Shown: positions 1 to 64,000 of the stretch, piece by piece | Numbering within the stretch: position 1 is the stretch's first letter | How the letters are laid out: the number at the start of each line of letters is the position of its first letter | Assembly (NCBI GenBank): GCA_000004985.1 | Contig: GG738878.1 | From: Naegleria gruberi | Lineage: Eukaryota | DNA: 64,000 nucleotides | Strand: one strand, 5' to 3' | The notes under the pieces: generated by a model | What the model was told of the DNA's origin: nothing | What the model saw: the letters and a program-made list of their open reading frames with translations, nothing else | Database searches by the model: none | Translations under genes and position numbers: made by a program

Positions 1-543
1 AACATTACAGAAGCAGAGGATGATGAAAAGGTTGGAGCATTTACTGATAGAGACTTAGTTGATCTTTATAATGATGATTTCAAGTTTGAAGAATCAGGAA
101 AGATTGCCTTCTATTCAGATGTTAGACCAGAACTGTTTTATTATAGACTTTGTAGAGTTTCTTTGTATCAAAGACATACTAACATTCTCATCCAACTTTT
201 GAACCACATGCAACTCATCGCCAAGGTTCAACCACATAGTATCAAATATTTCTCTAAAATTGTCCTTCGTTACTTGTCAACAACAGGCAGAAAGAGAGTT
301 GTGTACTTCTTTGAGGTATTGGACAAACTTTTACAAGAGTATAAGAAGGGAACTAGGATTGTATTTTTGGAAATTCTTGCTAGGAAATATCTTGGTGCCG
401 TTGAAAAACTAGCCGATTTTATTACTCAACAAAGAATTGAGAATTACATAAGATACAGAGGTGAAGATTTACAAGATCCTTCATTCAACTATGTACCAAA
501 CTTTAATCAAATTTTGAAAGAACTCGCAACTATTAAAGTATAA
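1..543 (+). CDS. 3' end of a protein-coding gene that begins upstream of the window; product unknown
   Basis: Frame 1 is open from the first base (NITEAEDDEKVGAF...) and is continuous with the listed 163..543 ORF. Stop TAA at 541-543. No recognisable domain. Confidence 0.45.
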   Translation, partial: NITEAEDDEKVGAFTDRDLVDLYNDDFKFEESGKIAFYSDVRPELFYYRLCRVSLYQRHTNILIQLLNHMQLIAKVQPHSIKYFSKIVLRYLSTTGRKRVVYFFEVLDKLLQEYKKGTRIVFLEILARKYLGAVEKLADFITQQRIENYIRYRGEDLQDPSFNYVPNFNQILKELATIKV

Positions 544-549
544 TAGCTT

Positions 550-3500
550 TTATTTGTTCATTTTGTGTAGCACTGATATCAATTCGTGAGTACTGTCAAC
601 ATTCAACACAATATCCTCATATTGATTACCGAAACTGAACCAAGATCCTGAACTGACAACCCTTATTACTACACTTTCCTTCTCTCCAGGTTTGACTTGG
701 AAAATACTCTTACTGTCATAGGACCAAACAATCTTAATATTTTCCATAATTACTTCTGTTGGAGGTGGATTTCCAACAGAATAAACCTTATCGCCTTCAG
801 TACATTCAACTTTAAATAAGTGTTTATCACCAACGAGAATGATTGCAGGAGTGTTTGTGAAGAAATGTTTCACATAGGTGGTTTCTCCAAATGATGGATC
901 TTTTCTAATCAAATTGTACACATAATTTCCGAAAGCAAGATTCTGGTCGTACGGGTTTAATTTCTTATCTGCACCAACATATCTTGGGAATCTCTTTCTG
1001 GTAACATTGGCATCTCTATCGAAATATTGGGTTGTGTTTTTGAGACCTTCACTTGTTTTGTAGACGAAATCTAAAACACCAGTTACAGGCTTAACTGGAA
1101 TTCCAATTATTCCTTTTCCAATGCCTTTGAAAAAACCTGAAACACCTTCCTTGCTTGCACCTTCGATTGGTTTAGTAAAAATACCAGTACCTGCTTCAAA
1201 TAAACCGAGAGAAAGTGATTGTGCACCTGATAGAATTCCTTCACCAATGTGTTTAGGTCTCTTGCTCAAATGATTGGCCTCCTTTCTCTTAACTTGATAG
1301 TCTTCATCCATAGTCAAAAGACTAATACCATTACTAATTGATTCGGTTACCTTTGATGCTGTATTAAAAGTGCCATGAATTGAATGCTTGAAGAAAGAAG
1401 TAGTTCCCTTGGCCAGTCCTAGTGTAAAATCTTTTGGAGATTTAGTAATTCCTTCCATAGGTTCATAGAAAAGATCGTAGACACCCTTATCTATATCGTT
1501 GAATAGACCAATAGGATTGCCTAAAATATCAAAGCTGCCGAGTATTGCAAACATTTCCTGAATAGCATATCTTGTGTAATGAGATTTCACATTTTCCATG
1601 AGTTGGAATCTAGAAGTTAGAGGAGGATGGTTTAGAATTAAAGCATTTAGTCTGATTGGAGCTTCGTCGACATTCATACTCAATCTTGCTCCTAATGTTC
1701 TCAGCAAAATTGAAAGATCAGAATCTGATTCTGTAGAAATTTCATTGAAGACAAAGCTTAAATCGACCTTGATTGGATGCAATTCAAAGTATTCAAAATA
1801 GATCATTCTATCACTTTGAGGATTTGAGTAAATATTGTGGTCAAAATCAGGTATGATTTCATCGATTTCAGATTCTGCACTAGTATCTATTTTAGAAAGA
1901 ACGATTTGTTTTTCATTATTAACCTTCTTTCCTTTCAGGGATTTAACCATTTCAAATACTTCATGGGCAAATCTAAAGTCAACAGAAAGCTTAGCCTCTT
2001 GCATCAATAATGAAAGATATGGAATGTAATCAAAATCTTTTTCTTTGGTATCTATAATCATACTAAAGTGAAGGAAATCTCTTAATCCAAGTTTGTTGGC
2101 ATTTGTTAAAAGTATTGGGAATGTGCAATTTTCCATTTGATTATCAATACTAAGTCTATTCATCTTGAATTCCAAAAACTGTTTGTTCTTATCGGTCACA
2201 TTAAAGTTAAATGATAAACTTTCGGCTAGCATGTAAAGAAGTTCTTTCTGGAGATGGTTAATGATAGATATTCCAATTCCTTTCAAAAAAACAAAGGATT
2301 GAATCAAATCAGTTTGGGACTCTTCTTCTTCATTTTCTATTTCTGGAAGAACTTCTTGTTCTGAAAATTTCTCTAAAATACTGATAACTCTTGTGTAACC
2401 TCTGTAGGTAGTCAAGCGAATTAATACCTTCTTTTTAAGTTGGCTGATCGTAATTATCTTACTCTTCTTTACCTTGTCGATATCAATGGCACCTAGCTTG
2501 TACTTATCAGCAAGGGTAACATGAATAGAATGTTTGGATTTGATATCTGGTGCAGTATAAGGAATAGTTTGGTTAGGACTAATTGAAATGTACTCGCCAG
2601 TGTAAACTTGTGATACAGATATAGAGTGTGTTGTCTTGTTCACTATAAAGTAAGGGGGTAAAGCTGCCCTTGTGAAATGTACATGAACACAGCCATTTGT
2701 TTCAGTAATTTTTGCAGTTATAAAGTTACCATTAACTATTAATGGAATTTCACCAAGTGTATCAATAGTAAATGGTGTTGACCACTCTGATAATACATCT
2801 CCTGTCTTTAATCGAACACATATCATAGGAGTCTTCTTTCTGTAGAAGTGCATTAAAAGTGGATTGTCAACTTTGATAGTTTCCATCTCTTCAGCATTCA
2901 TTGTCCAATAGAAGTGGCATGGTTTTGTTTGTTGAATTGAATAAATGTGAGTCTCATCCCCAAATTGTTTAGCTTCAATTTCCAATGATTTGTTGTCTTT
3001 TGAATACAGTCCATTCACAAGTAAATATCTTGGTGTAATGATTACTACCTTTGTTCTCTCGTACTTTTCATTAGCCAACGTTACAAATGTTCCCAATTTG
3101 AGTGGTACTTTGCTTTTATCAGAAGCATGCTGTAACACCACCTCAGAGGATGCACCAACAGAATCGATAGAAAATGGTGGTGATGAAAATCCATCACTTG
3201 TTTTAAGGACAACCTTCTTGCTAAATATTAGAGATTTTTCATCTGTATAATTAAACATTAGAGATTCCTTATTATTTACGGTTGTTTTACAACCAAGTAA
3301 ACAATTTTCTTTTGATGAATCCTCAACCTCTATTGAAAAGTCAGTGTAATTCATGATCAAATAAGGACAGTGTACAACAATTTTCAAATAGGTATTGGAA
3401 GTACTTGTAACATCATATTTGAGATTCAAAATTCTTCCTGTAGTGTAAAAATTGGAAAAATTGAGAGATATGTCTTCTTGTTCTGTACTGGAGTTTGAAT

Positions 3501-6500
3501 AAATTAAATTAATATCCTTGGTTTGCCATCCTTGAATAATGGTTTGAATCCATAGTTTAGGTTTTTGCATATCAATCTTGTAAACAAAATGTGTATCACC
3601 TTTCTTAATGAATCCATTATATTTAGCAATTTTGATATTTTCATCCTTAGTGGAAGAACCAAAGAGTGCAAACTGCAAATCTTCTTGAAGTACATTTTGA
3701 ATTGCAAGTGGTGGTATAATATTAATCTTAGTCATCTTATTATGACTGGATTTAGAGTTCAAAATGCAATAAAAGTGGTCTTTCTTATTTGTTGCGTGTT
3801 TGTTCTGAGTAATAATGGTCTTTGCATGGGATTTACGAAGTGTAGAAATGGAATAAAGAAGAGGATCATTTCTTGACCACTTGTACTCACTATGTTCACT
3901 GTTGAGATCCTTGCAAGGTCTTAGAGTGAGAGTAGCATTTTCAACAACCAAATTAGTTGGTAAATAAATGGATTTAAATGGAGAGAGGACCCCAAGAGAA
4001 ACGACTTGTTCACCAATGAAACAACCTAATTGCCAAACTCTATCAGTCTTGTTTCTAATCTTACATCCACTGTGTACAATAATAGTTTTTCTCTTGTTCT
4101 TGTCTTTGATTTCAATAAATACATGATGTTCCAATTGTCCAAATTCTTTGTTAGATACCAGTATTGAATATCCGTGGATTCCATCTTTGTTAGCAAGAAC
4201 CTTTATGATTGTTCCTTCAATATTAAGATCTAAATATTGGTTTCTATCAGAATAGGAAGGAGGGAAAGAGAAATGGATTTCCTGATCTTGCTCAAGAGCA
4301 GTAACTTCGTTGGTAATCTTGAAAGAGGCTTTCAAGCCAGATTTGTTGATTATATTAAATGGTTCAAAGGTAACTGCCAACTCCTTCTGTTTTACAGTGT
4401 CTTGTTCAAGCTCTTTGATCCATGCTTTGGCAGTGCTCACCACAGTTTCCAAAGCAGAATATGTTATATTTAGGTTGATAACATCTTCACATTCAATTTG
4501 AACGATGTGGTTTGGTGATTCCTTTTGGTTTTGATATACGCAATGGATTGGAATTTTGTTCTTTTCAATTATTGGTTCCCATTCTGCATTCTTAAAATTG
4601 TAACAATCACCATAGGCAAGGAATTCTAAATAGGCAGAAATATGATTATCCTGTGGTCCCAAAGACTTGATAAGTGAGTTTAACTTAAATCCTCCCAACT
4701 GCAGTTTCACAATTGGAATGTCAAAACCACTCAGGTCATCCACAACCAATATACTAATAGACTTTAAATCTACAATAATCTTGTTAACGAGCATCTTTGG
4801 AAGAAGCTCATCACTGATCATTTCCTTAAAGTCTTTTGCAATTATAGATTTAGGTTTTGCTTCTGCAAGAGCACACTGCTCAATTATTTGGGTAATGTCT
4901 TCTTCAACTAAAATGGATGGTTTTTCCATTTGTCTCTTGAATTGTTGTGCAATATTATAAAACATTTTAACATCAAAGTAGGAAAGTCTGGTATTACCAC
5001 CCCTCAATAATAAAACTTTGATTATTCGTTCTTCCTTATCTTCTTGACTGGAAATTCTCATAATGTCTATATCTACATCAGTACTATCTACAAGAGGAAG
5101 GGTTCTATTTCCATGCTCAACCAAAATACTCAATCCTGATATTTTGAAAATGCCCTTCTCAGAGAGACCTCCTTCAGTGGATTTAAAGTCAATAGAACTG
5201 CTGAATTTAAGAACAAGAAGTCTACTGTTGACATCGCTTGAAGCTTCAGGTATTACTAGTTGTGGCGTTCCAAAGTCACCCTTCAAAAGCAGTGATGAAG
5301 AGGATGGTTTAAGTAACTTATTATTTTCTTCCAAAACAACTTCATATTGGGAAATATCGTCAATATTTGTTCCAACCATCAGTAGTTCAGCTAATCTGTC
5401 ATTTTGGAAATATTTGGTATCCGAGAAGAAGTGTCTAAAATCTAGTAATAACTCTGGAATAATTACTAGTTTAGGGTTGCTGAGCTTTAGGTTTACAGTT
5501 TCTACCAAGTTTGTTTTGTCATTCTCATAAATCATAGAAAAACAACCATTTGGATCCGAGAATTCAATAAAATTACTAAATACGTTGGTTGTATCTTGTC
5601 TCATATCAGATGCAATGATAGATCCCAAAGTCATATTCATGTGGATACAATCATTGATATCAATCTTGTTATTAAGTTGAAAGTTTGATACAGATAGTTT
5701 AGCAAAGTTTGAACCATTACTCTTTAAAATTAAAAGTGAAATATTTGGAGCCGTAACATAAACATCTGTTATAATAATATTAGAAGAAAATTTTTCAATT
5801 GTCTTTTCTGAAGAAACCCTCTTCAAAAGGAGATCTTTCTTTTTTCTTCTAGTAACCAATGTTCCAATAGATTTGTAGAATTTTCTCTCCTCATTAACAT
5901 CTCTCATACCATCTCTGATATTACCATTAATGAAGTCAAAAATGATTTGATACTGTCTGTGTGTAAGATTAAAGTTAATTTCTGAAAAATCAACAAATAC
6001 CACTTCCTTGGTTATATCAAACTCATTATTGTCTTTTGTTTTGGTGAAAGGAGTAATAATTGGTTTTTTGACATCAACTTTGATGAAAATATCAGAAACA
6101 ATTTTTTCGTGATCGTTCGATGCATCTGAAATAAATTCTAGCATGATATCGTTCAACAATACACTAACATGATCGATGGGAGTATCTGAATTTCCTTCTA
6201 AAAAGTTTTCTACAACCAAATTTCCCAAATGAGCAAGGAAGTGGTCTTTAGATTGAAAGTTGGATGGGAAAATCACCACAGGACTTGTTATTTTGATATT
6301 TAGCTTAATTTGGTTGTTAATGATTCTCTTACTAATTATATCCTTTCCCTTTAGGCCAACTTCAGCTAACTTGTTTCTAGTACTTTCTCTTTTCAAAGCA
6401 TTTAACAGAGGGCCTGATATGTAGTTCTGTGCTTTGTGGTAGAATCTTTGAATGTGCACATATTTAATGGCACTGGTATCCATAGATAAAAATTGTCGAT

Positions 6501-9500
6501 AATTGATTGCTCCTCTTTGTATCAAATCTCTATCACCTTCTTTCTCAGCGAAAAGTTCAGAGGCAGATGCACTGGAGAAAACATATTTGTAATTCAGAGT
6601 GACCACAGAACCTTTGGTCTGATCATAGAGGCCAAGAATTTCCTTGTAAAGAGATGTAGGTTCACTAAGATCCAACAGTTGGATATTTCTTAAACTTCCA
6701 GAAATCGCAACGCTATCTAAATCAATTAGGCATGATATAGTGGTACCAGCATTGATTAATAATTGGGCTATGGTTATACCATTGCTTAGGATAAATACAT
6801 TGGACTCTCCAGCTGTAATTGATGTTGTAAGAAGTTTGCAACTTTCTTGATTACCATCCAATAGCATTTTGGCTATTTCACTAAACTGTTGACCAGCATC
6901 TACTTCATCCTCATCAGGAACATAAGAATAATAATTAATCTTGTTAAAGGCTGATATTTGATCGATAATATCTTGCAAGTCGTAACCGTAGTCAATAAAA
7001 GTAGAGAGAATGGAGGGCTCAACAAAACATTGTAAGCTCTTGAACTCGATTTTGAGTAACATTTGAGAAGAAGGATCATAAATTAAAGAGGTAGGATCTG
7101 TAGATCTGGTGAATGAAACATTGACCAAGTGTTCTTCTGGATTGTTTTCATCTTCTATTGATTTGATAATGTAAAATTCTCTATCTTGCAAAATTTCTGA
7201 TTTTACGTTCATAGAGTGAAGGAATAATTGAATGTTGGTATCCAGATTGTGGTACTGTCGGAAATAAGCGTTCAGATGGGAAAAGTGAATAGAAGCCAAG
7301 TTGAAACTTTGATGAGAAAGAGTCAGTATGAATGAATTCAACTTGAATCTTATGGCTATGAGTACACCTTGTTTTTCTTCCTCCTCATCATCTTCATCGT
7401 CAGAAAAGCTTGCTTCTTTCAAAATATCAGTAATATCATCAATAAAGAAGCTTGTATCGAATGAGTAAATAAACATTCTTAGGGTTGTGATCCAATTTTC
7501 TGTTTCATCCAGAGATGAACATTTGAATTGAATAAATTTCGTTTGATAACCCTTCTTTTGTGGAAGTTCCAATATAAATGTATTTTCTATAGTGTCTGAT
7601 TTGTGTACTTTGGTATGCTTGTTCAAATGTATAATAACATGAAGAAGTCTTGTATCTTCTGTATAAATAAATATCTTCTTAGTACTGCTCACTTCTACGA
7701 AGTAAGGCACAAATTCATTATCTTCATGATTGACTTGTAGAGTTCCCATAATTTTCAAGTCGTTAATTTTCTCCTTTGTACCAGTTGGGTTTTGTTTGAA
7801 TTCTGCTACTAATTGTGTCAACTTTGAAACAGCAAGCATACTCTCTTTGGAAAGAATAAAGTTAATCTTTGGAATATCAAGCAAGAGTTGAACTTTTTCT
7901 TCCACGGTTTCTTCTTTGTGTTTAATAGCACTTGCTGCCAGTGAGGTCTTTTCTAAAATAACATCATATGTAGTAATTTGTTGTTGGTCTGTCAGATATC
8001 CAATAGCATTAATATCTTTAGGAACAACAATTTCCATATTTTCCAGATTGATATCGAACTTTTCTCTGGAAGCTATGCTAGTATCTTTACGCAGTTTGAG
8101 CAATCCAAAATCAAGTAAAAGGAATCTACTGTCAGGATCTGTTGGATTCCAAGGAATGATGATTTGTGGAGCCTTGATATCGAAGGTTAGATCCACAGTG
8201 GTGTCATCTTGCATAAGAACTTCCTTAATCTCCTTTTTGGCCAATTTAGATACTTTCTTGATATGCCTCTTGGCTTCTTTTTCTAAGCGTTTGATATTGA
8301 CATTGTCAAAGTATAAGAATGAAAGTATTCTTTGGAAAAATTCAAAGTTAACTACAATATCGATTTGATTAAGAGCTACCGTCAAATAAATATCACTCTC
8401 TTCATTCTTTTTCTCCAAAGTAGATCGCTTCTCAATGTACAAAGAAAGAAGGTTAGAGGAAGTTTCATTGTACCTTTTAGATTTTGTAATAATTTCAGGA
8501 TAAAGAGTTTGCTTGAATCTATCGAATAATGTTAAATTACCCATAGAAGAACAAACTTTGAATGCTTTGTGAGGTAAAATTTGAATATCTGATACGAATC
8601 TATCTACTTCAAGTTCTAGTAAATCATTTCTTTCGTGATAGACCCTAAATGCTACCTTGGCCAAATCTACGTGGACTCTAACCTTTACATAGTCATCAGG
8701 TATTTCAACGGGTTTCTCTTCATAACCTATAGATTTGTACAGTTCTTCTTTCACCTTATCAGAAAGCTCAATAGCCTTTGCTTGTAGTTTATCTTTCGAG
8801 AACCAGCTTGATTTCTTTTTATGCTCTTCGAAATTCTTTGCTTCCTGATTAATTTCCTTATGTGCACACTTTCTGAAGAACAGAACTTCCTGCAGTGTTC
8901 TTTGATCTTCCAGCTCAGCTAATCTCTTCTCTTCATCTGGGCTGAGCTTTTGCTTGGTTACCCACGGAACTTTTACATGAGTTTTGTAAAGCTTGACGTA
9001 TTCTTTACAATGTAAGCTCAAAATATTTTCATAATGTTGCTTTTTCTTGTCCATTTGTCTCTGAAAATTAACACATTTGAGGGCATACTTCCAATAAGAA
9101 ATGGGGTCAAATTTCTCAGGTCTAAAATGTCGGTATTGGCTTTGGATTGAATAATTTGTAATATATTCCACAATTTTAAAAATGGAATTATACTGATTCT
9201 GACTCAAACACATCTGAATATCATGCACAAAGTGAAAATCAAAATTAAAAACTGGTCTTGTAAAATCTATCCCTGAAGCGGAGAGCTTTTGCATAGTAAG
9301 CTTCAAAAATCCGTCTACTGGTTCCAACAAGTACACTCTGTCATTGGCTTTGATAATGCTCTGTATTATGTCTCTATCGCAAACTTTCTTTTCTATACAT
9401 GTATTTACAAAATCTTCTTTCTCTGTCCAAGGATTCAAATATATCGCCAGCTTGGACATGGTCAATAATTTATAAGTTAATTCTCCTAAATTTTTCTGAA

Positions 9501-10080
9501 ATTTAGTTTCAAAGTTTTCATTTGTAGAATTTACTTCCATACTCTCTAAATAAAATCCACCAACACAGTTATTATCATCTTGATATCGGATATGAATATT
9601 CTCAATTTTAATCTTTAAATTATTTAAAACTGTTTCTATCAACTTGTCGAAAAATCCTTCTTCTGTTTTTTCATCACCTGTACTAGCTGCTGCCTTTTCT
9701 GCTTTGGCAGCTTCTTGTTTTTCAAATTGATCCAATACGTGTTTTTTTAAATCTCGTTGCCTTTGTTTTTCCTCTTCTTCAACAAATGGTCTTCTCATCT
9801 TCGGACGAAGAACAATATATACATCCTTCAATCTACAAACAACAGATTTAGCATTTAAACTTGTATAGGGAACATCAAATTCAAGAAGGGATATGTGACT
9901 AAAAGAAATATAAAAAGGTATTGAATCCGAAATATTATCCAAAGCATACTCCTTCAATTTAATATCATTCAAAGAAGCAACACCTTTCAATACAGCAATA
10001 TTTAAATTCTTCCGATCAAAATTATCAACATATTGTTGCAAGTATGGTACAAGCAAACTAGATACAATATTCTCAATCAT
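550..10080 (-). CDS. VPS13: VPS13-family bulk lipid-transfer protein (3176 aa, single exon)
   Basis: Uninterrupted 9.5-kb ORF. The N-terminus MIENIVSSLLVPYLQQYVDNFDRKNLNIAVLKGVASLNDIKLKEYALD matches the chorein-N motif of VPS13/ATG2. The C-terminal region (DLFYEPMEGITKSPKDFTLGLAKGTTSFFKHSIHGTF..., then a PH-like end) matches the VPS13 C-terminal ATG-C/PH region. ATG at 10080 sits in an A-rich context. Confidence 0.85.
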   Translation of the reverse strand: MIENIVSSLLVPYLQQYVDNFDRKNLNIAVLKGVASLNDIKLKEYALDNISDSIPFYISFSHISLLEFDVPYTSLNAKSVVCRLKDVYIVLRPKMRRPFVEEEEKQRQRDLKKHVLDQFEKQEAAKAEKAAASTGDEKTEEGFFDKLIETVLNNLKIKIENIHIRYQDDNNCVGGFYLESMEVNSTNENFETKFQKNLGELTYKLLTMSKLAIYLNPWTEKEDFVNTCIEKKVCDRDIIQSIIKANDRVYLLEPVDGFLKLTMQKLSASGIDFTRPVFNFDFHFVHDIQMCLSQNQYNSIFKIVEYITNYSIQSQYRHFRPEKFDPISYWKYALKCVNFQRQMDKKKQHYENILSLHCKEYVKLYKTHVKVPWVTKQKLSPDEEKRLAELEDQRTLQEVLFFRKCAHKEINQEAKNFEEHKKKSSWFSKDKLQAKAIELSDKVKEELYKSIGYEEKPVEIPDDYVKVRVHVDLAKVAFRVYHERNDLLELEVDRFVSDIQILPHKAFKVCSSMGNLTLFDRFKQTLYPEIITKSKRYNETSSNLLSLYIEKRSTLEKKNEESDIYLTVALNQIDIVVNFEFFQRILSFLYFDNVNIKRLEKEAKRHIKKVSKLAKKEIKEVLMQDDTTVDLTFDIKAPQIIIPWNPTDPDSRFLLLDFGLLKLRKDTSIASREKFDINLENMEIVVPKDINAIGYLTDQQQITTYDVILEKTSLAASAIKHKEETVEEKVQLLLDIPKINFILSKESMLAVSKLTQLVAEFKQNPTGTKEKINDLKIMGTLQVNHEDNEFVPYFVEVSSTKKIFIYTEDTRLLHVIIHLNKHTKVHKSDTIENTFILELPQKKGYQTKFIQFKCSSLDETENWITTLRMFIYSFDTSFFIDDITDILKEASFSDDEDDEEEEKQGVLIAIRFKLNSFILTLSHQSFNLASIHFSHLNAYFRQYHNLDTNIQLFLHSMNVKSEILQDREFYIIKSIEDENNPEEHLVNVSFTRSTDPTSLIYDPSSQMLLKIEFKSLQCFVEPSILSTFIDYGYDLQDIIDQISAFNKINYYSYVPDEDEVDAGQQFSEIAKMLLDGNQESCKLLTTSITAGESNVFILSNGITIAQLLINAGTTISCLIDLDSVAISGSLRNIQLLDLSEPTSLYKEILGLYDQTKGSVVTLNYKYVFSSASASELFAEKEGDRDLIQRGAINYRQFLSMDTSAIKYVHIQRFYHKAQNYISGPLLNALKRESTRNKLAEVGLKGKDIISKRIINNQIKLNIKITSPVVIFPSNFQSKDHFLAHLGNLVVENFLEGNSDTPIDHVSVLLNDIMLEFISDASNDHEKIVSDIFIKVDVKKPIITPFTKTKDNNEFDITKEVVFVDFSEINFNLTHRQYQIIFDFINGNIRDGMRDVNEERKFYKSIGTLVTRRKKKDLLLKRVSSEKTIEKFSSNIIITDVYVTAPNISLLILKSNGSNFAKLSVSNFQLNNKIDINDCIHMNMTLGSIIASDMRQDTTNVFSNFIEFSDPNGCFSMIYENDKTNLVETVNLKLSNPKLVIIPELLLDFRHFFSDTKYFQNDRLAELLMVGTNIDDISQYEVVLEENNKLLKPSSSSLLLKGDFGTPQLVIPEASSDVNSRLLVLKFSSSIDFKSTEGGLSEKGIFKISGLSILVEHGNRTLPLVDSTDVDIDIMRISSQEDKEERIIKVLLLRGGNTRLSYFDVKMFYNIAQQFKRQMEKPSILVEEDITQIIEQCALAEAKPKSIIAKDFKEMISDELLPKMLVNKIIVDLKSISILVVDDLSGFDIPIVKLQLGGFKLNSLIKSLGPQDNHISAYLEFLAYGDCYNFKNAEWEPIIEKNKIPIHCVYQNQKESPNHIVQIECEDVINLNITYSALETVVSTAKAWIKELEQDTVKQKELAVTFEPFNIINKSGLKASFKITNEVTALEQDQEIHFSFPPSYSDRNQYLDLNIEGTIIKVLANKDGIHGYSILVSNKEFGQLEHHVFIEIKDKNKRKTIIVHSGCKIRNKTDRVWQLGCFIGEQVVSLGVLSPFKSIYLPTNLVVENATLTLRPCKDLNSEHSEYKWSRNDPLLYSISTLRKSHAKTIITQNKHATNKKDHFYCILNSKSSHNKMTKINIIPPLAIQNVLQEDLQFALFGSSTKDENIKIAKYNGFIKKGDTHFVYKIDMQKPKLWIQTIIQGWQTKDINLIYSNSSTEQEDISLNFSNFYTTGRILNLKYDVTSTSNTYLKIVVHCPYLIMNYTDFSIEVEDSSKENCLLGCKTTVNNKESLMFNYTDEKSLIFSKKVVLKTSDGFSSPPFSIDSVGASSEVVLQHASDKSKVPLKLGTFVTLANEKYERTKVVIITPRYLLVNGLYSKDNKSLEIEAKQFGDETHIYSIQQTKPCHFYWTMNAEEMETIKVDNPLLMHFYRKKTPMICVRLKTGDVLSEWSTPFTIDTLGEIPLIVNGNFITAKITETNGCVHVHFTRAALPPYFIVNKTTHSISVSQVYTGEYISISPNQTIPYTAPDIKSKHSIHVTLADKYKLGAIDIDKVKKSKIITISQLKKKVLIRLTTYRGYTRVISILEKFSEQEVLPEIENEEEESQTDLIQSFVFLKGIGISIINHLQKELLYMLAESLSFNFNVTDKNKQFLEFKMNRLSIDNQMENCTFPILLTNANKLGLRDFLHFSMIIDTKEKDFDYIPYLSLLMQEAKLSVDFRFAHEVFEMVKSLKGKKVNNEKQIVLSKIDTSAESEIDEIIPDFDHNIYSNPQSDRMIYFEYFELHPIKVDLSFVFNEISTESDSDLSILLRTLGARLSMNVDEAPIRLNALILNHPPLTSRFQLMENVKSHYTRYAIQEMFAILGSFDILGNPIGLFNDIDKGVYDLFYEPMEGITKSPKDFTLGLAKGTTSFFKHSIHGTFNTASKVTESISNGISLLTMDEDYQVKRKEANHLSKRPKHIGEGILSGAQSLSLGLFEAGTGIFTKPIEGASKEGVSGFFKGIGKGIIGIPVKPVTGVLDFVYKTSEGLKNTTQYFDRDANVTRKRFPRYVGADKKLNPYDQNLAFGNYVYNLIRKDPSFGETTYVKHFFTNTPAIILVGDKHLFKVECTEGDKVYSVGNPPPTEVIMENIKIVWSYDSKSIFQVKPGEKESVVIRVVSSGSWFSFGNQYEDIVLNVDSTHELISVLHKMNK

Positions 10081-10484
10081 TTTTGCATTTTTTTTAAAAA
10101 TAAAAATTAAAAATAAATTAGATTCTACAAGTAAGTGATCTCAATCGGTGAGCATTGTAATTTTTGAACACGTATTGTAGTCTAATGAGAAAATCAAGAA
10201 TTTTTTTGGATGATCATTTTAGGCAATCAGGAAATGAAGAGCAAAAACATTTGCAAACCCATTTTGACTCGTTGTCACTTTTGTAATTAATTTTGAAGCT
10301 TCTTTAAACGATGCAATACTACTTGGAAAGCATTTTCCTTCTTTTGCCAAACCCCAACAAATCAACTTGCATCAATTACAGGCGGTATTATATTTCATAG
10401 AGATTCTTATCAAAAAAAACAAATCACATCACCACGCTTCTGCTGGAAGGATAAAGAGCACCAATTCATCAGAAGAAACACATC

Positions 10485-11534
10485 ATGTCGGATACAATCA
10501 AAACAAATCCAGACGATACTCCATTATTGAAAACATTGGAAGGAGTTGATGCTACCAATGCTAGGAAAGAGTTGACAATGGAAGAGGTACATCGGGATTG
10601 GCCACACTTCTTTGTCTATTCCTCCAAAACACCACTCCACCATGCTAAAATCAAGAGAGATTTGAAGAGTGAGCAGGAAAAATTGTGTTTTGACAAGGTA
10701 GAAGAATACGTTCTTTCTGATGCTTTCATCAAGGATGTTGAAAAGTCGTGTTCCGATTCATTTAGAACCCAACAACTTTCACAACGACCTCTAATGAGAA
10801 TTGATTTGGCCAGCATTTCCAACACAGAGCAGGAAGTAGTTGATGATCATGGTTTGATTGTAGATGTATTCAGTTTGTTGAGATTTTGCAATGCCAGAAA
10901 GTTTGACTTGAATAATACCAAAGAGTTACTTACTGAAACAATTTCGTTTAGATTAGAAAAAAAACCACATCTGATAACTAAAGAACAAGTGCAAGTGGAA
11001 ATTTCCAAAGAGAAGGGCGTATGGTGTGGTTATTCAAAGCTGAACAACCCAATTATTTACATCAGTCCACAAAATCATGTGACATATGACAGAGATTTTG
11101 ATACTACCATAAATTTTACACTCTTTATGGGAGAAGTGGGTATGAAAATGATTAGAGAGTACAATCAGAAATATGTACTACCACTATTGTCAACTCAAAG
11201 TGCAGAAGATGTCTTGGAGAAATATGTGGAACAATATGTGATAGTGTATGATGGAAGAACAATTGCTATGAAGAATTGTGATGTAGCCATTATCAAAGAA
11301 TTTTTGAGAATTTCCAATTATTATGCAGAGAGATTGAGTTCTGTTGTTGTATATAGTCCTAATTGGACCTACAAGATTATGCTCAAGATGATTTCACCAT
11401 TTGTAGATAAGAAAACATATGACAAAATCAAAGTAGCCTATGATGTTAATGAAGTGGATGATCTGTTAGAAATAGAAAATGTTCCAACTCAATTTGGTGG
11501 AAAAGCAACAGTGAAATTCAATGAAGACAGTTGA
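10485..11534 (+). CDS. Sec14-like CRAL-TRIO phosphatidylinositol/lipid transfer protein (349 aa)
   Basis: CRAL-TRIO N-terminal motif LLRFCNARKFDLNNTKELLTETISFRL and a Sec14-type C-terminal motif ENVPTQFGGKA. ATG at 10485. Divergent from VPS13, with about 400 bp between the two starts. Confidence 0.8.
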   Translation: MSDTIKTNPDDTPLLKTLEGVDATNARKELTMEEVHRDWPHFFVYSSKTPLHHAKIKRDLKSEQEKLCFDKVEEYVLSDAFIKDVEKSCSDSFRTQQLSQRPLMRIDLASISNTEQEVVDDHGLIVDVFSLLRFCNARKFDLNNTKELLTETISFRLEKKPHLITKEQVQVEISKEKGVWCGYSKLNNPIIYISPQNHVTYDRDFDTTINFTLFMGEVGMKMIREYNQKYVLPLLSTQSAEDVLEKYVEQYVIVYDGRTIAMKNCDVAIIKEFLRISNYYAERLSSVVVYSPNWTYKIMLKMISPFVDKKTYDKIKVAYDVNEVDDLLEIENVPTQFGGKATVKFNEDS

Positions 11535-11895
11535 GCTAATAAGACATTTAACTATTGGCACCTTAGCAGTGAACTACTCAGTAGTACAGTAATCCCAATA
11601 ATCAATTGATTGAAACCTCTTTGTAATTTAAATCATCTTTTTGTAAATTAATTAAACAAAACTCACCTCTTGACGCCTCTTTGCAAATCTTTCATATAAC
11701 CGAGTTGCTAATTTTGTAATTATTTAGAAGAATCTCCACCTCAAAGAACTACATTGAGCCCACAACTACTGCTTCGACTCTAGCCAAATTAACACCAACA
11801 AAAAAAAGCACCAAACAAAATGGTTTCCGACACCAATAACAACAATCAGAGTTGTGCACAACAATTGGATCGCCGACAATTTTTTCATTAAGAAT

Positions 11896-14067
11896 ATGGT
11901 AACAAATTTGAACCATTTTATATATGTGAATATGACAAGGAGTGCAGTGGTGGGAATGCTGCAAATTTTGTGTCAAATAAGCTATGGACCTACATTACCT
12001 CTGCATATATTTTCAGTTTATAAGCTTCTAATTTCTACAGTAACTTTTTATTTTAGTAGACCTCTAGCAATTGTTTCTGCATCAATATTTGTTACATTTA
12101 ATGCTGCTGCTCTTGGTATTTCATTTTGGGTGAATTATGATTCATTAACACAAATCGAAAGGGATTACTTTCCTTTTAGATTTATAGAAATGTTGGTAGT
12201 ATTATATAGCGTGTTTATTGGATCAATGCTTTTCTCAATATTCATTACAGATAAGAATAAGCAATATACAGCTCAACAAATTGAAACTACGAAGGAAAAA
12301 ATTATTAGCTCTGAAAAGACAAAATATATTGCCAATTTGAGTCATGAAGCTAGAAATCCTTTGCACGCCATTAGTGGATCTATTTCAATCCTCAAACATA
12401 ATATCCAATCTGAAGAATGTAGTAATCAATGTCCTCACTGCTATGTAACAAATGGTTCTATAGCTGAATTAGTTGAAGACCTGGAAGAAAACACAACATT
12501 ATTGGAGCATATATTCTCGTCTTCATTACAAGTTAGCTCACTTGAAATGGGAAAAGTTGAGTTAAAAGTTGAAGATACTAACATGTTATGTCTAGTTGAA
12601 TCAATTACTAGTGTTTTCTCTCAATTGGCTAAAACCAAACAACTTTCACTTCACAGTTACTTTAATGTAATTAAGGTTCCAATTTTTTTGAGAGCAGATT
12701 CTGTTAGAGTAAGCCAAGTGGTAATGAATCTTATATCTAATGCCATTAAGTACACAGATAAGGGACATATTAAATTGAATTGTGATACTCTGAGTGAAAG
12801 AGAAATTCGCAAACACTTTCCAACAAAAAGTATTGAAGAGTATGAATTTATCAAAATTGAGTGTATAGATACAGGTAAAGGAATCCCTGAAGCACAAGTT
12901 AAGGATCTTTTCAAACCATTTCATGTTGTTGAACAAGGTCAAAAATCTGTTGACAGCTATATTGCTCAAACAGAAAAAATGGCAGAATTCAAAGATATTA
13001 ATGGTGCTAGTATGTTACTCAATACTAGTCGTAGCAATGGCCTCGGATTATCTATATCAAAAATGCTTATTGATAAGATGGAGGGTGATATTATTGTTTC
13101 CAGTAGTTCGAAAGGTACTAACATGACTATCATTTTACCACTGAGAAGGGTTAAGCCAGAAGTATTGAAGGAAGAACTGGTTCAGAAGAATAACAATTAT
13201 TTAACATGTGACAAGATTTTTGAGATTTTGAATGAAGAAAATGAAAGATTGAATATTATAATTATTGATGAGGATAGATTTTTCAGACACATTATGCTCT
13301 CCTATTGGAAGATGTTTAAGAGAGCTGTTCACATTAGTGCAGAGTATAAAACAAGTATAGAATTTTGTGATTCAGAATTAGACAAGGATTTAATGCAAAA
13401 TACCACAGTTATTTTCTGCCCTGAAAAAGATATCAAACATACAGAGTCCAATTTCAAACATGAACGAGTAGTTTTGATTCCAACCATTTGTAGAGGTAGT
13501 CATAGATTATTTTCGGATCGTATCTACCTTTCCAAGCCAGTGAAATTTATAGATTTGTTGGAATTTGTCTATGAACATATTTTTGATAGAACTGCTTCCT
13601 CCACTCATAGACAAAGTGTTGTGGAAATTGAGAAAATACCAAAAATAATGAAAACCAAGTCAGTACCAGTAATTGAAGAATTCAAGAGTGAAAAAAAAGT
13701 TCTTATAGTTGATGACAATCACCTAAATCTTAAAATATTGGAAAAACTCCTTAGAATATTAGGTTTTGAAGACATTGAAGTTGCCCACGATGGTATGGAA
13801 TGCTTCAACAAGTATAAGAAGAAGAATTATGATATTATTTTATTAGATTGCATAATGCCTATTCTAAGTGGAAAAGAATCTTGTGAGCTTATCAGAAACA
13901 TGGAAAAGCAAGAACACCTAGAACATAGAATCCCAATATTAGCAATCACAGCAAATGTTTGGGAAGATAGAGAATCTCTTATATCTCAAGGTTTTGACTC
14001 TGTTATTTACAAACCTATTCAGCTGGAGAAACTACAAGCAGAAATGATGGCTTTATTGGATGATTAA
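11896..14067 (+). CDS. Hybrid sensor histidine kinase (TM region, HisKA, HATPase_c, receiver domain)
   Basis: H-box ANLSHEARNPLHAISGSISIL. N/G1/G2 boxes MNLISNAIKYTDKGHI / DTGKGIP / NGLGLSISKMLIDKMEGDIIVSS. C-terminal receiver KVLIVDDNHLNLKIL...ILLDCIMPILSGKE...ITANVWEDRE...YKPI. Several hydrophobic segments lie before the kinase. The listed ORF start at 11854 is GTG, so the first ATG at 11896 (MVTNLNHF...) is used. An upstream exon cannot be excluded. Confidence 0.8.
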   Translation: MVTNLNHFIYVNMTRSAVVGMLQILCQISYGPTLPLHIFSVYKLLISTVTFYFSRPLAIVSASIFVTFNAAALGISFWVNYDSLTQIERDYFPFRFIEMLVVLYSVFIGSMLFSIFITDKNKQYTAQQIETTKEKIISSEKTKYIANLSHEARNPLHAISGSISILKHNIQSEECSNQCPHCYVTNGSIAELVEDLEENTTLLEHIFSSSLQVSSLEMGKVELKVEDTNMLCLVESITSVFSQLAKTKQLSLHSYFNVIKVPIFLRADSVRVSQVVMNLISNAIKYTDKGHIKLNCDTLSEREIRKHFPTKSIEEYEFIKIECIDTGKGIPEAQVKDLFKPFHVVEQGQKSVDSYIAQTEKMAEFKDINGASMLLNTSRSNGLGLSISKMLIDKMEGDIIVSSSSKGTNMTIILPLRRVKPEVLKEELVQKNNNYLTCDKIFEILNEENERLNIIIIDEDRFFRHIMLSYWKMFKRAVHISAEYKTSIEFCDSELDKDLMQNTTVIFCPEKDIKHTESNFKHERVVLIPTICRGSHRLFSDRIYLSKPVKFIDLLEFVYEHIFDRTASSTHRQSVVEIEKIPKIMKTKSVPVIEEFKSEKKVLIVDDNHLNLKILEKLLRILGFEDIEVAHDGMECFNKYKKKNYDIILLDCIMPILSGKESCELIRNMEKQEHLEHRIPILAITANVWEDRESLISQGFDSVIYKPIQLEKLQAEMMALLDD

Positions 14068-14126
14068 TCCAAAATAGGATATTATCAATATTTGGTCATT
14101 ATTCAAAGAGTCAAGATACTAAAAAA

Positions 14127-15439
14127 ATGCCTAAACTTGCTTTGGATTTTTCAACAACTGCCTTTGACTCATATGTGCAAGATTTCAAAAGGTACACCTC
14201 TCAATTTGTGGATTTTATGTGGAGAGTTTACGAAACTTATCCAATATTGAGTATTTCACTTGGGGCATATGGATTGTTTTTAATGTTGAAAAAGTTTGTA
14301 TTTGGAGGAAAGTATTGTCCAGAGTACTTGATAACCACCTCTGAAATGTCTGGTAAAGTAGCCATTTTGACGGGTGGTAATAGTGGATTAGGATTCAGTC
14401 TTGCACAACAATTGGCTTGTAAAGGAGTAAAAGTGATATTGGCAGTTCGAAATCCTCAAAGAGGATTAATGGCCAGGTCAAAAATTGTACACTACATTAA
14501 GAAAGAAACAAATATAGACCCACCTCTCGATTCTGTTCAGGTGTATCATTGTGATTTATCGAGCCTGGAGAGTGTAAGGGAGTTTGTAACTAGTGTACAA
14601 ATCATGCTTTCCAGTAATCCAAAAGTGAAGAAGGTAGTTAATCAAGTTGGTATAGAATTGGTCACTGAAACCCAAGAGACCTATCCAGTCATTGATTTCC
14701 TTATCAATAATGCAGGAAGTATCTATCCAACTCATAGGTAAGTTTCATTATTGGCTCATTTGCTTATGCAACACATTAAAGCGTTTCTGCAAATGGAATA
14801 GAGGCACATTTTGCTGGAAATTATTTGGGACACTATTATCTTACACAGCTCTTGTTGAAGAATGGCCTAATGAAAGACAATTGCAGAATTTTGAATATTG
14901 TGTCCTCTCCCTCTCTATTTTCTGATGAAATTTACACAAGCCATAGTTCGCTTTATGAATTTTCATTATTGGATTTATTGGAGGATGGTAAATTGAAATT
15001 TGATCCTCAACAGCTCTATATGAGAAGTAAATACGCTCTCTACCTCTTTTCAATTAAACTACAGAGAGAGTTGAATCAAAGAAACATACATGGTCACTTC
15101 ATACCAAGGCATGCACAAGTATTCAGTGTATTTCCAGGAGCAACCCAAACCTCTTCAATGGTCAAGACTTCCTCACCATTTGCAAGAATTTTTACGAAAC
15201 CTTTGGAATTACTTCTTTTGAAGAGTCCTTGGCAAGGTATTCAATCTGCCTTGTACTGCTTATTAGAACACTCAAGTAAGCTTAGGGGAGGTGAATTTTA
15301 TGCTGAGTGCAGTCACTCACCACAACCAATAACTCAATCAGATGAACAACGCATGCTTCAATTATGGAATGTCTCTCATAACTTGATTCAAAACTTTGAG
15401 AAAGCTGCTTCATCTCATGGATCACACAGCCTACCTTGA
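14127..15439 (+). CDS. Short-chain dehydrogenase/reductase (retinol-dehydrogenase-like), two exons about 14127..14737 and 14782..15439
   Basis: Exon 1 carries the Rossmann motif ILTGGNSGLGFSLAQQLA and ends LINNAGSIYPTH followed by AG|GTAAGT. A 44-nt intron ends AAAG. Exon 2 continues ..SVSANGIEAHFAGNYLGHYYLTQLL, matching the SDR pattern NNAG(x10)DGFE..NHLGHF. The two listed ORFs (14127..14741, 14825..15439) are in different frames and join cleanly this way. Confidence 0.7.
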
Positions 15440-15466
15440 TGAACACAATTAATATTAAGAGTATGT

Positions 15467-16783
15467 TTAATCGCTAATGTATTGCAAATAAATATCATCA
15501 CTGTCGTACTCTTCATCTTCAGATCCAGAGAGCATGGCAACTAATCCACTGGATGAGTCACTATCTTCATCTTCATCTACTATTCTTGTACCAATCACTC
15601 CTTGACAATTTGGAGCTCCACATTTACATTCTTGTTGTTTTGTTTCATCATTATAAATTAAAAAGTTGTAATTATATGTAATCTCTTCTCCTTTCACAAT
15701 GTCTTTAATGGCAAATATTCCTACACGATTCTGTCCATTAACATCCCATGTTTGAGTACGTGCATTTGGTGCACAAGAATGATTAATAAATCTAGCAATA
15801 TTCCCCATCCAAGTGGCATCAATAATTTCATTTTCATTCATATTCATGCAATAATGATGCAATGACTTTTTGTAACTTCTTTTAGTTCTAGTTTCGAACT
15901 TATCCACTGAAATTACTTCTCCTACATATTCAGTTATGAAAGTGCCCTTTTTGATGACATCTTGATTGCATTTCACACCAATCCCCTTTGTATCAGATTG
16001 GAAACAAATTAATTCTGGGTAGGCCATTTTTGTGAAAACTCTATTTTGACAATTGTCTCCACAATTACAATCTGTTGGACATTCAATTTGTGATAAATAA
16101 TTAATACAATATTTTGGAATGCATCCATTCGTGCAATGACAATGATCTTGATGCTTTTTGTCTGATTGCTTGGTGGTTTTTCGTTCATTTGACATGATGT
16201 AAACAAAATCATCAGGTAACTTGATTTTTGGAAAGTACTTGGTGATGATAGCTTGCTTTGCAAGATTTGATGAATCCACTGTAAGCTTCAATTTTTTGCA
16301 TACTTTAGCAAATGGGCTTTTTTCACGTCGTTTTCTTACTGATTTTTCCTCCTTCTTTGGTTTTTGATTTTCCACCTGTTCTTTTGTCAACTGAAAGTCT
16401 GTCAATCTTTTACCATAAAAATCCTTCCTATGAGGTCTATACGTTCCTCCAAGATGGTCAAAAGCAACAAAAGTCTTCTTTAAATGAAAACGATGAATAG
16501 AAGTTAGTACCTCCTCTGGAAATGGACCATCCTCAAGTGTTCTATATTTACTAATTGTATTATCCAGATCAAAATTTGTTTGCACAGTATCTTGATAAGG
16601 TATCACATTCGGAGTAAATGGTTTTCTTTTTCTTCTGCAATTACTTTCCGTCGGAAAGGCAATTTCCGTGTGTGATCGTTTCCCAGTCTTTGAATTTTTA
16701 AAACTATCACATCGCACCTCGAAACCATCTTCTTCGTTATCACTTGCAAATCGAAGCAATTCGATATAACGAGAGTGAGACAT
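15467..16783 (-). CDS. SET-domain lysine methyltransferase (AWS-SET-postSET architecture, SET2/ASH1-like)
   Basis: Cys-rich AWS region CHCTNGCIPKYCINYLSQIECPTDCNCGDNCQNR. SET core GIGVKCNQDVIKKGTFITEYVGEVIS...NHSCAPNARTQTW...GEEITYNYNF. Post-SET CKCGAPNCQG. Acidic Ser/Asp-rich tail. Real ATG at 16783. Confidence 0.85.
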   Translation of the reverse strand: MSHSRYIELLRFASDNEEDGFEVRCDSFKNSKTGKRSHTEIAFPTESNCRRKRKPFTPNVIPYQDTVQTNFDLDNTISKYRTLEDGPFPEEVLTSIHRFHLKKTFVAFDHLGGTYRPHRKDFYGKRLTDFQLTKEQVENQKPKKEEKSVRKRREKSPFAKVCKKLKLTVDSSNLAKQAIITKYFPKIKLPDDFVYIMSNERKTTKQSDKKHQDHCHCTNGCIPKYCINYLSQIECPTDCNCGDNCQNRVFTKMAYPELICFQSDTKGIGVKCNQDVIKKGTFITEYVGEVISVDKFETRTKRSYKKSLHHYCMNMNENEIIDATWMGNIARFINHSCAPNARTQTWDVNGQNRVGIFAIKDIVKGEEITYNYNFLIYNDETKQQECKCGAPNCQGVIGTRIVDEDEDSDSSSGLVAMLSGSEDEEYDSDDIYLQYISD

Positions 16784-16863
16784 TTTTTTAAAATAATTTT
16801 TATAAAAATTTGCGCCAAAATTTATAACAATTTTATTATTTTTATTTAAATTCTAAGAAGAAA

Positions 16864-18253
16864 TTAAAGAATGTGATTGATTGAGAATTTTTCACGAGGA
16901 ACAGAACAAACTTCGAATGAGGAATCAATAGAGACTTCCTTTTTCATCAATTCATTCAACATTTCACCAACGACAATGCCAAATTTGAAGCCATGACCCG
17001 AACCACCCAAGAAGGTTGAAATATTCTTCTTACCACTCTTTGTTGGAATGTAATCAATGACAAAATCTTCAGTTGGTGTCATTTCATACATGCAGGTAAC
17101 GACACGATCCTTTTCATTGATTAATTCTTCATAACTTTCGTCCAATTTAACAAGTCCTTCTGGAATAACCTTCTTGAGATAGGTTTGCATGGCTTGGAGC
17201 TTTTCCTTTTCAACTGGACGTTCTTGATTTGAATCAATTTGTTGAGCTCTTTCGTCTGGATCAAAACCTCTTTCCAAATCTCCAAATACCTTGTGAGTGG
17301 CAGATTTGATATAACCCTTCTTTTCCCATTCTGGGAAACCATAGTAAGCAAGATCTAATGGTCTATCAGAGAATGGATCTAATCCCCAAGCAATCCAAAT
17401 TGGCTATTTTACAATAATATTAAGATTCAAATTGAAATTATATAGAGATACTTACTGAATTTGCAGCAGTGAGAACATTTTCTTGGACTGCCTTTTCAGT
17501 GAGCTTCCAATAAACATAACACATTCTCAATACTTCAAATTTAATGTCCAAATCAAAGTGTTGTTTAAGGAATTTCTTTGAATAGGCACCAACACAAATG
17601 GACAATTTTCTAGTTTGGAATCTCTTTCCACTTGAAGTTACAACAGTGATAATATCATCCTCTCCTTCAATAATACTTTCAACTCTTTCCTTTTCAACAA
17701 TTGAATGTTTTTCATGATCGTAATCACTCAACAAGACAGTTCTAATCTTGTTTGGATTCAAAATACCAGCTTCTGGTGAATACACGGCAAGGGTATCATC
17801 AGGAAGTCCAGTAAATTGTGGGAATTTTTGTCTCAATTGTGCACCAATTAAAACTTCATGTTCAATTCCTCTTTCTTTAGAAACTTTAGCAACCTTATTG
17901 ACATTTTCATCATCCAATTGACCAATATCCAATCCACCAGTTTTCACAAAGAAATTTTCAAAATCTTTAACAGAAGGCCACATTTCCAAAGCCTTTGTAG
18001 CCATCAATGAATAATGATAATCATCATAGGCAACTCTATAATTTAATAAATATTCGGAATATTGAACTATTAACACAAACCTAATAATTCTTGATTCACC
18101 ATGTGATGATCCCTTCGAATGCATCAATTCAAATTGTTCCAACAATAAAACTCTCCCGAAACTTGCACCATCACGTGTAGCCTGATGAAAGAGAGAAGCT
18201 CCGGCAATGCCCGAACCAACAATCAACAAATCATAAATTAAATCTTGTTGCAT
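16864..18253 (-). CDS. FAD-dependent sarcosine / L-pipecolate oxidase (MSOX/PIPOX family), three exons about 18253..18080, 18034..17456 and 17403..16864
   Basis: FAD motif YDLLIVGSGIAGASL...SSHGESRIIR. A 45-nt in-frame intron (GTTTGT...TTATAG) joins RIIR to VAYDDYHY. A 52-nt intron (GTAAGT...AAATAG) joins ...LTAANS to PIWIAWGLDPFSDRPLDLAYYGFPEW. The C-terminal exon has DPDERAQ...VTCMYEMTPTEDFVIDY...GGSGHGFKFGIVVGEML, matching the PIPOX/MSOX C-terminus. ATG at 18253 (MQQDLIYDLL). Confidence 0.8.
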
Positions 18254-18484
18254 TTTTTTTGTTGTTTTTAACAGTTTTCTGATCTTTCGACTTCGGAGAT
18301 GTGTTGAAACCCTATGGATAACAAATTGAAGAAACATTCCAACCGTTGATCAGTCATCTGTAGCAGCATACAGAGCTTGCATGTTGTCTGAAATGTGCAA
18401 AAGAAAGCACTAGTTTGCAGGGTAATGTGTGAAGAAAATTGAAAGAAGAATTTGTGAATTGAGAGATGTTATGTGATTAATTGT

Positions 18485-19506
18485 TTACTTTTTGAGTTTT
18501 GCCTTGAATTTTTCACCCATTAAGGATCCAATAACTTCTGCCATTGGTTCCAGTTCAGATCCAGAAATTAAATCAAACTCGAATGTAAAGTACATGAACT
18601 AATATTGAATGAATGATTCAGTAATGCATAATATTGAGAATTACTTACATGCTTGAAAGCAGTGTTTAAGTGGGCTGTATAATTATGGAAATTAATTGAA
18701 AATTTGTAAATTGAAAAAATTATTGTGAATTCTTCTTACCTTCTTCTCCAAGAATTTTAATTTGTTCCAAGTGATGAGCATAAATGTGAGCATAGACACG
18801 GAATAATCTCTTGAAAATATTTTTAATTATTTTTCCAAAATCCTAAATTTGGAAAAATTATTCAAAAATTGATCAAAATTCGCCAAAAAATCAAAAGATT
18901 AGTTGAATATAATTATGAATATTAATAGAGGAAATGAAAATAAAAACAAACCTTTGGAAAATCTTGACTCGCATCAGTTGGAAATACATTTTCATCATTT
19001 AACAAACTTTCAACCCATTCCATTAACAAGGTAACATAATCCTTTGCACAAACTGCTGTTGGTTTATCATATTTTGGATCATCTAATACATTATTTTGAT
19101 CAGTCTCCTCTAAAAAATTATATTAGAAACATACCTGGATTCATCCACAAGTATTCGAAATTTTCACCACTTGTCATTTTAGGACAAGTACTTGGTGTAC
19201 AGTATTCTTCAAGAGAACCATAAAGAATATTAATTCCATTTACAAAATCTACAACGTGAACAGCCAACCATTCATTCTTCTTTTCACCAGCTATTAAAAA
19301 AATATATTCGAAACATTTTTAAATTATTAGAAACACATACGTGGTAATTTTACAGTATTTTCCAAACCGGCAATACCCAAAGATGAAGTTGATTTCTGCA
19401 TAGCATTCTTCATCCTTTCATTCAATTGTTTGTCACAATCGATATTCTTTTTAAAAGTCTTTTTTTTATCAGAAACTCCCATCAATCCTTTTAATACACT
19501 GGCCAT
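18485..19506 (-). CDS. MOB1: MOB1 (Mps-one-binder) kinase activator, six exons
   Basis: Spliced product: MASVLKGLMGVSDKKKTFKKNIDCDKQ... / ..PGEKKNEWLAVHVVDFVNGINILYGSLEEYCTPSTCPKMTSGENFEYLWMNP / EETDQNNVLDDPKYDKPTAVCAKDYVTLLMEWVESLLNDENVFPTDASQDFPK / ..FGKIIKNIFKRLFRVYAHIYAHHLEQIKILGEE / AHLNTAFKH / FMYFTFEFDLISGSELEPMAEVIGSLMGEKFKAKLKK. It matches MOB1 along its whole length. Approximate exons (minus strand): 19506..19341, 19290..19135, 19109..about 18950, 18841..18740, 18674..18649, 18598..18485. Introns are 50, 25, about 110, 65 and 50 nt, with GTATGT/GTAAGT donors. The exon 3/4 junction is ambiguous (see findings). Confidence 0.8.
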
Positions 19507-19823
19507 TGTTATTTGTTGTTGTTGTTGTGTTTGATTGGAAGAATATATAATACAAAGGAGGAGATTGTTTTTTTTTTAATTTGATTTTTGTTTGACAAGT
19601 GGAAAATGATGAAGAATGATTTTTTCCGATCACTGACATGTCATGAACAAAAGTGGAATTTGGTTGACTTCTTAAAGTTTGATTATTAAGGAAAGAAGGC
19701 AACAAAAAAACTTTAAAAATTTGAAATATTTTTTTGTAATTGTTTTTAAATACTATTAAATATATTTAAATATGTTTAATAGTCTATTTTATATACAATT
19801 TTAAATTTGCACTTTAAAAAAAA

Positions 19824-21779
19824 ATGGAACAATCAAATTTTGATGCAGGTGGAGGAAGTGAATTAATTTCCATCCAAGAATTAATCAAGAAAATTCAAAG
19901 CCTTCATTCTCACTTTAATGATGATCATGAATTGCATCATCCATTCCGAAGTATTTATTTGTATGGATCGTCGGTTTATGAAAATAAGGCTTGCAAATTG
20001 GTTCATAATATTAGAGATGATGATGATGATAGTGAAGGCTATTTAATGATTAGGGAGGGAGTTGTGGTTGGTGATTTGGATATCTTGTTGGTGAGGGATG
20101 GATTTCATCATTCTGGATTGAAAGATTTGATTCATGAGGAGGATAGGGATGAAAAGGATGTTTTCTTTGAGCAGGATATTACGTTGCATTTCAAGTTGAA
20201 AGGATCTAAGGGAAATTGGTATGATATTGAGACGCATATTATGTCAACGAGTATATTTATGGAGACAATTAGACAACATAAGGGAATTACATGTCAATAT
20301 GTGTTTATGGATAGGAATGAGTTTGTGATTTATGAGGATGAATTGATGGGATGGTTTAGATGTTTTTGGTTTAGGAATTTTCATTTTCACAGGAGATTGT
20401 TTAGGAGAATGATTGTGAGAGAGGCTGATGTGTGGTGCTACTCGAAAGCAAGAAGATTAATAACCATTGAGAAAGATTATGAAAAGGGAAAGAAGAACCT
20501 CATTCACGGTATTAGATATTTTAGATTGAGTAATCAAATTTTGGAAAATTTAACAATTAATGATTACACAGTTACCAATGATTTGAAGAAACAAGTACTT
20601 TCTCAAAATTCAACAGATTGGAAATATTGGGAAGAAATGTTTGAGCCAATGTATTTATCGGAAAGAGATGAGTTCAATAAGAAAGTAGACTTACATATTC
20701 AGGGTGGCCTCAAAGTTGCATCAGAGTATTCTGAGAAGGTGGGTGTATCGACACTTTGTAATATAATTGAAGATCATGGATTACAATATCTTTCTTTGAA
20801 TTTTAGCACTGACATTATTCCACTTGCTATTTTCGATCAAAATGGTGAAGAATTGGATCTTGTAAAATATCTTACATGTGAAAGTTTAATTAGAGTGTTG
20901 CTAATGGGTGTAAAGTTGAACTCTGAAGATTACAGACATCATATATTGAAACAATTATCAAATCTAGAATCTGACATACGAGGATACTCTATTCTCTTCA
21001 AAATAACTCAACTGGAAGAGATGGAAAGAATTGATGAAACAATCCCTAGAAAACCATTGAGAGAAACTAATGGTATCGTGATGTCTGCTACAGTGACTGA
21101 TTCGTTAGAAATTACTTACAAACCAGTGGCTGTTCCTTTACCAAAAGTTTATGATGAATTCAGGTGGTTGAATACTAGCACCAAAAACAAGACTCAATCG
21201 AGTCAACTATCTTTATTAGAAGTGGATGAGATAACATCAATATCAAAAAATTATAGAGGTGATACCTACATTCTTTATAATTACTGTGGAAAATGGAGAT
21301 GGTCTCACCCAAATGAAGATCTTCAATACTTTACAAAACTATCCAATGTAAGACATAGTTCAGGTAATGAAAAGGAGCAGTTTTGCAGCTTGTTATCTCC
21401 TGGAGCTAATTTTGAAGAACTGAATGCCAGACTTGATAACCATACAAATAAGAATTTCATATTTGTCAAACCAATATCAGAAAATTATTTATCATTAATT
21501 GCTGTTCGAGACCTTACAAACAATACTATTTTAGATTTGGAACCATTCTCAAATTTACTATTTGATTGCAAATACATTCAAAAAGAAAATATTGGAATGT
21601 TAAAGAAAAAGGCCTTGGAAATGAGTTCAGATTTGCTTTACAAACTTCCTTACAAATGCTCATCTCAACATGAGAAGGATATTGTCACATTATTGAAATA
21701 CCTTTACTATCTTTCTAATTCGTTGGGTTTTTGCTATGATGGATTTAATATTAATCTAAAGTTAAAATCTGGTAGGTGA
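19824..21779 (+). CDS. Hypothetical 651-aa protein; possible nucleotidyltransferase-like N-terminal region
   Basis: Long ORF with a real ATG at 19824. N-terminal ..IYLYGSSVYENK..(acidic insert DDDDDSE)..VVVGDLDILLV is reminiscent of a pol-beta-type GS...DxD nucleotidyltransferase, but the spacing is atypical. The rest has no recognisable motif. It may continue into the 21787..22323 ORF through a short intron. Confidence 0.5.
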   Translation: MEQSNFDAGGGSELISIQELIKKIQSLHSHFNDDHELHHPFRSIYLYGSSVYENKACKLVHNIRDDDDDSEGYLMIREGVVVGDLDILLVRDGFHHSGLKDLIHEEDRDEKDVFFEQDITLHFKLKGSKGNWYDIETHIMSTSIFMETIRQHKGITCQYVFMDRNEFVIYEDELMGWFRCFWFRNFHFHRRLFRRMIVREADVWCYSKARRLITIEKDYEKGKKNLIHGIRYFRLSNQILENLTINDYTVTNDLKKQVLSQNSTDWKYWEEMFEPMYLSERDEFNKKVDLHIQGGLKVASEYSEKVGVSTLCNIIEDHGLQYLSLNFSTDIIPLAIFDQNGEELDLVKYLTCESLIRVLLMGVKLNSEDYRHHILKQLSNLESDIRGYSILFKITQLEEMERIDETIPRKPLRETNGIVMSATVTDSLEITYKPVAVPLPKVYDEFRWLNTSTKNKTQSSQLSLLEVDEITSISKNYRGDTYILYNYCGKWRWSHPNEDLQYFTKLSNVRHSSGNEKEQFCSLLSPGANFEELNARLDNHTNKNFIFVKPISENYLSLIAVRDLTNNTILDLEPFSNLLFDCKYIQKENIGMLKKKALEMSSDLLYKLPYKCSSQHEKDIVTLLKYLYYLSNSLGFCYDGFNINLKLKSGR

Positions 21780-21786
21780 ATATTCA

Positions 21787-22323
21787 GTGAAATGCCAATC
21801 TCAATTTTATTTTAATATCAGCCAATTAACTGTATGGCATACCTCCATTAATATTGACGATGTTACTGAGGACGGAAAATTCAACAAATTTCATGGCAAC
21901 ATTCTTAGCCAGAGTAATGAACTTCTATTGATTGAAATGGCTCTGGTGTGGTTGGAATATTCTTGGGATGAACAAGTTTTTGAAATTGAAAGAAAAAGCA
22001 ACCCAAAGACGGTTCCATTTTCGGATATCTATTTTACTATCAAACAGGATTGGAAATGTATTTGCAAACTTTACGATGATTTTTGTGAATCTTTAAAAGA
22101 ACAGATAAGTTCAAGTTCAATAGATTCCAAAGATGTCACCAAGTTCATTGCTCAAAATTGCACTGAATTTGCTCTAGAAAATAAGACAATTATTTATAAG
22201 GTAGCGGAGGCAAACTTTGAAATAAGAGCTATTGAAGTGTTCAATAGTCCCAAGAGATCTATTGATGCAAATAGTCTTGTTAAAATATGGAAAGATTACA
22301 AGAAGAAGTATCCTTCAAATTAG
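21787..22323 (+). CDS. Hypothetical ORF (178 aa); possibly the 3' exon of the preceding gene rather than an independent gene
   Basis: Starts 8 nt after the stop of the 19824..21779 ORF, in a different frame. A 46-nt GTGAAT...ATATCAG intron (21776..21821) would fuse the two in frame (..KLKSG-S-QLTVWHTS..). No domain recognised. Confidence 0.3.
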   Translation: MKCQSQFYFNISQLTVWHTSINIDDVTEDGKFNKFHGNILSQSNELLLIEMALVWLEYSWDEQVFEIERKSNPKTVPFSDIYFTIKQDWKCICKLYDDFCESLKEQISSSSIDSKDVTKFIAQNCTEFALENKTIIYKVAEANFEIRAIEVFNSPKRSIDANSLVKIWKDYKKKYPSN

Positions 22324-22359
22324 GAATAATAACATATGTGATATTTTGGAATTAGAGAT

Positions 22360-25022
22360 TTATTTTTCAGTTAGTGCTAAAGCATAATCCTCACTACAAT
22401 TCTTTTCAGCCATACTCTTCAAGTATTGAGCTCTTCTCTTCAACTCGGCAATATATTTAATGGAGGAATAATCAATAGCGAGTTCTTCTGGTTTGTAAGT
22501 TTCTTTCCATTGTGCATTGAGTCTGTAAATTTCCTCAATTTCTTCAACGGCAGTGTCATACTTTTTATCAAAGAGAGCATCTCTTATTCTCAATAACCTA
22601 TCACTCACCACCTTCTGTGAGGATGTAATATCTTCAATTTCACCGTCGACAGTGTAAACTTCAGTTGGTTTGGATTTACCTTTTAGTCTGACTGAATCGA
22701 CATACATGCAAATAAACTTATTCTTCACAATCTCATAAGTATTGTTGCCGATAAGAATTGGTGTATCATATCTCTTGTTTAACATTTCTAATCTACCAGC
22801 AGTGTTAACAGTGTCACCAATAGCTGTGAAACTGAATCTATCCTTTGATCCAATATTTCCCATCATACAATTACCAGTATTGACACCAACTCTAATCTTG
22901 ACAATTGGAAGATTTTCCTTAATACATTTCGATTTCAATTGGTCAATCTTGTACAAACAAAGAACTGCAGCCCTTGTTCCCTTATAGGCATGGTCTTGTA
23001 CAACTCTTAATGGATTTGAAAACAGACTCATGGTACCATCCCCAATGAATTTATCAATAATACCATCATGTGCCTCAACTGTCTCAGTAATAATATTGAA
23101 ATACTCTGTCAGAATTTTAAGCAAAACAGACAAGCTTGAAGATTCTGAAAACGAAGTAAAATCTGCAATATCAGTAAACATAACAGTTGAATTCGCATTG
23201 GCCATTCCCAACTTGGAAGCATTACCTGTTCTTACAATATCCCTGACAATATCTTTTGGAATATATTTCATAAAACTGTGCAAACCATTCTTCACTGTCT
23301 TGATTGAGGTCTGTAATAGATCGAGTTCATACATGGTCTTAAGGACCTTGGATGGCTTCACTGTATCAACTTCAAGTTTAGAAATCTTGTACATATCTCT
23401 GGAAACTTTCCATATTGATCTTGTAATGAATTGAGTAACAACTATCATTAATAAGGTACCCAGAATAATAAGTATAATAGATACTGATAATAGAGCGGGT
23501 GAACTTGTGAAAATGGTCTTGACGAACCCATAGTCCTCTGTAACAATCACCACAATCCAATCAAGCCCATTATCGGTAATTTGGTGGATAGTAATCTTGC
23601 TGTTACCCACCATGAACATTGAAAAATCTGCATTTGGGTCTAAGCTTTCCTTAATTGTGCTCGTTGGGATAGTAGTAGCAGTTCCCCACATGGACTTTGG
23701 AAGATGGTACAGTATCTTTCGATCTTCCAGCACTGTACAAACCTCTGAGAATACTTCAGTTGTGTTCGAGATGTGATTTCTCACATTGGACGGGTCTTTT
23801 GTTTGCGCATTGAATGAAGAAGATATAATCAAGCCGTGTCTCTCAACAATCAAAACCTTAATAGATATTGTTTGCATATCCTTATTGGCCTCAATAACAT
23901 TAACAAGCGAACTATCAATATTGTACAAATCAAAGTGAGCACCAACAATTTGAGTAACATTTCTTGTCTCGACAGTTCCATTAGGATAGACATAATCCTG
24001 AGTATTAATAAAATCCAACGTTGTGGAAGCTCCCAGTGATGTAGCTCCAATGAATGCGTTGAAAAACACAGGTGACCACATGTAATCTGGATATGTCTTA
24101 GAAAGACCTGCCTTAAACCATGGTCTAATGGTTGGATCGTAGTTTTTGCTGGCCTGCTTTAACATGATTGGTTCATAAAAATCATCTCTCGAATAAATAC
24201 CAACAGTAGCATTATCATCTCTGATTTGAATGGTATCTCGCGTTACACTCTTTTCAATGGCACAATAATTCTTAATACTGTTGCCGTAGTAAAAGATTGA
24301 TGAACTAGGGAAGCTACTCTTGGAAGGTCCAAAGACAGATCTTATCCTCCTGCAAGTGTCATCATAACTATTGGTCAATTTGAAATTTAGTTTGTGGTCC
24401 TGGATCAATATGCCATTTCTCATCGTTTCCAGGATTGTTGGTGCTACATTGATAAAATCCTTGATTTTAGTCACGATATTCTTCTCTCTGATTGTTGTTA
24501 TATTATTAACGGATTGTTCTCCGCTTGAGTAGAACAATAATATTAAGGAACCTATGATGAATAATTATTAACATATATATTATTAAAAACTGTTAACTTA
24601 CCAATGCAAATAGCTGTTTGAAGGAGAAAGACAACGAGAAGAATATTTTGGAGAGTGTGTGGGGCTGGACAACATTCTTTGAAAAACCTTTTCATCTTGC
24701 CTTTCTTTCCCTCAGAGTACCCAAATAAATCATCAAATGTTGAACTTATCGTTGAAATTCCATCTGATTGAAGGCTTAGTGAGGCATGGGATGAAGAATT
24801 TTCTGTATTGGATTGGAAATAGTTTGTTGGTGGGTGTTCATTTGGTTCGCTTGCTGTTGTTGAGGTAATATAGGTATTCGATCTAGAGTTAAAATCACTT
24901 GAAAAGTCTAAACTCCCAGATGATGGATAAATCTTATTATCAAAATAATAAGATGCAGAATTAGATCTGTGTGATCTTGTTTTTGATATCTGCTGATGAA
25001 GAGGTGTTACTTGGGTAACCAT
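22360..25022 (-). CDS. Receptor-type class III adenylyl/guanylyl cyclase with an extracellular Cache-like sensor, two exons 25022..24602 and 24551..22360
   Basis: Exon 1 is a low-complexity cytoplasmic N-terminus followed by ..ILLVVFLLQTAICIG|GTAAGT. A 50-nt intron ends CATCATAG. Exon 2 begins SLILLFYSS.., so a TM helix spans the junction. The ectodomain of about 330 aa contains YDPTIRPWFKAGL, the R-P-W-[FY] signature of Cache domains. A second TM follows (LLSVSIILIILGTLLMIVVTQFI). Cyclase catalytic core: VMFTDIADFTSFSE...IDKFIGDGTMSLFS...IRVGVNTGNCMMGNIGSKDRFSFTAIGDTVNTAGRLE. Confidence 0.8.
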
Positions 25023-25859
25023 TATACAATTATACAGAGAGAGTGAAAATGTACGAGGAGGGTTGTTGGATTGAGTAAGGGTCTGTTTAGTTGTTGTGAA
25101 TTTTTGTTTTGCTGTTGTTGTGTAGAAGAGGCCGAAGAACAGCTGTGCTGTGGGCTCTATTGTTCAGTGCCTGCTTTGATTATCGATATGGGTTGTGCCA
25201 AACGAAGGAGGAGTTCTCCTAAAAAGATATGGAAGGACAATTAAGGTCGTTGAAGTTATTGGTGTTGGTATGGGAAATTAAGATTCCCAACAGGAGAGTG
25301 GAGGAAGCTGTTTGTGAAATGGATCCTTGTAATTTTTAGCGCTATCATGTAATGTAAACTTCTGTTAAAAATCGTTGAGTGTTGGTTGAGGGAACTCTTT
25401 CAAAATAAGAGCTTGCATTTACAAATAGGATAGGAGAATCTCTCATGCTACGCTTATTATTACAGCCATTTAAGGATGGCCAACCTACTTGATTTGAATT
25501 GGGCCTTAATAAGACGACCACTAGGTTACTAAATTATTATTTTCTAACTGCTGTGGAGTGGGTGAATGTTAAATATAGTGGTAATTTTTACCACCTTGTT
25601 TGGATGAGATCTGTGCAAGAATCTATTGAATATTAATGGGTAGGTCATGGACAGGTTGGTTGCACTGCTATAAGTGTCAATTGTAATTGAAATATGTTTT
25701 ACAATTCTATTCATATAGTAATTGTTTGAGCCAATTATATGTTCAAGTAAGCTTCAGTATCTTGTAACAAGTTGAATAATCGTAAATGTTGTTGATCACT
25801 TCTCAAATAGTCCATTTCATTTATTCCACACTTATCTATTGTATGAGAATCACTGTCAC

Positions 25860-28610
25860 TTAATCATCAATGCAAATAATCTCTGGTGCATCCGTTTTTG
25901 ACTTTTTGTTTGGTGGTTCAATTGAAGATGAGGGAGCAACTTCTAGTTGAAGTGTCGAATTATTATCTGTTGACTCTTCAGGTGGGGTTCTTCTCTTTTT
26001 CAATAAAGATTCCAGTTTAGTTTTAGCTGCATTGTTAAGTTCGGTTGCCTGTTTCACAAGTCTCTCAGAGATCACAAGTTTTGTTAAAATAATTGATTTC
26101 TGAACTCTTTGTTTCTGTATTTCCCTAATTGGAGCAACCATCGATTCAATGTGTGAAAGTTCCTTAACTAGGCCAGTGATTGAACAAGTTCTCTCTGTTT
26201 CTGACCATAAAAATTGTTTTAGAATCTTACAGTCACTACAAATACATGAAATACTAGATTTCACAGAAAAATTTGGTAGGGGAATAATGAACTTCTTTGT
26301 TCTAATTCCATCATCAATTAAATCAATGCTCCAGTTCAGTAGGATATCTAACTGGTCAGATTTAGGCATAATATTCGAAACAACCTCAATGAGTGGAGCG
26401 ACTAGGGTGCTATAATTCTCTTCTGATGCAACACTAAGAACAACGCGGCATGCTCTAGTAATAAAATCATTCCATGAATGGTTATGGAGCATTCGAATGA
26501 AGGAAGTTGCGAATTTCAAATCAAGGAAACAATCTCGATGGTCATATAACATCCATTCTATCAATAATTCACTCAGAGGTTTACAACTCATTGTTGATAA
26601 CACCATATTCAAACAATTTTCACTTGTCAACCATTTAGAGAATGAAAAACGTAGATTTTTCAATTTTTCAACCCCAATTTGATTTGCAATTTTGATTATC
26701 AATGGAAGGTCCAGCTCTTTGTTTTCATAAGAACCTCTTCCTCTTTGATTTGGAATAGAGTTTTTAGCCAATTCTTTTACAATCAATTTCTCATAGATTG
26801 AGGTGTCCTTCAATAAGTCTATCAACTTTGTAATACTTTCCTTATAACTGGCATACTTATAATAATCTTCCACAATATTTTCTACTACTGTTGAATGCAT
26901 TGAATATGTACATTTTTGTGCAAGTATTATTAATTTTTCAAAGCAGCTGCTATCGTATAAATGGTCATACTTATTGACAGAATACTTTGGCATTGTCATT
27001 TGTATCAACGGCACGTCATTGATTTCAATTAGAGAGCCAATAAATTCCTTCATATATCGTTTTTTACATAAATTTTCGCTAATAGTTTCTCTAAACGGTT
27101 CAATTGTAAAATGAGAAATAAGAGAAGATAAACTTTTTTGGTCTATTCCGATAACCAGTTTTGCCAATTCGACATCATTGAGCTGAATAATAGATTGAAT
27201 TACAACTTTTTCTTCATCACCCCATAAGTAGATGTTTTTCTTGGCCAGCATCTGCTTTACAAATGCAATAGAATTCTCTCTAGAGTTTGACTCTATGAAT
27301 GAAGGTAATATTTTGCTACAAAATGAAAATCCAAACTTGAGGCAAATTCTTTGTTGGCACTTCTTTGGATAAATCATTAGACATGCATTTCTGTATTGCT
27401 TTTCTTTTGTTGACCCCTCATTTCCAGTATTTTCGTTAATGGACTTGTGGAATAGTTTCATGGAAGACAGAGCAGACTTGCAAACAACACTTCTGAAAGG
27501 AACGTCTATTTTACGTTGTTGGGATCCAAAAATATACTCGAGTGATACTTCTGGATCGTCAAAACCTTCCACCTTCCTCTCCATAATTCCTAAATCTAAA
27601 ACAAGGTCTTGATATTCCTCAGCATACCTTTCCAGAATATCGTAAATATTGTAATCAGAACCTTTAAGATTTTCAGGATCCAAACTCTTTTGAGAATATT
27701 GGTGCTGAAATACATACATTCTGTAGAGAGTGTCAACATCTTTTGCATCAGCATTCCACTCAGAAACTATTTGTTGAAGTCTTTTGGCTAATTCTTCATA
27801 ACCTTTAAGTGTTGGCTTACTTTCTTTGTTACCTGAAAAACAAAGGTTATATATCAAACAAACTCTGTAACCAGAATTTACATTCTTAATCATGTGCTCA
27901 CAATCTGCATAAAAAGAAATAAAGTGAGGAGTATATCTAGAAACAGATGCAAAATCATATTCTTCCTCTTCCTCTCCGTGTCTAACTATTATTTCACCTC
28001 CACTATATTCCGAAGGAAGTTGAACAACTAGTGTTCCAAACATTCGTTCTTCCTTTTCCGAATCTTTGTGAAATTGAAAGTGACCTCCCTCTTCATATAC
28101 TAATAGCTTGTATAAATTAGCTGAGAGTCTGAGATGTTTACTAATTCCCAAGCCATCCCTAATTTCATTATCCACTAAACCGTCAATCAAATCATCCCAA
28201 GTTGGATTTGTAATTTCAAATCTTGATGGATCTAATTGCCATGTTTTTCTAACATTTTCATCGTAAATTGTATCCTCTCCTCTTCCATATGGTGCCTTAC
28301 TGCAAAATTGAATTAGCTCTGAAGCACTCCCATTCGACAATGGAAATCCAATTGTTTTAAATTGTTCATTATCCAACTTGAGTTGCAAACCTGGTAAACC
28401 AAAATCGCTGTCCAATGCACCACACTGCGTAAATTTACTTCCTCCCTTGTTTTGAGCATCCAAAATAAATTCTTGTAAATTGTCTGATGTTTTAATGGTA
28501 TCAGCATGAAGTTGAACACAATCATCATAAAAATCGGAACCGTAAGCTTCACAATAGTCACTGTCTGTTTCCGATGATTCTGATGAGGAAGAAACTCTCC
28601 TTCTGGTCAT
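25860..28610 (-). CDS. 2-oxoglutarate/Fe(II)-dependent dioxygenase domain protein (P4H/PKHD-like DSBH core) with an unrelated C-terminal region of about 650 aa
   Basis: Residues about 150-270: LYKLLVYEEGGHFQFHKD (Y..GG...HxD), then ERMFGTLVVQL...GGEIIV, then ..CEHMIKNVNSGYRVCLIYN (second His, then Arg at +10). This is the canonical HxD...H...R facial triad and 2OG-binding pattern. The C-terminal 650 aa are helical and unassigned. Real ATG at 28610. Confidence 0.6.
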   Translation of the reverse strand: MTRRRVSSSSESSETDSDYCEAYGSDFYDDCVQLHADTIKTSDNLQEFILDAQNKGGSKFTQCGALDSDFGLPGLQLKLDNEQFKTIGFPLSNGSASELIQFCSKAPYGRGEDTIYDENVRKTWQLDPSRFEITNPTWDDLIDGLVDNEIRDGLGISKHLRLSANLYKLLVYEEGGHFQFHKDSEKEERMFGTLVVQLPSEYSGGEIIVRHGEEEEEYDFASVSRYTPHFISFYADCEHMIKNVNSGYRVCLIYNLCFSGNKESKPTLKGYEELAKRLQQIVSEWNADAKDVDTLYRMYVFQHQYSQKSLDPENLKGSDYNIYDILERYAEEYQDLVLDLGIMERKVEGFDDPEVSLEYIFGSQQRKIDVPFRSVVCKSALSSMKLFHKSINENTGNEGSTKEKQYRNACLMIYPKKCQQRICLKFGFSFCSKILPSFIESNSRENSIAFVKQMLAKKNIYLWGDEEKVVIQSIIQLNDVELAKLVIGIDQKSLSSLISHFTIEPFRETISENLCKKRYMKEFIGSLIEINDVPLIQMTMPKYSVNKYDHLYDSSCFEKLIILAQKCTYSMHSTVVENIVEDYYKYASYKESITKLIDLLKDTSIYEKLIVKELAKNSIPNQRGRGSYENKELDLPLIIKIANQIGVEKLKNLRFSFSKWLTSENCLNMVLSTMSCKPLSELLIEWMLYDHRDCFLDLKFATSFIRMLHNHSWNDFITRACRVVLSVASEENYSTLVAPLIEVVSNIMPKSDQLDILLNWSIDLIDDGIRTKKFIIPLPNFSVKSSISCICSDCKILKQFLWSETERTCSITGLVKELSHIESMVAPIREIQKQRVQKSIILTKLVISERLVKQATELNNAAKTKLESLLKKRRTPPEESTDNNSTLQLEVAPSSSIEPPNKKSKTDAPEIICIDD

Positions 28611-28657
28611 TTGTGAAATTTTTTAGTTTCAAATTAATAAAAAATTGGCGGTAATAT

Positions 28658-29767
28658 TCACAACACGTTTAAATGTAGTTCTACCTTTGCTGTGATATAA
28701 TCCCAATAATCAATCTCCAAATGATTGAGACCCTCTATTTCGACTTTGTAATTTAAATCTTTTTGTAAATTAATTTGAGTTTTTACAGTGTCATCCAATT
28801 CAAGTTGGGTGTTGTTTAGAGAGTTTATCTTTTTCAAATCCAATTCTTCCAGAGGCATCCAACAATCCTTCCACTTTGAAATCAATTGAGGAGCATTGTC
28901 AAAATCATTCAAATGAACTCCAATCCATGACATTCTGGAACAAGTTTGAAGCACCCAATAATGCCAATCTTCGGTGGAGTCTACACAACTATGGATGGTC
29001 AGATTCTCCTTCTCATTTTCAAATGATAACGAACCATTCATGTAAACATTGGCAATTTCAGCTCCATAAGGATCACCATCTGTGAGTGTGAAAATATTCA
29101 AACTTCTCCTTTGATATTTTGCTACTTGCTTTGTTAGTGTTACAATAAAATCTCTTGTTGGAACATCAGGATATCCCTTAGATGTGATTATTAATGATGT
29201 ATCTTTGAGACTGCTTGCTTGACTTTTCAACACTTGAAAAACTGACTCTTTTTCAACAATGATCACCTTATCTACTTCAACAGGGATAGAGAACTCTACA
29301 ATTTGTAAATGAGGAATCGAAGGAAGATTACACCCTTTAGAAGCACTGACTATAGTTGTTGTTGGTTGTTGTCCTCTATTTTCAATATCAATCAATGAGA
29401 TTTCCTTCCAAGCAATTGGTCCACAAACTTCTCCCTTCGATTGAGGAACAATATGAAGATCATGCCTATTAACTCGCCAACTTGATGATAAATCCTTCAA
29501 TATGGAATCTAGTTGTGTCTGATCTTTTAGAATAGGCTTGTTACAATAATACAAATCTCTCTTGGTTGAAAATTTGTTTAAAGTACACAACTGATACACT
29601 AAATTCATCACCTGAAACTTGGAAATAAATGTTGATGGATATTTGGTCAGATCTTTCAGCAAGAAGCCTTTTTCATTCGGAATATCAGATGATGGTGATG
29701 AAACTAATTCCCTCACAAAGGCTAAAACTTTCTCCTCAATTCTTTCTCTCACTTGAATTGTTTCCAT
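28658..29767 (-). CDS. SPO11: SPO11 / topoisomerase VI subunit A homologue (meiotic double-strand-break transesterase)
   Basis: Winged-helix 5Y-CAP region with catalytic Tyr in FSTKRDLYYCNKP. Toprim domain with the conserved Glu in VIIVEKESVFQVL. ..LIITSKGYPDVPTRDFI.. and the DxD metal motif in IFTLTDGDPYGAEIANVY. All are in the order and spacing expected for Spo11/Top6A. 369 aa. Confidence 0.85.
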   Translation of the reverse strand: METIQVRERIEEKVLAFVRELVSSPSSDIPNEKGFLLKDLTKYPSTFISKFQVMNLVYQLCTLNKFSTKRDLYYCNKPILKDQTQLDSILKDLSSSWRVNRHDLHIVPQSKGEVCGPIAWKEISLIDIENRGQQPTTTIVSASKGCNLPSIPHLQIVEFSIPVEVDKVIIVEKESVFQVLKSQASSLKDTSLIITSKGYPDVPTRDFIVTLTKQVAKYQRRSLNIFTLTDGDPYGAEIANVYMNGSLSFENEKENLTIHSCVDSTEDWHYWVLQTCSRMSWIGVHLNDFDNAPQLISKWKDCWMPLEELDLKKINSLNNTQLELDDTVKTQINLQKDLNYKVEIEGLNHLEIDYWDYITAKVELHLNVL

Positions 29768-29820
29768 TTTTTAAATTAGAAATTAATTTATTATTATAAT
29801 TATATTAATATTTAGGAGGA

Positions 29821-30441
29821 TTATTGGGTTGGTTTTGACTTAGCAGCAAGAAGTTTTACTCTTCTGTTATATTCTTCACGATTAGTGACATAGAGATGGA
29901 AAGGTTCAGCTTGAGCAGGATCCTTTTCGTTAGGATTATCCAACAATTCTTGAATACCTAAAAGTAATTGTTTGACAGTGAGAGAAGGCTTCCAATCCTT
30001 ATCTTCATTCAAAATACTCAAACAAACAGTACCACTTGGGAAAATGTTTGGATGGAAAAGTGGTGGTACAAATTTACACTTTGGAGGCTTGTCTGGATAT
30101 TCATCAGGGAATTCAATATCTAATCTATATTCACCTCCTTCCCATATTGTACCTGGTTTACCTGGGATACCACAATTCCATACCATTACATTAGTTGTTC
30201 CGTCTTCTTGTTGTTGAGGTCTGGCCCAGAAACCCTGTTATTGTTGTTGTTGTTAATTTTCATCACACAATTTTGTCAATTATTGTCATCATTAAAATCA
30301 ATTTAATTATTTGGTGATCGGAAGAAAATATTCTTTATATATCGATATTAAATTACACCTCAAAACAATACATACATAAGGGTGGTCCTTTCTCCAGTTC
30401 TTTCTCTCTTCCATAACTCTCTTTCTAGCGATGGAGGACAT
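29821..30441 (-). CDS. UBC9: UBC9 SUMO-conjugating E2 enzyme, two exons 30441..30376 and 30234..29821
   Basis: Exon 1 [22 protein letters not shown]|GTATGT. A 141-nt intron follows. Exon 2 [112 protein letters not shown].. is collinear with UBC9 (RKAWRKDHPFGF...[47 protein letters not shown]). Confidence 0.9.
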
Positions 30442-30827
30442 TTTGTTCAATTTTTGCTTTTTTTTAAATTTTTGAAAACAATTTTTATTTTTATTAAAAA
30501 ATTGCATGGCGCGGATTTCTACAAGCTTCCTGCTCAACATTCAGCAGAGAACAATGTTATTTGTTTAATGACGAATTCATCATCTGTGCTACCAAAGAAT
30601 TAATAACAAGGATTTAATTGTGTGGAAACAATTATTTTCTTCCACTATTTAGTGTAAGAGAATAATAATAGAGAAGAACAAAACGTGATTGTATTAACAT
30701 TGATGGATTTTCAACCACATGACTATGAAATTGGTTATCATGAAATTCCGAGAACCCTCTCATAGAATATTTTCTCTAGATTTTGAATTGGTGGGCAGAA
30801 TAGAAGTGCCAACAGGTTACTATTTGG

Positions 30828-31193
30828 ATGTTAGTCTCACAAGTACATAATGCATTGGTTGTTGGTCGGGGTGATAATTTGATTTTCTTTGATTTGCAAT
30901 CAAAAAAGCTATTATTTCATTACACCATTCGTCTAAAAATTCAAAATTTGATAATTAAGGAAAATGATTTGTTCATTGTTTGCTCAGACTACTGTTTGAG
31001 GAGCCTTAATTTTCCAAGGTCTTCAAAAAAACAGGTATCACCAAAAGAGGGACAGAGTTTTTATTCAATATTCTATGACGAGGATAGCCACCGAATTTTT
31101 GTTACTAATTCCTCTAACGTATTTGTGTTTGATAGAGAGCTTAACATGTTGAAATCATTTGCTTTGGGTTCAAGATTGGATTGTATGGAGTGA
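30828..31193 (+). CDS. Hypothetical ORF (121 aa), weakly beta-propeller-like; status as a gene uncertain
   Basis: ORF only. The segment ..HRIFVTNSSNVFVFDREL.. is WD-strand-like but has no firm motif. It may be an exon of a larger unresolved gene between UBC9 and the Ubl gene. Confidence 0.25.
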   Translation: MLVSQVHNALVVGRGDNLIFFDLQSKKLLFHYTIRLKIQNLIIKENDLFIVCSDYCLRSLNFPRSSKKQVSPKEGQSFYSIFYDEDSHRIFVTNSSNVFVFDRELNMLKSFALGSRLDCME

Positions 31194-31285
31194 GAATTGA
31201 CCCAAAAACAGGATATTGTTATTTGTGTGAAAGTACTGATGGCACAATTTCAATTTTCAAATAAGTTTTTGTTGTAATTTTTGTA

Positions 31286-31570
31286 ATGAGTTCTCAACAT
31301 GAACTTTGGTGTATGCATGACACGAAACATCAAAAAAAAATGCAAATACAAGTCAGAACATTATCAGGAGGTTACCTCAAGTTTGATTTGGAAAATTCAG
31401 ATAAAATAATATATTTGAAGAAACTCATTGAGGAAAAGATTGGATTTAGCATTGTCAATCTACGATTAGTATATAATGGAAAGATTCTCCCAGACGATTC
31501 CTCAATAATCGATACTGGCTTAAAGAATGGTGATATCATTCATCTCACTCCCCAATTAAAAGGAGGTTGA
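31286..31570 (+). CDS. Small ubiquitin-like protein ending in a free Gly-Gly (possible ubiquitin-like modifier)
   Basis: MQIQVRTLSGGYLKFDLENSDKIIYLKKLIEEKIGFSIVNLRLVYNGKILPDDSSIIDTGLKNGDIIHLTPQLKGG-stop aligns position-for-position with ubiquitin (MQIFVKTLTGK...[35 protein letters not shown]). An in-frame upstream ATG at 31286 would add 18 residues; otherwise the start is at 31339. Confidence 0.6.
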   Translation: MSSQHELWCMHDTKHQKKMQIQVRTLSGGYLKFDLENSDKIIYLKKLIEEKIGFSIVNLRLVYNGKILPDDSSIIDTGLKNGDIIHLTPQLKGG

Positions 31571-31756
31571 ATGCTTCTCATTCTTACTGTACAAGTTCAA
31601 TAAAAAGAAGCTTTTACAATCATAGAATGTGAATAGCAACACACTATTCCATCCAAACATGTATTTCATTGACCGGAACTCTTCTAGGAAACTCCTCCAA
31701 TTACTCCATCATAAGAACTCCTAAAGATTGAGAAGAAAAGAGCAAAAAAGAAAAAA

Positions 31757-33089
31757 ATGTCTTCACTACAATCCTCTCCGTCTCTCAGACAGGTTAGATT
31801 TGATGAGAATGTGATGATTGAGAGTTTTAATAGTACTGTTGCATATGCTTCTTCTACAACTTCCGATTCTCCTAAAGGCTTTAGAAAATCATCAATTTAT
31901 TTAACTTTAATATTTGCGAGCATGTTTATAATTTTCGATTTAATGTTACCACTGTATAATAAGAGTTTATTTGCAGGATTTGGATCGCGAGGAGGATTTC
32001 ACTATCCAGTAACATCATCGTTGATACAGGTTGGAGGAACTTCGATTTGCTTACTGGTGGCAGTTGTTTTAAATTGGATAATCAAGACTAAATTATTGGA
32101 TTTACCTCATCCTTATTTTGTGTTTAGTGGTGGATTGAAGCAATTCTTTTTGAAAATGTAAGTTGAATGAGGATGAAATTTGACATTTTGAAAGTAAGGA
32201 GCTTGTGTTGGTTGCATTTCTATTTGCTTGTGTTATAGTATTGAGTAATTTGGGATTGGATAAGGCTTCTATTAATGTAAATGTTTTATTGAGGACAACG
32301 AGTATTATTTGGATAATAATTTTATCATTTTTATTGAGATCTGAAAGACCATCTCTATTGCAAGTATTATTTGCATTATTAGTGACAGCTGGAGCAGTGT
32401 TATTGAGTTTGGATGTTGGACTTGGATGGTCGGTCAAGACAACTAATATTCCTGCTGTGATTGTTAATTTGGCATCTGCTCTTTGTACTGGTATCATGTT
32501 TGTTTCAATGAGATTTGTTGTGGCGAGACAGGAAAAGTATGAACATTTGAGAATGGGACTTTTGGAAATGACCATGGTTAAAATGTTTATGGCAACTTTA
32601 TTTATTGTAATTCCAGCATTGGCAATGGAAACTATTGTTCCATTTGCAGATGCCAAAGTAACAGTATGGCAAATATTATTTACAAAATTGGATATGTTAG
32701 TAATGGTCTTGGGAGGAGTATTGATCACCTTACTATTCCAAGGTTCCATTCTATCTTTGACAGTTTACTCAAAAGCTCTCAGTGTTGGAATCATTCAACA
32801 ATTTATGATATTTCCACAAGTTGCTTTATATACTATCATTAGTGTAACTCATCTGGTACCAAGAAATTGGAATATTCAAGTATTGCAACCAACATGGTCA
32901 CATATTACTGGTGGATCGTTAATTATTGCTGGAACTTTCTTTTATGGAATTTTGAGAATTGTTAAAACAATTGACCAAAAGAGAAGAATGAAGCAATTAC
33001 AGGATTCTCCATCGATCAATGAAGAAACAACATCTCTGGTCAATTCCAAAGAGCAAATACCTAAAAAGTGGTATGATTGGATTATTTAA
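31757..33089 (+). CDS. Multi-pass membrane transporter, DMT/SLC35-like (about 10 TM), two exons 31757..32157 and 32195..33089
   Basis: Exon 1 ends ..GGLKQFFLK-AT|GTAAGT. A 37-nt intron ends GAAAG. Exon 2 (TAAGGAGCTTGTG...) continues in frame as I-KELVLVAFLFACVIV... The listed ORF 32205..33089 starts at GTG, consistent with being internal to an exon. The product is hydrophobic throughout, with repeated 5+5 TM halves typical of drug/metabolite or nucleotide-sugar transporters. Confidence 0.55.
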
Positions 33090-33153
33090 TTAAGACGAGT
33101 AAAGAGAGAAAATTGAGCTTTCGAATAATCAAAACTATTTAATATATAACTAT

Positions 33154-33777
33154 TTAATAAAAGATGGAATCGATAAGCATCATCAAGAAACCAATCATTA
33201 CCAAAACAGCAACCGATGAAGAAACATGATACAAAACACCACCATAAACAATTGGAGAAGAGGCATCATTCTTAATAGAAGCACCAACACCAATAGTTCC
33301 ATTGTTGGAATTACCTGGATTGTTATTTCCAGGATTAGATGAAGTGGAACAGATTGGAAGTTGAGGAGTACCACTTGTCAAAGTTCCATTGGTAATACCG
33401 ATGGCATTTGGAGCCCAAGCGAATTGAGAAATTGTAGAATTGGTAGTATTAGATCTAAGAAAATCAATAATTTGAACTCCAAATGTGTATTGTGTAAGAG
33501 TGAGGAGAGTTCTCAAGTTTACAACAATTGAAGCTGAATTGATGGAATTAGGTAATGGAGTGGAAATATTGGAAACATTAACAATCCAAACGTAGGATCT
33601 TGAGATGAGAGTATAGTTTGGAGCAATTGCAATAGTTGGATTAATAGTCAATGTCAAATTTGTTTGACAGGCATTTAATTGCGATCCAGAAGGTGACAAG
33701 GTTAAACTTGTTGCTTGAGCATTGATTAGAGCAATACTTGCAATAAGAGCAAGTAATAGAAGAATGAATCTGGTCAT
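33154..33777 (-). CDS. Secreted Ser/Thr/Asn/Pro-rich protein with a C-terminal hydrophobic tail (GPI-anchor-like surface protein)
   Basis: N-terminal signal peptide MTRFILLLLALIASIALINAQA. Low-complexity S/T/N/P-rich body (..NPGNNNPGNSNNGTIG..). The C-terminal hydrophobic stretch VAVLVMIGFLMMLIDSIFY is preceded by small residues (an omega-site-like context). Confidence 0.5.
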   Translation of the reverse strand: MTRFILLLLALIASIALINAQATSLTLSPSGSQLNACQTNLTLTINPTIAIAPNYTLISRSYVWIVNVSNISTPLPNSINSASIVVNLRTLLTLTQYTFGVQIIDFLRSNTTNSTISQFAWAPNAIGITNGTLTSGTPQLPICSTSSNPGNNNPGNSNNGTIGVGASIKNDASSPIVYGGVLYHVSSSVAVLVMIGFLMMLIDSIFY

Positions 33778-33967
33778 TTTGTTTGTTGTCTATTTCTTGT
33801 AATCAACACAATAGTTTTTATTGGGAAATTTCGATGTTTCCTTTCAATACTATTTTAGGCTTGCTACAAAGTTGACCTAGTGATGTTTAGAGGTTCGTTT
33901 AGCAAATGTAAATTTTCCAACAATCTAAAGTGAGTAATCTTCTTTTACAGGTGACAATTCCTTTCTT

Positions 33968-35461
33968 TTATTCCTCTTCCAAGTTAGAAGTACTGCCGTT
34001 GGTGTTGATTTGTGGTTTTCTGTATTGAAGAGTCGGAGCTTCAAGGAATTGTTTTGCCTCTTCAACCTTATTCTGACTCACAAACTTGAGAACAACGTCT
34101 ACAATTAATTTGACATGATTATTTTCATTAATGTGTCTGGAAATGTCAAACATGAGTTTTTTAAGGGTGTTTGAGGTAATGTTCTTATTGATGTAGTTGG
34201 CTAATTCTCGTTGAGTTGGATTTTCTTCCATTATTTTCTTAACACGTTGCAGTGTTCTTTCAGAGAATTGATCAATGACATTCCACAGTTCATCATTGAA
34301 TGTTTTTAAATATTCCTTTTCCTCTTCAGTGTTTAGAATTGGAATCAAATCATCAATTCCTCCCTCTAAAACTAACCACCATGAGTGAGATTCATTGATG
34401 TAGTTGAATTCCAATCGTTGTTTCTTAAAGTGAATAGTACTGTACCAATCTGATTTTACCTTGTACATTTCACCATTCCAAAATCGAATAACGCATCCTT
34501 CAAAATCTGTCTTTTTCTTAATTTCAGCAATAATCTCTGCAATTGAATGCTGTTTATCTTCTTGGAAGTGAAATTCGGTTGATTTTACACAATCAATCGA
34601 GTACTTGTTGGCAATATTTGTCATTTCATCAAATTCAACATAATCACCATTAATGGTATCTCTAATAGCAATCAAACTCAATTGTGGTGAATCATAGATA
34701 ATTACAATCTTGTAATCTGGTGAGCAGAATTCAAAAATTGGTGTAAATCCTTTCTCAATATAATCCAAACAGAATCGGACTGTATTTTTGAGTTGAAATT
34801 GTGAAGAATTCTGTAAAAATTGATCAACTGTTGGTATTAATTGTTCATATTCCTCATTGGAAACTTCTCTCAACCCATACATGTACTTTTCACATCCTTT
34901 AGATGTGGAATTATGTCCAAAACCTTGTTTAGTTCTAAATCTGAGTCTCTTCTTCATTTCTCCATTCACCTCAATCGTTTCCAATATTGGAATTACCAAA
35001 CTTCCATCCAATTTATCCAAAACATGCATCTTCTTACTCAATTTAACACTCTCTTCCAACTTGTCTTGCACTTTCTTCATATTCGTCTCTTCCTTCTCTC
35101 CAACATTGAAGAATTTATGCAAACAACGTGAAACAAGCTTTCCAGATGCACTATCAAAGGCCAATCCTCTAATTTCCCTCCTAATTAAATCATCAATCGT
35201 TCTGATGGGTGAAGGAAACGTTGTAGAAGTCACTCTCCGATAACTAATATAAATAAAACCTCTTCCATCATTATTTACATTAAATTCCTTAGCATCTCCG
35301 ATGGATTTTAAACATTGATCCAAGCATTCAATAATTGGCCATCCTTGCTCTCCAACACTTTCACCCACAATAAATGGTGATGATGAGGTTTCTGTTGTTG
35401 TTGTTGTTGTATGATCTTTTTCTGAGGTTGGGGGTGATGATTGTTGTTGTTGTGGAATCAT
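33968..35461 (-). CDS. ATP-dependent RNA ligase of the T4 Rnl1 / tRNA-ligase adenylyltransferase type (497 aa, stand-alone)
   Basis: Covalent nucleotidyltransferase motifs in canonical order. Motif I is KLDGSLV (..KKMHVLDKLDGSLVIPIL), matching the T4 Rnl1 KEDGSLV signature rather than the KxDGxR of DNA ligases and capping enzymes. Motif III is TPIFEFCSP. Motif IV is EGCVIR. Motif V is YKVKSDWY. The C-terminal 170 aa are helical and contain no kinase P-loop or CPDase motif. Confidence 0.75.
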   Translation of the reverse strand: MIPQQQQSSPPTSEKDHTTTTTTETSSSPFIVGESVGEQGWPIIECLDQCLKSIGDAKEFNVNNDGRGFIYISYRRVTSTTFPSPIRTIDDLIRREIRGLAFDSASGKLVSRCLHKFFNVGEKEETNMKKVQDKLEESVKLSKKMHVLDKLDGSLVIPILETIEVNGEMKKRLRFRTKQGFGHNSTSKGCEKYMYGLREVSNEEYEQLIPTVDQFLQNSSQFQLKNTVRFCLDYIEKGFTPIFEFCSPDYKIVIIYDSPQLSLIAIRDTINGDYVEFDEMTNIANKYSIDCVKSTEFHFQEDKQHSIAEIIAEIKKKTDFEGCVIRFWNGEMYKVKSDWYSTIHFKKQRLEFNYINESHSWWLVLEGGIDDLIPILNTEEEKEYLKTFNDELWNVIDQFSERTLQRVKKIMEENPTQRELANYINKNITSNTLKKLMFDISRHINENNHVKLIVDVVLKFVSQNKVEEAKQFLEAPTLQYRKPQINTNGSTSNLEEE

Positions 35462-35742
35462 TTTTTTTTTGTAAATTTGGATGAACTTGTGAAAATTGCA
35501 CTTTTAGAGTTGAAAAAGTGCAATTTGGTGGATTGCAGTGACATTGTTAAATTTGTTAAATATTTTTGTAAACAGTCAACTTGTGTGTACTATATTGTTG
35601 AAATTACTGTTCTTTATAAAAGAATCTAATTGGATTAGTAGAATGGAAATGTCCTACTTCACTACCATAATAAAAACATGTCAATTTTCAACCCATGTGA
35701 ATATGTGACCTGAAATTAACATGTCATCTTGTTTATTAAAAA

Positions 35743-38700
35743 ATGTCAGCACTCAAAGCGGTGATTTTGTTGCTTTGTATTAGTGTATTTGCATCCTGTA
35801 CTAATGCATGGGATGAGTTGGAGACTGCTACTACGTATTTTGCTTCTAGAAAGCCATTTCACATGAAACGCCAAATGTCAGACCAACAATTTTTCATCAG
35901 AGCCAAGGAAAGAATTAAATCTCATACCAAAATGACAAGTAAAAGACTCATAGGACCTGATGGCTCATTGTCCAATAAGGATAACAAACAATTCTTTGCC
36001 TATGACGCTACATTGACTTTTGACACTGTCAATTTAGACATGCATCCTGACGTGTTAGATATTGGATGTTCCAAAGACAGACTTTACTTGAAAGTGAGAA
36101 AGACCAGACATACCAATACTCATATCAAGATTGGTTCATTATTAGTTTCAAGTATGGACGATTTTGAATGTGAAATTGGTCAACCAACTGATGAACCAGT
36201 TTTGTACAGATTGGCAGAAAATATTCATGAAGTGAAAACTGAAAATGGAGAAATTGTCTATGTGGTAGATACTAAAACAATTGAATTTAATCAAGTTTTC
36301 ACACACATCAAACTTCAAACTCATAATCCAAGTGTCAAACAACCTGAATCGAGCTCTGTAACTCAAACAACGCCAAACAAACGTTGGAGTGTCAATAGAT
36401 CTTTTGATATTGTCAATTTTAATTGGGATAGAGATAGAAAAACTGCCAGAAATCCATCCATTGAAAATCAAGAAGGAAATTTCAAATATGTCTGCAGTAA
36501 TTGTTATTTCTACAGTACAGTTCGGTTTACAATGGAAATTAACTTTAGATGGTGTAAACCAAATAGAGCTGCTGCATCAGTTCACTTTGACAATGCATTG
36601 AATGCTAATTTGACAATGACAGCTGAATTTGAAAAGACAAAAGACTTTACAATTTTGAAAAAGAAGAAAATTACTAGTATCAAGTTTACAATTCTAGCAA
36701 TTCCAGTTGTTGTAAATGTAAATTTTGCATTGGAAGGTCAATTACAAGTTCAAGCAAAAATTCAATTTAATGTTGCCGCTTCCTTTTCAAGAGAAGGTCA
36801 ATTTGGATTCAATTATGATAAGAGGAGAGGACATTTCAATTGGATTAAATCATTCAAGGGTCAAGATTTGAAATATAGCTTTAAATTACAAGAAGTTAGT
36901 TTAGAAATTAAGCTTTATTTAATTCCTGTTTTGGGAATTGACGTTTATGGATTATTGGTTTTGGATATGAAATTTAAACCATGGATCAAAGTTGGCGGCA
37001 AGTATTTGAATCCAGCAGATGATGGATGCAAGTTATCTTATGAAAGTTCTTGGGGAATGGATGGTAGTTTCCACGTTGGAAGAATGAAACTAAAGAAGTG
37101 GACTATTTTCGATGGTCGTGATCATGATTGGACATTTATTAATGAAAGAAAAATCAAATCATTATCTGGTTGTTGGATTAAGGAGCCAACTCAACCTGCT
37201 CCTCCAACAGATGATGGTCAATCAGAGGATAGCTCAACATCCACGAGATCAATCAAGGCAATTCAATCAAGCACTAATTCAACATATTACAAACAAGTGG
37301 TTTCATGTTGTGATGATATGAAAATGTTGAATATTTCACAGAATACTACTTTGGTTCAGTACGAATTTCAACTTGATGACAATGTTCTTGACTATGGACA
37401 ATATTTGGTTTTTAATTTGACATACGACAACGTTGCTACAGTTCAATATGGCAGTGTATTGACCTATCCAGTTGACAAGAAGGTCTATGTCCCATTGTAT
37501 GAACTATTTAATACTCAAAATACCTCTTCAATCTTTGTTAGATTCACCAAAGAATTATCTGAACCCGTATTTATAGATTATTATTTGGAAAGGTCTGTTT
37601 TAGACATTGGAAAGACTATTAAAATGAAAAGAGGATTCATCGAAATTCAAGAACAAGAGATTCATCCTGATTACCTTTCATTCGCAGTTTCTGAAGGTTG
37701 CCAACTTAAGTTTGCAAACTCTACTTCCATTAGAGAAGATTCCTTAATAGATGTCACCACTCAAAACTATCCAATCAGATTGGAATTTATTGGAGAAGGA
37801 ACAGTTAATATCTATCCTATTTACAACTACTTAAGTGGAAATGACCTTTCCTTACTACTTGATACACCAATCAAATTTGGATTGAAATATTCTAGAAAAC
37901 TAATTGATGGTATGAAATTATCCCACTTACACGTTTCATCTAACAATGAGGGTGTTGAGGAGAATACTAATTTAGATGTAAACATTAGAATGAGTCATGG
38001 TCAATTATTCAGCATTGATAATTTTGGAGAATTGAGTCAACTGACTGCTACTTTTACTTTGGATGAAAGCATTTCTTCAGAAACTAACTATTTCTATTTT
38101 GATGTTAGTGGCAATTTTGGTCCTATGTATTTAGGTCTTGAACTAGTAGATGTTTATGATATAACTCCTTCAAGTACGAATCTATTCACTTTGAAATACT
38201 CAACCAGCTCACCATTTGTTGCATTATTGAATTTCACACAACTATTATCCAATTCGTCTGGCATTTCAATCAAAACAGACGGAATTTCAGATCTCTTCAT
38301 CGATGAATCAATTCCAACCAATTTCAAAAAGGAAAATTCAATGTGGATGAGTGGAAGTGATAGCTCTGAAGTTTTTGGATTTTCAGAATATTCCAATGAC
38401 GAACTAGTTGATATTGGATCTATTTATTTGAGAATAGAGCCTGTTGTACAATCAATCCAAACCAGAACTATACAAGAAATGTCTGGTCAATTGAATATTC
38501 AATCCTTAAAGAATGAAAACATTACAGTGAAATTTTCGTTCCGAGCCAACAGCAAGTCAGCACCTTCAGAAAGCATCAATCTCTCTGATTTGGTGAATGG
38601 AAATGTCAGTTTGATAATTAGCATCCTAGACGATCAATATTCCTTCGACAATTCAAAGATTGAAAGTGGCGACACTATAGTTAACTTTCTTTCTTCAATG

Positions 38701-38985
38701 ACATCCTCATCTATTACTTCCAGATGGGATGATACAATCATTCCAGTCATTGCCTATGCAATCAACGTAGAAGGTTTGGAATTGGAATTGGAAAATCCTC
38801 AAACTCTAGTATTGACCATTCCAAAAATTCCTCCATTCGAAAGTATGGACGAAACGATTACTCTTGGAGCTCTAGACGATGGTATCTTCCTACCAACACC
38901 AAGAGCAGTTAAAGCAATTGGTTCCATCAAACTTGTGAATAATGTCCTCACCAATGGCTACATTGGCACAATTTCTGAGCAATAA
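35743..38985 (+). CDS. Large secreted protein of unknown function (1080 aa), probably beta-rich
   Basis: Signal peptide MSALKAVILLLCISVFASCTNA. Long intron-free ORF with several Cys pairs and N-glycosylation sequons. No recognisable domain. The last 38 nt overlap the 3' end of the convergent gene on the minus strand. Confidence 0.55.
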   Translation: MSALKAVILLLCISVFASCTNAWDELETATTYFASRKPFHMKRQMSDQQFFIRAKERIKSHTKMTSKRLIGPDGSLSNKDNKQFFAYDATLTFDTVNLDMHPDVLDIGCSKDRLYLKVRKTRHTNTHIKIGSLLVSSMDDFECEIGQPTDEPVLYRLAENIHEVKTENGEIVYVVDTKTIEFNQVFTHIKLQTHNPSVKQPESSSVTQTTPNKRWSVNRSFDIVNFNWDRDRKTARNPSIENQEGNFKYVCSNCYFYSTVRFTMEINFRWCKPNRAAASVHFDNALNANLTMTAEFEKTKDFTILKKKKITSIKFTILAIPVVVNVNFALEGQLQVQAKIQFNVAASFSREGQFGFNYDKRRGHFNWIKSFKGQDLKYSFKLQEVSLEIKLYLIPVLGIDVYGLLVLDMKFKPWIKVGGKYLNPADDGCKLSYESSWGMDGSFHVGRMKLKKWTIFDGRDHDWTFINERKIKSLSGCWIKEPTQPAPPTDDGQSEDSSTSTRSIKAIQSSTNSTYYKQVVSCCDDMKMLNISQNTTLVQYEFQLDDNVLDYGQYLVFNLTYDNVATVQYGSVLTYPVDKKVYVPLYELFNTQNTSSIFVRFTKELSEPVFIDYYLERSVLDIGKTIKMKRGFIEIQEQEIHPDYLSFAVSEGCQLKFANSTSIREDSLIDVTTQNYPIRLEFIGEGTVNIYPIYNYLSGNDLSLLLDTPIKFGLKYSRKLIDGMKLSHLHVSSNNEGVEENTNLDVNIRMSHGQLFSIDNFGELSQLTATFTLDESISSETNYFYFDVSGNFGPMYLGLELVDVYDITPSSTNLFTLKYSTSSPFVALLNFTQLLSNSSGISIKTDGISDLFIDESIPTNFKKENSMWMSGSDSSEVFGFSEYSNDELVDIGSIYLRIEPVVQSIQTRTIQEMSGQLNIQSLKNENITVKFSFRANSKSAPSESINLSDLVNGNVSLIISILDDQYSFDNSKIESGDTIVNFLSSMTSSSITSRWDDTIIPVIAYAINVEGLELELENPQTLVLTIPKIPPFESMDETITLGALDDGIFLPTPRAVKAIGSIKLVNNVLTNGYIGTISEQ

Positions 38986-39610
38986 AGTGTGGAGAAGAAC
39001 GGTGAATAACTTTCCATTCAATTCCATTCCATTTCGAAAGTAATTTAAACATCATGCTGGAGAAAGAGGATGGACTTTTAAGAATTTGAAGTTTTTTCAA
39101 TTTTGGTGGTTTAAACTGTTGCAATAACTCAATATCTTTGTAAGATGAAAATGCACATTCCAATTCAATCAAATTCTCATTTTTACCCAATTCTTCAAAA
39201 AATTCTTTTGGAAATTCTTTCTTTATACAATTAATACTTAAATATTCCAAATTTCTCAGTACATCCAATTTAATAAGATCCATCAATTGCTCCTTTCCAC
39301 TGATTTCCACTGATAATCTCCTCAAATGTTTTAAATGTTTAAGCTTTTCCAAATTTTTGGAGATACCTGAGCATGTAAATAGCGATTCCAAATTATTCAA
39401 ACAATCATTAGAAAACATATAAAAATCTATATCTCCTAGGACTCTTATACGTAAATGCTTCAAATTTTTAAATAAGCTCAAATTACTCAAACTAAATGCT
39501 AAATCTTTGGTTACATATACACTAAATACTAATGTTTCTAAATTCCTCAATGTATTATTAATGAAAAATTTTTCAGTGCCCCTTTTAAATACTCTCGAAA
39601 TTATTTGCAA
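38948..39610 (-). CDS. LRR-like C-terminal ORF, probably the continuation of the 39616..40911 F-box gene after a frame change
   Basis: It starts 5 nt after the stop of the upstream ORF, in the -1 frame, with TTG as the listed start. The content is LRR-like (LKHLRIRVLGDIDF..LEKLKHLKHLRRLSVEIS..LRNLEYLSINC). No GT-AG intron fits, so this is a frameshift, a sequencing error or a pseudogene. Confidence 0.4.
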   Translation of the reverse strand: MQIISRVFKRGTEKFFINNTLRNLETLVFSVYVTKDLAFSLSNLSLFKNLKHLRIRVLGDIDFYMFSNDCLNNLESLFTCSGISKNLEKLKHLKHLRRLSVEISGKEQLMDLIKLDVLRNLEYLSINCIKKEFPKEFFEELGKNENLIELECAFSSYKDIELLQQFKPPKLKKLQILKSPSSFSSMMFKLLSKWNGIEWKVIHRSSPHFIAQKLCQCSHW

Positions 39611-39615
39611 TATTT

Positions 39616-40911
39616 TCAGATTTGAAAAGTTATATTTCCATGCATGATTAAGATCAAGACAATAACTGTCTTGATCAATTTTTTTTTGAATAAGTATTTT
39701 AAATTTAGAATCATATCAGTGTCAGCAACTTCATCATCTTGCTCGCTTGCATCTATCATGTATGCTCTTAAAATTTCTAATGTTTTAATATTATTAAGAA
39801 TCGTTATTAGTTGGCTTTCACCATCGAGATGTATCTCCAAAATTGAGAGGAGTTTCAAATTTAAAATTGGAGAAATATTGCTAAATATATCATCAATTCT
39901 CAATATTCTAAGGCAGTCAGTATAATTATTGATAATTAGTGATAGATTTTTCATATTATCATACACACCCATTTGTATATCTAAAATTTTCAAATTATAT
40001 AAATTTCTGTCTTTTAATTCTATTTTGTTAGAACTATTTTTAATTTTTATAGATTGTATAGTAGGTTTCTTGAAATGGAATGTGAAAGTTTTATCATTTT
40101 CCTCAAATAACACCCCAATGATAAGGTGTTTGATGTTTACACATTTGAGAATTAATTTTAATAGAGAATCGGGTTCATATTGAGAATGTATTTCCAAATT
40201 TTCTATTTGAATTAAATCACAATTAGGTGTTATAGTAGATTTTCCTATCAATAAATTGTTAACAGTATTAATAACATTCCTAAATTGTTTTGAAACTGTC
40301 AAGTATTTAAAAATCTCAAAATCATAATTTAAATATGCAAATACTCTGCGTAATGCATCATCACAAAATAATTCCGAACATGTTTTGATTTGTTTGGTTT
40401 TCAACTCAAGTTTATCGTGATCAACACCTAGATTACTAATTTCCTCAAATTTACGTTTGTTCTTTTTTTCATCAGTGCTACTTCCACCCGATTTTAATTT
40501 ACACAATTCAATTTCCAATTTTAATTCTTCCTGTCTTGCTTTTGATTGTATTGCTTTGGCTTCTTCTTGTTTCAATTTTAATTCTTCTTGAGTGAATTGT
40601 AATTTTAATTCTTCTTGTCTTAATTTCATCTTCCACAATTCAAATATTTGTTCCGAAGAGAGTCCAAGCCTTTGACATTGTTCAATGAAATCATCAGAGT
40701 TCGCACCGTTCAGCTGCGCCACAGCATTTTGTTGCAACATTTTTTTAAGCTCGCTTTCCATTAATCTTTGGATGATAAATTGTAACAAGTTTATGATGCT
40801 AATTGTTAAACAACCATTCATGATATTGCCAAATCTAGTCATTTGATTATAATACTCACAATATTTAACATATGTACCCTGACACTCAATTGGGTAATTG
40901 TTTTCCATCAT
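39616..40911 (-). CDS. F-box / coiled-coil / LRR-like protein, N-terminal ORF
   Basis: F-box-like motif CSELFCDDALRRVFAYLNYDFEIFKYLTVSKQFRNVIN after a coiled-coil (ELKLKQEEAKAIQSKARQEELKLEIEL). It is followed by irregular LRR-like units. Real ATG at 40911. Confidence 0.55.
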   Translation of the reverse strand: MMENNYPIECQGTYVKYCEYYNQMTRFGNIMNGCLTISIINLLQFIIQRLMESELKKMLQQNAVAQLNGANSDDFIEQCQRLGLSSEQIFELWKMKLRQEELKLQFTQEELKLKQEEAKAIQSKARQEELKLEIELCKLKSGGSSTDEKKNKRKFEEISNLGVDHDKLELKTKQIKTCSELFCDDALRRVFAYLNYDFEIFKYLTVSKQFRNVINTVNNLLIGKSTITPNCDLIQIENLEIHSQYEPDSLLKLILKCVNIKHLIIGVLFEENDKTFTFHFKKPTIQSIKIKNSSNKIELKDRNLYNLKILDIQMGVYDNMKNLSLIINNYTDCLRILRIDDIFSNISPILNLKLLSILEIHLDGESQLITILNNIKTLEILRAYMIDASEQDDEVADTDMILNLKYLFKKKLIKTVIVLILIMHGNITFQI

Positions 40912-41236
40912 TCTAAAAAGGAATTGACAATATTAAATTACATAATACTACCCAAATAAGAAATATGATTACAATCCATGTGATTAAATATCTTTCATTG
41001 TAAAAGATATTTAATATTATTAGCCATTACATAACATTGTATTAAAGATTGTGTTGAACAATTCATTTCACATGTGAAAGTTGACTATTTCTTTGATTAC
41101 CCTAACGGTTATTTGAAATTGTTCATGTTTTTCCTTTTGGTGCCCAGTAATGCACAACGAACTGCTTATGAGACCCGTTATGACATGAGCGTTTGCTGGC
41201 AGACAAGTGACAGGAACAAAAAATTTAAATAAAAAA

Positions 41237-44200
41237 ATGTCAGAAACAAAGAAGCCATCGTCATCTACATCTCCATCTACTGGTACGGCAAAACCAGTCA
41301 AAGGAGTACAAAAATTGGCAGGTGACATTGGTAAGAAATATAAATTACTTGTCCAAATTATGACATCCGATCCAAGATATGCCAAAGCACTAGCAGATGT
41401 TGTTCCACCTGCACAACATGAAAAACTTGCCGATTCATTAATTTCACTTTCCTATGAAATTGGAGCATCACTTGCCATTATTAAATCTTTAATTGGTTTA
41501 GAATTTGATAGAAAACAATCTCATCCTAGTACCATTCTCAGAGTTAATTCTATCGTTTCTAAAATGATGGGTAAATATACTAAAAGAGTTGGTACTCAAT
41601 ATTTAAAATTGTTATTGAGCAAGGTTGTGAATGAAGTTGTTGAACAGGCAGAAACTTTGGATTTGGAAGTTGATCCAGAGAAAGTTCAAGGAGAAAACAA
41701 ACAAGAGATTATTGATCGTCGTCTTCAACAAATTGAAGAAGTTTGTCAACGTTTTCTCGATCGTATTACTTCTGAATCAATGATTGAAGAAATGCCACGT
41801 GAATTGAGAGCTGTTTGCTATTTTTTGAAACAATATGGTGAATATTACAAGTTTGATATTGAAAAGATGATTTTACCATTGATTTCTGGTTTTGTTTGTT
41901 TACGTTATATTTGTCCTGTTATTGCCATGCCTCAAAATGCTGATATTATTAAAATGGATGATTGGAAGAAGGGATGTGTCAGACAAAATTTAACACAAAT
42001 TGCAAAAGTGTAAGTTTTTATTAATATTTTATAATATTTATTATTAATATTTTATTTAATAATTGATAATATTTGATAATATTGTCTTTTATTTGATTGT
42101 ATTTGATAATAATTGATGGGTATTTTAAAATAACTGTTCATATTTTCAATGAATGTCATTGTAAATTGACAATTCTTGATGTGTTTTACAAAAATAGAAT
42201 TCAAAAATTGGCCAATGGTGAATTGTTTGATACAGCAACACCTTCACTCATGCCATTGAATGGTTGGATTCAAAAGAATCAAGAAGGTATTTTCAAATAT
42301 ATGGCTCAACTTCCAGTTGATCCAAAACAACAAGAAGGTTTGAATCCATTCGGTGATTTGCAACGTTCCATTACATTTGAAGATATTCACTACAAATCAT
42401 TTGATATGGATGATTTATTGTTCCTTCACACTTTAATTTATGATTATGGTTATGAGTTAATTGTTTCATTGCAAAATGAAGTTATCATGACACATGACAA
42501 GAGACCAGTTAGTATTGTGAGTACAGAAACTGACTTTTTATCACTTGTTCAAGATTTGGGACCTCCACCAGAAAAAGATAGAAAACTTCCACTTCCTGAA
42601 AAGAAACAAGAACCACCAAGAAAGGGCTCTGTTAAACCAAGTGATAAGAAAGACGAAACTGCACAACCTCAAAACAAACTCCAAAGAGAAACACTTGTTG
42701 GTAAGACATATGATCAAATTCAAGAAAAGGTTTTGGAACGTTCAATGGACAATTTGATGAAGAATAGTGAAAAGTTTGACTTGTCTGAGCTTGATAGAAC
42801 TAGATTTTTATATGTTGGTAAGCCAACTCGTCAAAATTTACCTGTTGTGTACTTGATTTTGCATCGTTTAAAGCAAGAATTTTTGAATCACAATGACAAG
42901 TTAATGATTTACATTTACAAAACTTTGGGTGCATTGTTTAATCAAAAGTATTGCTTGATTATTGATTTGAGTTGGGCTGATATGGCTGATGAATATCAAG
43001 CTTTATTATACAGAGCTGTTGTTGCCTTTGCTAGATTAATGAAGATTGAACATTTGGCCAATTGTCAACAAATTTATATTTTGCATCCAAATTTCAAGAC
43101 CAAGACAGCTGTTGATGATATTTTCAATATTATTCCAAATGAAACTAGACAAAGATTAATCAAGGTCAAGTATGATTGGACCTCTTTGAGTGATATCATT
43201 GAACCAATCAAGATTTGGATTCCATTCGTTTCTAAAAAGTTTATTCCAACCACTTACAATCTCATGTTAATGAAGGAAAAGGGTGACAGTGGTAATGAAC
43301 GTTTAATGAAGATTACCAACGATTCACTTCTCGTTTTGGACTCTAAATTGGGAACTGTTCTCGATGAAATTCCATTCACAACCATTGTTGACATTAGAAT
43401 TAAGAAGAATTGTAATGAATTCTTGATCAAACACAAGACTGAAACAGAACACATGTTAAAGGAAAGAGGTGGTGATCTTGGATACATTTCCAAGAATATT
43501 GCAACTGCCAATCAAACAGAAGTTGTCAAGAGATTCAATTGTGTCTCTGATCAACAAAGAGATAACCTTGTTGAAACCATTGCTGATGTTGGTGTAAGAT
43601 GTACTTCATTGGAAAAGAAACAAACTTTCATTGTTGAAAAGGATACTAAATCTGGAAAGAGACAAAAGAGAATTCTCAAATTTGCCTATGACTCTGTACT
43701 CGTCTTTAAGGAAGGTGTTATTAAGAGAGAAATTCCATTCTCCACACTCCAATCCTTCTATATTGATAAGGAAGAAAAGAGTAGAATGTTCATTAACTTT
43801 ATGTTACTAGGAAGAAAGAAGGCATACGTTGTCTATCATGAAAATGCAACAGCTCTTCGTGATAGCTTGTTGGACACTGTTGTTAGATTCAAGTTTAATG
43901 TTGATCTTGAAAAGGAACTTTTCATTAGAAAGGATTTGGATGCAGTTGTTGATCGTTTCTTCTCTGCTGCCAAGGACAAGACTCTCACTGATGAATCTGG
44001 TTTAACCTCTGACATCAAACAAATCGTCAATATTCACAATGCTTCTGAAGATATTAAGAAATTATTCTACAAATTCAATCCTCAGAATGATAAGCGTGCT
44101 CCACTAAGTGTCGATAAGATGAGAATTATTGCTACAAGTCTCAATGTTGATTTTTCTGAAGAACATAGCAGACATTTGGTTAGCATTTTGGATGAAAAGA

Positions 44201-44343
44201 GTGTTGGTTATGTGGTTTTGGATGATATTGTAAGGAATTACATCCTCAACAAGAGAATGAAGGGTATGATTCAAAAGAGAAAGGATGCACTTGTTAAGAG
44301 AAATGAAATACTTCAAAAGCAAGGATCCTCTTCATCTAAGTAA
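41237..44343 (+). CDS. Neurofibromin-like RasGAP with C-terminal Sec14-PH module (about 970 aa), two exons about 41237..42010 and 42198..44343
   Basis: Exon 1 carries a RasGAP catalytic domain collinear with the NF1 GRD. ..ALADVVPPAQHEKLADSL.. aligns with ALANVVPCSQWDELARVL. STILRVNSIVSKMM (arginine finger) aligns with TLFRGNSLASKMM. LEVDPEKV aligns with FEVDP. PRELRAVCYFL aligns with PPQLRSVCHCL. GFVCLRYICPVIAMP aligns with FLRFINPAIVSP. Exon 1 ends ..QIAK-GT|GTAAGT. An AT-rich intron of about 187 nt ends AAAATAG. Exon 2 begins V-IQKLANGELF.., which aligns with the NF1 ..ILQSIANHVLF.. region. It continues through a Sec14-like region (..PVVYLILHRLKQEF..IYIYKTLGALFNQKYCLIIDLSWADM..). The listed 41207 start is GTG, so the first ATG at 41237 is used. 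Confidence 0.7.
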
Positions 44344-44396
44344 AATAATGTACTTTAATAAAACAGTTTAGAAATTGAATTCATGTTCAGCTTTCA

Positions 44397-45257
44397 TTAA
44401 ATATTTATTGTTGCCTTCTTCCATTTCATCTTCTTATTATAAAGATGATTATTAATTTCTTCCTGGAGAGAAATTTTATCAGGGCCTTCATATCGTCTAT
44501 TGATATCCTCCTTAACCTTGATAAGCATGTCTCTGTCTTTGAGCTCGTTGACAATGCATTGAATTGCAATGTCATAAATTCTATATTCATTGGCAATCTC
44601 TGCCTTGAGTTCCATTTCAGTTTTCTGGAAGGAAAATGATTGAAGTAAATCTCTAATCATTGGTATTGGAGCTCTGAATAACTTCAATACTTGCATAACA
44701 TTGTAAATATTGAGAATTGAGTTTGAATCAGCTCTGTTTGGTTTTCCTGTTAGCAATTTCATAAATCCACTATTTCCCTTTTGCATTTTCATATCGTAGG
44801 CAGAACAATAACAAAGGCCATCCTTTTGTGCCTTTGAATAGGCAATCATTACCCCCTTCCAATCACCAATTCTACTTCTTGCAACAATGGCATCATAAAA
44901 AAATCTATGTTGTGAGAGGTCAAAAAATTTGGCCAATGTTCTAGGACAAGCAATTTGATCATCTGGAGCAGCATTGTGATAGAATAGGCAGTATTTCATA
45001 GTCTCAGATAAAGTACTTCCATAAATTGGGAACTTTTTGTACTGTTTGAATATTGGATGTTTTCCTGAAAGAGCAATTGAATTATCTTGTTCATCAATTT
45101 TAAGTTGTTTTGCTGTTAAATGAATTAAATTGGCAGTGGCAATACTGAGCTCTTCTGCACAATCTAGAGAATATTTGTTAGATTTAAACCCAACTGGATT
45201 ATCAATAGCTTGTGCATTCTTTTGAATAAAAGAAAGACAATGTTCCAATGAATCCAT
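44397..45257 (-). CDS. Hypothetical protein (286 aa)
   Basis: Intact ORF with a real ATG. No recognisable motif. Confidence 0.45.
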   Translation of the reverse strand: MDSLEHCLSFIQKNAQAIDNPVGFKSNKYSLDCAEELSIATANLIHLTAKQLKIDEQDNSIALSGKHPIFKQYKKFPIYGSTLSETMKYCLFYHNAAPDDQIACPRTLAKFFDLSQHRFFYDAIVARSRIGDWKGVMIAYSKAQKDGLCYCSAYDMKMQKGNSGFMKLLTGKPNRADSNSILNIYNVMQVLKLFRAPIPMIRDLLQSFSFQKTEMELKAEIANEYRIYDIAIQCIVNELKDRDMLIKVKEDINRRYEGPDKISLQEEINNHLYNKKMKWKKATINI

Positions 45258-45298
45258 CTTTTCGTATGGCTATTTAAATATTAGGTTCCTGAATTCAA

Positions 45299-46708
45299 TT
45301 ATTTGATAATACTTACATCAGTAATTGTGATTGCCATCTTGTATTGAAGCAAAGCTTCATCTCTAATCATGTTATTGAATTTGTAAACCCTTTGAAGAGT
45401 TTTGTTGTCTCCAAGTTTCTTGAGGAATGAAATATAGGTCAAGACGAAAAATCCTGTCTCCCTATCAGCTTCAATTAAAACCTCCATGAAAGATCTAAAT
45501 GCCAGAGATTGTTCAATTGAAATTATTACTGGAATAATGACATCATAATTTCTTCCACAACTCTTCAAAAGAGCTACCTTTTGCTTTGACTCTCTGAGTC
45601 TTCTTAAATTACACCAGGCATCCAATTCTCTTTCTTGATTGGAAAATTGATCATTAGATCTATATTTATATTCATAATCCTCATCCAATGACTCGTTAAT
45701 TAATTCCTCCTCCTCATCAATTACCTCTTTATAAACTGGTGGCTTGGTAACTTTTCTTTTCTTTACCTTATCCAAGACAACCTTATTCAATTCATTAGAT
45801 TCAAGTCCTTCTCTAATTAAATCTCCCAAAGTTTTCACAACAACCTTCTCCTCCTCAAAGTAATCATCATATTTAGAGGAAGCGCTTTTTGGAGTTTCAC
45901 TAACAAAATCCTCCAATGAATTATTGGAATGTTCCAATTCCTTTCTGAGCTTGTGATTTTCCTCTTCCAATTTGAATAATTGTTTCTTTAATTGTTCGAA
46001 ATGTTCAAATGAAAATTCAAATTCCCTTGTTTGTCTCTTTTCTGATTTTTCAGTAGATTTAACAACCATTGGAGTTTCACTTTTTTCATTAACTACTACT
46101 GCTTTTGGAGAAATATTTAAAGATCCACTTGAAGGCACACGTGTTGGCAGAGGTTTAGTACTACCCACTGATGCTTCATTCATTGGTTGTTGTTGTTGTT
46201 GTTGATGTGAATTAGGAGGAGGTGTAGTTGATGTTTTTGATGAAGGAGGAACTGTTGGTAAATTCTTCTTATTATTTGCTTGAGGTGTCATTGGTAAACT
46301 CTTTGAAGGAATTGGAGGCTGTGTTGGAAGATTATTGATGAATGAATCGACATCGAATGGTTCAGCAGAGGCCTTACTGTTATTATTATGTTGTTGTTGT
46401 TGTTGATTATTTGTAATTATATTATTGGATGAAGAATTTTGTTTGTTACTAGTCGATGTAGTGGTGGTGAGGGAAGAAGGAAGAGGAGGCAATGAAGATA
46501 ATCGTGATGATGAACTATCAGGAGTTTCAATATGATCGTACAAATCTTCGGAATTAATAGAGAAGAAATTGGAGGCTGTTTCTGTAGCTGTTGATGAATC
46601 TGTAGTTGCTTCTTGGGATGATTGGAATTTACCTCCAGAGAGAAGCAAGATGGGATCATCGTCCTCTACTCTCTTTTGCATTTCACGCTTCTTACTCACC
46701 CAAGACAT
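45299..46708 (-). CDS. Hypothetical protein with Ser/Thr/Gln/Asn-rich N-terminal half, a coiled-coil and a structured C-terminal domain (469 aa)
   Basis: Real ATG at 46708. poly-Q/N/S/T low complexity, then a coiled-coil (QLKKQLFKLEEENHKLRKELEH). The C-terminal 120 aa are non-repetitive. No family assigned. Confidence 0.45.
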   Translation of the reverse strand: MSWVSKKREMQKRVEDDDPILLLSGGKFQSSQEATTDSSTATETASNFFSINSEDLYDHIETPDSSSSRLSSLPPLPSSLTTTTSTSNKQNSSSNNIITNNQQQQQHNNNSKASAEPFDVDSFINNLPTQPPIPSKSLPMTPQANNKKNLPTVPPSSKTSTTPPPNSHQQQQQQPMNEASVGSTKPLPTRVPSSGSLNISPKAVVVNEKSETPMVVKSTEKSEKRQTREFEFSFEHFEQLKKQLFKLEEENHKLRKELEHSNNSLEDFVSETPKSASSKYDDYFEEEKVVVKTLGDLIREGLESNELNKVVLDKVKKRKVTKPPVYKEVIDEEEELINESLDEDYEYKYRSNDQFSNQERELDAWCNLRRLRESKQKVALLKSCGRNYDVIIPVIISIEQSLAFRSFMEVLIEADRETGFFVLTYISFLKKLGDNKTLQRVYKFNNMIRDEALLQYKMAITITDVSIIK

Positions 46709-46904
46709 TTTTTGATTATAATTTAAATATAATTATTATTAAAATTATAAATTATTTAAATATTGATTTTTCCCGGTTGACATGAAATTGGTTTCGTATT
46801 GCACATTTTCCATAATTATAGCATTCCACATTCTCTCTTAGTTATAAATTTATTATTTAACAAAGCAATGTACAAGTGCCATGATGGCAGTTTATTTCCT
46901 CAGC

Positions 46905-47544
<640 letters not shown>

Positions 47545-47872
47545 TTAGGGGCTTTTTTTCCTATGAGTTTTATGCTGCGTGAGGTATCTCTAAAGTTATT
47601 GTAATCGGAATTGTACTTTATTTTTGGCGTACTTTTCATTTTGTGTCTGGAAACAAAAAGCGACCAATGCAAGCCAATTTCCTTGCTGAATGATGAACAA
47701 TGGAAGACAACTTCAACCATAATGTTAACTACAAGTTACATTAATACAATGGATGAACATTCCGATGATGGTAGATAACACCATCCATCTTGATCTGATT
47801 ATCAACTCCTATTATCAACTAATTCGATTAATCGATCTTTGAACCATAAAAATCTTCAAGCCTTCGACCCTG

Positions 47873-49928
47873 ATGACAATAAAAAATATGAAAACTTCTT
47901 CCACATTTGCCTCCTCAAGCAATAAGTCTTCCTTATCATCAATGCGAGGAAGTGGATTGAATAAATTATTTTGTAGTAATAATGATTATTATCGGAAAAG
48001 TGTTTGGATATTTGTGTTGATTTGTTCGGTATGGATGATCATGATTGGAAGTGGAGTGGATGCATATAGAATTAATTTTGATGAAAGTCATGGGAGTGTA
48101 AGTGTTCTTTTTTGATCTTTGTGTGGAAAGAGAGATTTATCAATATTTGTGGAATTTTCAAATTATTTAGTTTACTTCGGATGTAACTCAGGGAAAATTA
48201 TTGGATGAATATGAATTGGGAATGTATGCTAGAGAGGATCTTCCATTGAGAGTTTTAACAAGACCCATTGCTAATGGTGACACATTTGTTCAAGTTTATT
48301 GTAAGTACACTATTTAATGATACAATATATTTACGAGGTTTTTTTAGTAAATGTTAAACAATCAAGCATTCCAACTCCTGATACCAAATTAGTTCTCATT
48401 GTTGCTAACAGTGAGATACTTGCAACTGGTTTTAAGAAGGATCAGAAAGTATGTAATAATTATTAATTCTGTTTGGATCTGATTGAAATTATATTTTAGA
48501 ATGAATATTTGTGTGGAGACGAAGGATTAGTTCCAACTTCTCAAAGCACACTCGATGATGATGGAATTTTATATTACAAATATTTCAGTGGAGATGAAGT
48601 AATTGATGAGAATTTCGAAGTGCCATTAACAGGTCTCTACCAATACAAATTATTCTACTGTCCTGCCACTAACCCAACTAAGGAAAGACCAAAGTCTGGT
48701 GAAGCCAATTTCAAAATGAATGGTTACATTCAATTCATCAATCCATATGGTCACTTGCCAGGTCAATATTTCTTCTTCTTGCCAGTATGTATATTTGCTT
48801 AATATTTTCCTAATAATTCAATTCCAGTTCCAAGCATTCATGACAATTGCTTATATTGTTTTTGCTGTCCTTTGGTTTTTGGCCTCTATTTTCAATAGAA
48901 AGGAATTCTTAACTCTCCAATTCTACATTACTATTGTCTTGATGAGTTGTTTAGCAGAAGCTTTGATTGTCTATTTTGATTACTTTTTAACTAACAAAAT
49001 TGGAAGTCGTAACTTTGTTGTTCAACTTTGCTCAATGGTTATGACTGTCATTAGAAAGACTTGGACTAGACTCATCATTTTGGTGGTTTGTTCAGGATAC
49101 TCAAGTGCCACAAAGGAGGAGGATGATGAATCATCTGAAAATACCTCTTCTCAAAAGAAAGTAACAACAACCATGATCATTATTTATTCAGTTATATTTG
49201 CAATTTCATGCTCAGTTTCAGAATTTGGAGAATTTTTATTCTTTAGAGAGCTCATTTCACACACTCAATATTTGATCTCCATGGTTCCAACATCCTGCTT
49301 GGATTTCTTCTTCTATGTCTGGGCTCTTTACTTGCTCTACCATACTATGAAGATGTACAAGCCTTCAAATCCAAAAGCTGTCACTGCCAGAGAAAGGGCT
49401 TCCCCAGAATGGAAACATGCAGTTGCCAATAACCACTACTTCTACTTGTATAGAAGATTAATGTTTGCCATGATTATTTACGCTTGGACTGTGCTTATTT
49501 TCTTAGTTCTCCAATTCTTCTACGAATATGGTCAATACTACAGAAGTGCTTGGTATTTGAACTGGCTTTTTGACTCTGCATCTTACCAAATTGCATTCTT
49601 TGCCTTCTTTGTTTTAGTTGGTTTATTGTACAGACCTGCCAAACACAACTCACTTTACTTACATTCTGAACAACTCCCAACTGATGAATTGGATGCTGAT
49701 ATGATGCTAAAGGAAGGTACTGGTCTCGAATATCAAAGTGACGATAGTGATGAAAAGGATGTAGAAATGATGATGATGCAAAATAATGAGCCAATATCTA
49801 ACGATGACGAATCTGACTCTAAGGAAAGCAGAAAGAGTCAAGAAAAACTTGTATTCTCTGAAGATCATGAAACCCCAACAAGTACAACTCCTGCAGTTGA
49901 GAAGGTTGAGACCACCACTCAACAATAA
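47873..49928 (+). CDS. GPR107/GPR108/TMEM87-like (lung-7TM-receptor family) membrane protein, five exons
   Basis: Exons 47873..48097, 48171..48300, 48348..48448, 48500..48784 and 48828..49928, joined by GTAAGT/GTATGT...AG introns of 73, 47, 51 and 43 nt with consistent phases. Signal/TM at the N-terminus. Luminal domain ..DEYELGMYAREDLPLRVLTRPIANGDTFVQVY/LNVKQSS..LVLIVANSEILATGFKKDQK/NEYLCGDEGLVP..LFYCPATNP... Then a seven-TM block (FMTIAYIVFAVLWFL..LQFYITIVLMSCLAEALIVYFDYF..LCSMVMTVIRKTWTRLIILVV..) and an acidic C-terminal tail. Confidence 0.75.
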
Positions 49929-49939
49929 CTGTAAATAAA

Positions 49940-51679
49940 TTATTTATTATTTTCCTTCTCATTCTGGTAATTATTTATTGTTATGAAAAGTTTGTTGACG
50001 AGCCAATCAACAAGTGGTGAATGGGATTGCATATCTTTGAGTATCTTTTCTAATTCTTCTCCACTTCTTTTATCTTCACAATCTAGAATTCTTTCGAATA
50101 AATCTCCCATATTGGAAAGAACAAGATCTGACTTACTATGATCAAAATGGAGCTTGTCATCCTTAATAGTGACATAACCAAGCTTTTCGTAAATCTTATA
50201 AGTACTTATTGCTGAGATTATGTATGGTCTCAAACTTGACTTGTCAAACATGGCAAATCGTCTAAAATCTTGCATTGCAAAGGAGGCAAGTGATCTTGAC
50301 AACTCCTCAGATGAAATGTGACCATTCTTGTGGAGGAGCCTCATAGTAAAGAGTGCAGTAAGTTCAGCTCTTGGTTCTTCGAGGAGAGATTTAGTATCAA
50401 CCTTGATGTGTTCCTTAATGAACTCCAAGTTGTAAATTGCATGGCCAATTTCATGAGCAGCAATGTGATTCTTAATTGTATCGATGGTATTAATGTAGGA
50501 AGCAAGTTCTTCACTATTTTCACAGACCTTATTGACTAAACTGATGGTTTGGTGTCGTCTGGATTCGGTTGCTACTGGATCGAAATAAATCTTTACACCC
50601 TTCTTATTCTTTACTTCAGTTCTATTAGGAATGGATTGTCCAGAGAATTTAAAAGACAAGGATTGACCACAATGGAAAGGAATTGAATAAATGGAACACA
50701 TTGAGTTTTCGACAGCATAAATTCCATTGTCAGCAATTTCAGTATTTCTTGATTTGAAGTATTCAACCATTGATCCTTGAACTTTGGTCTTGATAAAATT
50801 GTTGGTTGATTCGTATTCTTCATCTACAAGACGGCAGCTGAAATCAGGAATACTCTTACATCTCAAAACATCTCCATATCCATACTCAATATCGTGAACA
50901 TATTGAATGTATGATTTCACATCCATCCACAATTCATCCAATTCAGTATTGAGTGTTTCCAATTTTTCTTTATCAGTTTCAATCAAAGTTTCTCTATATT
51001 TTTCAATATATTTAATATAAGCTTCCAAATCTTCATAATTTTCTCCACTATTTCTCAATGAATACAAATCATTCAATAATTCAGAAAATTGATTAATAAT
51101 TGGAGCAAATTCATTCTTGAAAAATTCACCATAAGAAACATCATAAAACTCATTAGTGGCCTCGTCCAACAAGATAATAGTATAAGAATTTGTTAATTTC
51201 CTATCAATAGTTGAAGCTCTCTTTTCCAATTCTTCAGCAACCTTATTTCCTTGAACTGCCTTCATCCACTTGACATAGAACGGATGATACTGTCCAGAAA
51301 TCATAGCAGCATGACGTAACAATGCACTATCAAACTTATTAAACAAATGATCAACTCCAGAATCCTTTTCCAAAGCCAAATATACAAAATCTCTTGCCAA
51401 TTGTTGTCTCTTATTACAAACATCAACAATTTTATAAAACTCTTCTGTAAAATCGGTAATTCCCTCAAAATTCTGATGAATAGCAGCTTGTGCTACAAGT
51501 GATTGTTTTTCCTCTCCGAGAATATTCAAGTCTTGTTGGAAATCTTGATGAGTAGCAAAGATTTCATCTGTAACCGAAACAATTTTCTTCAATAGGGGAA
51601 TTCGGGAGAGATTGGAAAAGCCTGATTTATATTGATTGAAAAGGGATTTGGAGGATTGAAGCAAAAGTGATGACGCCAT
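49940..51679 (-). CDS. Gluzincin-type zinc metallopeptidase (HEIGH...E), family uncertain (M3/oligopeptidase-like?)
   Basis: Zinc motif HIAAHEIGHAIYNLEF, followed about 25 residues later by LLEEPRAELTALF, a candidate third-ligand Glu resembling the M3 ExPSQ motif. 579 aa, no signal peptide, real ATG at 51679. Confidence 0.55.
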   Translation of the reverse strand: MASSLLLQSSKSLFNQYKSGFSNLSRIPLLKKIVSVTDEIFATHQDFQQDLNILGEEKQSLVAQAAIHQNFEGITDFTEEFYKIVDVCNKRQQLARDFVYLALEKDSGVDHLFNKFDSALLRHAAMISGQYHPFYVKWMKAVQGNKVAEELEKRASTIDRKLTNSYTIILLDEATNEFYDVSYGEFFKNEFAPIINQFSELLNDLYSLRNSGENYEDLEAYIKYIEKYRETLIETDKEKLETLNTELDELWMDVKSYIQYVHDIEYGYGDVLRCKSIPDFSCRLVDEEYESTNNFIKTKVQGSMVEYFKSRNTEIADNGIYAVENSMCSIYSIPFHCGQSLSFKFSGQSIPNRTEVKNKKGVKIYFDPVATESRRHQTISLVNKVCENSEELASYINTIDTIKNHIAAHEIGHAIYNLEFIKEHIKVDTKSLLEEPRAELTALFTMRLLHKNGHISSEELSRSLASFAMQDFRRFAMFDKSSLRPYIISAISTYKIYEKLGYVTIKDDKLHFDHSKSDLVLSNMGDLFERILDCEDKRSGEELEKILKDMQSHSPLVDWLVNKLFITINNYQNEKENNK

Positions 51680-51780
51680 TTTTTTTAATAAATTATTTAT
51701 ATTTTATTAATACTTTACAATGCAGTATTTAAATATATTTAATGTTTAGCTATGGACAAGGTAGTATTTAAAGATGATGA

Positions 51781-53206
51781 TTATTGAATGAGATCAGAGA
51801 TGGCTCTTTGAATATCACCTTCATACCTATTCAATAAGGTAATATTAAGAATGTGATTGGTGAAACCCATTTGATTCAATAATTTCAATTCTTTTTGATA
51901 TTTGTGTGGAATGGTTGTTTTCACAACTGGTTCTTCTTCTTCATCAGGAATTGATTCAATAATTGGATCTTGATTTTCAAGATTTTGATTGGAAACTTGT
52001 TGAGCTTGTTGTTGATTGACTGATTCATTTTCTTCTTGAGAAGCAATTGTTTCTTGTTGAATTTGTTCAACGACTGATTCAATTGGTTGATCTTCAATTA
52101 AATTGGAGAGAAGCAATGAAGTGGTCATTGTTGGAGTATTTTCAGTAACAATTTCTTAGTTCTTGAATTGGTTCTTCTTCTTTTGGTTGAGAAACAACAA
52201 TTGCAGATGGAGAAGTTTGAATTGGTTTCTCTTCTTGTTTCTTTTCTTGAGTTTGTGATTGTTGACTCTTTTGCTCTTCTTCTCTCATTTCCTTCATTCT
52301 TTGAAGTAATAATTCTCTGAATGATTGAGGTGTAGTTTCCTTCTTTTCTTTCTTTGTTTCTTCCTTTTCTGGTTGTTGTTGTTGTTGAGCAGCTTCATTA
52401 CTTGTTGGAATTCCCAAAAGATCAGCAAGACTAATTTCAATTCTTCTCACTTTTGGTTTTGTTTGAGGAGTGGAAGCAGAAACTTGTGGAAAGAATGATT
52501 GTTTTGGTTGAGCTGGATTTTCATTTGAGAAGGCAGATCTAAATGCCTTTTCAATCATATTTTCCCAAGATTGTTCTGCTTGTTGTTGAGGAGATTGTTT
52601 CTTTTGAGATTCAACTCTTGGTTGTTGGAATTGAGCAAATAAACATGCTGATGGTGATGCTTGTGAAATTCTATTGAAGGCAATATGTTGTTGAGGATAT
52701 TGTTGAGGATATGCTTGTTGTTGTGGTGATTTGATTGATTTCTTTTCACAAATAATCTTGGTCAATTTTCCTTTCATTAATTTCAACATGAATTGGAAAT
52801 CTCTTAAATTGGTCAATGAAACCAAATCATCTTCATCATCAACATAATGTAATTCAAATTGTCTCCTATCAATGGAATGTTCTCTCAAAACTCTATCAAA
52901 TAATTCGAAACTTCTCTCATGATTAGAATCAATTTCAAATCTCAAAACATTTGAAGCACTATTCAAATTGTGATTGAATTTTCCTTCAAAAACATAAATT
53001 TTGAATGGAACATTTCTTTCAACTTGTCTTGTTTGTGGAGAAATCAAAAGTGGAATTTTCTTTACATTATTTGCAAAATGTTGAGTTGGATAATCATTGA
53101 ATGATGAAGTTTCTCTCAAATTTGGATAAGAAACTTGTCTTGGAATAGTTTGTTGTTGAGGTTGGAAAGCAGCTGCAGTAGAAATTGGAATGTGGATGAA
53201 ACTCAT
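51781..53206 (-). CDS. PB1-domain ... UBA-domain protein (p62/NBR1-like architecture without a ZZ finger); two adjacent ORFs 53206..52142 and 52128..51781
   Basis: N-terminal PB1: FKIYVFEGKFNHNL..RFEIDSNHERSFELFDRVLREHSIDRRQFELHYVDDEDDLVSLTNLRDFQFMLKL. A Q/P-rich linker follows. C-terminal UBA: ELKLLNQMGFTNHILNITLLNRYEGDIQRAISDLIQ. The ORFs are in different frames, 13 nt apart. They can be joined by a 58-nt GTTACT...TTGAAG intron (weak donor) or may reflect a frameshift. Confidence 0.55.
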
Positions 53207-53384
53207 TTTGATTTGGTTGATTGATATTTAGTAGTAGTATTATTTACACTTCTTAATATTCAGATTTTGTACACAAAATTTGACAAGTAGTTTAAAAGAC
53301 TAGTTGTTGATGTTAATTAATTTTTTTTCTTATTGTTTTGCTTTCACATTTTTCACTCTTGATCTATTTATAGTTTTGATAAGG

Positions 53385-53640
53385 AAAATAATTTGAACGT
53401 GCTCAATACTTTGTACTCACAACAAGCGCAGTTATTTTTGTCGATTGAGTGAAGAACTCACAAATTCTTAATGTGTGATTGAAGGAAAGGAACCCACGGA
53501 ATTTCATACGGAATGTTATTTTTATCTTCGGAAGCAGAAATTTCCTTACTCGATTAAACTCAAGGAAACCAAAACAATCAAATGATAACATTCTTCCAAT
53601 CATTCAGTAAGGAAGTCATCAAAATTACACCCCATGTTTT
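53385..53640. repeat. About 250-bp non-coding block downstream of LRR gene copy 1; a paralogue of the block at 55437..55715
   Basis: Shared strings aatttgaacgtgctcaatactttg, aagaactcacaa.tt.ttaatgtgt, ggaac..ac..aatttca.acggaat.tta.t.tttatcttc..agaaatttccttact.gattaaact, at about 75% identity in the same order and orientation. Confidence 0.6.
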
Positions 53641-53876
53641 TACCTCCCTCTGCCCTCAATGTTATTGTTCTGTTCAATTCTTGCTTGGATGGAATAATAA
53701 TGGAGGAGGATAGGAATCTACATCTTTAACGGTCATTCTTTCATACTTTCAATCTCAGTACTGAAGATTGATCCGTTTTGTTTGAAGAAATGAACATTAT
53801 TCTATAACTTATCAAAGTGTTACTAAGGGATGAGAGAAAAATTTCAAACTGGGGATCTGGAAAGCTTAAACTTCAC

Positions 53877-55154
53877 TCAATATAATCCCTTATATGTAAG
53901 TGATGTTAATTGTTTCATTTCCCTTATATATTTGACTCCTTCATCACCAATTCGATTGGCACGAATATTAAGTGATATCAACTGTTTCATTTCACTTATC
54001 AATTTGGTTCCTTCATCACCAATTTGATTGTAAGAAATATCAAGTGATTTTAATTGTTTCATTTCACTCATAGATTTGGCTCCTTCATCACCAATTCGAT
54101 TGCCAGAAATATTAAGTGATGTTAATTGTTTCATTTCACTTATTAATTTGGCTCCTTCATCACCAATTTGATTGTTAGAAATATCAAGTGATGTTAATTG
54201 TTTCATTTCACTTATCAATTTGACTCCTTCACCACCAATTTGATTGTTAGAAATATTAAGTGATGTTAATTGTTTCATTTCACTTATCAATTTGGCTCCT
54301 TCATCACCAATTAGATTGTCAGAAATATTAAGTGATGTTAATTGTTTCATTTCACTTATAAACTTGGCTCCTTCTACACCAATTAGATTGTCAGAAATAT
54401 CAAGTGATGTTAATTGTTTCATTTCACTTATGAATTTGGCTCCTTCACCACCAATTTGAGTGAAACCAATATTAAGTGATGTTAATTGTCTGGTTTCACT
54501 TATCAATTTGGCTCCTTCATCACCAATTTCATTTTCACAAATATTAAGTGATATCAACTGTTTCATTTCACTTAGATATTTGGCCCCTTCTACACCAATT
54601 CGATTGCAACAAATATTAAGTGATGTTAATTGTTTCATTTCACTTATCAATTTGGCTCCTTCATCACCAATTAGATTGTCAGAAATATTAAGTGATGTTA
54701 ATTGTTTCATTTCACTTATCAATTTGGCTTCTTCATCACCAATTTCATTTTTACCAATATTGAGTGATATCAACTGTTTCATTTCACTTATCAATTTGGC
54801 TTCATCACCAATTCCATTGCCAGAAATATCAAGTGATGTCAATTGTTTCATTTTGCTAATGAATTTGGCTTCTTCAAAAGAATCAAGCAACCAATCAGAA
54901 TATGTAACATTAACAATACAATTCATAAATTGACTTTTCAAAAATAATTGAACTCGTGTCTTTGTAAATTTTTTGTTAAATTGAATAGCAAGTTTTGAAC
55001 GTTCCTTGATCACATTAAAGAATTGTTTTGAAATCAAGGAACAATTATTTAAAATAAACCATGAATCATCAATCATGGAAATTATTTCAAAACAAATGTC
55101 ATCTGAAAATATTTCTTGTTCCACTTTCACACCCTTTTTTACTTTCTCTTCCAT
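53877..55154 (-). CDS. F-box / leucine-rich-repeat protein (RNI-like 24-residue repeats), copy 1 of a tandem pair
   Basis: N-terminal F-box-like segment EIFSDDICFEIISMIDDSWFILNNCSLISKQFFNVIKERSKL. It is followed by about 13 near-identical repeats of LISEMKQLTSLNISxNxIGDEGAK. Real ATG at 55154. Confidence 0.7.
   Translation of the reverse strand: MEEKVKKGVKVEQEIFSDDICFEIISMIDDSWFILNNCSLISKQFFNVIKERSKLAIQFNKKFTKTRVQLFLKSQFMNCIVNVTYSDWLLDSFEEAKFISKMKQLTSLDISGNGIGDEAKLISEMKQLISLNIGKNEIGDEEAKLISEMKQLTSLNISDNLIGDEGAKLISEMKQLTSLNICCNRIGVEGAKYLSEMKQLISLNICENEIGDEGAKLISETRQLTSLNIGFTQIGGEGAKFISEMKQLTSLDISDNLIGVEGAKFISEMKQLTSLNISDNLIGDEGAKLISEMKQLTSLNISNNQIGGEGVKLISEMKQLTSLDISNNQIGDEGAKLISEMKQLTSLNISGNRIGDEGAKSMSEMKQLKSLDISYNQIGDEGTKLISEMKQLISLNIRANRIGDEGVKYIREMKQLTSLTYKGLY
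53900..54850. repeat. Tandem array of about 13 units of a 72-bp coding repeat (24-aa LRR unit) inside F-box/LRR gene copy 1
   Basis: Recurring ..ttaagtgatgttaattgtttcatttcacttatcaatttggctccttcatcaccaattagattg.. with 72-bp periodicity. The antisense + strand ORFs (NCFISLINLAPSSPIR...) are mirror translations of the same repeat. Confidence 0.8.
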
Positions 55155-55436
55155 ATTATTATTATTAAAATTGTTAGTGAATATTATTTGTTAAATATCT
55201 CCTCCGAATTAATGAATTGCTGATTTTCAAATTCTTATTTTTTTTTAAATGAGAAAATTTACACAGTTCGGACGATCATATGTTTTTTTAATAAATATTT
55301 AATATTTACTATTAGATGTAATTAGAAAAGTTGGGATAGGAAGATAGGAACTATTGTGCTTTGAAATATTTACATGAACCAATTTTATTCACCGAGTACA
55401 AATCAAACAATATTATATTGAATAATAAGAAAGATA

Positions 55437-55715
55437 GGGAAAACAATTTGAACGTGCTCAATACTTTGAATCACAACACAAATCCAGATTTATTGAATTG
55501 TTCTTTGCAGATTAAGTAAGAACTCACAATTTGTTAATGTGTATGAAAGGAACTTACAAAATTTCACACGGAATTTTATGTTTATCTTCAGGCAGAAATT
55601 TCCTTACTAGATTAAACTACCCATTCTATAACAAAAATAACAAAATCACATTCCGTATGAAATTCCAATCAAGTGATAACATTGATAAGTTATAGAATAA
55701 TGTTCATTTCTTCAA
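55437..55715. repeat. Paralogous downstream block of LRR gene copy 2, with an internal inverted repeat
   Basis: Same shared strings as 53385..53640. It additionally contains aaatttcacacggaatt ... cattccgtatgaaattcc, an inverted pair about 110 nt apart. The 32-nt segment gataagttatagaataatgttcatttcttcaa (55681..55712) occurs reverse-complemented at 53796..53830. Confidence 0.6.
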
Positions 55716-55772
55716 ATACAAGCAAGAGTCTTTAAAGCTAAGATTGGGAAGGTCTTCACTCAATTTAATCCC

Positions 55773-57128
55773 TTATATGAGCGTAATTGATGTTAATTGT
55801 TTCATTTCACTTATCAATTTGGCTCCTTCACCACCAATTCGATTGTCAGCAATATTAAGTGATGTTAATTGTTTCATTTCACTTATAAGTTTAGCTCCTT
55901 CTATACCAATTTGATTGTAAGAAATATCAAGTGATTTTAATTGTTTCATTTCACTTATCAATTTGGTTTCTTCATCACCAATTTCATTGTTAGAAATATT
56001 AAGTAATGTTAATTGTCTCATTTCACTTATCAATTTGGTTCCTTCATTACTAATTCGATTGCTACGAATATTAAGTGATATCAACTGTTTCATTTCACTT
56101 ATCAATTTGACTCCTTCTATACCAATTCTATTGTTAGAAATATTAAGTGATCTTAATTGTCTCATTTCACTTATGAATTTGGCTCCTTGATTAACAATTC
56201 GATTGGCACGAATATTAAGTGATATCAACTGCTTCATTTCACTTATCAATTTGGCTCCTTCATCACCAATTAGATTGTTAGAAATATTAAGTGATGTTAA
56301 TTGTTTCATTTCACTTATCAATTTGGTTCCTTCTATACCAATATCACTTTCACCAATATTAAGCGATGTTAATTGTCTCATTTCACTTATCAATTTGACT
56401 CCTTCAATACCAATTCGATTGCCACAAATATTAAGTGATGTTAATTGTCTCATTTCACGTATGCATTTGGCTCCTTCAACATCAACTTGAGTGTAAGAAA
56501 TATCAAGTGATGCTAATTGTTTCATTTCACTTATATATTTGGCTCCTTCATCAATTTCATTTTTACCAATATTGAGTGATATCAACTGTTTCATTTCACT
56601 TAGATATTTGGCTCCTTCATCACCAATTAGATTGGCAGAAATATCAAGTGACGTTAATTGTTTCATTTCACTTATCAATTTGGCTTCTTCATCACCAATT
56701 CCATTGCCAGAAATACTAAGTGATGTCAATTGTTTCATTTTACTAATGAATTTGGCTTCTTCAAAAGAATCAAGCAACCAATCAGAATATGTAACATTAA
56801 CAATACAATTCATAAATTGACTTTTCAAAAATAATTGAACTCGTTTCTTTGTAAATTTTTTTTTAAATTGAATAGTAAGTTTTGAACGTTCCTTGATCAC
56901 ATTAAAGAATTGTTTTGAAATCAAGGAACAATTATTTAAAATAAACCATGAATCATCAATCATGGAAATTATTTCAAAACAAATGTCATCTGAAAATATT
57001 TCATGTTCCAGTTTTACAACCTTTTTTGATTTCTCTTCCATATTATTATTATTAAAATTGTTAGTGAATATTTCCTCCGAATTAATGAATTGATGATTTT
57101 CAAAATCTTGTCTGTTTCGTTTGCTCAT
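55773..57128 (-). CDS. F-box / leucine-rich-repeat protein, copy 2 of the tandem pair (longer N-terminus)
   Basis: Same F-box segment and the same 24-residue LRR units (GAKLISEMKQLTSLNI..). About 80% nucleotide identity to copy 1 in the repeat block. It has a 30-aa N-terminal extension MSKRNRQDFENHQF.. Real ATG at 57128. Confidence 0.7.
   Translation of the reverse strand: MSKRNRQDFENHQFINSEEIFTNNFNNNNMEEKSKKVVKLEHEIFSDDICFEIISMIDDSWFILNNCSLISKQFFNVIKERSKLTIQFKKKFTKKRVQLFLKSQFMNCIVNVTYSDWLLDSFEEAKFISKMKQLTSLSISGNGIGDEEAKLISEMKQLTSLDISANLIGDEGAKYLSEMKQLISLNIGKNEIDEGAKYISEMKQLASLDISYTQVDVEGAKCIREMRQLTSLNICGNRIGIEGVKLISEMRQLTSLNIGESDIGIEGTKLISEMKQLTSLNISNNLIGDEGAKLISEMKQLISLNIRANRIVNQGAKFISEMRQLRSLNISNNRIGIEGVKLISEMKQLISLNIRSNRISNEGTKLISEMRQLTLLNISNNEIGDEETKLISEMKQLKSLDISYNQIGIEGAKLISEMKQLTSLNIADNRIGGEGAKLISEMKQLTSITLI
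55790..56770. repeat. Tandem array of about 13 units of the same 72-bp LRR-coding repeat inside F-box/LRR gene copy 2
   Basis: Same unit as in 53900..54850, with diverged copies. The reverse-strand ORFs 55963..56820 are repeat artefacts. Confidence 0.8.
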
Positions 57129-57328
57129 TTTTTAATAAAATTTTAATAATATTTAATTTTTTTAGAATATGGTGTGATTGATCACTTGTAAGTATTGACT
57201 TCATCACAATCCTTCAAGTGTTCTCTTTATTGGTATGGTTAATGTATTATTCTCCATTTGTAGTAGTGACCTTTTTGTGAGTTAATTTCTTGCAGTTTTA
57301 ATTTGGTAAAGATTTTGATTCATCTCAA

Positions 57329-57628
57329 TCAATGCTCATTATTCTTGATTTCTTTAAATTGTTCCAAAACATCGAATTCATGTTCCAAAACATCATCCAA
57401 TTCATTTGCCTGTTGTTGTTGAGATGTAAAATCATCATTAGTATTGCGCCATCCTTTCGTGAGGAGGAAATTCTTCAAGAAGTTTTCATTATTATCATTT
57501 AGTTCATGATTATTTACATCTTGATTATCAAGATTCAACGATTTGATCTTGTCAAGAGATTTTTCAATATCTTCTTCGAGTGGAATTTCCTCCTTTTCAA
57601 CATTTTCGTCGGCTTTAGTTTGTGACAT
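57329..57628 (-). CDS. Small acidic protein (99 aa), unknown function
   Basis: Intact ORF with a real ATG at 57628. D/E/N-rich. No motif recognised. Confidence 0.35.
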   Translation of the reverse strand: MSQTKADENVEKEEIPLEEDIEKSLDKIKSLNLDNQDVNNHELNDNNENFLKNFLLTKGWRNTNDDFTSQQQQANELDDVLEHEFDVLEQFKEIKNNEH

Positions 57629-57714
57629 TTTTTTTCAATTTGTTTGGATTTATTGTTGATCATTCAAGTAGTTTGTGTAACAATTATTGTTGTTTTATTA
57701 CAAGATAGCTTGAT

Positions 57715-59577
57715 TTAATCAGAATCTTCGTCTGTGCTACTCATATCCAAATCATCTTCTTCATCTTCATCAGAATCTGATGAGGACATGCTCAGTGAAA
57801 TATCTGAATCAGAATCGTCCTTTTGTTGCTGTTGCTGTTGTTGAGCTTGTTTGGATCCAATGATTTTAGTGGTTGGTACAGTGGTGGTAGTTGGTGTGCT
57901 TGTTGCTGATTTGGGAGTGTTATTGGAATTGGCATTGTTGGATGGAGAGGAAGATAGTTGGGCACTACTATTATTGTTATAGAGCTTGGATAGGAGTTCA
58001 GATTGCATGAAATTGGATTCAATGGTTGGAGGTGATTGAACCATTGGTTGAGCAGCTGTTGTGGAGGGAGTTGTAGAAATTGGATTGGAGGAGGTGATTG
58101 GCTTATTTGGTGATGTGGTTGGTTGGGAGTTGTTTTGTGAAGGGGTAGAAACTTGACGAATGGTTTGGTTGGAAGTTTTTGTAAAACTGGAAACCGTGTT
58201 GAGAGGTTTGGCAGCTGTATTTGATGGTTTGGCAGCAATCACTCTTGGAATACTCTTGATATGATTCTCAATTTCTTGCTCTGATCGTTTCATTAACCAA
58301 GCATATTCATCTTCAGTATTCGAATCATCTTTGGTAATGGAAACAACATCCTGCTCCACAAGTTTATCCTTTCTATTTTCTACAATTCTAATACAATCCA
58401 AACTTCCAGAATTTTCCATATTTTGATAAAGTGGATTTAAGAATTCAATTTCGTTAGCATCCAATTCAAATCTTTCAATGAAAAACAAAACCCAATCGAA
58501 TGGGGTTGGTGTTTGTGAGTTTGAGCCACCACTATGAGATTTTAGCAATGAAGTTAATGTGGATTGACCAATTATTTGTTGACCACTTGATTGTGGAAGA
58601 ATTCCAGTAGGTGTCAGCGATTTTCTCTTTTCACTCACAGTCAATCCACCTGTATTCACAGGAGAAGATGTCATTCCTAATGAGCCAACAATTGGAGAAC
58701 CCAAAGCAAATTTAGCACTCAATCTCTTATTATTAGGTCCTAACATTTGTTGTGAGACCATGAATTTCAGATCATTTGATTTCAGGGTGATTTGATGTTT
58801 CAGGGAGGCAAATTGTTGAGACATTTGAAGTAGCATGTTTGATTGTTTCAAATGTGATTTAATATCTGATGTGGAGGTTATAAATTGATAGCCATGTGGT
58901 GGAATGAATTGTGGTTGTGAATCTCCTCTCACCTCATCATAATATTCTTCTCTATTGAGAATATTTTCTAATTCTGATGGAATTTCAAAAATCTGATCAA
59001 ATCCAAGCTTGAAAGAAGGATCCTTATCACAAATATTACTCAATGCAAATGTAAATTGTAACAATTGCTGATCATTATCAAAGGAAAAGACAAATTCTTG
59101 AGTTTCATTCTCATTTACAACATGATAGAGAACTAGACGATTTGACTTGGCAAAAACATCTTTTTCTTCACTTGGTGTATAGTCATCTTCATAATCATCA
59201 TAATCACTTGAATCACTTTGCATTGATTCTTTTCTCTTTCTATTCAATTCTTGAACTTTCTCATCAGGAGTTTTCACATTTCTAATCTGAACAAAGAAAC
59301 TATAATTCTTGATTGGAATACAATCTCTCAACTTGAGATTTTCATTAAATAAAAAGATGGCATATTCGCCTCCATTCTGACGATGATAAATTAATGTCAA
59401 TAAAACAACACGATGTTTAGTTTCGGAAATTATTTGGGTGACAGGACAGAGAAATCTACATTGTTCTAGATTAGGATTTAGAATAGATGTTATTTCTTTG
59501 TGTATGGAGTTAAGTGTACGAAGTGTTTTTAGTTTTGAATTTGATGAAGTGATTGAAGGAAGATCAACATCAGCCAT
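57715..59577 (-). CDS. Hypothetical protein (620 aa) with a structured N-terminal about 220 aa and a long Ser/Thr/Pro/Gln-rich, acidic-tailed C-terminal region
   Basis: Real ATG at 59577. The N-terminal region (..RFLCPVTQIISETKHRVVLLTLIYHRQNGGEYAIFLFNENLKL..VLYHVVNENETQEFVFSFDNDQQLLQFTFALSN) looks globular (PH/GRAM-like?). The remainder is low complexity and ends in a DSDSD acidic tail. Confidence 0.45.
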   Translation of the reverse strand: MADVDLPSITSSNSKLKTLRTLNSIHKEITSILNPNLEQCRFLCPVTQIISETKHRVVLLTLIYHRQNGGEYAIFLFNENLKLRDCIPIKNYSFFVQIRNVKTPDEKVQELNRKRKESMQSDSSDYDDYEDDYTPSEEKDVFAKSNRLVLYHVVNENETQEFVFSFDNDQQLLQFTFALSNICDKDPSFKLGFDQIFEIPSELENILNREEYYDEVRGDSQPQFIPPHGYQFITSTSDIKSHLKQSNMLLQMSQQFASLKHQITLKSNDLKFMVSQQMLGPNNKRLSAKFALGSPIVGSLGMTSSPVNTGGLTVSEKRKSLTPTGILPQSSGQQIIGQSTLTSLLKSHSGGSNSQTPTPFDWVLFFIERFELDANEIEFLNPLYQNMENSGSLDCIRIVENRKDKLVEQDVVSITKDDSNTEDEYAWLMKRSEQEIENHIKSIPRVIAAKPSNTAAKPLNTVSSFTKTSNQTIRQVSTPSQNNSQPTTSPNKPITSSNPISTTPSTTAAQPMVQSPPTIESNFMQSELLSKLYNNNSSAQLSSSPSNNANSNNTPKSATSTPTTTTVPTTKIIGSKQAQQQQQQQKDDSDSDISLSMSSSDSDEDEEDDLDMSSTDEDSD

Positions 59578-59747
59578 TTTTTTTATGATGAATTAATTAT
59601 CAATTATTGACAGGTGAGGATGATTGCTTTTTGGCCAATGGGCACAACTTTAAAGTACTTTAATTTGTTTTTACCGTAGTTTGGTTTGAGATGGAAGTAA
59701 ATATAAAAGGAAGTGTTAAGAAGTATTGAAAAAATGCAGATTTGTTT

Positions 59748-59800
59748 TGGTCGTTAAACGGTATCGAACCTGCGACCAAAAAAATGGCTTATTATCATTT
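59748..59800 (-). pseudogene. tRNA-derived fragment / degenerate tRNA-Ile-like 3' half
   Basis: The minus-strand sequence ..CTAATAAGCCATTTTTTTGGTCGCAGGTTCGATACCGTTTAACGACCA shares the anticodon loop, variable arm and TΨC loop (GGTTCGAT) with the tRNA-Ile gene at 60904..60976. A T7 insertion is present. Neither a D-arm nor a matching 5' acceptor strand is present. Confidence 0.35.
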
Positions 59801-60086
59801 TATCAACCACATGAAGGAATTAGAGTATTATTTTCGAAACAACCTTGACAATGGCAATTTTCATTAAGAATAACAGAATTAATGTTGTACTCATTGATCT
59901 TAATTATAATCTTTGTTGTAATAGGATTACAATGACCTAATTTTCTTGGAAAATCATCTCCCAAAAAGTTTTAATTGCGCTTCAACATTCCTTCCAATGC
60001 CATTATTACTACTACGATGGTTTTCCTATCAATCAAACAAGTACGAAAGAAGTTGACAAAAAAACTATTCACACAAACTCAACAAA

Positions 60087-60713
60087 ATGCAAAGAAAAAG
60101 TTCTAATTTGTTCCATGTTGTTGTTGGCAGGATTGGAAAACCATTGCCAATACTTGCTGAAAATTCATATGATCGTTCAATTACTTTACTTTCGAATAAT
60201 GCGTATAACATTCGAACAGAGTTTCAGAAAATAGATTACAATCCATACGTTGTAATATTTCTAAGTCCACCAACTCCAGAAGGAGAAACCACCAGAATTT
60301 CTTTCAGATTAACCTATTCTGTTTCGTATATTTCTAACAAACCATTTTACAAATATTATTATGGAGATGGAGATAATAGAACTAAGTATGAGATTTCATA
60401 CTATTACAAAGATAATTCACCAATTGGAAAATTAACATCAACTTTTATCTTTAGTTCATCAATTACATTTACTGTAAATCCAAATGCATATAATGGAGAA
60501 ACAATTAATCCAACAACTATTCGATTCACAGAAACCAATTTAACTACTGCTTCAAGTCCAACTGTCCATTTCCTACCAAGTGATACACGATTTGACAAGT
60601 GCTCAAGAATACTTGACATGAGACAAAAGCCAGAAACTTCAACAATTATCGTTGCTGTGGTTCTTCCTGTTTGTGCCTGTTTAATGATTGCATTGTTTGT
60701 TACCATGTTTTGA
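60087..60713 (+). CDS. Hypothetical single-pass membrane protein (208 aa) ending immediately after a TM helix
   Basis: Real ATG at 60087. Y/N/T-rich beta-like ectodomain. The C-terminal TM TSTIIVAVVLPVCACLMIALFVTMF runs straight into TGA. The same frame then stays open for 62 more codons of Gly-rich sequence. Confidence 0.45.
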   Translation: MQRKSSNLFHVVVGRIGKPLPILAENSYDRSITLLSNNAYNIRTEFQKIDYNPYVVIFLSPPTPEGETTRISFRLTYSVSYISNKPFYKYYYGDGDNRTKYEISYYYKDNSPIGKLTSTFIFSSSITFTVNPNAYNGETINPTTIRFTETNLTTASSPTVHFLPSDTRFDKCSRILDMRQKPETSTIIVAVVLPVCACLMIALFVTMF

Positions 60714-60903
60714 GGACGTGGTGGAGATGGAGGTGGTGGAGGAGGTAATAATGATCGTGGATCAACTGGTTACAGCAATTTCAATGATTGTTCCAATAAC
60801 AATAATGATTCAGGTGGAGGCGGATATTATACGAGTGGTGGAGGTTCTGGTTTTGCTGATTAGTAAAATTATGAATGGAAATGAGCCTTCTTTATAAAAC
60901 ATC

Positions 60904-60976
60904 TGCTGACGGACGGGATCGAACCGGCGACCAATGGCTTATTAGACCAACGCTCTACCGACTGAGCTACGCCAGC
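60904..60976 (-). tRNA. tRNA-Ile, anticodon AAT
   Basis: Minus strand GCTGGCGTAGCTCAGTCGGTAGAGCGTTGGTCTAATAAGCCATTGGTCGCCGGTTCGATCCCGTCCGTCAGCA folds as a 73-nt cloverleaf. The 7-bp acceptor stem includes one G·U pair. The D-arm is GCTC/GAGC with an AGTCGGTA loop. Conserved residues U8, A14, G18, G19, U33, purine 37, G53 and TΨCGA are present. The anticodon loop is CTAATAA, giving anticodon AAT. There is one mismatch each in the anticodon and T stems. No CCA is encoded, as in eukaryotes. Confidence 0.75.
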
Positions 60977-61075
60977 TTATTATCTACCTTATCTTCCTTA
61001 ATCATTACCTTAGATATGGTAGTGTTTCTTGAAATTGGTTTATTTTGAATTCCTTGTTGTAAATCGTCCAACAAT

Positions 61076-61783
61076 TTACAAAGCTTGAACAGTATTAATA
61101 ACCTTATCCAAATCATTAACCTTCTTATCAACAACACTTGTTGCCTGATTAACAATTCCATTAGCAGCATTTGAAATATTATCAGCAGCTTGTTCAACCT
61201 TCTTTTGAACTGAATCAGTCACTTGATTAATCTTTGCATTGATTGCTTCGGTAATTTGCTTTTCCTTCTTTTGATATTCTTGTTCAAGTTTCTTGACAAT
61301 ACTTTCAATTTGCTTCTTGAGTTGAGCTTCAATCTTTTCCTTAGTCTTTTCGAATTGAACTTTGAGTTTATCCTTTAATTGAACTGCCTTCTTGGAAATT
61401 TCACCTTTAATCTTGTCAACTTGTTGTTTGGCAATTGTGCTGACTTTGGAGAAAACTTCCTTTGCTTTGGCTTCGACTGCCTTCTTGACTTTATTCTTGG
61501 TTTCGGCGAATTTCTTACCTAAAAATTGTTTCTTAGCTTCAACGAATTCGGCTACTTTATCCTTAACTCCATTAATTCCCTTTCCAAGATTAGTTTTGAG
61601 ATTTTCACCAATCTTTTTCAATTCATCGAGGAATTCAGTATCAGCTTCCAATGAATCAGCTTCTAAGGAGAGTGCACTCAATCCTCTGGCATTAAGTGAA
61701 ACTGCTGCTTGGGTGTTTCCAATAATGAGCGCAAGAATGCAGACGAAAGTAAGAGCTAATACAAGTTTGAATGTTGTTGACAT
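61076..61783 (-). CDS. Secreted Lys/Glu-rich amphipathic-helix protein (apolipoprotein/LEA-like), 235 aa
   Basis: Signal peptide MSTTFKLVLALTFVCILALIIGNTQA. The remainder is K/E/A/Q-rich with repeated amphipathic heptad/11-mer character (..KAKEVFSKVSTIAKQQVDKIKGEISKKAVQLKDKLKVQFEKTKEKIEAQLKK..). The stop is 100 bp from the tRNA-Ile gene. Confidence 0.5.
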   Translation of the reverse strand: MSTTFKLVLALTFVCILALIIGNTQAAVSLNARGLSALSLEADSLEADTEFLDELKKIGENLKTNLGKGINGVKDKVAEFVEAKKQFLGKKFAETKNKVKKAVEAKAKEVFSKVSTIAKQQVDKIKGEISKKAVQLKDKLKVQFEKTKEKIEAQLKKQIESIVKKLEQEYQKKEKQITEAINAKINQVTDSVQKKVEQAADNISNAANGIVNQATSVVDKKVNDLDKVINTVQAL

Positions 61784-62240
61784 TTTTTTTTGATTTTAAT
61801 GATTAGTAACAGATCAATGTTGAATGAAATTTATAGTTTTGGAGAATGATGTTTTGAGATGACTCCCCTTTCGAATTATTATTCGAAAATACAAAACTAC
61901 AACTCTGAAATCGGGTGACAAGACTTTCAGTGAACTATTGTTTGAAAACTTTATACAACCTATTGGCAGGAATTCAAGATTAAGTTTTGTGGAATTTAAT
62001 TTTGTAATAAATCAAAATTTCAAAGTTTCGAATAGCTAAGCGTTCAGTTTAAGTAATGAAATTGTCCAAGAAAGTATCATTCAAAAGTTACCAATTAATA
62101 TTCAAAAAGTCCAAAATAGGCAAAACAAAATAGCTCCAAAAAAAGTCAAATCACAAAACTACAATTCTATAAATTCCCGCCAATTTTTTTCACTTCCAAA
62201 AAACCAACACAAAAAAACAACAACAAAACATCACAACAAC

Positions 62241-62510
62241 ATGACTGCCGCTCATAAACTCGGATTTCAATACTTTATCTACAAGCCTTACGTTTGGTTG
62301 GGTGGATTAACACTCTTGAGTGCTGGTTCTTATTTGAATTTACAATGGCAAACTAATCAACAAGGAAAGAAGTTTCAGGATGCTCGTCCTTCAGTGGAAA
62401 CTCTTGCTTTTGAATCAAAATATAGTTTGAGACCAGGAGAACAGAAGGATGCATTGACTGGTGTTGATTTTTCACCAATTTCTCATTCGAATTGGGTTAA
62501 GAGAGATTAG
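62241..62510 (+). CDS. Small protein (89 aa) with one predicted TM helix; unknown function
   Basis: Real ATG in an A-rich context. One hydrophobic helix, YVWLGGLTLLSAGSYLNL. No motif recognised. Confidence 0.3.
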   Translation: MTAAHKLGFQYFIYKPYVWLGGLTLLSAGSYLNLQWQTNQQGKKFQDARPSVETLAFESKYSLRPGEQKDALTGVDFSPISHSNWVKRD

Positions 62511-63162
62511 TATATTACATTATATCAATCTCCATCGCATTTTCTTCCTCACTTTCTAAATATTCTGTAAATTAACCTTCTTTCCAAATTGCTAATGCTC
62601 AACTAATGTAAATAAATCCAACTGAAATGACTAAATTATAAGGAGTGACCAAAGAATTGAAATGTTCCTTAGAACAATTGAGAATCTTCGCAAAAATTGG
62701 TGATGAAAGAGCTTCCATAATAAAAAAGTAGCGATTTCAATTACTTTGTCTGGATTATTCAATGGTTGAGAATCATGTGGATTGCAATATTGAGATTCGA
62801 ACAACCATGCGAAGTTATTGGAAATACATAACACCGATGATACGCCAAGTACAAATTTTCCTTATTGACAAGCTACATACTAAAAACCGCAAAGATAACA
62901 AATCCAAACAAATCACTAATCAATGGGTAAGTTTATGACAAGTTATGCATTATTTGTATCGGGAAAGAGTCCTTTGATGGCATTCTTCTTTTTCTAACAA
63001 AAATTTCCTTTCGAATAATTATAACAACGAAAAATCAAATCTCCTCAACTCACAAATGTAACCAAGATGTGCATTTTCAGTCCTGTTCACAACAAACATT
63101 GTCAAATTGATTCGAATAGTATTTAAACATTTCAAAGATACAAAAAACAAGAAAAAAACAAA

Positions 63163-64000
63163 ATGACAAACCAACAACAAGATGGTGGAGTAATTAACAC
63201 CACCTTCTCATCACCTCCAAACCAACAGTTTCGTATAAATTCACCACCTTCTCTCACTAACCTGACAAGTCAAACTTCATCTCAAGACACAATGCTTGCT
63301 GACTCACCAACCAAGATCAATAACAGTTCTCTTAATAGAAGAGAGTCCTCCACTCAAAAATCTACAACTAAAAGTTTACCATCCTCATCCAAAACTCCAA
63401 GAAGCTCCTCAGTTACAGGTTTCCATTCGAGAAACTTTCGTATATATACATGCTGTGGTATTCTAGAGCTGAATTGCTTGAAAATGACAAGTTTCCTTGC
63501 CTTGATCGTTAGTTTATTTGCTTTTGCATCCTTGATTGTGATCATTAGTGTAAACTATTCGATTGTTGCAGGTTTCAAAGCAACATTAGCAAATTTAGAC
63601 ACTGACGGAACTTATTACAGAGAATTAATGAAGTTATCTGCACGTGCTGCAGTCACAGCTGAATATAACAGAACATTGTCATTGGAATATGTCAATTTGT
63701 ACAATAATTATTACTATTTATACTATGTAGATTTAAACGCAACCATTGCAAATGTTCCTGCTTCAGTGCTGTATTGGAATCAACACAACATGTTGAGAGA
63801 CGATGTCAAATCCAGAAGAGCTGTCAAGATGGAAATCACCATGATGGTTCAAGTGACAAGTGGCAACTATTCTGCAGCTTTACAAACTCTCGATTCAGCT
63901 CAATACAAAGATTTATTAACAGGTTACCAGGAAGAAGTTCAAAGTATCTTTGATTATGCCGATAACATGAAAGAACAAAGTGCAAATCTCGATTTGGCAA
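63163..64000 (+). CDS. 5' part of a membrane protein gene (partial, continues beyond the window): Ser/Thr-rich N-terminus, one TM, then an extracellular/luminal domain
   Basis: Frame is open from ATG 63163 to the end of the window (279 codons), so it is absent from the supplied ORF list. MTNQQQDGGV..S/T-rich.., then TM FLALIVSLFAFASLIVIISV, then a non-repetitive domain (..LYWNQHNMLRDDVKSRRAVKMEITMMVQVTSGNYSAALQTLDSAQYKDLL..). Confidence 0.5.
   Translation, partial: MTNQQQDGGVINTTFSSPPNQQFRINSPPSLTNLTSQTSSQDTMLADSPTKINNSSLNRRESSTQKSTTKSLPSSSKTPRSSSVTGFHSRNFRIYTCCGILELNCLKMTSFLALIVSLFAFASLIVIISVNYSIVAGFKATLANLDTDGTYYRELMKLSARAAVTAEYNRTLSLEYVNLYNNYYYLYYVDLNATIANVPASVLYWNQHNMLRDDVKSRRAVKMEITMMVQVTSGNYSAALQTLDSAQYKDLLTGYQEEVQSIFDYADNMKEQSANLDLA

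Follow-up and report, generated by a model that had tools for sequence, protein, structure and literature searches.

A proposed 25-nt intron in Naegleria gruberi MOB1 is most likely the first half of an annotated 52-nt intron

The window analysed here is a 64-kb stretch of Naegleria gruberi NEG-M DNA whose GC content, 33%, equals the published value for the species (PMC8296547). Its minus strand carries a MOB1 gene, interrupted by five introns (Table 1), whose product is a protein of the MOB1/phocein family. We compared spliced protein sequences with public gene models by exact look-up. Ten window-encoded proteins have exact N. gruberi matches in GenBank, those of intron-less open reading frames being EFC42583.1, EFC42671.1 and EFC42678.1, which share a single 395,411-bp contig. 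The same look-up returned no exact public match for the spliced models of an EamA/TPT-like transporter (431 aa, 31757..33089, plus strand) and an SDR protein (422 aa, 14127..15439, plus strand), nor for a multi-pass membrane protein with four 5' introns (47873..49928, plus strand) and an adenylate-cyclase-like gene (22360..25022, minus strand). We also note an uninterrupted 3176-aa open reading frame (550..10080, minus strand) that takes up ~15% of the window.

Eighteen introns were catalogued across the window, with lengths of 37-188 nt, a median of 50 nt and a GC content of 21%. Eleven of them come from models equal to GenBank proteins (five in MOB1, two in a DAO/sarcosine-oxidase-like gene, and those of EFC42679.1, UBC9, RasGAP and UBC4), two from gapless homology across the junction (SDR and transporter), and the other five from frame continuity and splice signals only (g22360, and four introns of g48041). 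Automated approaches served poorly: a naive scan that joined open reading frames yielded 4660 candidate introns, 397 of them with good donors, and was too noisy for use, and a gene finder that chained segments by codon score fused all genes through cheap long introns at its first settings. A stricter run was workable but joined the oxidase to its neighbour via a false 59-nt intron, kept the 45-nt oxidase intron as coding and truncated MOB1. Because of these faults, the catalogue was curated by hand against homology. One 34-nt candidate (47367..47400) was discarded in the process, as the UBC4-like E2 gene in which it lies needs a 172-nt intron, 47229..47400, to give a product equal to EFC42680.1.

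The initial annotation of this region had read its introns as short, canonical GT-AG spliceosomal introns with strong donors, and that general reading is right. The donors are mostly GTAAGT or GTATGT, as it had said (nine and six cases, 15/18 in all), with two GTTTGT and one GTAAGA making up the remainder; the acceptors are TAG in 13 introns, CAG in three and AAG in two. The description of the branch motif fared less well. A CTAAT element 10-15 nt upstream of the AG is present in just two of the 18 introns, and in MOB1 introns 1 and 2 the TTCTAAT string follows the donor immediately, with its branch-like A at intron positions 14 and 12, respectively, while 'yeast-like' overstates what is a degenerate YTRAY. 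Such a motif, with its A 11-18 nt before the 3' splice site, occurs in 10 of the 18 introns against 3.1 expected, a count reached by 3 of 5000 shuffles, and in all ten of these introns the acceptor is the first AG after the branch A.

Table 1. Coordinates of MOB1 and of the introns and intron elements discussed in the text
Feature	Position	Strand	Description
MOB1 coding region	18485..19506	-	ATG at 19506, TAA at 18487..18485; 6 exons, 231 aa
MOB1 intron 1	19291..19340	-	50 nt; same position in N. lovaniensis, with 55 nt, and in N. fowleri-like contig, with 61 nt
MOB1 intron 2	19083..19134	-	52 nt, phase 1, GTATGTTTCTAATATAATTTTTTAGAGGAGACTGATCAAAATAATGTATTAG; best-supported intron at the site
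25-nt candidate	19110..19134	-	GTATGTTTCTAATATAATTTTTTAG, GT..AG; ends at internal TAG upstream of predicted branch point
Distal 27 nt of intron 2	19083..19109	-	would encode EETDQNNVL under the 25-nt version
CTAAT just after intron 2 donor	19122..19126	-	A at 19123, intron position 12; branch-like element used by the initial annotation for the 25-nt version
CTGAT, predicted branch motif of 52-nt intron	19099..19103	-	branch A 19100, intron position 35, 17 nt before 3' splice site
MOB1 intron 3	18843..18951	-	109 nt; 49 nt in N. lovaniensis; absent from N. fowleri-like contig; 1-nt indel in L005
MOB1 intron 4	18675..18739	-	65 nt, donor GTAAGA; position shared with orthologs; 14-nt indel in L005
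MOB1 intron 5	18599..18648	-	50 nt; position shared with orthologs; 4-nt indel in L005
Oxidase (DAO/sarcosine-oxidase-like) intron 1	18036..18080	-	45 nt, donor GTTTGT, in frame, stop-free in NEG-M; position conserved
Oxidase intron 2	17404..17455	-	52 nt; position conserved, 76 and 92 nt in orthologs; 2-nt indel in L005
SDR gene intron	14738..14781	+	44 nt, GTAAGT...AAG; sole in-frame GT..AG with this donor
Transporter (EamA/TPT-like) intron	32158..32194	+	37 nt, GTAAGT...AAG; shortest supported window intron

Left unspliced, the MOB1 frame at 19134 stops at once (CCA GGT ATG TTT CTA ATA TAA), and an intron is therefore needed at this point. The initial annotation proposed one of 25 nt. Part of that claim stands, in that the GT..AG stretch exists and its removal, together with the four other introns, opens a 240-aa MOB1-like frame. 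However, the same donor paired with an AG 27 nt further on (19084..19083) restores the frame equally, in the same phase, to give a 52-nt intron and a 231-aa product, and it is this version that is better supported. The two products differ solely by nine residues, EETDQNNVL. Since both acceptors keep the frame, frame restoration is unable to choose between them.

Splicing out the 52-nt intron 2 along with the other four yields a 231-aa protein that matches EFC42673.1 / XP_002675417.1 / D2VKE6 at every residue. This entry is deposited for N. gruberi NEG-M as 'cell cycle associated protein MOB1', and the longer version differs from it by the nine added residues. An exact look-up among ~15 billion proteins in public collections found no copy of the 240-aa product. 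The public model could itself be homology-driven. We recovered orthologous loci from N. lovaniensis (L001), Willaertia magna (L002) and an N. fowleri-like metagenome contig in ENA (L003); over the coding part that they have in common, the MOB1 fragment of this contig equals the N. fowleri protein. At the intron 2 site the DNA of N. lovaniensis, the N. fowleri-like contig and W. magna runs straight through (TGGATGAATGCCGATGATCC, ...GCCGACGATCC and ...CAAGATGATAA, respectively), and relative to these three loci the window has exactly 52 extra bases. Removal of those 52 nt leaves a frame colinear with the orthologous proteins and with the intron-less orthologous DNA. The MOB1 proteins of N. lovaniensis and N. 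fowleri are 231 aa long with no indel relative to the 52-nt model, that of Willaertia is 228 aa, and all three fit removal of 52 nt; none agrees with the product of 25-nt splicing. A protein-based scan of metagenome contigs revealed no further Naegleria MOB1 loci, and a search of metagenome contigs with a cDNA-junction pattern allowing a 0-27-nt gap gave no match.

The nine residues are also unusual for the protein family. They appear in no homolog compared, and in alignments to PDB structures EETDQNNVLDD faces a gap. Among the top 120 MOB1 homologs, 112 matched a pattern spanning the loop from EYxW to SAPxY; this loop has 12-15 aa in 111 of the 112, the sole outlier being an obviously duplicated model. 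In N. gruberi the loop would have 15 aa if 52 nt are removed, as against 24 aa if only 25 nt are.

The splice signals within intron 2 can be set beside those of the catalogue. The donor is consensus-like, GTATGT, as in 6/18 window introns, and the 52-nt version ends in a TAG that is the first AG after the CTGAT motif, with no AG in between; the 17 nt from the predicted branch A to the splice site fall inside the 11-18 nt range of the catalogue. The AGs at intron positions 25, 27 and 30 all lie upstream of the predicted branch A at position 35. In the 25-nt version, the branch A would lie 11 nt from the donor G; the minimum in the nine other introns with a clear branch motif is 25 nt, found in the 37-nt transporter intron. 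The window holds no ultra-short class into which a 25-nt intron would fit, the other 17 introns all being at least 37 nt long under a gene finder that allowed introns of at least 20 nt. Recursive or nested splicing was rejected, since the junction formed by taking out the 25 nt has no GT donor.

Further information comes from two contigs of ENA ERZ929261 (PRJEB11402 metagenome), L004 and L005, which we compared with window positions 16860..19137. They are ~98-99% identical to N. gruberi NEG-M, with the differences concentrated in introns and intergenic DNA; the four exon differences are all synonymous, including the lone one in the part of MOB1 that the comparison covers. L005 shows a 1-nt indel in MOB1 intron 3, one of 14 nt in intron 4 and one of 4 nt in intron 5, and a 2-nt indel in oxidase intron 2, a pattern that supports the other intron calls. 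L004 ends about 27 nt before intron 2, so that only L005 covers it, and there L005 carries the same 52 nt with zero differences. The identity in an independent assembly means that the segment is not a sequencing error; it also means that polymorphism cannot separate coding from non-coding sequence within it.

With the coordinates, frame restoration, ortholog colinearity, identity to the public model and motif spacing directly established, we consider it very probable that 19110..19134 is just the 5' half of a 52-nt intron, which is an ordinary U2-type GT-AG one already annotated in MOB1. The central claim of a 25-nt intron near the physical minimum finds no support in orthologous DNA, protein lengths, the public model or branch spacing, and most likely reflects a miscalled acceptor. 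As for the branch point and AG actually used by the spliceosome, we infer the following course. U1 would recognise the donor CAG/GTATGT, and the ACTGATC branch region would pair with U2, with A 19100 as the predicted branch nucleotide. The acceptor would then be the TAG at 19085..19083, the first AG downstream of that A, and the AGs at positions 25, 27 and 30 would be skipped, being upstream of the branch point. The outcome of such splicing would be the 231-aa MOB1 protein as deposited in GenBank.

One property of the distal 27 nt fits this reading less easily. Read in the exon frame, they are stop-free and have a codon log-odds score of +2.69, as compared with a mean of 2.17 for 9-codon windows of the MOB1 coding sequence. 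Among the 373 stop-free windows from the 17 remaining introns none scores as high, and of 4872 stop-free windows in intergenic DNA no more than 2.8% do. The 27 nt have a GC content of 30%, the other introns one of 19%. The resemblance may be due to chance, or may be a trace of where the inserted DNA came from. Because of it, we retain a small probability for some use of the proximal AG.

The form of such use that survives best, though we regard it as unlikely, is a choice between 3' splice sites in which the 52-nt intron is the main one and the proximal TAG (19112..19110) is used at some level, to give a minor 240-aa isoform with EETDQNNVL in a surface loop. Both acceptors keep the frame, the proximal AG is preceded by TTCTAAT 13 nt upstream and by a T6 tract directly before the TAG, the 27 nt are coding-like as described, and the insertion sits in a loop opposite an alignment gap, outside any helix. 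These points are to be weighed against a branch A much closer to the donor than the at least 25 nt seen in other introns, the intolerance of homologs for loops longer than 15 aa, and the absence of a 240-aa protein from public collections. Taken overall, constitutively or as a minor acceptor, genuine use of the proximal TAG is improbable; it would mean that the N. gruberi spliceosome excises a 25-nt intron with its branch A 11 nt from the donor. Were it true, no ultra-short intron would have been reported from Heterolobosea before, and a hidden size class comparable to the type B introns of Trichomonas (23-25 nt) might exist; RNA showing use of the proximal AG would lower both the known minimum intron size for the lineage and the tolerated donor-to-branch distance.

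Constitutive removal of 25 nt, by which N. gruberi MOB1 would be a 240-aa protein with a lineage-specific 9-residue insertion, is considerably less likely still. The codon-score gene finder, which accepted introns from 20 nt, preferred it because the 27 nt score as coding, and introns of 23-25 nt work in other protists (Trichomonas, Paramecium), so the length is physically possible. However, it requires two novelties to coincide at one site, a new intron whose length has no parallel in the rest of the window and an insertion of 9 aa, the protein being otherwise without an indel between N. gruberi, N. lovaniensis and N. fowleri, and it clashes with both the public model and the loop-length constraint. 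That the 52 nt are no intron at all, but arose as an artefact of sequencing or assembly or disable a pseudogene into which they were inserted, is scarcely credible: the sole basis for it is that the segment is missing in relatives, whereas the same 52 nt recur in L005, they have a consensus donor, branch motif and acceptor and leave a fully conserved protein when removed, and the one MOB1 exon difference between strains is silent.

Among N. gruberi and the three relatives compared, intron 2 occurs in N. gruberi only, which implies either a lineage-specific gain or parallel losses elsewhere. Only N. lovaniensis and the N. fowleri-like contig have a MOB1 intron after EWL (155 and 161 nt); in Willaertia the gene has one intron, and this lies at a different site. 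Intron presence and absence thus vary among close relatives, and shared introns differ much in length (for example, 45 versus 197 and 218 nt).

Several sequence similarities bear on where intron 2 may have come from. MOB1 introns 1 and 2 both start with GTATGT(G)TTTCTAATA, and TGTTTCTAATA, found just after the donor in these two introns, occurs nowhere else in the 64-kb window on either strand. There is a further similarity between intron 2, at positions 7-24, and the 3' part of intron 1 (TTCGAATATATTTTTTTA), with an alignment score reached by 30 of 5000 shuffles. The N. lovaniensis intron that follows AATGAATGGTTAG, 130 nt upstream of the intron 2 site and absent in N. gruberi, begins GTATGTTTCT. 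The statistics are marginal, and these resemblances may at most hint at a recent, N. gruberi-specific gain of intron 2 seeded by sequence of its neighbour, intron 1. An origin by tandem duplication of exon sequence was set aside by eye, the intron ends being unlike the flanking exon.

The other short introns named in the initial annotation, of 37, 44, 45 and 52 nt, are real, and their lengths are in keeping with those of the window as a whole. The junction created by the 44-nt SDR intron aligns without gaps to PDB 3rd5_A, and that created by the 37-nt transporter intron does so to the N. lovaniensis and Willaertia orthologs. The transporter gene needs an intron here, as there are stops in the frames on both sides. 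A homology search with the transporter returned no N. gruberi protein from NCBI, just a 294-aa open reading frame fragment, and annotation pipelines may have overlooked the 37-nt intron. The N. lovaniensis transporter model (336 aa) is without an N-terminal part present in Willaertia (430 aa).

In the oxidase gene, the positions of both introns are shared with orthologs, which bears out the 52-nt intron as first described. The 45-nt intron is likewise real, although its boundaries had been given as 18035..18079, one base off, so that it would not begin with GT. The spliced 430-aa oxidase is identical to EFC42672.1. In the compared stretch, 16864..18253, N. gruberi lacks a third oxidase intron, which measures 56 and 65 nt in the orthologs. 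The 45-nt intron is indeed a multiple of three with no in-frame stop in NEG-M, where it would encode FVLIVQYSEYLLNYR, and its retention as an insertion variant is formally possible in that strain. Evolutionary support for such a variant is absent, however: in L005 a T>G substitution makes an in-frame TAG out of TAT, and the intron's counterparts in N. lovaniensis (197 nt) and the N. fowleri-like contig (218 nt) have lengths that leave 2 on division by three and a stop at codon 2. The open frame is thus not conserved, and neither L005 nor the two orthologous introns give any sign of selection for an insertion isoform. By exact look-up, the 445-aa intron-retained oxidase is absent from public collections. 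Being 3n in length and stop-free, the 45-nt intron would escape nonsense-mediated decay if retained, and in this it is like the 3n stop-free introns of ciliates discussed in connection with 'splicing spellchecking' by that pathway (PMC5014332), from which it differs in being a single case whose property is not conserved.

The intron and the gene model discussed here are already in GenBank, and short GT-AG introns are known for Naegleria. For N. gruberi, 1.7 exons per gene and introns averaging 203 bp are reported, the latter figure being larger than the median of 50 nt in our window, and in a study of N. fowleri the minimum intron length was set to 30 bp from predicted genes (PMC8296547). By these figures introns of 37-52 nt are within the known range for the genus and one of 25 nt is below it. 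As it stands, the finding is of little consequence, the other introns being ordinary for N. gruberi. It does offer a lesson for annotation: where one donor is followed by two in-frame acceptors, frame restoration leaves the choice undecided, and orthologous DNA decides.

Nor would 25 nt be close to a physical minimum, as had been supposed, since shorter introns are documented, of 15-16 nt in Stentor and 18 nt in the Bigelowiella nucleomorph; the type B introns of Trichomonas measure 23-25 nt (PMC12316389, PMC13644364) and the introns of Paramecium about 25 nt (PMC5014332). The 25-nt candidate resembles the Paramecium and Trichomonas type B classes in size and the latter also in having a CTAA-type motif with a T-rich remainder. 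The organisms with ultra-short introns, however, have whole classes of them with transcript evidence, whereas the present candidate stands alone, with no other intron below 37 nt, gives a product at odds with every ortholog, and has a conventional 52-nt intron as its alternative. Budding yeast differs from the window in its branch sequence, an invariant TACTAAC where the window introns have CTAAT, CTGAT, TTAAT, TTAAC or TTGAC. A close likeness is to the short canonical U2-type introns found in protists and fungi with compact genomes, with which the window introns share GT-AG ends, GTAAGT or GTATGT donors, a degenerate YTRAY and a short distance from the branch to the AG.

Follow-up and report, generated by a model that had tools for sequence, protein, structure and literature searches.

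Cache-cyclases of Naegleria and Euglena are already in the literature, published in 2016 and 2019. Upadhyay et al. 2016 (PMC4822843) list N. gruberi D2VLR9 and D2V3A4 as combinations of dCache_1 and Guanylate_cyc, and Ebenezer et al. 2019 (PMC6366073) describe in Euglena and kinetoplastids a subfamily with a class III cyclase (NCIII), TM, HAMP and cache1 that is related to N. gruberi genes. These eukaryotic proteins have been interpreted as bacterial-type, horizontally acquired sensors (PMC6366073, PMC4822843), and by these two sources it is out of date to regard eukaryotic Cache domains as known mainly from alpha2delta, as a preliminary description of the locus studied here had done. For the dCache_1AA domains, Gumerov et al. 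2022 (PMC8915833) defined a five-position motif (Y121, R126, W128, Y144 and D173 in PctA); in PctA, D173A abolished binding and D173N lost function. The same paper states that all eukaryotic dCache_1 proteins carry a VWA insertion. For N. gruberi, 81 or more encoded cyclases have been reported (PMC9928731), and in the literature examined we found none of them matched to a known extracellular ligand.

Here we present a gene from a window of 64,000 nucleotides (the whole stretch of DNA that was analysed) on contig GG738878.1 of N. gruberi. The locus very probably encodes a two-pass receptor adenylate cyclase, composed of a dCache_1 ectodomain, a degenerate HAMP-like linker and a class IIIb cyclase domain, for which the public gene model is N-terminally truncated. 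The gene is a better-defined further example of the published Cache-cyclases.

Gene structure and the public model

The gene and all of its features lie on the minus strand, and positions are those of the window. An ATG at 25022 begins two exons that join to encode an 870-aa protein. Exon 1 (24602..25022, 421 nt) carries codons 1-140 and the first base of codon 141, and it encodes a low-complexity N-tail, predicted to be cytoplasmic, a membrane-adjoining CCPA motif and the first half of TM1. A 50-nt spliceosomal intron (24552..24601, GTAAGT...CATAG) splits TM1 after position 1 of the G141 codon; its retention would bring in an in-frame stop, and its removal restores the reading frame. Exon 2 (22360..24551) extends from the remainder of codon 141 to residue 870, with the TAA stop at 22360-22362. 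The exons, the intron, the two TM segments seen in hydropathy and the motif-bearing ectodomain are all as the preliminary description had drawn them.

The orthologue L001 (59% identical) has a single continuous open reading frame over the junction (AICVGSMLILL, compared with AICIG/SLILL in the window, the slash marking the junction), which supports the predicted intron. L001 does not have the 50-nt intron, and its own 68-nt intron sits elsewhere. The TM1 of bacterial homologues also aligns without gaps across the splice junction. The N-tail and TM1 align with L001 from residue 29 onward, and with P0121 and P0126 of Willaertia. The gene is NAEGRDRAFT_50277, and the product of exon 2 is identical to XP_002675418.1 / D2VKE8 from M184 onward. 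The public model has 687 aa, starts at M184 and has no TM1. M184 falls within the dCache fold, in its long N-terminal helix, and the public model is therefore missing part of the domain in addition to TM1.

The gene is native to N. gruberi and not a contaminant, as had been argued earlier from its intron alone: it has a spliceosomal intron, its neighbours are eukaryotic genes (VPS13, SET, Spo11 and RasGAP among others), and it has orthologues in four heterolobosean species. The receptor belongs to a multigene family in Naegleria and Willaertia. A search for contigs that encode one paralogue, P0003, gave no match.

Protein layout, membrane segments and linker

The protein includes, in order, the tail, TM1, a 344-aa ectodomain, TM2, a linker, a class III cyclase domain and a helical C-terminus. 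Kyte-Doolittle hydropathy identifies two hydrophobic segments, ~126-148 and ~493-517, that flank the 344-aa segment. TM1 (24529..24647 with the intron included; residues ~126-148) is identified by hydropathy and by alignment with the TM1 of bacterial dCache_1 proteins, and it holds a conserved Gln that is common to the cyanobacterial relatives. TM2 (23422..23496; residues 493-517) is identified by hydropathy and is a helix in both AF2 models. KKGKMKRFFKE, which precedes TM1, and RSIWKVSRDMYK, which follows TM2, agree with the positive-inside rule. The topology predicted from these features has segment 149-492 outside the cytoplasm, a TM helix on either side of it, and TM2 as its connection to the output.

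TM2 is followed by a HAMP-like two-helix linker (23278..23421; residues 518-565). These 48 residues are collinear by hhalign with the HAMP domain of bacterial dCache-HAMP-cyclases and are modelled by AF2 as a helix-loop-helix with low pLDDT (~50); the Pfam HAMP model (PF00672) has no match in eight family linkers even at E<=10. A cyclase-transducer-like helix, SFMKYIPKDIVRDIV, and a connector to the catalytic domain come next (23206..23277; residues 566-589). The helix region is conserved across the Naegleria/Willaertia family, and in alignments that start at residues 553-565 its counterpart in photoactivated and phytochrome-linked adenylate cyclases is the pre-catalytic handle. The protein ends in a family-specific C-terminal extension (22363..22638; residues 779-870), with three confident helices and a conserved ...L-T-E-K at the end.

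The ectodomain as a dCache_1 sensor

The sensor, a double PAS-like ectodomain of the dCache_1 type (23497..24528; residues 149-492), has a long helix at its N-terminus and two modules, one membrane-distal (~226-348) and one membrane-proximal (~349-480). The predicted structure thus has the arrangement that characterises the dCache_1 fold, a long N-terminal helix and then two tandem PAS-like alpha/beta modules. Inserted in the distal module is a beta-hairpin (~320-337) that only the Naegleria/Willaertia family has.

In the protein, as in every family member tested, all Pfam Cache models stay below their gathering scores. PF22673 scores 18.6-20 bits on the ectodomain against a cutoff of 27 (E ~1e-3), and PF02743 has no match in the protein, the best family member scoring 18 bits against a cutoff of 45. 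The HMM search that the preliminary description had proposed as a check of its Cache sensor, with 20 bits where 27 are needed, nearly refuted it; what upholds the sensor is homology and fold. In phmmer searches, proteins that themselves pass the dCache_1 model appear at E=1.6e-8 and 2.3e-4 (among 5.8e9 sequences), and in a second search at E=4.5e-6 and 9e-5 (among 1.8e9 sequences); the matches at 1.6e-8 and 4.5e-6 are to cyanobacterial dCache_1-HAMP proteins. For the ectodomain, hhalign between a profile made only of Naegleria and Willaertia sequences and a profile made only of bacterial dCache_1 proteins reports E=2.7e-29 with a probability of 99.8; the alignment spans 355 columns and reaches from TM1 to where HAMP begins. 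The full-length family aligns with bacterial dCache-HAMP-cyclases over 587 columns with E=2.5e-45.

Matches of a Naegleria-only profile to PDB sequences are marginal, the best being 7k5n at E=0.027. Stronger PDB matches were obtained with a profile that already held two cyanobacterial sequences, and we therefore do not count them as independent evidence. Bacterial dCache sequences were present in the AF2 alignment too, which makes the model partly dependent on the homology inference. Homology to genuine dCache_1 proteins, both pairwise and between profiles, together with the predicted fold, makes the ectodomain a dCache_1 domain. The double-Cache module between the TM helices, measured here at 344 aa and with YDPTIRPWFKAGL in it, stands as originally proposed.

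The ligand pocket motif

YDPTIRPWFKAGL (24103..24141; residues 278-290) contains the half of the dCache_1 amino-acid motif that binds the carboxylate: Y278, R283 and W285 are the equivalents of PctA Y121, R126 and W128. The N-terminal (carboxylate) half of the dCache_1AA motif is kept, and the C-terminal (amino) half is altered: gapless MAFFT and hhalign alignments place F303 and H346 at the positions of PctA Y144 and D173. An invariant Asp, D348, is on the same strand as the D173-equivalent position and two residues past it. D348 had been a candidate for the D173 equivalent itself, judging from the strand-helix boundary, and it was dropped because two gapless alignments put the bacterial Asp on H346. 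Another candidate, D353, came from a 5-sequence MAFFT alignment and was discarded.

The nearest bacterial relatives retain the motif (Y in 54/64, R in 62/64, W in 60/64, Y in 61/64 and D in 58/64). Among the paralogues the positions of Y144 and D173 vary, and P0122 also has neither the R nor the W. Most family members keep the carboxylate-binding triad, and AF2 models the pocket-forming strands with high confidence. Since two of the five positions of the amino-acid motif differ (F303 and H346), no ligand can be named.

The cyclase domain and its origin

The class IIIb cyclase homology domain occupies 22639..23205 (residues 590-778). Pfam Guanylate_cyc matches residues 594-774 with E=3.8e-20, above threshold and with the corresponding fold, in agreement with the canonical intracellular cyclase domain reported earlier. 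In alignment to CyaB, six catalytic residues are present, all of them invariant in the family: the metal-binding D601 and D645, the substrate pair K641 and T716, and the transition-state N723 and R727. In the Linder and Schultz classification, Lys/Thr is the pair that specifies adenine in class IIIb adenylate cyclases (CyaB, CyaC, bPAC), and guanylate cyclases have an E/C or E/G substrate pair. The K641/T716 pair thus suggests a class IIIb adenylate cyclase. With all the catalytic residues on one chain, the enzyme would form a homodimer in which the two ATP sites are symmetric, and cAMP would be its product. The preliminary description had left the product as cAMP or cGMP; from these two residues, cAMP is the one to keep.

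Among bacteria, the nearest relatives of the sensor are the cyanobacterial dCache_1AA-HAMP proteins, and those of the cyclase domain are a different group, the CHASE2-bearing class IIIb cyclases. Identity of the cyclase domain to bacterial class IIIb domains that have CHASE2 or PF19443 N-terminal domains is 36-41%, compared with 27-31% to the IIIa domains found in the cyanobacterial dCache relatives. We read the receptor therefore as a mosaic of bacterial-type modules. We also considered an en-bloc transfer from cyanobacterial dCache-HAMP-cyclases, and rejected it because their cyclase domains are class IIIa.

Alternative explanations

It is scarcely credible that exons 1 and 2 are separate genes, with the public 687-aa model correct, or that the locus is bacterial contamination. 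The public annotation does begin at M184, but that residue falls within the dCache N-terminal helix, the orthologues and the Willaertia homologues carry tail, TM1 and ectodomain in one protein, and the bacterial relatives align starting at TM1; contamination also does not agree with eukaryotic flanking genes, or with orthologues that have introns of their own. The enzyme is highly unlikely to be a guanylate cyclase, or a pseudo-cyclase devoid of activity, given a substrate pair of the adenylate type, not E/C or E/G, and catalytic residues that are invariant across the family.

The other alternatives concern the pocket. The ectodomain could be a genuine dCache_1AA sensor in which extracellular L-amino acids or GABA-like ligands directly control cAMP synthesis, as the match of Y278, R283 and W285 to PctA, the full motif of the nearest bacterial relatives, the invariant D348 at i+2 on the strand of the D173 equivalent, and a Legionella dCache_1AA cyclase shown to bind amino acids (PMC8915833) would suggest; we find this doubtful, because F303 and H346 occupy the positions of Y144 and D173, the PctA D173A and D173N mutants are defective (PMC8915833), and these positions vary among paralogues, with R and W lost as well in P0122. 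It is unlikely that the distal pocket binds no small molecule, and that the receptor senses a physical cue (osmolarity, membrane stress), or a ligand or partner protein via the proximal module. There are precedents in the dCache of yeast Sln1, an osmosensor (PMC4822843), and in Dictyostelium ACG, an osmosensing receptor cyclase (cited in PMC9928731), and both the altered amino-binding half and the family-specific hairpin in the distal module are consistent with it, but a triad conserved in most members is hard to account for without a ligand, and the strands that form the pocket are confidently modelled. Tentatively, and again with more doubt than confidence, the Naegleria/Willaertia family may be a lineage-specific derivative of dCache_1AA, the universal amino-acid sensor, that kept the carboxylate clamp and rebuilt the amino clamp (F303, H346, D348), giving a new Cache ligand class. 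If so, the ligand could be for instance a prey- or host-derived carboxylate without a free alpha-amino group, and it would directly set cAMP in amoebae, including the pathogen N. fowleri.

Discussion

For the two-pass receptor adenylate cyclase that we favour, we propose the following mechanism. The membrane-distal pocket, lined by Y278, R283 and W285, would bind a small extracellular ligand that probably bears a carboxylate, and this binding would shift TM2. The HAMP-like and transducer helices would relay that shift to the geometry of the catalytic dimer, and the altered geometry would change cAMP synthesis, whichever the sign of the change.

The analysis corrects a truncated public gene model, and it identifies in N. 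gruberi, N. lovaniensis, N. fowleri and Willaertia magna a group of cyclases whose double-Cache sensor is missed by domain databases. In an organism with a reported 81 or more cyclases, this receptor is a candidate link from receptor to cAMP. With the carboxylate half kept and the amino half changed, it also offers a clean case for a change in Cache pocket specificity after transfer into eukaryotes. The general picture is unchanged, as earlier publications had already covered Cache-cyclases of bacterial type in Naegleria and Euglena, and also their likely acquisition by horizontal transfer.

Comparison with known systems

The closest described systems are those published Naegleria and Euglena Cache-cyclases, from the same organism or clade, with an extracellular Cache, TM and a single class III cyclase; the likeness is to their architecture as described. 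D2VKE8 differs from them in that its Cache is below the Pfam thresholds and its public model has no TM1, and it is absent among the Naegleria entries in the portion of the 2016 table (PMC4822843) that the comparison covered.

The cyanobacterial dCache_1(AA)-HAMP proteins have GGDEF, SpoIIE, HisKA or Guanylate_cyc outputs, as in the Leptothoe spongobia cyclase P0050 and Coleofasciculus P0004, and some of them have the same sensor-HAMP-cyclase order as the Naegleria protein. They share with it, at 21-23% identity, a collinear TM1, dCache, TM2 and HAMP, the Gln in TM1, and the motifs SG/NG-Q-x-V, YDPxxRPWY, WS and GLDW. Their cyclase domains are class IIIa (KTIGDAYM, with an Asp specificity residue), whereas that of Naegleria is IIIb, their HAMP is canonical and separated from the cyclase by a long coiled coil, and their Y/R/W/Y/D motif is complete. 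The Naegleria protein has in addition the N-tail, the hairpin insertion and the C-terminal helical extension. Pseudomonas aeruginosa CyaB and the bacterial CHASE2-linked class IIIb cyclases have non-Cache sensors and no C-terminal extension.

In comparison with the chemoreceptor dCache domains (PctA, PctD, PscC, Tlp3 and Mlp24) and the Legionella dCache_1AA cyclase, the Naegleria protein has F303 and H346 in place of Y144 and D173, an ectodomain ~90 residues longer than their ligand-binding domains, and, unlike any of them, a eukaryotic membrane cyclase as output. Finally, the dCache of metazoan alpha2delta and CACHD1 is broken by a VWA insertion and has no enzymatic output, whereas the Naegleria dCache is contiguous and of bacterial type. 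Being contiguous, without VWA, it is an exception to the statement on eukaryotic dCache_1 proteins in PMC8915833.

Gene structure and genomic context

The cyclase gene occupies window positions 25022..22360 (-), where we find two minus-strand ORFs, 25022..24552 (156 aa, counted from the first ATG following a stop) and 24537..22360. Excising 24601..24552 (-), a 50-nt segment (GTAAGT…CATAG) whose length is not a multiple of three and which introduces an in-frame stop when retained, brings both into one frame and gives a spliced CDS of 2,613 nt, with 870 codons and a TAA end. The protein has two strong hydrophobic segments by hydropathy, residues 126-148 (TM1) and 493-517 (TM2), and the intron interrupts the first of them (…LLQTAICIG|SLILLFYSS…). 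The Cache signature YDPTIRPWFKAGL is at residues 278-290. In an orthologue from Logan run SRR25266766 (contig L001; 59% identity across 656 residues), a single unbroken ORF runs from the tail through TM1 into the ectodomain, and its AICVGSMLILLDSSGQQS aligns without gaps to the AICIG|SLILLFYSSGEQS of the window over the splice junction. The orthologue has an intron of its own (68 nt, GTAAGT…TAG, L001 1703..1770) about 80 codons downstream of the position of the TM1 intron, which it lacks; therefore, this gene has seen turnover of intron positions among close relatives. Two Willaertia magna homologues and one N. lovaniensis homologue also encode an uninterrupted TM1 and ectodomain, both Willaertia proteins have the cytoplasmic tail ahead of TM1 too, and the TM1 of bacterial relatives aligns through the junction as well. 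On this comparative evidence, we take 24601..24552 to be a genuine intron.

An ectodomain query returns a 100%-identical N. gruberi protein, a 687-aa "predicted protein" on a 395-kb scaffold (XP_002675418.1 / EFC42674.1 / D2VKE8 / NAEGRDRAFT_50277). That model begins at M184 of ours, within the sensor domain's first helix, so the N-tail, TM1 and the initial 35 residues of the ectodomain are missing from it. The shortfall, with exon 1, the intron and TM1 absent, lies in window 24000..25022 (-). Several paralogue models (D2VL10 and N. lovaniensis entries) look N-terminally truncated too.

The surroundings of the gene are an ordinary eukaryotic chromosomal context. The window has a GC content of 33%, and the remaining large ORFs code for VPS13, CRAL/TRIO proteins, RasGAP and LRR proteins, together with a SET protein, Spo11/TopoVIA, a T4-type RNA ligase and a hybrid histidine kinase. 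The kinase (11854..14067 (+); HisKA, HATPase_c and receiver domain), like the cyclase a signalling protein of bacterial type, is encoded about 8 kb away from it. The Spo11/topoisomerase VI subunit A homologue is at 28658..29767 (-), and the RNA ligase domain (PF09511, E=6.6e-35) belongs to the ORF at 33968..35461 (-). Two neighbouring ORFs without a Pfam match (651 aa and 178 aa; 19824..22323 (+)) point towards the 3' end of the cyclase gene and end 37 nt short of its stop codon; a short intron or a frame change may divide what is a single gene. The preliminary description had claimed a native gene with an intron splitting the first TM helix. The eukaryotic neighbours and the spliceosomal intron agree with the former, the continuous L001 ORF and the bacterial TM1 alignment bear out the latter, and all its coordinates for the gene were re-derived and are correct.

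The ectodomain and its ligand pocket

The same description read the ectodomain as a Cache sensor and proposed an HMM search as a check. That search stays below the Pfam cutoffs: the score of MCP-like_PDC_1 is 18.6-20 bits where 27 are required (E about 1e-3), dCache_1 has no match in the 870-aa protein, and no family member passes either cutoff. The reading itself is supported by other tests. Single-sequence phmmer against 5.8e9 sequences finds cyanobacterial dCache_1 and HAMP proteins (E=1.6e-8 and 2.3e-4; query coverage 99-100%), and an exhaustive search of 1.84e9 representatives adds two cyanobacterial matches (E=4.5e-6 and 9e-5). A profile of seven Naegleria/Willaertia sequences only, compared with one of 26 bacterial dCache_1 proteins only, aligns over 355 columns that begin at TM1 and reach the first HAMP helix (probability 99.8, E=2.7e-29). 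AlphaFold2, given an input alignment that contained bacterial homologues, models residues 142-520 with pLDDT 84 and pTM 0.79: two helices, the N-terminal one 50 residues long, lead into a distal module of five strands, which a further helix connects to a proximal module, and a helix at the C-terminal end then continues into TM2. We consider these Pfam-independent tests decisive: judged by homology and predicted fold, the ectodomain is a dCache_1 domain. Its membrane-distal module carries a beta-hairpin insert of about 17 residues (…NTQDYVYPNGTVETRN…; residues about 320-337, window 23962..24015 (-)) that is Naegleria/Willaertia-specific and present in 0/64 aligned bacterial relatives.

The dCache_1AA motif, in the numbering of the chemoreceptor PctA, consists of Y121, R126 and W128, which bind the carboxylate, and Y144 and D173, which bind the amino group (PMC8915833). 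Aligned to PctA, 7k5n and 64 bacterial relatives, the window sensor keeps Y121 (Y278), R126 (R283) and W128 (W285), and changes Y129 (F286), Y144 (F303) and D173 (H346). By this motif it falls outside dCache_1AA, with the Y144 and D173 positions changed; D348, two residues further along the strand of H346, is invariant. The Y/R/W triad is conserved in most family members (P0122 has lost the R and W), and a Willaertia protein (P0121) has a Y at the Y144 position. The motif is complete in 54-62 of the 64 cyanobacterial relatives. Given the kept triad and these full motifs, we infer a sensor derived from an amino-acid-sensor lineage, with the carboxylate clamp retained. Our best guess at a candidate ligand is a carboxylate-bearing small molecule.

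Cyclase domain, linker and family

The intracellular part is a canonical cyclase domain, as described before (Pfam Guanylate_cyc, E=3.8e-20; top PDB sequence match P. aeruginosa CyaB, E=6e-25). Its catalytic hexad is complete, and invariant in eight family members: D601 and D645 for metals, K641 and T716 for substrate, N723 and R727 for the transition state. A Lys and Thr substrate pair marks class IIIb adenylate cyclases, so the proposed check of adenylate against guanylate cyclase residues points to a predicted class IIIb adenylate cyclase. A complete hexad in a single-domain class III cyclase implies a homodimer with two active sites, which is therefore the predicted form here.

The 48 residues between TM2 and the cyclase coincide, by profile-profile alignment, with the HAMP domain of bacterial dCache-HAMP-cyclases. 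AlphaFold2 gives them a helix-loop-helix (pLDDT about 50) and Pfam HAMP matches 0/8 family linkers; we call the segment HAMP-like. The next helix, SFMKYIPKDIVRDIV, aligns to the handle that precedes the catalytic domain in photoactivated and phytochrome-linked adenylate cyclases. Directly ahead of TM1, a Cys-Cys-Pro-Ala motif (FKECCPAPHTLQN; residues about 115-125, window 24648..24680 (-)), conserved in 4/4 homologues with a complete N-terminus, looks like a putative juxtamembrane palmitoylation site.

The same architecture occurs in N. gruberi (D2VL10), N. lovaniensis, N. fowleri (FDP41_008636 and FDP41_006369, the latter titled "Cache domain-containing protein" in UniProt) and, with two homologues, Willaertia magna. 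Among members whose models cover the relevant end, the family shares the CCPA motif preceding TM1, a Gln within TM1, the distal-module hairpin and a three-helix C-terminal extension finishing in L-(T/N/H)-E-K, for which no relative was detected outside the family.

Comparison with known Cache-cyclases

The preliminary observation of a Cache-cyclase is confirmed and its interpretation supported, but its novelty was overstated, the type having been published in 2016 and 2019. Upadhyay et al. 2016 (PMC4822843) report a Naegleria Cache domain in "a bacterial-type adenylate cyclase" and tabulate D2VLR9 and D2V3A4 (894 and 745 aa, respectively) as Guanylate_cyc plus dCache_1. Ebenezer et al. 2019 (PMC6366073) report that a eukaryotic subfamily combining a single class III cyclase domain with TM helices, HAMP and cache1 is closely related to genes of N. 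gruberi, and that kinetoplastids have a similar cluster. Bacterial dCache_1AA-cyclases are known, with amino-acid binding shown (PMC8915833). With Naegleria, Euglena and bacterial examples reported, the receptor type is therefore not new. What is new is that NAEGRDRAFT_50277 belongs to it although Pfam calls no Cache domain, that its model requires a 5' extension including an intron, and that its pocket retains only half of the amino-acid motif. Bacterial dCache-HAMP-cyclase relatives have an extra coiled coil of about 50 residues before the cyclase, which the Naegleria proteins lack. The cyclase domains of the cyanobacterial dCache relatives are class IIIa (KTIGDAYM, YDLWGD) and only 27-31% identical to that of the window, whereas bacterial class IIIb cyclases whose sensor domain is CHASE2 or PF19443 reach 36-41%; the sensor and catalytic modules therefore differ in their nearest relatives.

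What the first reader, a model, noticed from the sequence alone, without database searches (positions are those of the whole stretch)
25860..28610. 2OG/Fe(II) dioxygenase core fused to a 650-aa unassigned C-terminal domain
Residues about 150-270 carry the complete P4H/AlkB-type DSBH signature (Y..GG..F.FHKD, GGEIIV, H..N..SG.R..L.Y). The following 650 residues are helical with no recognisable domain. Small-molecule and protein hydroxylases of this class are usually 200-400 aa. A long C-terminal module suggests a substrate-targeting or scaffolding function, for example a chromatin- or ribosome-associated hydroxylase or a nucleic-acid oxidase. The heterolobosean lineage is known to encode TET/JBP-type nucleic-acid dioxygenases, so the substrate class deserves a test.
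Basis: partly seen in the sequence, partly recalled or inferred. Interest (0 to 1): 0.5.

Follow-up and report, generated by a model that had tools for sequence, protein, structure and literature searches.

The report
Long PHD-type dioxygenase, mis-annotated Spo11 fusion
This Naegleria gruberi gene encodes an intact 916-residue iron/2-oxoglutarate dioxygenase from a very large, uncharacterised and mostly bacterial family whose extra domains probably dock the enzyme onto a protein or nucleic-acid target, and the public annotation wrongly fuses it to the neighbouring meiotic Spo11 gene.

Summary
Window 25860..28610 (-) is one uninterrupted 916-codon ORF with a complete Fe(II)/2OG facial triad (H181, D183, H239) and the 2OG-binding R249.

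The 650-residue remainder is neither a mis-joined gene nor all helical. It comprises:
- a conserved acidic alpha/beta domain with invariant H303, Y305, K316, D319 and TGNEG...Y406;
- a HEAT-like solenoid;
- a basic beta-alpha-beta-beta-alpha module whose best fold matches are R3H domains. That match is fold-level only.

The same architecture recurs in at least 570 bacterial species and about 3,300 clusters at 50% identity. These genes always stand alone, with no conserved neighbours. Among eukaryotes I found it only in heteroloboseans: N. gruberi, two Willaertia paralogues and one environmental contig. These form a single clade, and two of the four genes contain introns.

The real mis-join is upstream. 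The deposited model XP_002675419.1 (1251 aa) splices Spo11 onto this ORF through a non-consensus intron that deletes conserved Spo11 residues.

Function is untested. I favour a macromolecule-directed hydroxylase. Interest is moderate.

The parts
25860..28610 (-). Complete intron-less CDS of 916 aa plus stop, encoding a multi-domain PHD/P4H-type Fe(II)/2OG dioxygenase
   Evidence: ORF listing. It is 100% identical to residues 346-1251 of deposited P0001. 790 homologues were found.
28491..28610 (-). N-terminal Ser/Asp/Glu-rich tail (aa 1-40), predicted disordered or low confidence. It is a eukaryote-specific addition.
   Evidence: pLDDT is 34-71. Alignment occupancy is 0.18 for aa 1-30. Comparable acidic extensions occur in Willaertia P0002 and the environmental homologue L090.
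27816..28439 (-). Catalytic region (aa 58-265): a conserved N-terminal extension with the APYGRGE..T..D..VR..WQ motif, followed by the double-stranded beta-helix
28062..28070 (-). H181-K-D183, the HxD part of the iron-binding facial triad
   Evidence: Invariant in 105 of 105 sequences.
27864..27896 (-). Distal iron ligand H239 through R249 (GYR motif), the predicted 2OG C5-carboxylate binder
   Evidence: Both residues are invariant in 105 of 105 sequences.
27366..27743 (-). Second conserved alpha/beta domain (aa 290-415) with invariant H303, Y305, K316 and D319. It is acidic and matches no known family.
   Evidence: Model strands and helix at 297-415 have high pLDDT. Invariant residues are listed. 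Pfam and PDB profile searches found nothing. Median net charge in the family is -20.
27414..27428 (-). T395-G-N-E-G399, the family signature motif (EATGNEG...Y406)
   Evidence: G396, N397, G399 and Y406 are invariant in 105 of 105 sequences.
26298..27365 (-). All-helical repeat region (aa 416-771), a HEAT/ARM-like solenoid. It is poorly conserved and carries lineage-specific insertions.
25989..26297 (-). C-terminal module (aa 772-874): a CxCxxC segment and helix, then a beta-alpha-beta-beta-alpha unit and a long helix. It is basic and R3H-like by fold only.
25863..25988 (-). Disordered C-terminal tail (aa 875-916) with KKRR and NKKSK basic clusters
   Evidence: pLDDT is below 50 from residue 883. 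Basic tails are common in the family: 48 of 105 have net charge of +3 or more.
28611..28657 (-). 47-bp spacer between the Spo11 stop codon (TGA 28658-28660) and this gene's ATG
   Evidence: Sequence read. A similar 53-bp spacer separates the UBC9-like gene from Spo11.
28580..28731 (-). The 152-nt 'intron' of deposited model XP_002675419.1 that fuses Spo11 to this ORF. I judge it an annotation artefact.
   Evidence: The junction EIE|ESSETD was deduced from P0001 and the DNA. The donor is GTCTCA, whereas real introns use GTATGT or GTAAGT. The intron removes the Spo11 tail GLNHLEIDYWDYITAK, which contains residues invariant in 6 Spo11 orthologues.

Best explanation
The gene encodes a self-contained Fe(II)/2-oxoglutarate dioxygenase of the PHD/P4H clade. 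It belongs to a very large, uncharacterised and mainly bacterial family with a fixed four-part architecture: (1) a catalytic DSBH with a highly conserved N-terminal extension; (2) an acidic alpha/beta domain with its own invariant residues; (3) a HEAT-like alpha-solenoid; (4) a basic beta-alpha-beta-beta-alpha module resembling R3H domains, usually followed by a basic tail. I propose that the catalytic domain hydroxylates a universally conserved macromolecular target. My preferred candidate is a protein that sits in a nucleic-acid-containing complex, such as the translation apparatus, which is where the characterised relatives PPHD and OGFOD1/Tpa1 act. The solenoid and the basic module would provide docking. 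An ancestor of Naegleria and Willaertia acquired the gene from bacteria. It is a separate gene from Spo11. SHOWN: the ORF, the catalytic residues, the fold class, conservation of the architecture, the absence of operon partners, the single eukaryotic clade with introns, and the Spo11 mis-join. INFERRED: enzymatic activity, substrate class, and the docking role of the accessory domains.
Confidence: 0.45

Rival explanations
1. Direct nucleic-acid oxygenase. The P4H-type core oxidises or dealkylates a base or sugar in RNA or single-stranded DNA, and the R3H-like module holds the strand. This would be functionally analogous to AlkB or TET but would have evolved from a different clade.
For: The C-terminal module is R3H/Smr/Alba-like by fold and basic, with a basic tail. 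The N-terminal extension preceding the DSBH is very highly conserved and rich in R and W (R121, W124 and W138 are invariant), so it could act as a nucleotide lid. The substrate must be universal.
Confidence: 0.15
2. Small-molecule or free amino-acid oxygenase, like HilA or the PiuC-type enzymes, whose long C-terminal region serves oligomerisation or regulation rather than substrate targeting.
Against: There is no biosynthetic or transport gene context in 80 loci. The match to the YbiX/PiuC NCBIfam model is 15 bits against a cut-off of 143. About 650 residues of conserved accessory domains, including a basic nucleic-acid-binding-type fold, are hard to explain for a metabolite enzyme.
Confidence: 0.15
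3. In N. gruberi the protein is a decaying or neofunctionalised relic. The catalytic half is retained, but the targeting module has lost its ancestral function after horizontal transfer.
For: N. gruberi is the single outlier at eight positions conserved in at least 90% of the family in the C-terminal module: P778L, W781F, P804E, R818L, T831I, G835R, P837Q and L840I. It also has a 5-residue deletion in the hairpin. No orthologue was detected in N. fowleri or N. lovaniensis, although both proteomes are in the database.
Against: The 916-codon frame is intact in an AT-rich genome. All invariant residues of the catalytic domain and domain 2 are retained. The module is still predicted to fold confidently and remains basic.
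Confidence: 0.1
4. The deposited gene model is right: a single Spo11-dioxygenase fusion protein of 1251 aa that links meiotic DNA breakage to an oxygenase.
For: A GT...AG pair exists in frame at 28731/28580, the two ORFs are co-oriented, and they lie only 47 bp apart.
Against: The proposed intron removes the Spo11 C-terminal tail, which includes L347, Y354 and K361. These are invariant in Spo11 of N. fowleri, N. lovaniensis, Willaertia and two environmental relatives. Four of those five orthologues end within a few residues of the window ORF's own stop, and none carries a dioxygenase. The donor GTCTCA is unlike real introns, which use GTATGT or GTAAGT. In Willaertia the dioxygenase and Spo11 lie on different contigs. 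Short 47-53 bp spacers are normal at this locus.
Confidence: 0.02

Closest known systems
Bacterial and protist PHD-type prolyl hydroxylases (Pseudomonas PPHD acting on EF-Tu, Dictyostelium PhyA, human PHD2)
   Different: These enzymes are single-domain proteins of about 200-250 aa in the catalytic part. They lack domain 2, the solenoid and the basic C-terminal module. Sequence identity is only 10-17%. Their substrates are known, whereas this one is not.
OGFOD1 / Tpa1 / Sudestada1 (ribosomal protein uS12 prolyl hydroxylases)
   Different: Their second domain is a degenerate DSBH (Pfam Ofd1_CTDD). No such Pfam match occurs here. They have no solenoid and no R3H-like module.
PiuC / YbiX PKHD-type hydroxylases (the label JGI gives several family members)
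   Different: The NCBIfam equivalog NF003974 scores 12-22 bits against a cut-off of 143, so this is not a member. PiuC is about 225 aa and has no accessory domains.
Collagen prolyl 4-hydroxylase alpha subunit
   Different: The helical domain is N-terminal and unrelated in sequence. The enzyme is an ER-resident tetramer with PDI. It has no R3H-like module.
R3H domains (SMUBP-2/IGHMBP2, PARN, KhpB/Jag, SPAG7, FAP1)
   Different: No Pfam R3H match and an hhalign probability of 2.5%. The module has an extra N-terminal CxCxxC segment and helix, and a long C-terminal helix. N. gruberi lacks the Arg (L818) and the second His (E822).
AlkB and TET/JBP nucleic-acid dioxygenases (including Naegleria NgTet1)
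   Same: The same Fe(II)/2OG superfamily and chemistry.

Membership tests
Fe(II)/2-oxoglutarate dioxygenase superfamily | HxD/E...H iron-binding facial triad | tested here: met
   H181, D183 and H239 are present and invariant in 105 of 105 aligned members.
Fe(II)/2-oxoglutarate dioxygenase superfamily | Basic residue binding the 2OG C5 carboxylate, downstream of the distal His | tested here: met
   R249 in the SGYR motif, 10 residues after H239, is invariant.
Fe(II)/2-oxoglutarate dioxygenase superfamily | Double-stranded beta-helix fold | tested here: met
Fe(II)/2-oxoglutarate dioxygenase superfamily | 2OG-dependent oxidative turnover | not testable with these tools
   Requires an enzyme assay.
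PHD/P4H clade (Pfam PF13640, 2OG-FeII_Oxy_3) | Profile match at or above the gathering score | tested here: inconclusive
   N. gruberi scores 24.1 bits against GA 27, with E=7e-5. Orthologous family members pass, at 27.7-34.9 bits. It is the only Pfam family hit.
PHD/P4H clade (Pfam PF13640, 2OG-FeII_Oxy_3) | Nearest solved structures are PHD/P4H-type enzymes | tested here: met
PHD/P4H clade (Pfam PF13640, 2OG-FeII_Oxy_3) | Hydroxylates a peptidyl proline or other protein residue | not testable with these tools
   No substrate data exist. This is inferred only.
TET/JBP 5-methylpyrimidine dioxygenases | Tet_JBP profile match or TET-like fold with the Cys-rich insert | tested here: not met
AlkB family | 2OG-FeII_Oxy_2 profile match, or AlkB as nearest structure | tested here: not met
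OGFOD1/Tpa1 family | C-terminal degenerate DSBH (Ofd1_CTDD) after the catalytic domain | tested here: not met
   No Pfam match for whole proteins or for domain 2 alone at E<=10. The structural similarity is confined essentially to the catalytic domain.
PiuC/YbiX PKHD-type hydroxylase (NCBIfam NF003974) | Equivalog model score of at least 143 bits | tested here: not met
   Scores are 12-22 bits for the query and five homologues.
R3H domain (C-terminal module) | Beta-alpha-beta-beta-alpha fold superposable on R3H structures | tested here: met
R3H domain (C-terminal module) | R-x-x-x-H motif at the beta1-alpha1 junction | tested here: not met
   The family consensus is R818-Q-H820-L-H822, with R in 95 of 105 and H822 in 69 of 105. 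N. gruberi has L818 and E822, and only H820 is kept.
R3H domain (C-terminal module) | Sequence-profile match to R3H (Pfam PF01424 or HMM-HMM) | tested here: not met
   No R3H hit in 27 members at E<=10. The hhalign probability against verified SMUBP-2 and R3HDM1 R3H sequences is 2.5%. That R3H profile had only two sequences, so the test is weak.
Spo11-dioxygenase fusion (deposited model XP_002675419.1) | Fusion architecture conserved in orthologues | tested here: not met
   Five Spo11 orthologues are 376-446 aa with no dioxygenase. Four of them end within a few residues of the window ORF's stop. The Willaertia dioxygenases are not fused and lie on other contigs.
Spo11-dioxygenase fusion (deposited model XP_002675419.1) | Consensus splice signals, with the intron not disrupting conserved sequence | tested here: not met
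   The donor is GTCTCA, versus GTATGT or GTAAGT in verified introns. The intron deletes Spo11 residues L347, Y354 and K361, which are invariant.

The most novel reading that the evidence does not exclude
The family may be a previously unrecognised class of nucleic-acid- or ribonucleoprotein-directed oxygenases built on a P4H/PHD core rather than an AlkB or TET core. The R3H-like basic module would recruit the enzyme to RNA or ssDNA, and the invariant H-x-Y...K..D...TGNEG...Y domain would form part of a new substrate pocket. It would be widespread in environmental bacteria and captured once by heterolobosean amoebae.
Probability: 0.15. Interest if true: 0.75.

Novelty: new variant of a known kind. 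Interest (0 to 1): 0.42.

Why it matters
There are three reasons.

1. This is a very large protein family: about 3,300 clusters at 50% identity and at least 570 bacterial species across at least 9 phyla. Databases describe it only as '2OG-Fe(II) oxygenase' or mislabel it as 'YbiX'. About 70% of each protein consists of conserved domains that no family library recognises. Its fixed architecture and stand-alone genomic habit point to a macromolecular substrate shared by bacteria and eukaryotes. Characterised PHD-clade enzymes of that type regulate translation or oxygen sensing, so identifying this substrate could reveal a new oxygen- or metabolite-dependent regulatory modification.

2. It is a clean example of bacterial-to-heterolobosean gene transfer followed by intron gain and lineage-specific loss.

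3. On the practical side, the RefSeq and UniProt entry for N. gruberi 'Spo11' (XP_002675419.1, D2VKE9, 1251 aa) is a chimera. This can mislead inventories of meiotic genes and domain-architecture surveys, and it should be split into a 369-aa Spo11 and a 916-aa dioxygenase.

Tried and rejected
- Sequence searches of the full protein and the family profile against PDB chains found nothing significant.
- NCBIfam and PADLOC gave only generic 2OG-domain hits far below cut-offs, so I rejected both YbiX/PiuC membership and a defined defence-system role.
- Pfam scans of the isolated C-terminal module and of domain 2 at E<=10 gave only scattered single-member noise. PDB profile searches with both modules found nothing useful.
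- I tried to build an R3H profile from PDB. Only SMUBP-2 and R3HDM1 could be harvested, and hhalign against them was non-significant.
- The afdb50 fold library was unavailable, so no annotated AlphaFold relatives could be retrieved.
- I looked for operon partners in seven individual neighbourhoods and in 80 GTDB loci by clustering flanking ORFs. Nothing was conserved.
- An 82-aa + HNH cassette seen near two members is homologous between them, but it lies on opposite sides of the gene. I rejected it as a partner.
- Some neighbourhoods contain toxin-antitoxin or integrase genes, but not consistently enough to call the family a defence gene.
- A Chlamydiae donor for the transfer is suggested only weakly by a neighbour-joining tree, so I do not claim it.
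- Literature searches found no paper on this family, architecture or accession.
- The first tree script timed out, and one literature query was rejected for syntax.
Full report
OBSERVATION. Window 25860..28610 (minus strand) is a single uninterrupted ORF of 916 codons. The sequence around it is about 33% GC. By my estimate, an open frame of that length there has a chance probability of about 1e-31. Pfam reports only PF13640 (2OG-FeII_Oxy_3) over aa 168-254, with E=7e-5 and 24.1 bits against a gathering score of 27. No AlkB, TET/JBP or JmjC model appears even at E<=1.

ORGANISM AND GENE MODEL. The ORF is 100% identical to residues 346-1251 of a deposited Naegleria gruberi protein, XP_002675419.1 / EFC42675.1 / D2VKE9. 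That entry is 1251 aa and is named 'type IIB DNA topoisomerase'. The model joins the upstream Spo11 ORF (28658..29767, minus strand) to this ORF by a 152-nt intron at 28580..28731. The intron skips both the Spo11 stop codon and this ORF's ATG.

I judge the join to be an artefact, for four reasons:
- Spo11 orthologues from N. lovaniensis, N. fowleri, Willaertia magna and two environmental relatives are 376-446 aa and carry no dioxygenase. All of them carry the tail KVEIEALxxxxxYWDYIxAK, and four of the five end within a few residues of the window ORF's stop. The proposed intron deletes that tail, including the invariant residues L347, Y354 and K361.
- The donor is GTCTCA. A verifiable N. gruberi intron in the adjacent UBC9-like gene uses GTATGT...ACAG (30235..30375). 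Introns in the Willaertia and environmental homologues use GTAAGT.
- The Willaertia dioxygenase genes are not fused to Spo11 and lie on different contigs from it.
- Spacers of 47-53 bp between co-oriented genes are normal at this locus.

It is not within the 916-aa ORF.

THE FAMILY. A search of 5.8 billion proteins returned 790 relatives. Apart from N. gruberi and two Willaertia paralogues (935 and 789 aa), the named hits are bacterial proteins of about 720-860 aa that carry only PF13640. Similarity is strongest over query residues 55-330, at about 40% identity. It continues to about residue 500 and reappears at 714-870.

A 105-sequence alignment shows the catalytic residues H181, D183, H239 and R249 are invariant. 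It also shows further invariant residues far outside the DSBH: H303, Y305, K316, D319, G396, N397, G399 and Y406 (the EATGNEG...Y motif). A well-conserved C-terminal block follows, PPxDWxR...CxCxDC..L..FLxDP....F....RRQHLH..I.....D.TH.T.RKGSPQTLVCTKT.

A profile of that C-terminal block found 3,274 representative clusters at 50% identity with E<=1e-3, and 2,037 with E<=1e-10. The block is always at the protein's C-terminal end. The short hits I sampled are truncated fragments or internal-deletion variants of the same family.

They span Planctomycetota, Verrucomicrobiota, Chlamydiales, Alpha-, Beta- and Gammaproteobacteria, Acidobacteriota, Chloroflexota, Bacteroidota, Cyanobacteria and Bacillota. 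Family ORFs there are mostly 725-950 aa.

STRUCTURE. An AlphaFold2 model built with the family alignment has mean pLDDT 78. It resolves these parts:
- a long N-terminal helix at 25-55;
- the N-terminal extension plus DSBH at 60-260, with high confidence;
- a second alpha/beta domain at 297-415, with high confidence;
- about 20 helices at 416-771, with mixed confidence;
- a compact helix-strand-helix-strand-strand-helix module at 792-874, with high confidence;
- a disordered tail.

The R3H link is fold-level only. There is no Pfam R3H match at E<=10. The hhalign probability against verified R3H sequences is 2.5%. Domain 2 matches nothing in Pfam or PDB sequences.

PHYSICAL AND CONTEXTUAL CLUES. 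The C-terminal module is the only consistently basic region: 94% of members are net positive, median pI is 9.1, and N. gruberi is +8 with pI 9.7. It is usually followed by a basic tail. Domain 2 is strongly acidic, with a median net charge of -20. This comes largely from a low-complexity insert that heteroloboseans lack.

The gene stands alone. Seven individually inspected neighbourhoods share nothing across phyla. When flanking ORFs of 80 loci were clustered, no neighbour family occurred in more than 6 loci. Some loci contain toxin-antitoxin, HNH or integrase genes, but not consistently.

EUKARYOTIC HISTORY. In neighbour-joining trees of the conserved N-terminal half, N. gruberi and the two Willaertia proteins form one clade in 40 of 40 bootstraps. 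An environmental protein, P0004, joins that clade. Its contig L090 is 33% GC. The clade sits among bacterial sequences. The Willaertia gene and L090 each contain a canonical GTAAGT intron, at different positions. N. gruberi has none. No N. fowleri or N. lovaniensis orthologue was among the hits, although both proteomes are in the database. The simplest reading is one ancient transfer from bacteria into a Naegleria-Willaertia ancestor, followed by loss in some lineages.

N. gruberi keeps every invariant residue of the catalytic domain and domain 2. It is, however, the outlier at eight near-invariant positions of the C-terminal module, including R818L and loss of the GSP hairpin motif. Its hairpin also has a 5-residue deletion.

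INTERPRETATION. The following points are shown:
- the gene is intact and separate from Spo11;
- the active site looks competent and is of the PHD/P4H type;
- the four-part architecture is conserved across a very large family;
- there are no operon partners;
- the C-terminal module is basic and R3H-like by fold only.

The following is inferred. Because all catalytic and domain-2 invariants survived transfer from bacteria to amoebae, and because no partner genes travel with the gene, the substrate is probably a universal macromolecule. Characterised PHD-clade relatives with macromolecular substrates act on the translation apparatus: PPHD on EF-Tu and OGFOD1/Tpa1 on uS12 (background knowledge). 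I therefore favour a protein hydroxylase that is docked to a nucleic-acid-containing complex through the solenoid and the basic module. My confidence in this is about 0.45.

The rivals, with my confidence in each, are:
- direct oxidation of RNA or ssDNA, 0.15;
- a small-molecule substrate, 0.15;
- a functionally decaying copy in N. gruberi, 0.1;
- a genuine Spo11 fusion, 0.02.

COMPARISON AND NOVELTY. The protein is a member of the Fe(II)/2OG superfamily and, at family level, of the PF13640 clade. It is not a member of the TET/JBP, AlkB, OGFOD1/Tpa1 or PiuC/YbiX families, because defining features were tested and not met. Its accessory domains match no library family. The sequences are already in public databases under generic or wrong names, and I found no publication on them. 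I rate it a new variant of a known kind and of moderate interest. A concrete annotation correction comes out of the work as a by-product.

Noticed in passing
window 28580-29767 (-): The public N. gruberi 'Spo11' entry (XP_002675419.1 / D2VKE9, 1251 aa) is a chimera of a 369-aa Spo11 and the 916-aa dioxygenase. The true Spo11 ORF ends at TGA 28658-28660 and keeps the conserved tail KVEIEGLNHLEIDYWDYITAK.
   Followed up: yes
window 29821-30441 (-): A UBC9-like SUMO E2 gene has a 141-nt intron at 30235..30375 (GTATGT...ACAG). Exon 1 encodes [22 protein letters not shown]. Three co-oriented genes (E2, Spo11, dioxygenase) are separated by only 53 and 47 bp.
   Followed up: partly
window 22360-25022 (-): Two ORFs lie 14 nt apart. 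One is 156 aa with no domain. The other is 725 aa with an adenylate/guanylate cyclase domain and a weak PDC-sensor hit. They probably form one gene interrupted by a short intron.
   Followed up: no
L090 (ENA ERZ929261 / ERR1078381 metagenome contig, 4157 bp, 33% GC): An environmental eukaryotic homologue groups with the heterolobosean clade. It has a 190-aa acidic N-terminal extension and a 44-nt GTAAGT...CTAG intron just before the TGN(E/A)G motif. The gene caller split it into two genes.
   Followed up: partly
L092:7309-7372 (Willaertia magna JBEGDK010000051.1): The Willaertia orthologue has a 64-nt GTAAGT...ATATAG intron after TGNEGATASR, about 12 codons from the L090 intron position. This suggests independent intron gains after transfer. 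N. gruberi has no intron.
   Followed up: partly
L004:6101-6768 and L009:8394-9067: An 82-aa ORF plus HNH nuclease cassette (HNH 33% identical between loci) lies next to the family gene in two unrelated bacterial genomes, on opposite sides. It is probably a mobile cassette marking variable regions. Other neighbourhoods hold RES-Xre, HicB, Phd/YefM, NTP_transf_2-HEPN and integrase genes.
   Followed up: partly
Alignment A5 (domain 2), bacterial members: Bacterial members carry an Arg/Tyr-rich then Asp/Glu-rich low-complexity insert inside domain 2. The heterolobosean proteins lack it. It makes the domain very acidic (median net charge -20) next to a basic C-terminal module, so an intramolecular, autoinhibitory contact is conceivable.
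   Followed up: no
P0121 (ENA metagenome, 2815-bp contig): An environmental Spo11 is 69% identical to the N. gruberi protein, which indicates a close uncultured Naegleria relative. Its gene call runs past the conserved Spo11 end.
   Followed up: no
window 26226-26246 (-), aa 789-794: A CxCxxC cluster (C789, C791, C794) precedes the R3H-like unit and is present in about 85% of the family. A subgroup lacks it entirely, so any zinc site there is not essential to the fold.
   Followed up: partly

Follow-up and report, generated by a model that had tools for sequence, protein, structure and literature searches.

The window, a stretch of 64,000 nucleotides of contig GG738878.1 from Naegleria gruberi, contains a gene of the SPO11/topoisomerase VI-A family, a UBC9 gene directly upstream of it on the same strand and, on the other strand, a small gene for a putative free ubiquitin-like modifier, referred to here as Ubl. 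A preliminary description had assigned these three genes from the sequence, and their coordinates and identities were borne out by the open reading frames, the Pfam matches and an exact protein match for UBC9. The features of the locus are listed below.

25860..28610, minus strand: 916-aa gene that follows SPO11 directly and has a weak 2OG-Fe(II) oxygenase domain; non-syntenic in other species
28658..29767, minus strand: SPO11/topoisomerase VI-A family gene, single exon, 369 aa, identified by Pfam matches and active-site residues
29768..29820, minus strand: A/T-rich spacer of 53 nt that parts UBC9 from SPO11, read directly from the sequence
29821..30234, minus strand: UBC9 exon 2, with the stop codon (29821-29823), the HPN motif (residues 83-85) and the catalytic Cys93
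30235..30375, minus strand: UBC9 intron, 141 nt, of the GT..AG type (GTATGT...AG), the removal of which gives exactly the GenBank protein
30376..30441, minus strand: UBC9 exon 1, 22 residues, ATG at 30441
30703..31275, plus strand: chain of ORFs in three frames between UBC9 and Ubl, about 570 bp, from three-frame translation
31340..31570, plus strand: putative free ubiquitin/NEDD8-like modifier gene (Ubl), 76 aa, ending in LKGG and then TGA
31757..33089, plus strand: EamA-like transporter gene in two coding blocks (31757 to about 32150, and 32205-33089), with a weak Pfam EamA match

The SPO11 and UBC9 genes

The SPO11 product was matched by the Pfam families TP6A_N (2e-13) and TOP6A-Spo11_Toprim (2e-28). 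Its N-terminal winged-helix (5Y-CAP) domain has the catalytic Tyr74 with the preceding Arg70, and its Toprim domain has the metal-binding Glu172 together with both aspartates of the DxD motif (Asp230 and Asp232). In both domains it is like the meiotic Spo11 of S. cerevisiae (PDB 8URQ) and like archaeal topoisomerase VI-A. R70, Y74, E172, D230 and D232 pair with R131, Y135, E233, D288 and D290 of yeast Spo11 and are unchanged across the six heterolobosean SPO11 orthologues that were aligned, which upholds the earlier statement that all catalytic residues are in place. The gene is a member of the SPO11/topoisomerase VI-A family with a predicted intact active site. Among solved structures its closest match was yeast Spo11 (8urq; 3e-16, 62.7 bits), ahead of Top6A of S. 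shibatae (54 bits). A phylogeny is required to separate the meiotic clade (SPO11-1 and SPO11-2) from topoisomerase VI-A/SPO11-3, for which no diagnostic motif exists (PMC11302465).

The N. gruberi Spo11 has been listed as JGI model 50278 (PMC8296547 Table S2), and the gene of the window is probably this already catalogued model; model 50279, which comes next, corresponds to the 497-aa gene at 33971-35461. A second SPO11 paralogue of N. gruberi is JGI model 81222. An intact SPO11 as a sign of meiotic capacity in Naegleria has likewise been published before (PMC8296547 Table S2; PMC9928731), and the Naegleria pangenome has two SPO11 orthogroups (PMC9928731). An exact look-up of the SPO11 product in the protein collection, which is apparently incomplete for N. 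gruberi, gave no record. SPO11 evolves fast, with an identity of 47-51% among Naegleria species and 41% to Willaertia, and an insert of about 55 low-complexity residues after the N-terminal helix is present in N. lovaniensis and N. fowleri and missing in N. gruberi. A snoR114-like Rfam match within SPO11 was judged to be due to chance, given its score below the gathering threshold, an imperfect C box, no terminal D box and its absence at the orthologous loci.

After splicing, UBC9 is a protein of 159 aa identical to the N. gruberi entry EFC42676.1 (UniProt D2VKF0, 'SUMO-conjugating enzyme UBC9'). It was matched by the Pfam family UQ_con (1e-45) and has a UBC core with the HPN motif and the active-site Cys. 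When it was compared with solved structures, the best 28 matches were all UBC9/SCE1 (203-235 bits), and the next class, Rad6/UBE2A, followed at 126 bits. It has the same 159 aa, the same HPN motif and the same Cys93 as human and yeast UBC9 (UBE2I), to which it aligns over the full length with no notable difference, and its identity among Naegleria species is 87%. The gene is a true UBC9 orthologue, and its product is a predicted SUMO E2.

The UBC9-SPO11 pair across species

The distance of about 50 bp given earlier between the two genes proved to be 53 nt from the UBC9 stop to the SPO11 ATG, with the sole AATAAA of the spacer lying about 19 nt ahead of this ATG. With a spacer this short, overlap of the SPO11 promoter and 5' end with the 3' end of UBC9 is unavoidable. 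Short spacers, of 10-55 bp, are common in the window: 47 nt separate SPO11 from the 916-aa gene, and convergent genes lie 11 and 53 nt apart. A 41-bp 'tandem spacer' at 45257/45299 was dropped as an example of compactness because both of its ORFs are exons of one gene. In a bacterial promoter/terminator scan, which is irrelevant to a eukaryote, sites were not more numerous than in shuffled sequence.

It had been proposed that the synteny of the pair be checked in related genomes, and the outcome was divided. The tandem UBC9-SPO11, in the same order and orientation, was found in N. gruberi, N. lovaniensis and two assemblies of N. fowleri. However, Willaertia magna has no UBC9 less than 10 kb from SPO11, and a basal metagenomic relative has none in the 768 bp that precede SPO11; in a neighbor-joining tree of SPO11 these two lineages fall outside the pair-bearing clade. 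In N. lovaniensis the corresponding spacer measures 242 nt and in N. fowleri 221 nt, without recognisable likeness to that of N. gruberi. Around the pair the neighbourhood is shuffled, the genes on either side having been exchanged between Naegleria species. In N. lovaniensis and N. fowleri, UBC9 and EamA are separated by SMC2, a gene that the window does not have; SPO11 is followed by TauE and ArsB in these two species and in the metagenomic relative but not in N. gruberi; and the window has its adh_short and SET homologues at a distance of 13 kb. The EamA-like gene serves as a syntenic anchor that the window has in common with N. lovaniensis and N. fowleri (tblastn identity 54-70%). The SMC gene beside UBC9 in these species was considered as a member of SMC5/6, a scaffold for SUMO ligase, and this was rejected since it is SMC2, a condensin subunit.

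The retention of the pair was compared with that of gene adjacencies around a control gene, GOST_TM. Of 12 N. lovaniensis adjacencies around GOST_TM one (E2-GOST_TM) is kept in N. gruberi, as is one of 10 around SPO11, so that the unrelated E2/GOST_TM pair has been retained as well as UBC9-SPO11; this baseline of two loci and 22 adjacencies, with 2/22 kept (about 1 in 10), is too small to give firm statistics. N. gruberi and N. fowleri have been reported to show low synteny (bioRxiv 10.1101/2020.01.16.908186; PMC6125883). Any adjacency that survives therefore belongs to a minority, which counts against a reading by passive retention. On the other side, since the control pair is kept equally and short spacers are usual in the window, the linkage fits passive microsynteny. 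The tight linkage had been presented earlier as either co-regulation or coincidence: conservation of the pair speaks for the former, whereas the control pair and the usual short spacers speak against it. The linkage needs no functional explanation on this evidence, to which passive retention fits, and nothing here shows co-regulation.

The ubiquitin-like gene near UBC9

The ATG of the Ubl gene (31340) and that of UBC9 (30441) are 898 bp apart on opposite strands, which agrees with the earlier placement of a 76-residue protein ending in Gly-Gly-stop about 0.9 kb from UBC9, with the qualification that the ORF can be extended upstream by 18 codons, to 31286. The 76-aa form is supported by the similarity to its only close relative, which begins at the MQIQ ATG. 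A further stretch intervenes between the two genes, so UBC9 and Ubl are not immediate neighbours. The ORFs of this stretch (30703-31275), the longest of which is 30828-31193 (121 aa), read as one beta-rich protein interrupted by frame shifts. No Pfam family matched them at E<0.08, and they are unlike the ORF upstream of the Ubl homologue on its metagenomic contig and unlike all comparison loci. Codon-usage log-odds did not discriminate, as a known spurious antisense ORF scored equal to real genes. The stretch may represent a gene that is either decayed or unannotated.

Several comparisons bear on the class of the Ubl. Its Pfam score was 51.8 bits for ubiquitin versus 28.3 bits for Rad60-SLD, and as a monomer it scored 51 bits with RUB1, 48 with NEDD8, 35 with ubiquitin and 9-13 with SUMO. 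An AF2 model (pLDDT 88.2) predicts a beta-beta-alpha-beta-beta arrangement of the beta-grasp fold; in a Foldseek search with this model NEDD8 was the best match (TM 0.90), the NEDD8/ubiquitin matches ranged from TM 0.85 to 0.92, and SUMO2 ranked 42. Like NEDD8/Rub1 and ubiquitin, the Ubl has 76 residues that align without gaps, the predicted beta-grasp fold and Gly75-Gly76, the Gly-Gly being exposed at the stop codon as in a conjugatable modifier. It keeps Leu8, Lys27, Lys48 and His68, and shares Glu31-Glu32 with NEDD8.

It nevertheless departs from both families. Its identity is about 36% to either (28/76 to human NEDD8, 27/76 to yeast Rub1 and 27/76 to ubiquitin), whereas ubiquitin and NEDD8 share 44/76 with each other. 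In the hydrophobic patch it has Val at position 44 and Thr at position 70 (Ile in the relative), and at position 72 it has Gln, in contrast to Arg72 of ubiquitin and Ala72 of NEDD8. This residue gates the choice of E1 in ubiquitin and NEDD8, and the structures 3DBH, 3DBL and 3DBR, among the matches of the fold search, address this choice. Canonical NEDD8 is close to 60% identical to ubiquitin, with higher identity among NEDD8s, and has a small residue such as Ala at position 72; canonical ubiquitin has a near-invariant sequence and Arg72. The Ubl, with its low identity and Gln72, corresponds to neither. With SUMO (SUMO1/2, Smt3) it has in common the beta-grasp fold and the Gly-Gly end, but it is only 20% identical, scores lower with Rad60-SLD than with the ubiquitin profile, is without the N-terminal extension and ends in LKGG rather than Q(T/I)GG. 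The Ubl is a putative modifier of the ubiquitin/NEDD8 type and not of the SUMO type, as judged from its sequence and predicted fold. SUMO proteins are the modifiers carried by Ubc9, and because of its class the Ubl is an improbable client of this enzyme.

The only close homologue, P0014, is 75% identical and was found on one metagenomic contig. It ends in LKGGSL, and in the manner of a processed precursor it bears a 2-residue tail past the GG. Its neighbours are Arm- and Kelch-repeat genes, and its contig has neither UBC9 nor SPO11. Where N. lovaniensis and N. fowleri have the pair, the Ubl is missing and SMC2 occupies its position; inclusion of the Ubl in the UBC9 linkage consequently had to be given up. 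Between the Ubl and P0014 dN/dS is 0.19 at dS 0.95, and frame, start and GG end are whole in both. As estimated from this pair of sequences, the Ubl is under purifying selection. No exact match to the Ubl was found in the protein collection. Some N. gruberi models are apparently not in this collection (for GOST_TM the 100% match came solely from ENA), so that absence from it is weak evidence of an unannotated gene.

Two further searches were made for relatives of the Ubl. A scan of JGI metagenomes gave only a near-canonical ubiquitin, on a giant-virus-like contig; this ubiquitin belongs to another family and was set aside. In an exhaustive HMMER search with a two-sequence Ubl profile, the best 150 matches were all polyubiquitins or multi-Ubl proteins and did not help the classification, since the summed scores of multi-Ubl proteins swamp those of monomers.

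Interpretation of the locus

The locus is probably an ordinary gene-dense stretch of N. gruberi NEG-M with three independently working genes, in which the pair has been kept passively and the position of the Ubl is coincidental. SPO11 would be the meiotic break-making enzyme and UBC9 a housekeeping SUMO E2. The tandem would have a single origin, in the ancestor shared by N. gruberi, N. lovaniensis and N. fowleri, and would have persisted passively, as few rearrangement breakpoints are expected to fall inside so tiny a spacer. The Ubl would be a lineage-restricted modifier of 76 residues, made in N. gruberi already in its mature Gly-Gly form and presumably activated by an E1/E2 of the ubiquitin or NEDD8 type, not by the SUMO machinery; its location near UBC9 would be specific to N. 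gruberi.

It has been reported that SUMO conjugation regulates meiotic break formation and synapsis in model organisms (PMC7924959), which makes a functional link between UBC9 and SPO11 biologically reasonable. Transcriptional coupling is also physically plausible given the 53-nt spacer, a point against the passive reading. The two genes might accordingly be a tandem unit under selection, coupled by read-through that provides SPO11 mRNA or by strong constitutive UBC9 transcription that passes over the SPO11 promoter and silences SPO11 in vegetative cells through interference. The overlapping gene ends, with the sole AATAAA so close to the SPO11 ATG, are consistent with such a unit, as are the order and orientation kept in three Naegleria species despite the exchange of genes on both sides. 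Nevertheless, we regard it as rather unlikely, because the spacer is four times longer and unrelated in sequence in N. fowleri and N. lovaniensis, the pair is missing in two outgroup lineages, and the 47-nt gap after SPO11 and the equal retention of the control pair make neither tightness nor retention special. An extension of this idea to all three genes, with Ubc9 conjugating the Gly-Gly Ubl and thereby regulating Spo11-dependent break formation, is extremely improbable. The genes are physically close in N. gruberi and the Ubl is whole, selected and conjugation-competent in appearance, but its scores favour NEDD8 and ubiquitin over SUMO, the SUMO arm and QTGG tail are absent, about 570 bp of ORF-bearing sequence part it from UBC9, and neither the N. 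lovaniensis and N. fowleri loci nor the contig of its homologue join it to the pair.

Selection on the Ubl bears in turn on the possibility that it is a pseudogene, a monomer in decay that came from a polyubiquitin or ubiquitin-fusion gene; a polyubiquitin-derived pseudogene had been named in advance as a refuting outcome. A pseudogene of this origin could explain the gap-free alignment to ubiquitin across exactly 76 residues and the exact match missing from the protein collection. It is very unlikely in view of the dN/dS of 0.19 at dS 0.95, the whole frame, start and GG in both the Ubl and its homologue, the identity to ubiquitin of just 36% and the confident fold prediction.

SPO11 and UBC9 were both known before, and the preferred reading of an ordinary gene-dense stretch makes their adjacency look like microsynteny passed down within a compact genome. 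To our knowledge, sex has never been observed in Naegleria; evidence on the control of its meiotic genes would be useful, and the SPO11-UBC9 locus supplies none. A more speculative proposal, which we consider unlikely, is that the tandem, retained since the Naegleria ancestor, is a regulatory device in which the SPO11 promoter lies inside the 3' end of a constitutively transcribed UBC9 (interference in vegetative growth, or read-through when UBC9 termination relaxes) and that, separately, the Ubl with Gln72 is a new genus-restricted modifier with conjugation enzymes of its own. The sole new item at the locus is the orphan Ubl, a putative ubiquitin/NEDD8-like protein that appears selected and ready to conjugate, has no record in the searched protein collections and may be a lineage-specific modifier.

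Genes at the SPO11 locus

The positions of SPO11, UBC9 and a 76-residue ubiquitin-like gene (Ubl) in the preliminary description held when ORFs and exons were read out, and its three gene identities were right as judged from Pfam, solved relatives and an AlphaFold2 model.

Features at the locus (coordinates, strand, feature)
28658-29767, minus, SPO11 ORF, 369 aa
29821-30234, minus, UBC9 exon 2, with the stop at 29821
30376-30441, minus, UBC9 exon 1
30703-31275, plus (the Ubl strand), ORF chain in three frames, longest intact ORF 121 aa
31340-31570, plus, Ubl, MQIQ...LKGG-TGA, 898 bp from the UBC9 ATG

SPO11 matched the Pfam families TP6A_N and TOP6A-Spo11_Toprim, and its nearest solved relative was yeast Spo11 (8URQ, 3e-16), followed by archaeal Top6A. 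Its residues R70, Y74, E172, D230 and D232 were aligned with yeast R131, Y135, E233, D288 and D290 and were unchanged across SPO11 and five heterolobosean orthologues, so all catalytic residues are intact as had been described. Since the N-terminus aligned with those annotated in N. lovaniensis and N. fowleri, and a low-complexity insert alone accounts for the greater length of these proteins, the ATG at 29767 is the true start. Meiotic Spo11 and topo VI-A cannot be told apart by any motif (PMC11302465), and placing SPO11 in a clade needs a broad phylogeny. It has been reported that N. gruberi Spo11 is represented by JGI models 50278 and 81222 (Herman et al. 2021, Table S2, PMC8296547). Because model 50279 (NAEGRDRAFT_50279) is a 497-aa gene 4 kb away in the same window, the consecutive numbering makes SPO11 here almost certainly model 50278. 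The Naegleria pangenome was also reported to hold SPO11 in two orthogroups and a full meiotic toolkit (PMC9928731). The earlier point that an intact SPO11 indicates meiotic capacity was therefore already established by these two studies and is not new.

The two UBC9 exons are separated by a 141-nt GT..AG intron, and exact-sequence look-up identified the spliced product as EFC42676.1 / XP_002675420.1 (NAEGRDRAFT_69370; UniProt D2VKF0, 'SUMO-conjugating enzyme UBC9') and two nearby ORFs as EFC42677.1 and EFC42678.1 (NAEGRDRAFT_50279), which shows the window to be from Naegleria gruberi NEG-M. The protein carries the HPN motif and Cys93, and its best 28 solved matches were all UBC9/SCE1 (203-235 bits; next E2 class, 126 bits). 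Its identity is unambiguous.

Conservation of the UBC9-SPO11 pair and its local background

UBC9 lies directly upstream of SPO11 on the same strand in N. lovaniensis (locus L001) and N. fowleri (two assemblies, L002 and L003). There UBC9 (159 aa) is 87% identical to that of N. gruberi and SPO11 47-49% identical, with spacers of 242 nt in N. lovaniensis and 221 nt in N. fowleri. The pair is thus syntenic within the genus. It is missing from two other lineages: UBC9 was not found within 10 kb of SPO11 in Willaertia magna (L004), and the 768 bp upstream of SPO11 on contig L006 hold a different ORF and no UBC9. The SPO11 neighbour-joining tree, (Willaertia, (L006, ((N. gruberi, L005), (N. fowleri, N. 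lovaniensis)))), puts both pair-less lineages outside, so the simplest history is that the adjacency arose once, in the ancestor of N. gruberi, N. lovaniensis and N. fowleri. The contig of the closest relative, L005 (SPO11 identity 65-69%), stops where SPO11 starts and so says nothing about the pair. No report of SPO11-UBC9 linkage was found in the literature searched.

The SPO11 neighbourhood is heavily shuffled between Naegleria species: of ten adjacencies around SPO11 in N. lovaniensis, N. gruberi has kept one. SMC2 (condensin; 4954-8724 in L001, 4941-8702 in L002) is the gene transcribed divergently from UBC9 in N. lovaniensis and N. fowleri, at a distance of about 300 bp, and is followed by an EamA-like transporter; SMC2, UBC9 and SPO11 form a run of chromosome-biology genes there. 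The N. gruberi window has no SMC2; frame-broken ORFs and Ubl fill that slot, followed by the same transporter. Downstream of SPO11, TauE and ArsB genes are found in N. lovaniensis, N. fowleri and L006, and an unrelated 916-aa gene in N. gruberi; window homologues of the adh_short and SET genes of L001 are 13 kb away. L006 (ERZ27315067 k141_1175198), from a metagenomic heterolobosean that is basal to the Naegleria species sampled, has SPO11, TauE and ArsB in this same order but no upstream UBC9; the pieces of the ancestral neighbourhood that were kept differ by lineage.

As a synteny control, a GOST_TM gene 19 kb away in the window was used. In N. lovaniensis its orthologue and SPO11 share a 738-kb contig and are about 31 genes apart; the 22-kb neighbourhood of the orthologue (L008) was compared.

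Control pair in the window (coordinates, strand, feature)
46903-47272, minus, second E2 (UQ_con) gene, divergent from GOST_TM
48174-49928, plus, GOST_TM seven-transmembrane gene

One of 12 N. lovaniensis adjacencies survives here, namely that of GOST_TM with this unrelated E2 (L008 8765-12179), and a third gene is still close in changed order. Judged from these two loci (22 adjacencies in all), UBC9-SPO11 seems to be kept about as well as a pair of no functional meaning. Published synteny between N. gruberi and N. fowleri is low (bioRxiv 10.1101/2020.01.16.908186; PMC6125883), so retained pairs are a minority, though not rare. Nor is the 53-nt spacing special in the window, because the next same-strand gene starts 47 nt past SPO11 and convergent genes end 11 and 53 nt apart. 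The tight linkage, proposed as a possible sign of co-regulation, is real, but neither its retention nor its tightness seems to stand out from the local background.

Since the UBC9 stop and the SPO11 ATG are 53 nt apart, with an AATAAA 19 nt before the ATG, the UBC9 3' end must overlap the SPO11 promoter and 5' end, and read-through or interference between the two genes is therefore physically possible. Such putative coupling is the only way in which the co-regulation idea could survive. The N. gruberi spacer is not conserved in N. lovaniensis or N. fowleri. SUMO has a role in meiosis (PMC7924959), which makes the idea reasonable, yet this provides no evidence for the locus itself. The observation was confirmed and its interpretation only partly supported.

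The ubiquitin-like gene

The only close Ubl homologue among 5.8 billion proteins was P0014 (78 aa, 75% identical) on metagenomic contig L007, with the same MQIQ start and an LKGGSL end. Because DNA similarity to L007 starts no more than two codons from the MQIQ ATG (and stops at the stop codon), an 18-codon upstream extension of the ORF is unsupported. Comparison with P0014 gave dN 0.18, dS 0.95 and dN/dS 0.19 (Nei-Gojobori); Ubl is a genuine gene under selection, and these values exclude a decaying polyubiquitin monomer, the pseudogene reading raised earlier.

In sequence, Ubl belongs with the ubiquitin/NEDD8-type proteins rather than with SUMO. Pfam scored it 51.8 bits for ubiquitin vs 28.3 for Rad60-SLD; as a monomer it scored 51 bits with Arabidopsis RUB1, 48 with NEDD8 and 35 with ubiquitin, vs 9-13 with SUMO1, SUMO2 and Smt3. 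The latter references were entered by hand, but the NEDD8 and ubiquitin scores of the database search were reproduced exactly in the same comparison. The AlphaFold2 model is a confident beta-grasp fold (pLDDT 88) matching NEDD8 (3GZN chain I, TM 0.90) and ubiquitins (TM 0.85-0.92) best, with SUMO2 at rank 42 (20% identity). Ubiquitin and NEDD8, 44/76 identical to each other, are equally far from Ubl (27-28/76, ungapped), and position 72 is Gln in Ubl, Arg in ubiquitin and Ala in NEDD8. E1 selectivity is gated by Arg72/Ala72; a NEDD8-type or dedicated E1 would thus be more likely than UBA1 to handle Ubl, and SAE/Ubc9 is very unlikely to do so.

The suggestion of a Ubc9-linked modifier fails on location as well. 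In N. lovaniensis and N. fowleri no Ubl counterpart lies within 10 kb of the UBC9-SPO11 pair, nor does one lie within 10 kb of SPO11 in Willaertia; on L007 it is flanked by Arm-repeat and Kelch-repeat genes, and the rest of that contig has no match to the window. Its position is not conserved and it has no link to UBC9 elsewhere. Even in N. gruberi, Ubl is not the immediate divergent partner of UBC9, as the ORFs at 30703-31275 lie between. Together these resemble a single beta-rich protein, about 187 aa long, with three frame changes and no room for introns. They matched no Pfam family and had no detectable homologue in the loci compared; codon usage did not separate real from spurious ORFs. 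The stretch may be a decayed gene, may be an unannotated one or may reflect a sequencing problem. Of what is new at the locus, the orphan Gln72 ubiquitin/NEDD8-like modifier is the most defensible.

Annotation and minor features

The accessions of UBC9 (EFC42676) and a 207-aa gene at 33157-33777 (EFC42677) are consecutive and both Ubl and the EamA-like transporter (31757-33089) lie between, which hints that Ubl, and perhaps the transporter, are without a GenBank protein model. Plain-ORF products of SPO11, Ubl and the 916-aa gene had no match in a 15-billion-protein collection, from which some N. gruberi models seem to be missing. A JGI contig (Ga0172367_10044797), whose other ORFs look giant-virus-like, carries at 828-1073 a near-canonical ubiquitin that ends in a 3-residue tail (…RLRGGVDF); this protein was picked up only through the common MQIQVRTL start.

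A full-length Rfam snoR114 (C/D snoRNA) match at 29661-29744 (minus), within the SPO11 CDS towards its 5' end, is probably due to chance: it is below threshold (E = 1e-4; 37.9 bits, with the gathering score at 45), has an imperfect C box and lacks the terminal D box, and is absent from orthologous loci. ORFs 44397-45257 and 45299-46708 (minus) are exons of one gene (44397-46708); in N. lovaniensis a single gene of 724 aa (L008 12297-14580) is collinear with both. G+C content is 29-36% throughout the window, and tRNA-Ile (AAT) at 60904-60976 (minus) is the sole tRNA gene found in it.

Follow-up and report, generated by a model that had tools for sequence, protein, structure and literature searches.

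A ubiquitin/NEDD8-like protein family found in heterolobosean amoebae and its tail-less member in Naegleria gruberi

Few ubiquitin-like modifiers exist, and most of them go back to the last common ancestor of eukaryotes; those specific to one lineage, for example ISG15, FAT10 and FUBI, have been described chiefly in animals. Modifiers that are made as precursors and conjugated via Gly76, namely ubiquitin, NEDD8 and SUMO, are characterised by a fixed Gly-Gly with an unconserved short tail behind it. URM1, ATG12 and FAT10 are tail-less modifiers, translated with the conjugating glycine at the C-terminus and requiring no processing protease. Arg72 of ubiquitin is required by Uba1 and excluded by the NEDD8 E1, and residue 72 is Ala in animal and plant NEDD8 and Thr in yeast Rub1. 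Leu71 of ubiquitin is contacted by E1 enzymes. Canonical NEDD8 is typically at least 50% identical to human NEDD8. Cullins and a complete COP9 signalosome have been reported from Naegleria (PMC9928731, PMC4860701), and N. gruberi ubiquitin differs from human ubiquitin at about 3 positions (PMC9741609); we found no Naegleria NEDD8 sequence in the literature. A ubiquitin-related protein, Gcp4, co-occurs with the mitochondrial type II secretion system, and the N. gruberi gene (NgGcp4) lies on scaffold ACER01000016.1 (Horvathova et al. 2021, PMC8134430 and its supplementary data).

The gene described here lies in a 64,000-nucleotide stretch of the N. gruberi genome (the window; contig GG738878.1 of assembly GCA_000004985.1), where an earlier note made from the sequence alone had pointed out a divergent ubiquitin-like open reading frame (ORF) at 31286-31570 on the plus strand (Table 1). 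The ORF is present, and its last 76 codons (31340-31567) translate to MQIQVRTLSGGYLKFDLENSDKIIYLKKLIEEKIGFSIVNLRLVYNGKILPDDSSIIDTGLKNGDIIHLTPQLKGG. This protein has the ubiquitin fold, with a match far above chance: the Pfam ubiquitin profile PF00240 (clan CL0072) is hit at E=3.6e-14 and 52.7 bits versus a cut-off of 25.4, whereas the SUMO-type Rad60-SLD profile reaches 29 bits. AlphaFold, run on an alignment of 12 family sequences, confidently predicts a beta-grasp (pLDDT 91.3) that has strands at 2-6, 12-16, 41-45 and 66-71 and a helix at 23-34, in the order beta-beta-alpha-beta-beta-beta; residues 72-76 form a flexible tail (block mean pLDDT 66), and Foldseek aligns the model to ubiquitin and NEDD8 structures with TM scores of 0.88-0.92. 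The alignment of residues 1-76 to residues 1-76 of ubiquitin and NEDD8 chains in the PDB is gapless; the earlier note had likewise aligned the protein to ubiquitin over all 76 positions, but the ubiquitin identity is 36% and not roughly 30%. The protein keeps Leu8, Val44, His68, Lys27, Lys33, Lys48, the hydrophobic core and Q72-L73-K74-G75-G76. Sequence and model thus agree with that note on Leu8, the beta-grasp core, the xLxGG end, the replacement of Arg72 and Arg74 by Gln72 and Lys74 and the absence of Lys63 (Asn63, with Lys62 adjacent). Its statement that Lys48 is lacking was mistaken, however: Lys48 is present (Asn46-Gly47-Lys48) and is K in 11 of the 12 aligned family members.

Translation likely starts at ATG 31340, which the note had placed at 31339, and would yield 76 residues, the alternative being a 94-residue form. 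The choice of start is based on four observations: all relatives begin at a Met aligned to ubiquitin Met1; four of them carry an in-frame stop 3-27 codons upstream of this Met, with no ATG between; the window ATG is immediately preceded by a run of eight A; and the upstream extension is not conserved. A similar A-rich context precedes the ATG of the next gene (31757) and some of the relatives' starts, which were compared over positions -12 to -1 at loci L001 and L002. The 18-codon extension is therefore probably 5' untranslated sequence rather than part of the protein. With the start at Met19 of the ORF there is no SUMO-type N-terminal extension, in agreement with the earlier claim.

Table 1. 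Positions of features in the window and identifiers of related proteins
Feature	Position or accession	Strand	Basis or remark
76-residue ubiquitin/NEDD8-like coding sequence (MQIQVRTLSGG...HLTPQLKGG) plus TGA	31340..31570	+	ORF, PF00240, ubiquitin/NEDD8 alignment, model, dN/dS
TGA stop	31568-31570	+	Directly after the Gly76 codon
In-frame 18-codon upstream extension (MSSQHELWCMHDTKHQKK)	31286..31339	+	Absent from relatives
Run of eight A, immediately 5' of ATG 31340	31332..31339	+	Sequence
TAA in frame with the ubiquitin-like ORF	31262-31264	+	Three-frame translation; 75 nt 5' of ATG 31340
Gln72-Leu73-Lys74-Gly75-Gly76 codons, presumed conjugation end	31553..31567	+	Family signature; 12-sequence alignment
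Thr70-Pro71 codons, N. gruberi-specific deviation	31547..31552	+	Family alignment (Ile/Met70-Leu71 in the family)
Lys48 codon AAG	31481..31483	+	Gapless alignment to ubiquitin K48
UBC9 (SUMO-conjugating E2), one intron	29821-30186 plus 5' exon ~30440-30505	-	1.1 kb from the ubiquitin-like gene
Small upstream gene, no Pfam match	30719-31264	+	Spacer to ATG 31340 of 75 nt, unusually short
Spo11/topoisomerase VI-A homolog	28658-29767	-	TP6A_N + Toprim
916-residue protein, weak 2OG-Fe(II) oxygenase match	25860-28610	-	Homolog at L002 12166-15150
T4-type RNA ligase	33968-35461	-	XP_002675422.1
VPS13 lipid-transfer protein	550-10080	-	
Hybrid histidine kinase	11854-14067	+	
Two tandem leucine-rich-repeat proteins	53877-57128	-	
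Relative, N. fowleri	XP_044567623.1 (FDP41_010889)		Type A
Relative, N. lovaniensis	XP_044542366.1 (C9374_012794)		Type A
Relatives, Willaertia magna	ABK040_002648 (P0156), ABK040_003816 (P0157)		
Relatives, environmental	P0001, P0154, P0155, P0158-P0163, P0166-P0171		
P0158 loci	L005 10001-10243, L006 3878-4120		No NCBI record in the collection

The gene is probably unannotated in N. gruberi. Neither the 76- nor the 94-residue product occurs in a collection of 15 billion proteins, which suggests that the gene is missing from the public annotation, and a search with the window protein returned no N. gruberi entry containing its sequence. The two ORFs flanking the gene are identical to N. gruberi XP_002675421.1 and XP_002675422.1; the latter carries no name beyond 'predicted protein' but belongs to the T4-type RNA ligases (PF09511, E=6.6e-35) and has a KxDG nucleotidyl-transfer motif. 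Gcp4 is likewise a small N. gruberi ubiquitin-fold protein missing from the public annotation, so that annotation of this genome seems to miss short ubiquitin-like genes systematically. The two proteins are nevertheless different: Gcp4 has 69 residues, no Gly-Gly end and a sequence unlike that of the window protein. Identity with Gcp4 was rejected, as NgGcp4 (from the PMC8134430 supplement) gave no BLASTP alignment to the window protein at E <= 100.

Iterated searches with growing alignments, together with cluster look-up, identified approximately 17 relatives in Naegleria, Willaertia and environmental assemblies. A single-sequence, word-indexed search found one relative only, and two further rounds with growing alignments were required, in which profile E-values for family members went down to 1e-44. 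In a HMMER search over 1.84 billion representatives, no single-domain relatives were listed and polyubiquitins dominated, because the scores of repeated domains add up. A metagenome scan gave one unrelated match of 33%, and a viral scan gave no match, which leaves a viral origin without support. The family is uncharacterised and so far restricted to these genera and assemblies, in keeping with the lineage-specific character proposed earlier. Its heterolobosean members are annotated merely as hypothetical or 'ubiquitin-like domain-containing'. All relatives measure 74-82 residues after trimming of ORF over-extensions, and their stand-alone genes span 77-82 codons. We defined family membership (the LQLKGG proteins) by a gapless identity to other members of 49% or more and by a Q/M72-L73-K74-G75-G76 end, and the window protein shows 49-75% gapless identity to the members together with the Q72 version of this end.

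In the alignment of 12 sequences, L73 and K74 never vary and Q72, G75 and G76 hardly do, and the C-terminus follows the pattern (Q/H)68-L-(I/M/T)-(L/P)-(Q/M)72-L-K-G-G. After Gly76, all complete relatives carry a tail of 1-6 residues (among them SL, CL, CF, RF, N, F, LQ, QL, TCYS and GHNKNL). By analogy with the precursor-made modifiers, variable tails after a fixed Gly-Gly bear the signature of processed and conjugated proteins. Only the window protein, among complete members, stops at Gly76. The earlier description of a protein encoded in its mature form is correct in that TGA directly follows Gly76, but this is a peculiarity of N. gruberi and not of its family. Two environmental sequences deviate in other ways. 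P0158 (…LMLMLKGGTCYS) has Met72, as well as Arg48 where the other aligned members have Lys. In P0163, 12 extra residues (GSIFSNKINSNV) separate positions 46 and 47 and may be an unspliced in-frame mini-intron.

Compared with ubiquitin, the window protein shares the fold, the length, Leu8, the hydrophobic patch at residue 44 (Val44), His68, Lys27, Lys33, Lys48 and the xLxGG end, whereas it lacks Arg72, Arg74, Lys6, Lys11, Lys29 and Lys63 and is encoded by a single unfused ORF, with neither polymer nor ribosomal-protein fusion and no conservation across eukaryotes. Its low identity, Gln72 and unfused gene uphold the earlier conclusion that it is not ubiquitin, and its LKGG rather than QTGG end, weaker Rad60-SLD match and missing conserved N-terminal arm the conclusion that it is not SUMO. 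Compared with NEDD8/Rub1, it shares the gapless 76-residue beta-grasp, a non-basic residue 72, Leu73, Gly75-Gly76, a stand-alone gene and K22, K27, K33, K48, E31 and E32, and its relatives share the short removable tails. It differs in an identity to human NEDD8 of 37%, in having Gln72 instead of Ala or Thr and Lys74 instead of Arg, in lacking Y59, P19 and P37-P38, in evolving fast within one genus and in having several paralogs per genome. Like URM1, ATG12 and FAT10, it ends in the glycine as encoded and would require no processing protease; unlike them, it is the tail-less exception, in one species, of an otherwise tailed family, and the subfamilies are unrelated. With the other heterolobosean LQLKGG proteins (51-59% identity over 76 positions), the window protein shares the last five residues up to Gly76 and a stand-alone, single-exon gene. 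The window protein differs from them in the missing tail, in T70-P71 and N40-L41, and in lying, with P0001, on a separate long branch and in another genomic neighbourhood.

Whether the family is nearer to NEDD8 or to ubiquitin depends on the query. The window sequence alone favours RUB1/NEDD8 (47-51 bits) over single ubiquitin (35 bits), also with tblastn (57 versus 48). This preference is not shared at the family level: a six-member profile gives 71 bits to Arabidopsis RUB1, 65-68 to human NEDD8 and 65-69 to ubiquitin, and identities are 34-49% to ubiquitin and to NEDD8/Rub1 alike (ubiquitin and NEDD8 being 58% identical). The earlier exclusion of NEDD8 therefore stands for the window protein as a non-canonical sequence but was too strong for the whole family, given the equal scores and the non-basic residue 72. 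A neighbour-joining tree, with the ubiquitin and NEDD8 identities cross-checked by alignment and tblastn, supplies part of the phylogeny that had been called for: the family groups together (80% bootstrap) and so do the window protein and P0001 (92%), but with 76 sites and few references the tree does not settle where the family branches with respect to ubiquitin and NEDD8.

The relatives fall into more and less conserved copies. N. fowleri type A and W. magna P0156 are 84-86% identical, and their loci are syntenic (TTI1 ... ubiquitin-like gene - PF01553 acyltransferase). Naegleria species are expected to be closer to one another than to Willaertia. However, identity between the window gene and N. 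fowleri type A reaches only 58-59%, against 75% with P0001, and the window gene lies outside the TTI1-acyltransferase synteny. On these sequence comparisons, we assign the window gene and P0001 to a fast-evolving subgroup, type G, distinct from the conserved type A of N. fowleri, N. lovaniensis and W. magna. Paralogs occur side by side: W. magna has two (P0156 and P0157); P0001 (GC 0.320) and type A P0154 (GC 0.326) come from the same ENA sample, the GC of the window being 0.329; and N. fowleri type A is accompanied by the divergent P0158, both with GC 0.36, in Logan SRR29240419 and ENA ERZ2098899. P0158 may be an unannotated N. fowleri gene. On the simplest reading, there appear to be at least two paralogs per genome, of which the window gene is the fast one, the N. 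gruberi type A copy being inferred from the metagenome sample.

On balance, we consider that the window gene is probably a stand-alone, intron-less gene for a conjugatable, lineage-specific paralog of the ubiquitin/NEDD8 type (type I). The architecture of a type I modifier is present, with a small stand-alone protein, a flexible Gly-Gly tail and relatives with variable extensions, and most likely the gene is not the principal NEDD8 of N. gruberi but an additional paralog specific to the lineage. In the proposed mechanism, the Gly76 carboxylate would be adenylated and thioesterified by an E1, handed to an E2 and joined to lysines of target proteins. Uba1 should reject the protein because residue 72 is Gln and not Arg, and the activator would then be the NEDD8 E1 or a dedicated E1. 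As the N. gruberi copy ends at Gly76, it would need no precursor-processing protease, and Thr70-Pro71 may alter its handling by E1 enzymes or deconjugating proteases. A cognate E1 had been suggested as a search target; no E1 (ThiF), dedicated E2 or protease gene was detected among ORFs of at least 180 aa in the 64-kb window beyond UBC9, the first gene in the local order UBC9, small unknown gene, ubiquitin-like gene and EamA transporter. UBC9 was rejected as the cognate E2: its scores are those of a canonical SUMO-conjugating enzyme (180 bits to UBC9 structures versus 109 to the next E2 class), and none of the relatives has it nearby. A tentative and rather doubtful extension of the preferred reading is that heterolobosean amoebae run an additional pathway apart from ubiquitin, NEDD8 and SUMO, with its own E1 and E2 and several paralogous modifiers, in which type G would be a processing-free variant, possibly protease-resistant owing to Pro71.

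The window gene is under purifying selection, with dN/dS about 0.19 versus P0001, a rough value because dS (0.95) is near saturation. Its product departs from the family at near-invariant positions (Q40Q41 to NL, I70L71 to TP, loss of the tail), and these departures could mean that the ancestral function has been lost. Codon usage of the gene is at the genome background (GC3 0.30 versus 0.29, compared with 0.39 for type A P0154; the samples are small). There is thus some chance, although an unfavourable one, that the gene is a decaying or neofunctionalised paralog whose product is only a non-covalent binder, or a pseudogene in the making, as would be consistent with these departures and codon usage, with the longest branch of the family, with absence from the public N. 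gruberi proteome, and with Pro71 at the E1-contacted position. However, the ORF is intact, its dN/dS is low, the five C-terminal residues are retained along with L8, V44, K48 and the hydrophobic core, the structure model is confident, and a stop exactly past Gly76 leaves a conjugation-ready end and not a destroyed one. We therefore regard the window protein as a functional but divergent modifier, for which loss of conjugation seems unlikely though far from negligible.

It is less probable still that the window gene is a strongly diverged N. gruberi ortholog of NEDD8, conjugated to cullins via the NEDD8 E1 and E2 and removed by the COP9 signalosome. Naegleria should need a NEDD8, given its cullins and complete COP9 signalosome, and the bit scores of the window protein alone, its non-basic residue 72 and the NEDD8-specific states K22, E31, E32, Y45 and G64 seen by inspection would fit. 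So would the JGI name 'ubiquitin-like protein Nedd8' on three members (P0159, P0160 and P0168), but these names are automatic and lean towards NEDD8 because it is the sole reference of 76-81 residues. The identity to human NEDD8 is also low in an organism whose ubiquitin and UBC9 are highly conserved, the family profile erases the NEDD8 preference, and a type A copy coexists with P0001, the closest relative of the window gene, in one sample. Moreover, the N. fowleri copy shows just 58% identity to the window gene but 84-86% to its counterpart in the more distant Willaertia, and such drift within a genus is unexpected of an essential cullin modifier.

That the ORF is instead an exon of a larger gene, its product being a domain of a multidomain protein, is highly improbable: the stop of the small upstream gene lies in the same frame just 75 nt before ATG 31340, leaving a very short intergenic spacer, but that stop is an in-frame TAA, no YAG splice acceptor occurs between 31212 and 31345, the stop codon immediately follows Gly-Gly, the relatives are all stand-alone with differing neighbours, and the annotated gene models of W. 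magna and N. fowleri have one exon each and encode 78-82 residues. Splicing of the ORF into the neighbouring genes was rejected for want of an acceptor or a consensus donor. In all 8 distinct genomic contexts of the family (8/8), a stand-alone single-exon gene is found among unrelated neighbours, and together with the missing acceptor and the upstream stops of the relatives this supports the free modifier over the domain.

The preferred reading, an extra conjugatable paralog, is of modest scope, since nothing in the fold, the architecture or the presumed chemistry departs from the standard. What is new is a family member apparently missed by the public N. gruberi annotation and an uncharacterised, lineage-restricted family; this kind of protein tag is already known, and no new kind of system is involved. 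If a multi-paralog Gly-Gly family is limited to heterolobosean amoebae, among them the pathogen N. fowleri, it would represent either an extra conjugation system in an early-branching lineage or an unusually divergent, duplicated NEDD8. If these amoebae have a canonical NEDD8, then the family would be an additional modifier system; if they do not, then type A would be the NEDD8 of the lineage and the window gene a NEDD8 paralog. Either outcome would be informative on the part that residue 72 plays when E1 enzymes tell modifiers apart, with possible relevance to drug work on Naegleria neddylation. Since residue 74 is Lys, Lys-C digestion would leave a Gly-Gly remnant that distinguishes conjugates of this protein from those of ubiquitin.

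Around the gene, the only gene common to the window and the W. magna L002 locus is 2OG-oxygenase-like; the W. magna homolog lies ~2 kb from P0156, and its gene model adds Ras/Roc domains. Histidine kinase and CRAL-TRIO genes are present in both the window and the type A loci, but no alignment was obtained between them, so that microsynteny is confined to the oxygenase-like gene. The hybrid histidine kinase of the window includes a receiver domain. The small upstream gene, which probably ends at the in-frame TAA before the ubiquitin-like gene, could contain a short intron (GTGAG at 31190 ... AG at 31211). The Spo11/topoisomerase VI-A homolog is a meiosis-type gene, and to our knowledge no sexual cycle has been observed in the amoeba N. 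gruberi. Towards the left end of the window, VPS13 is encoded as 3176 residues in a single ORF.
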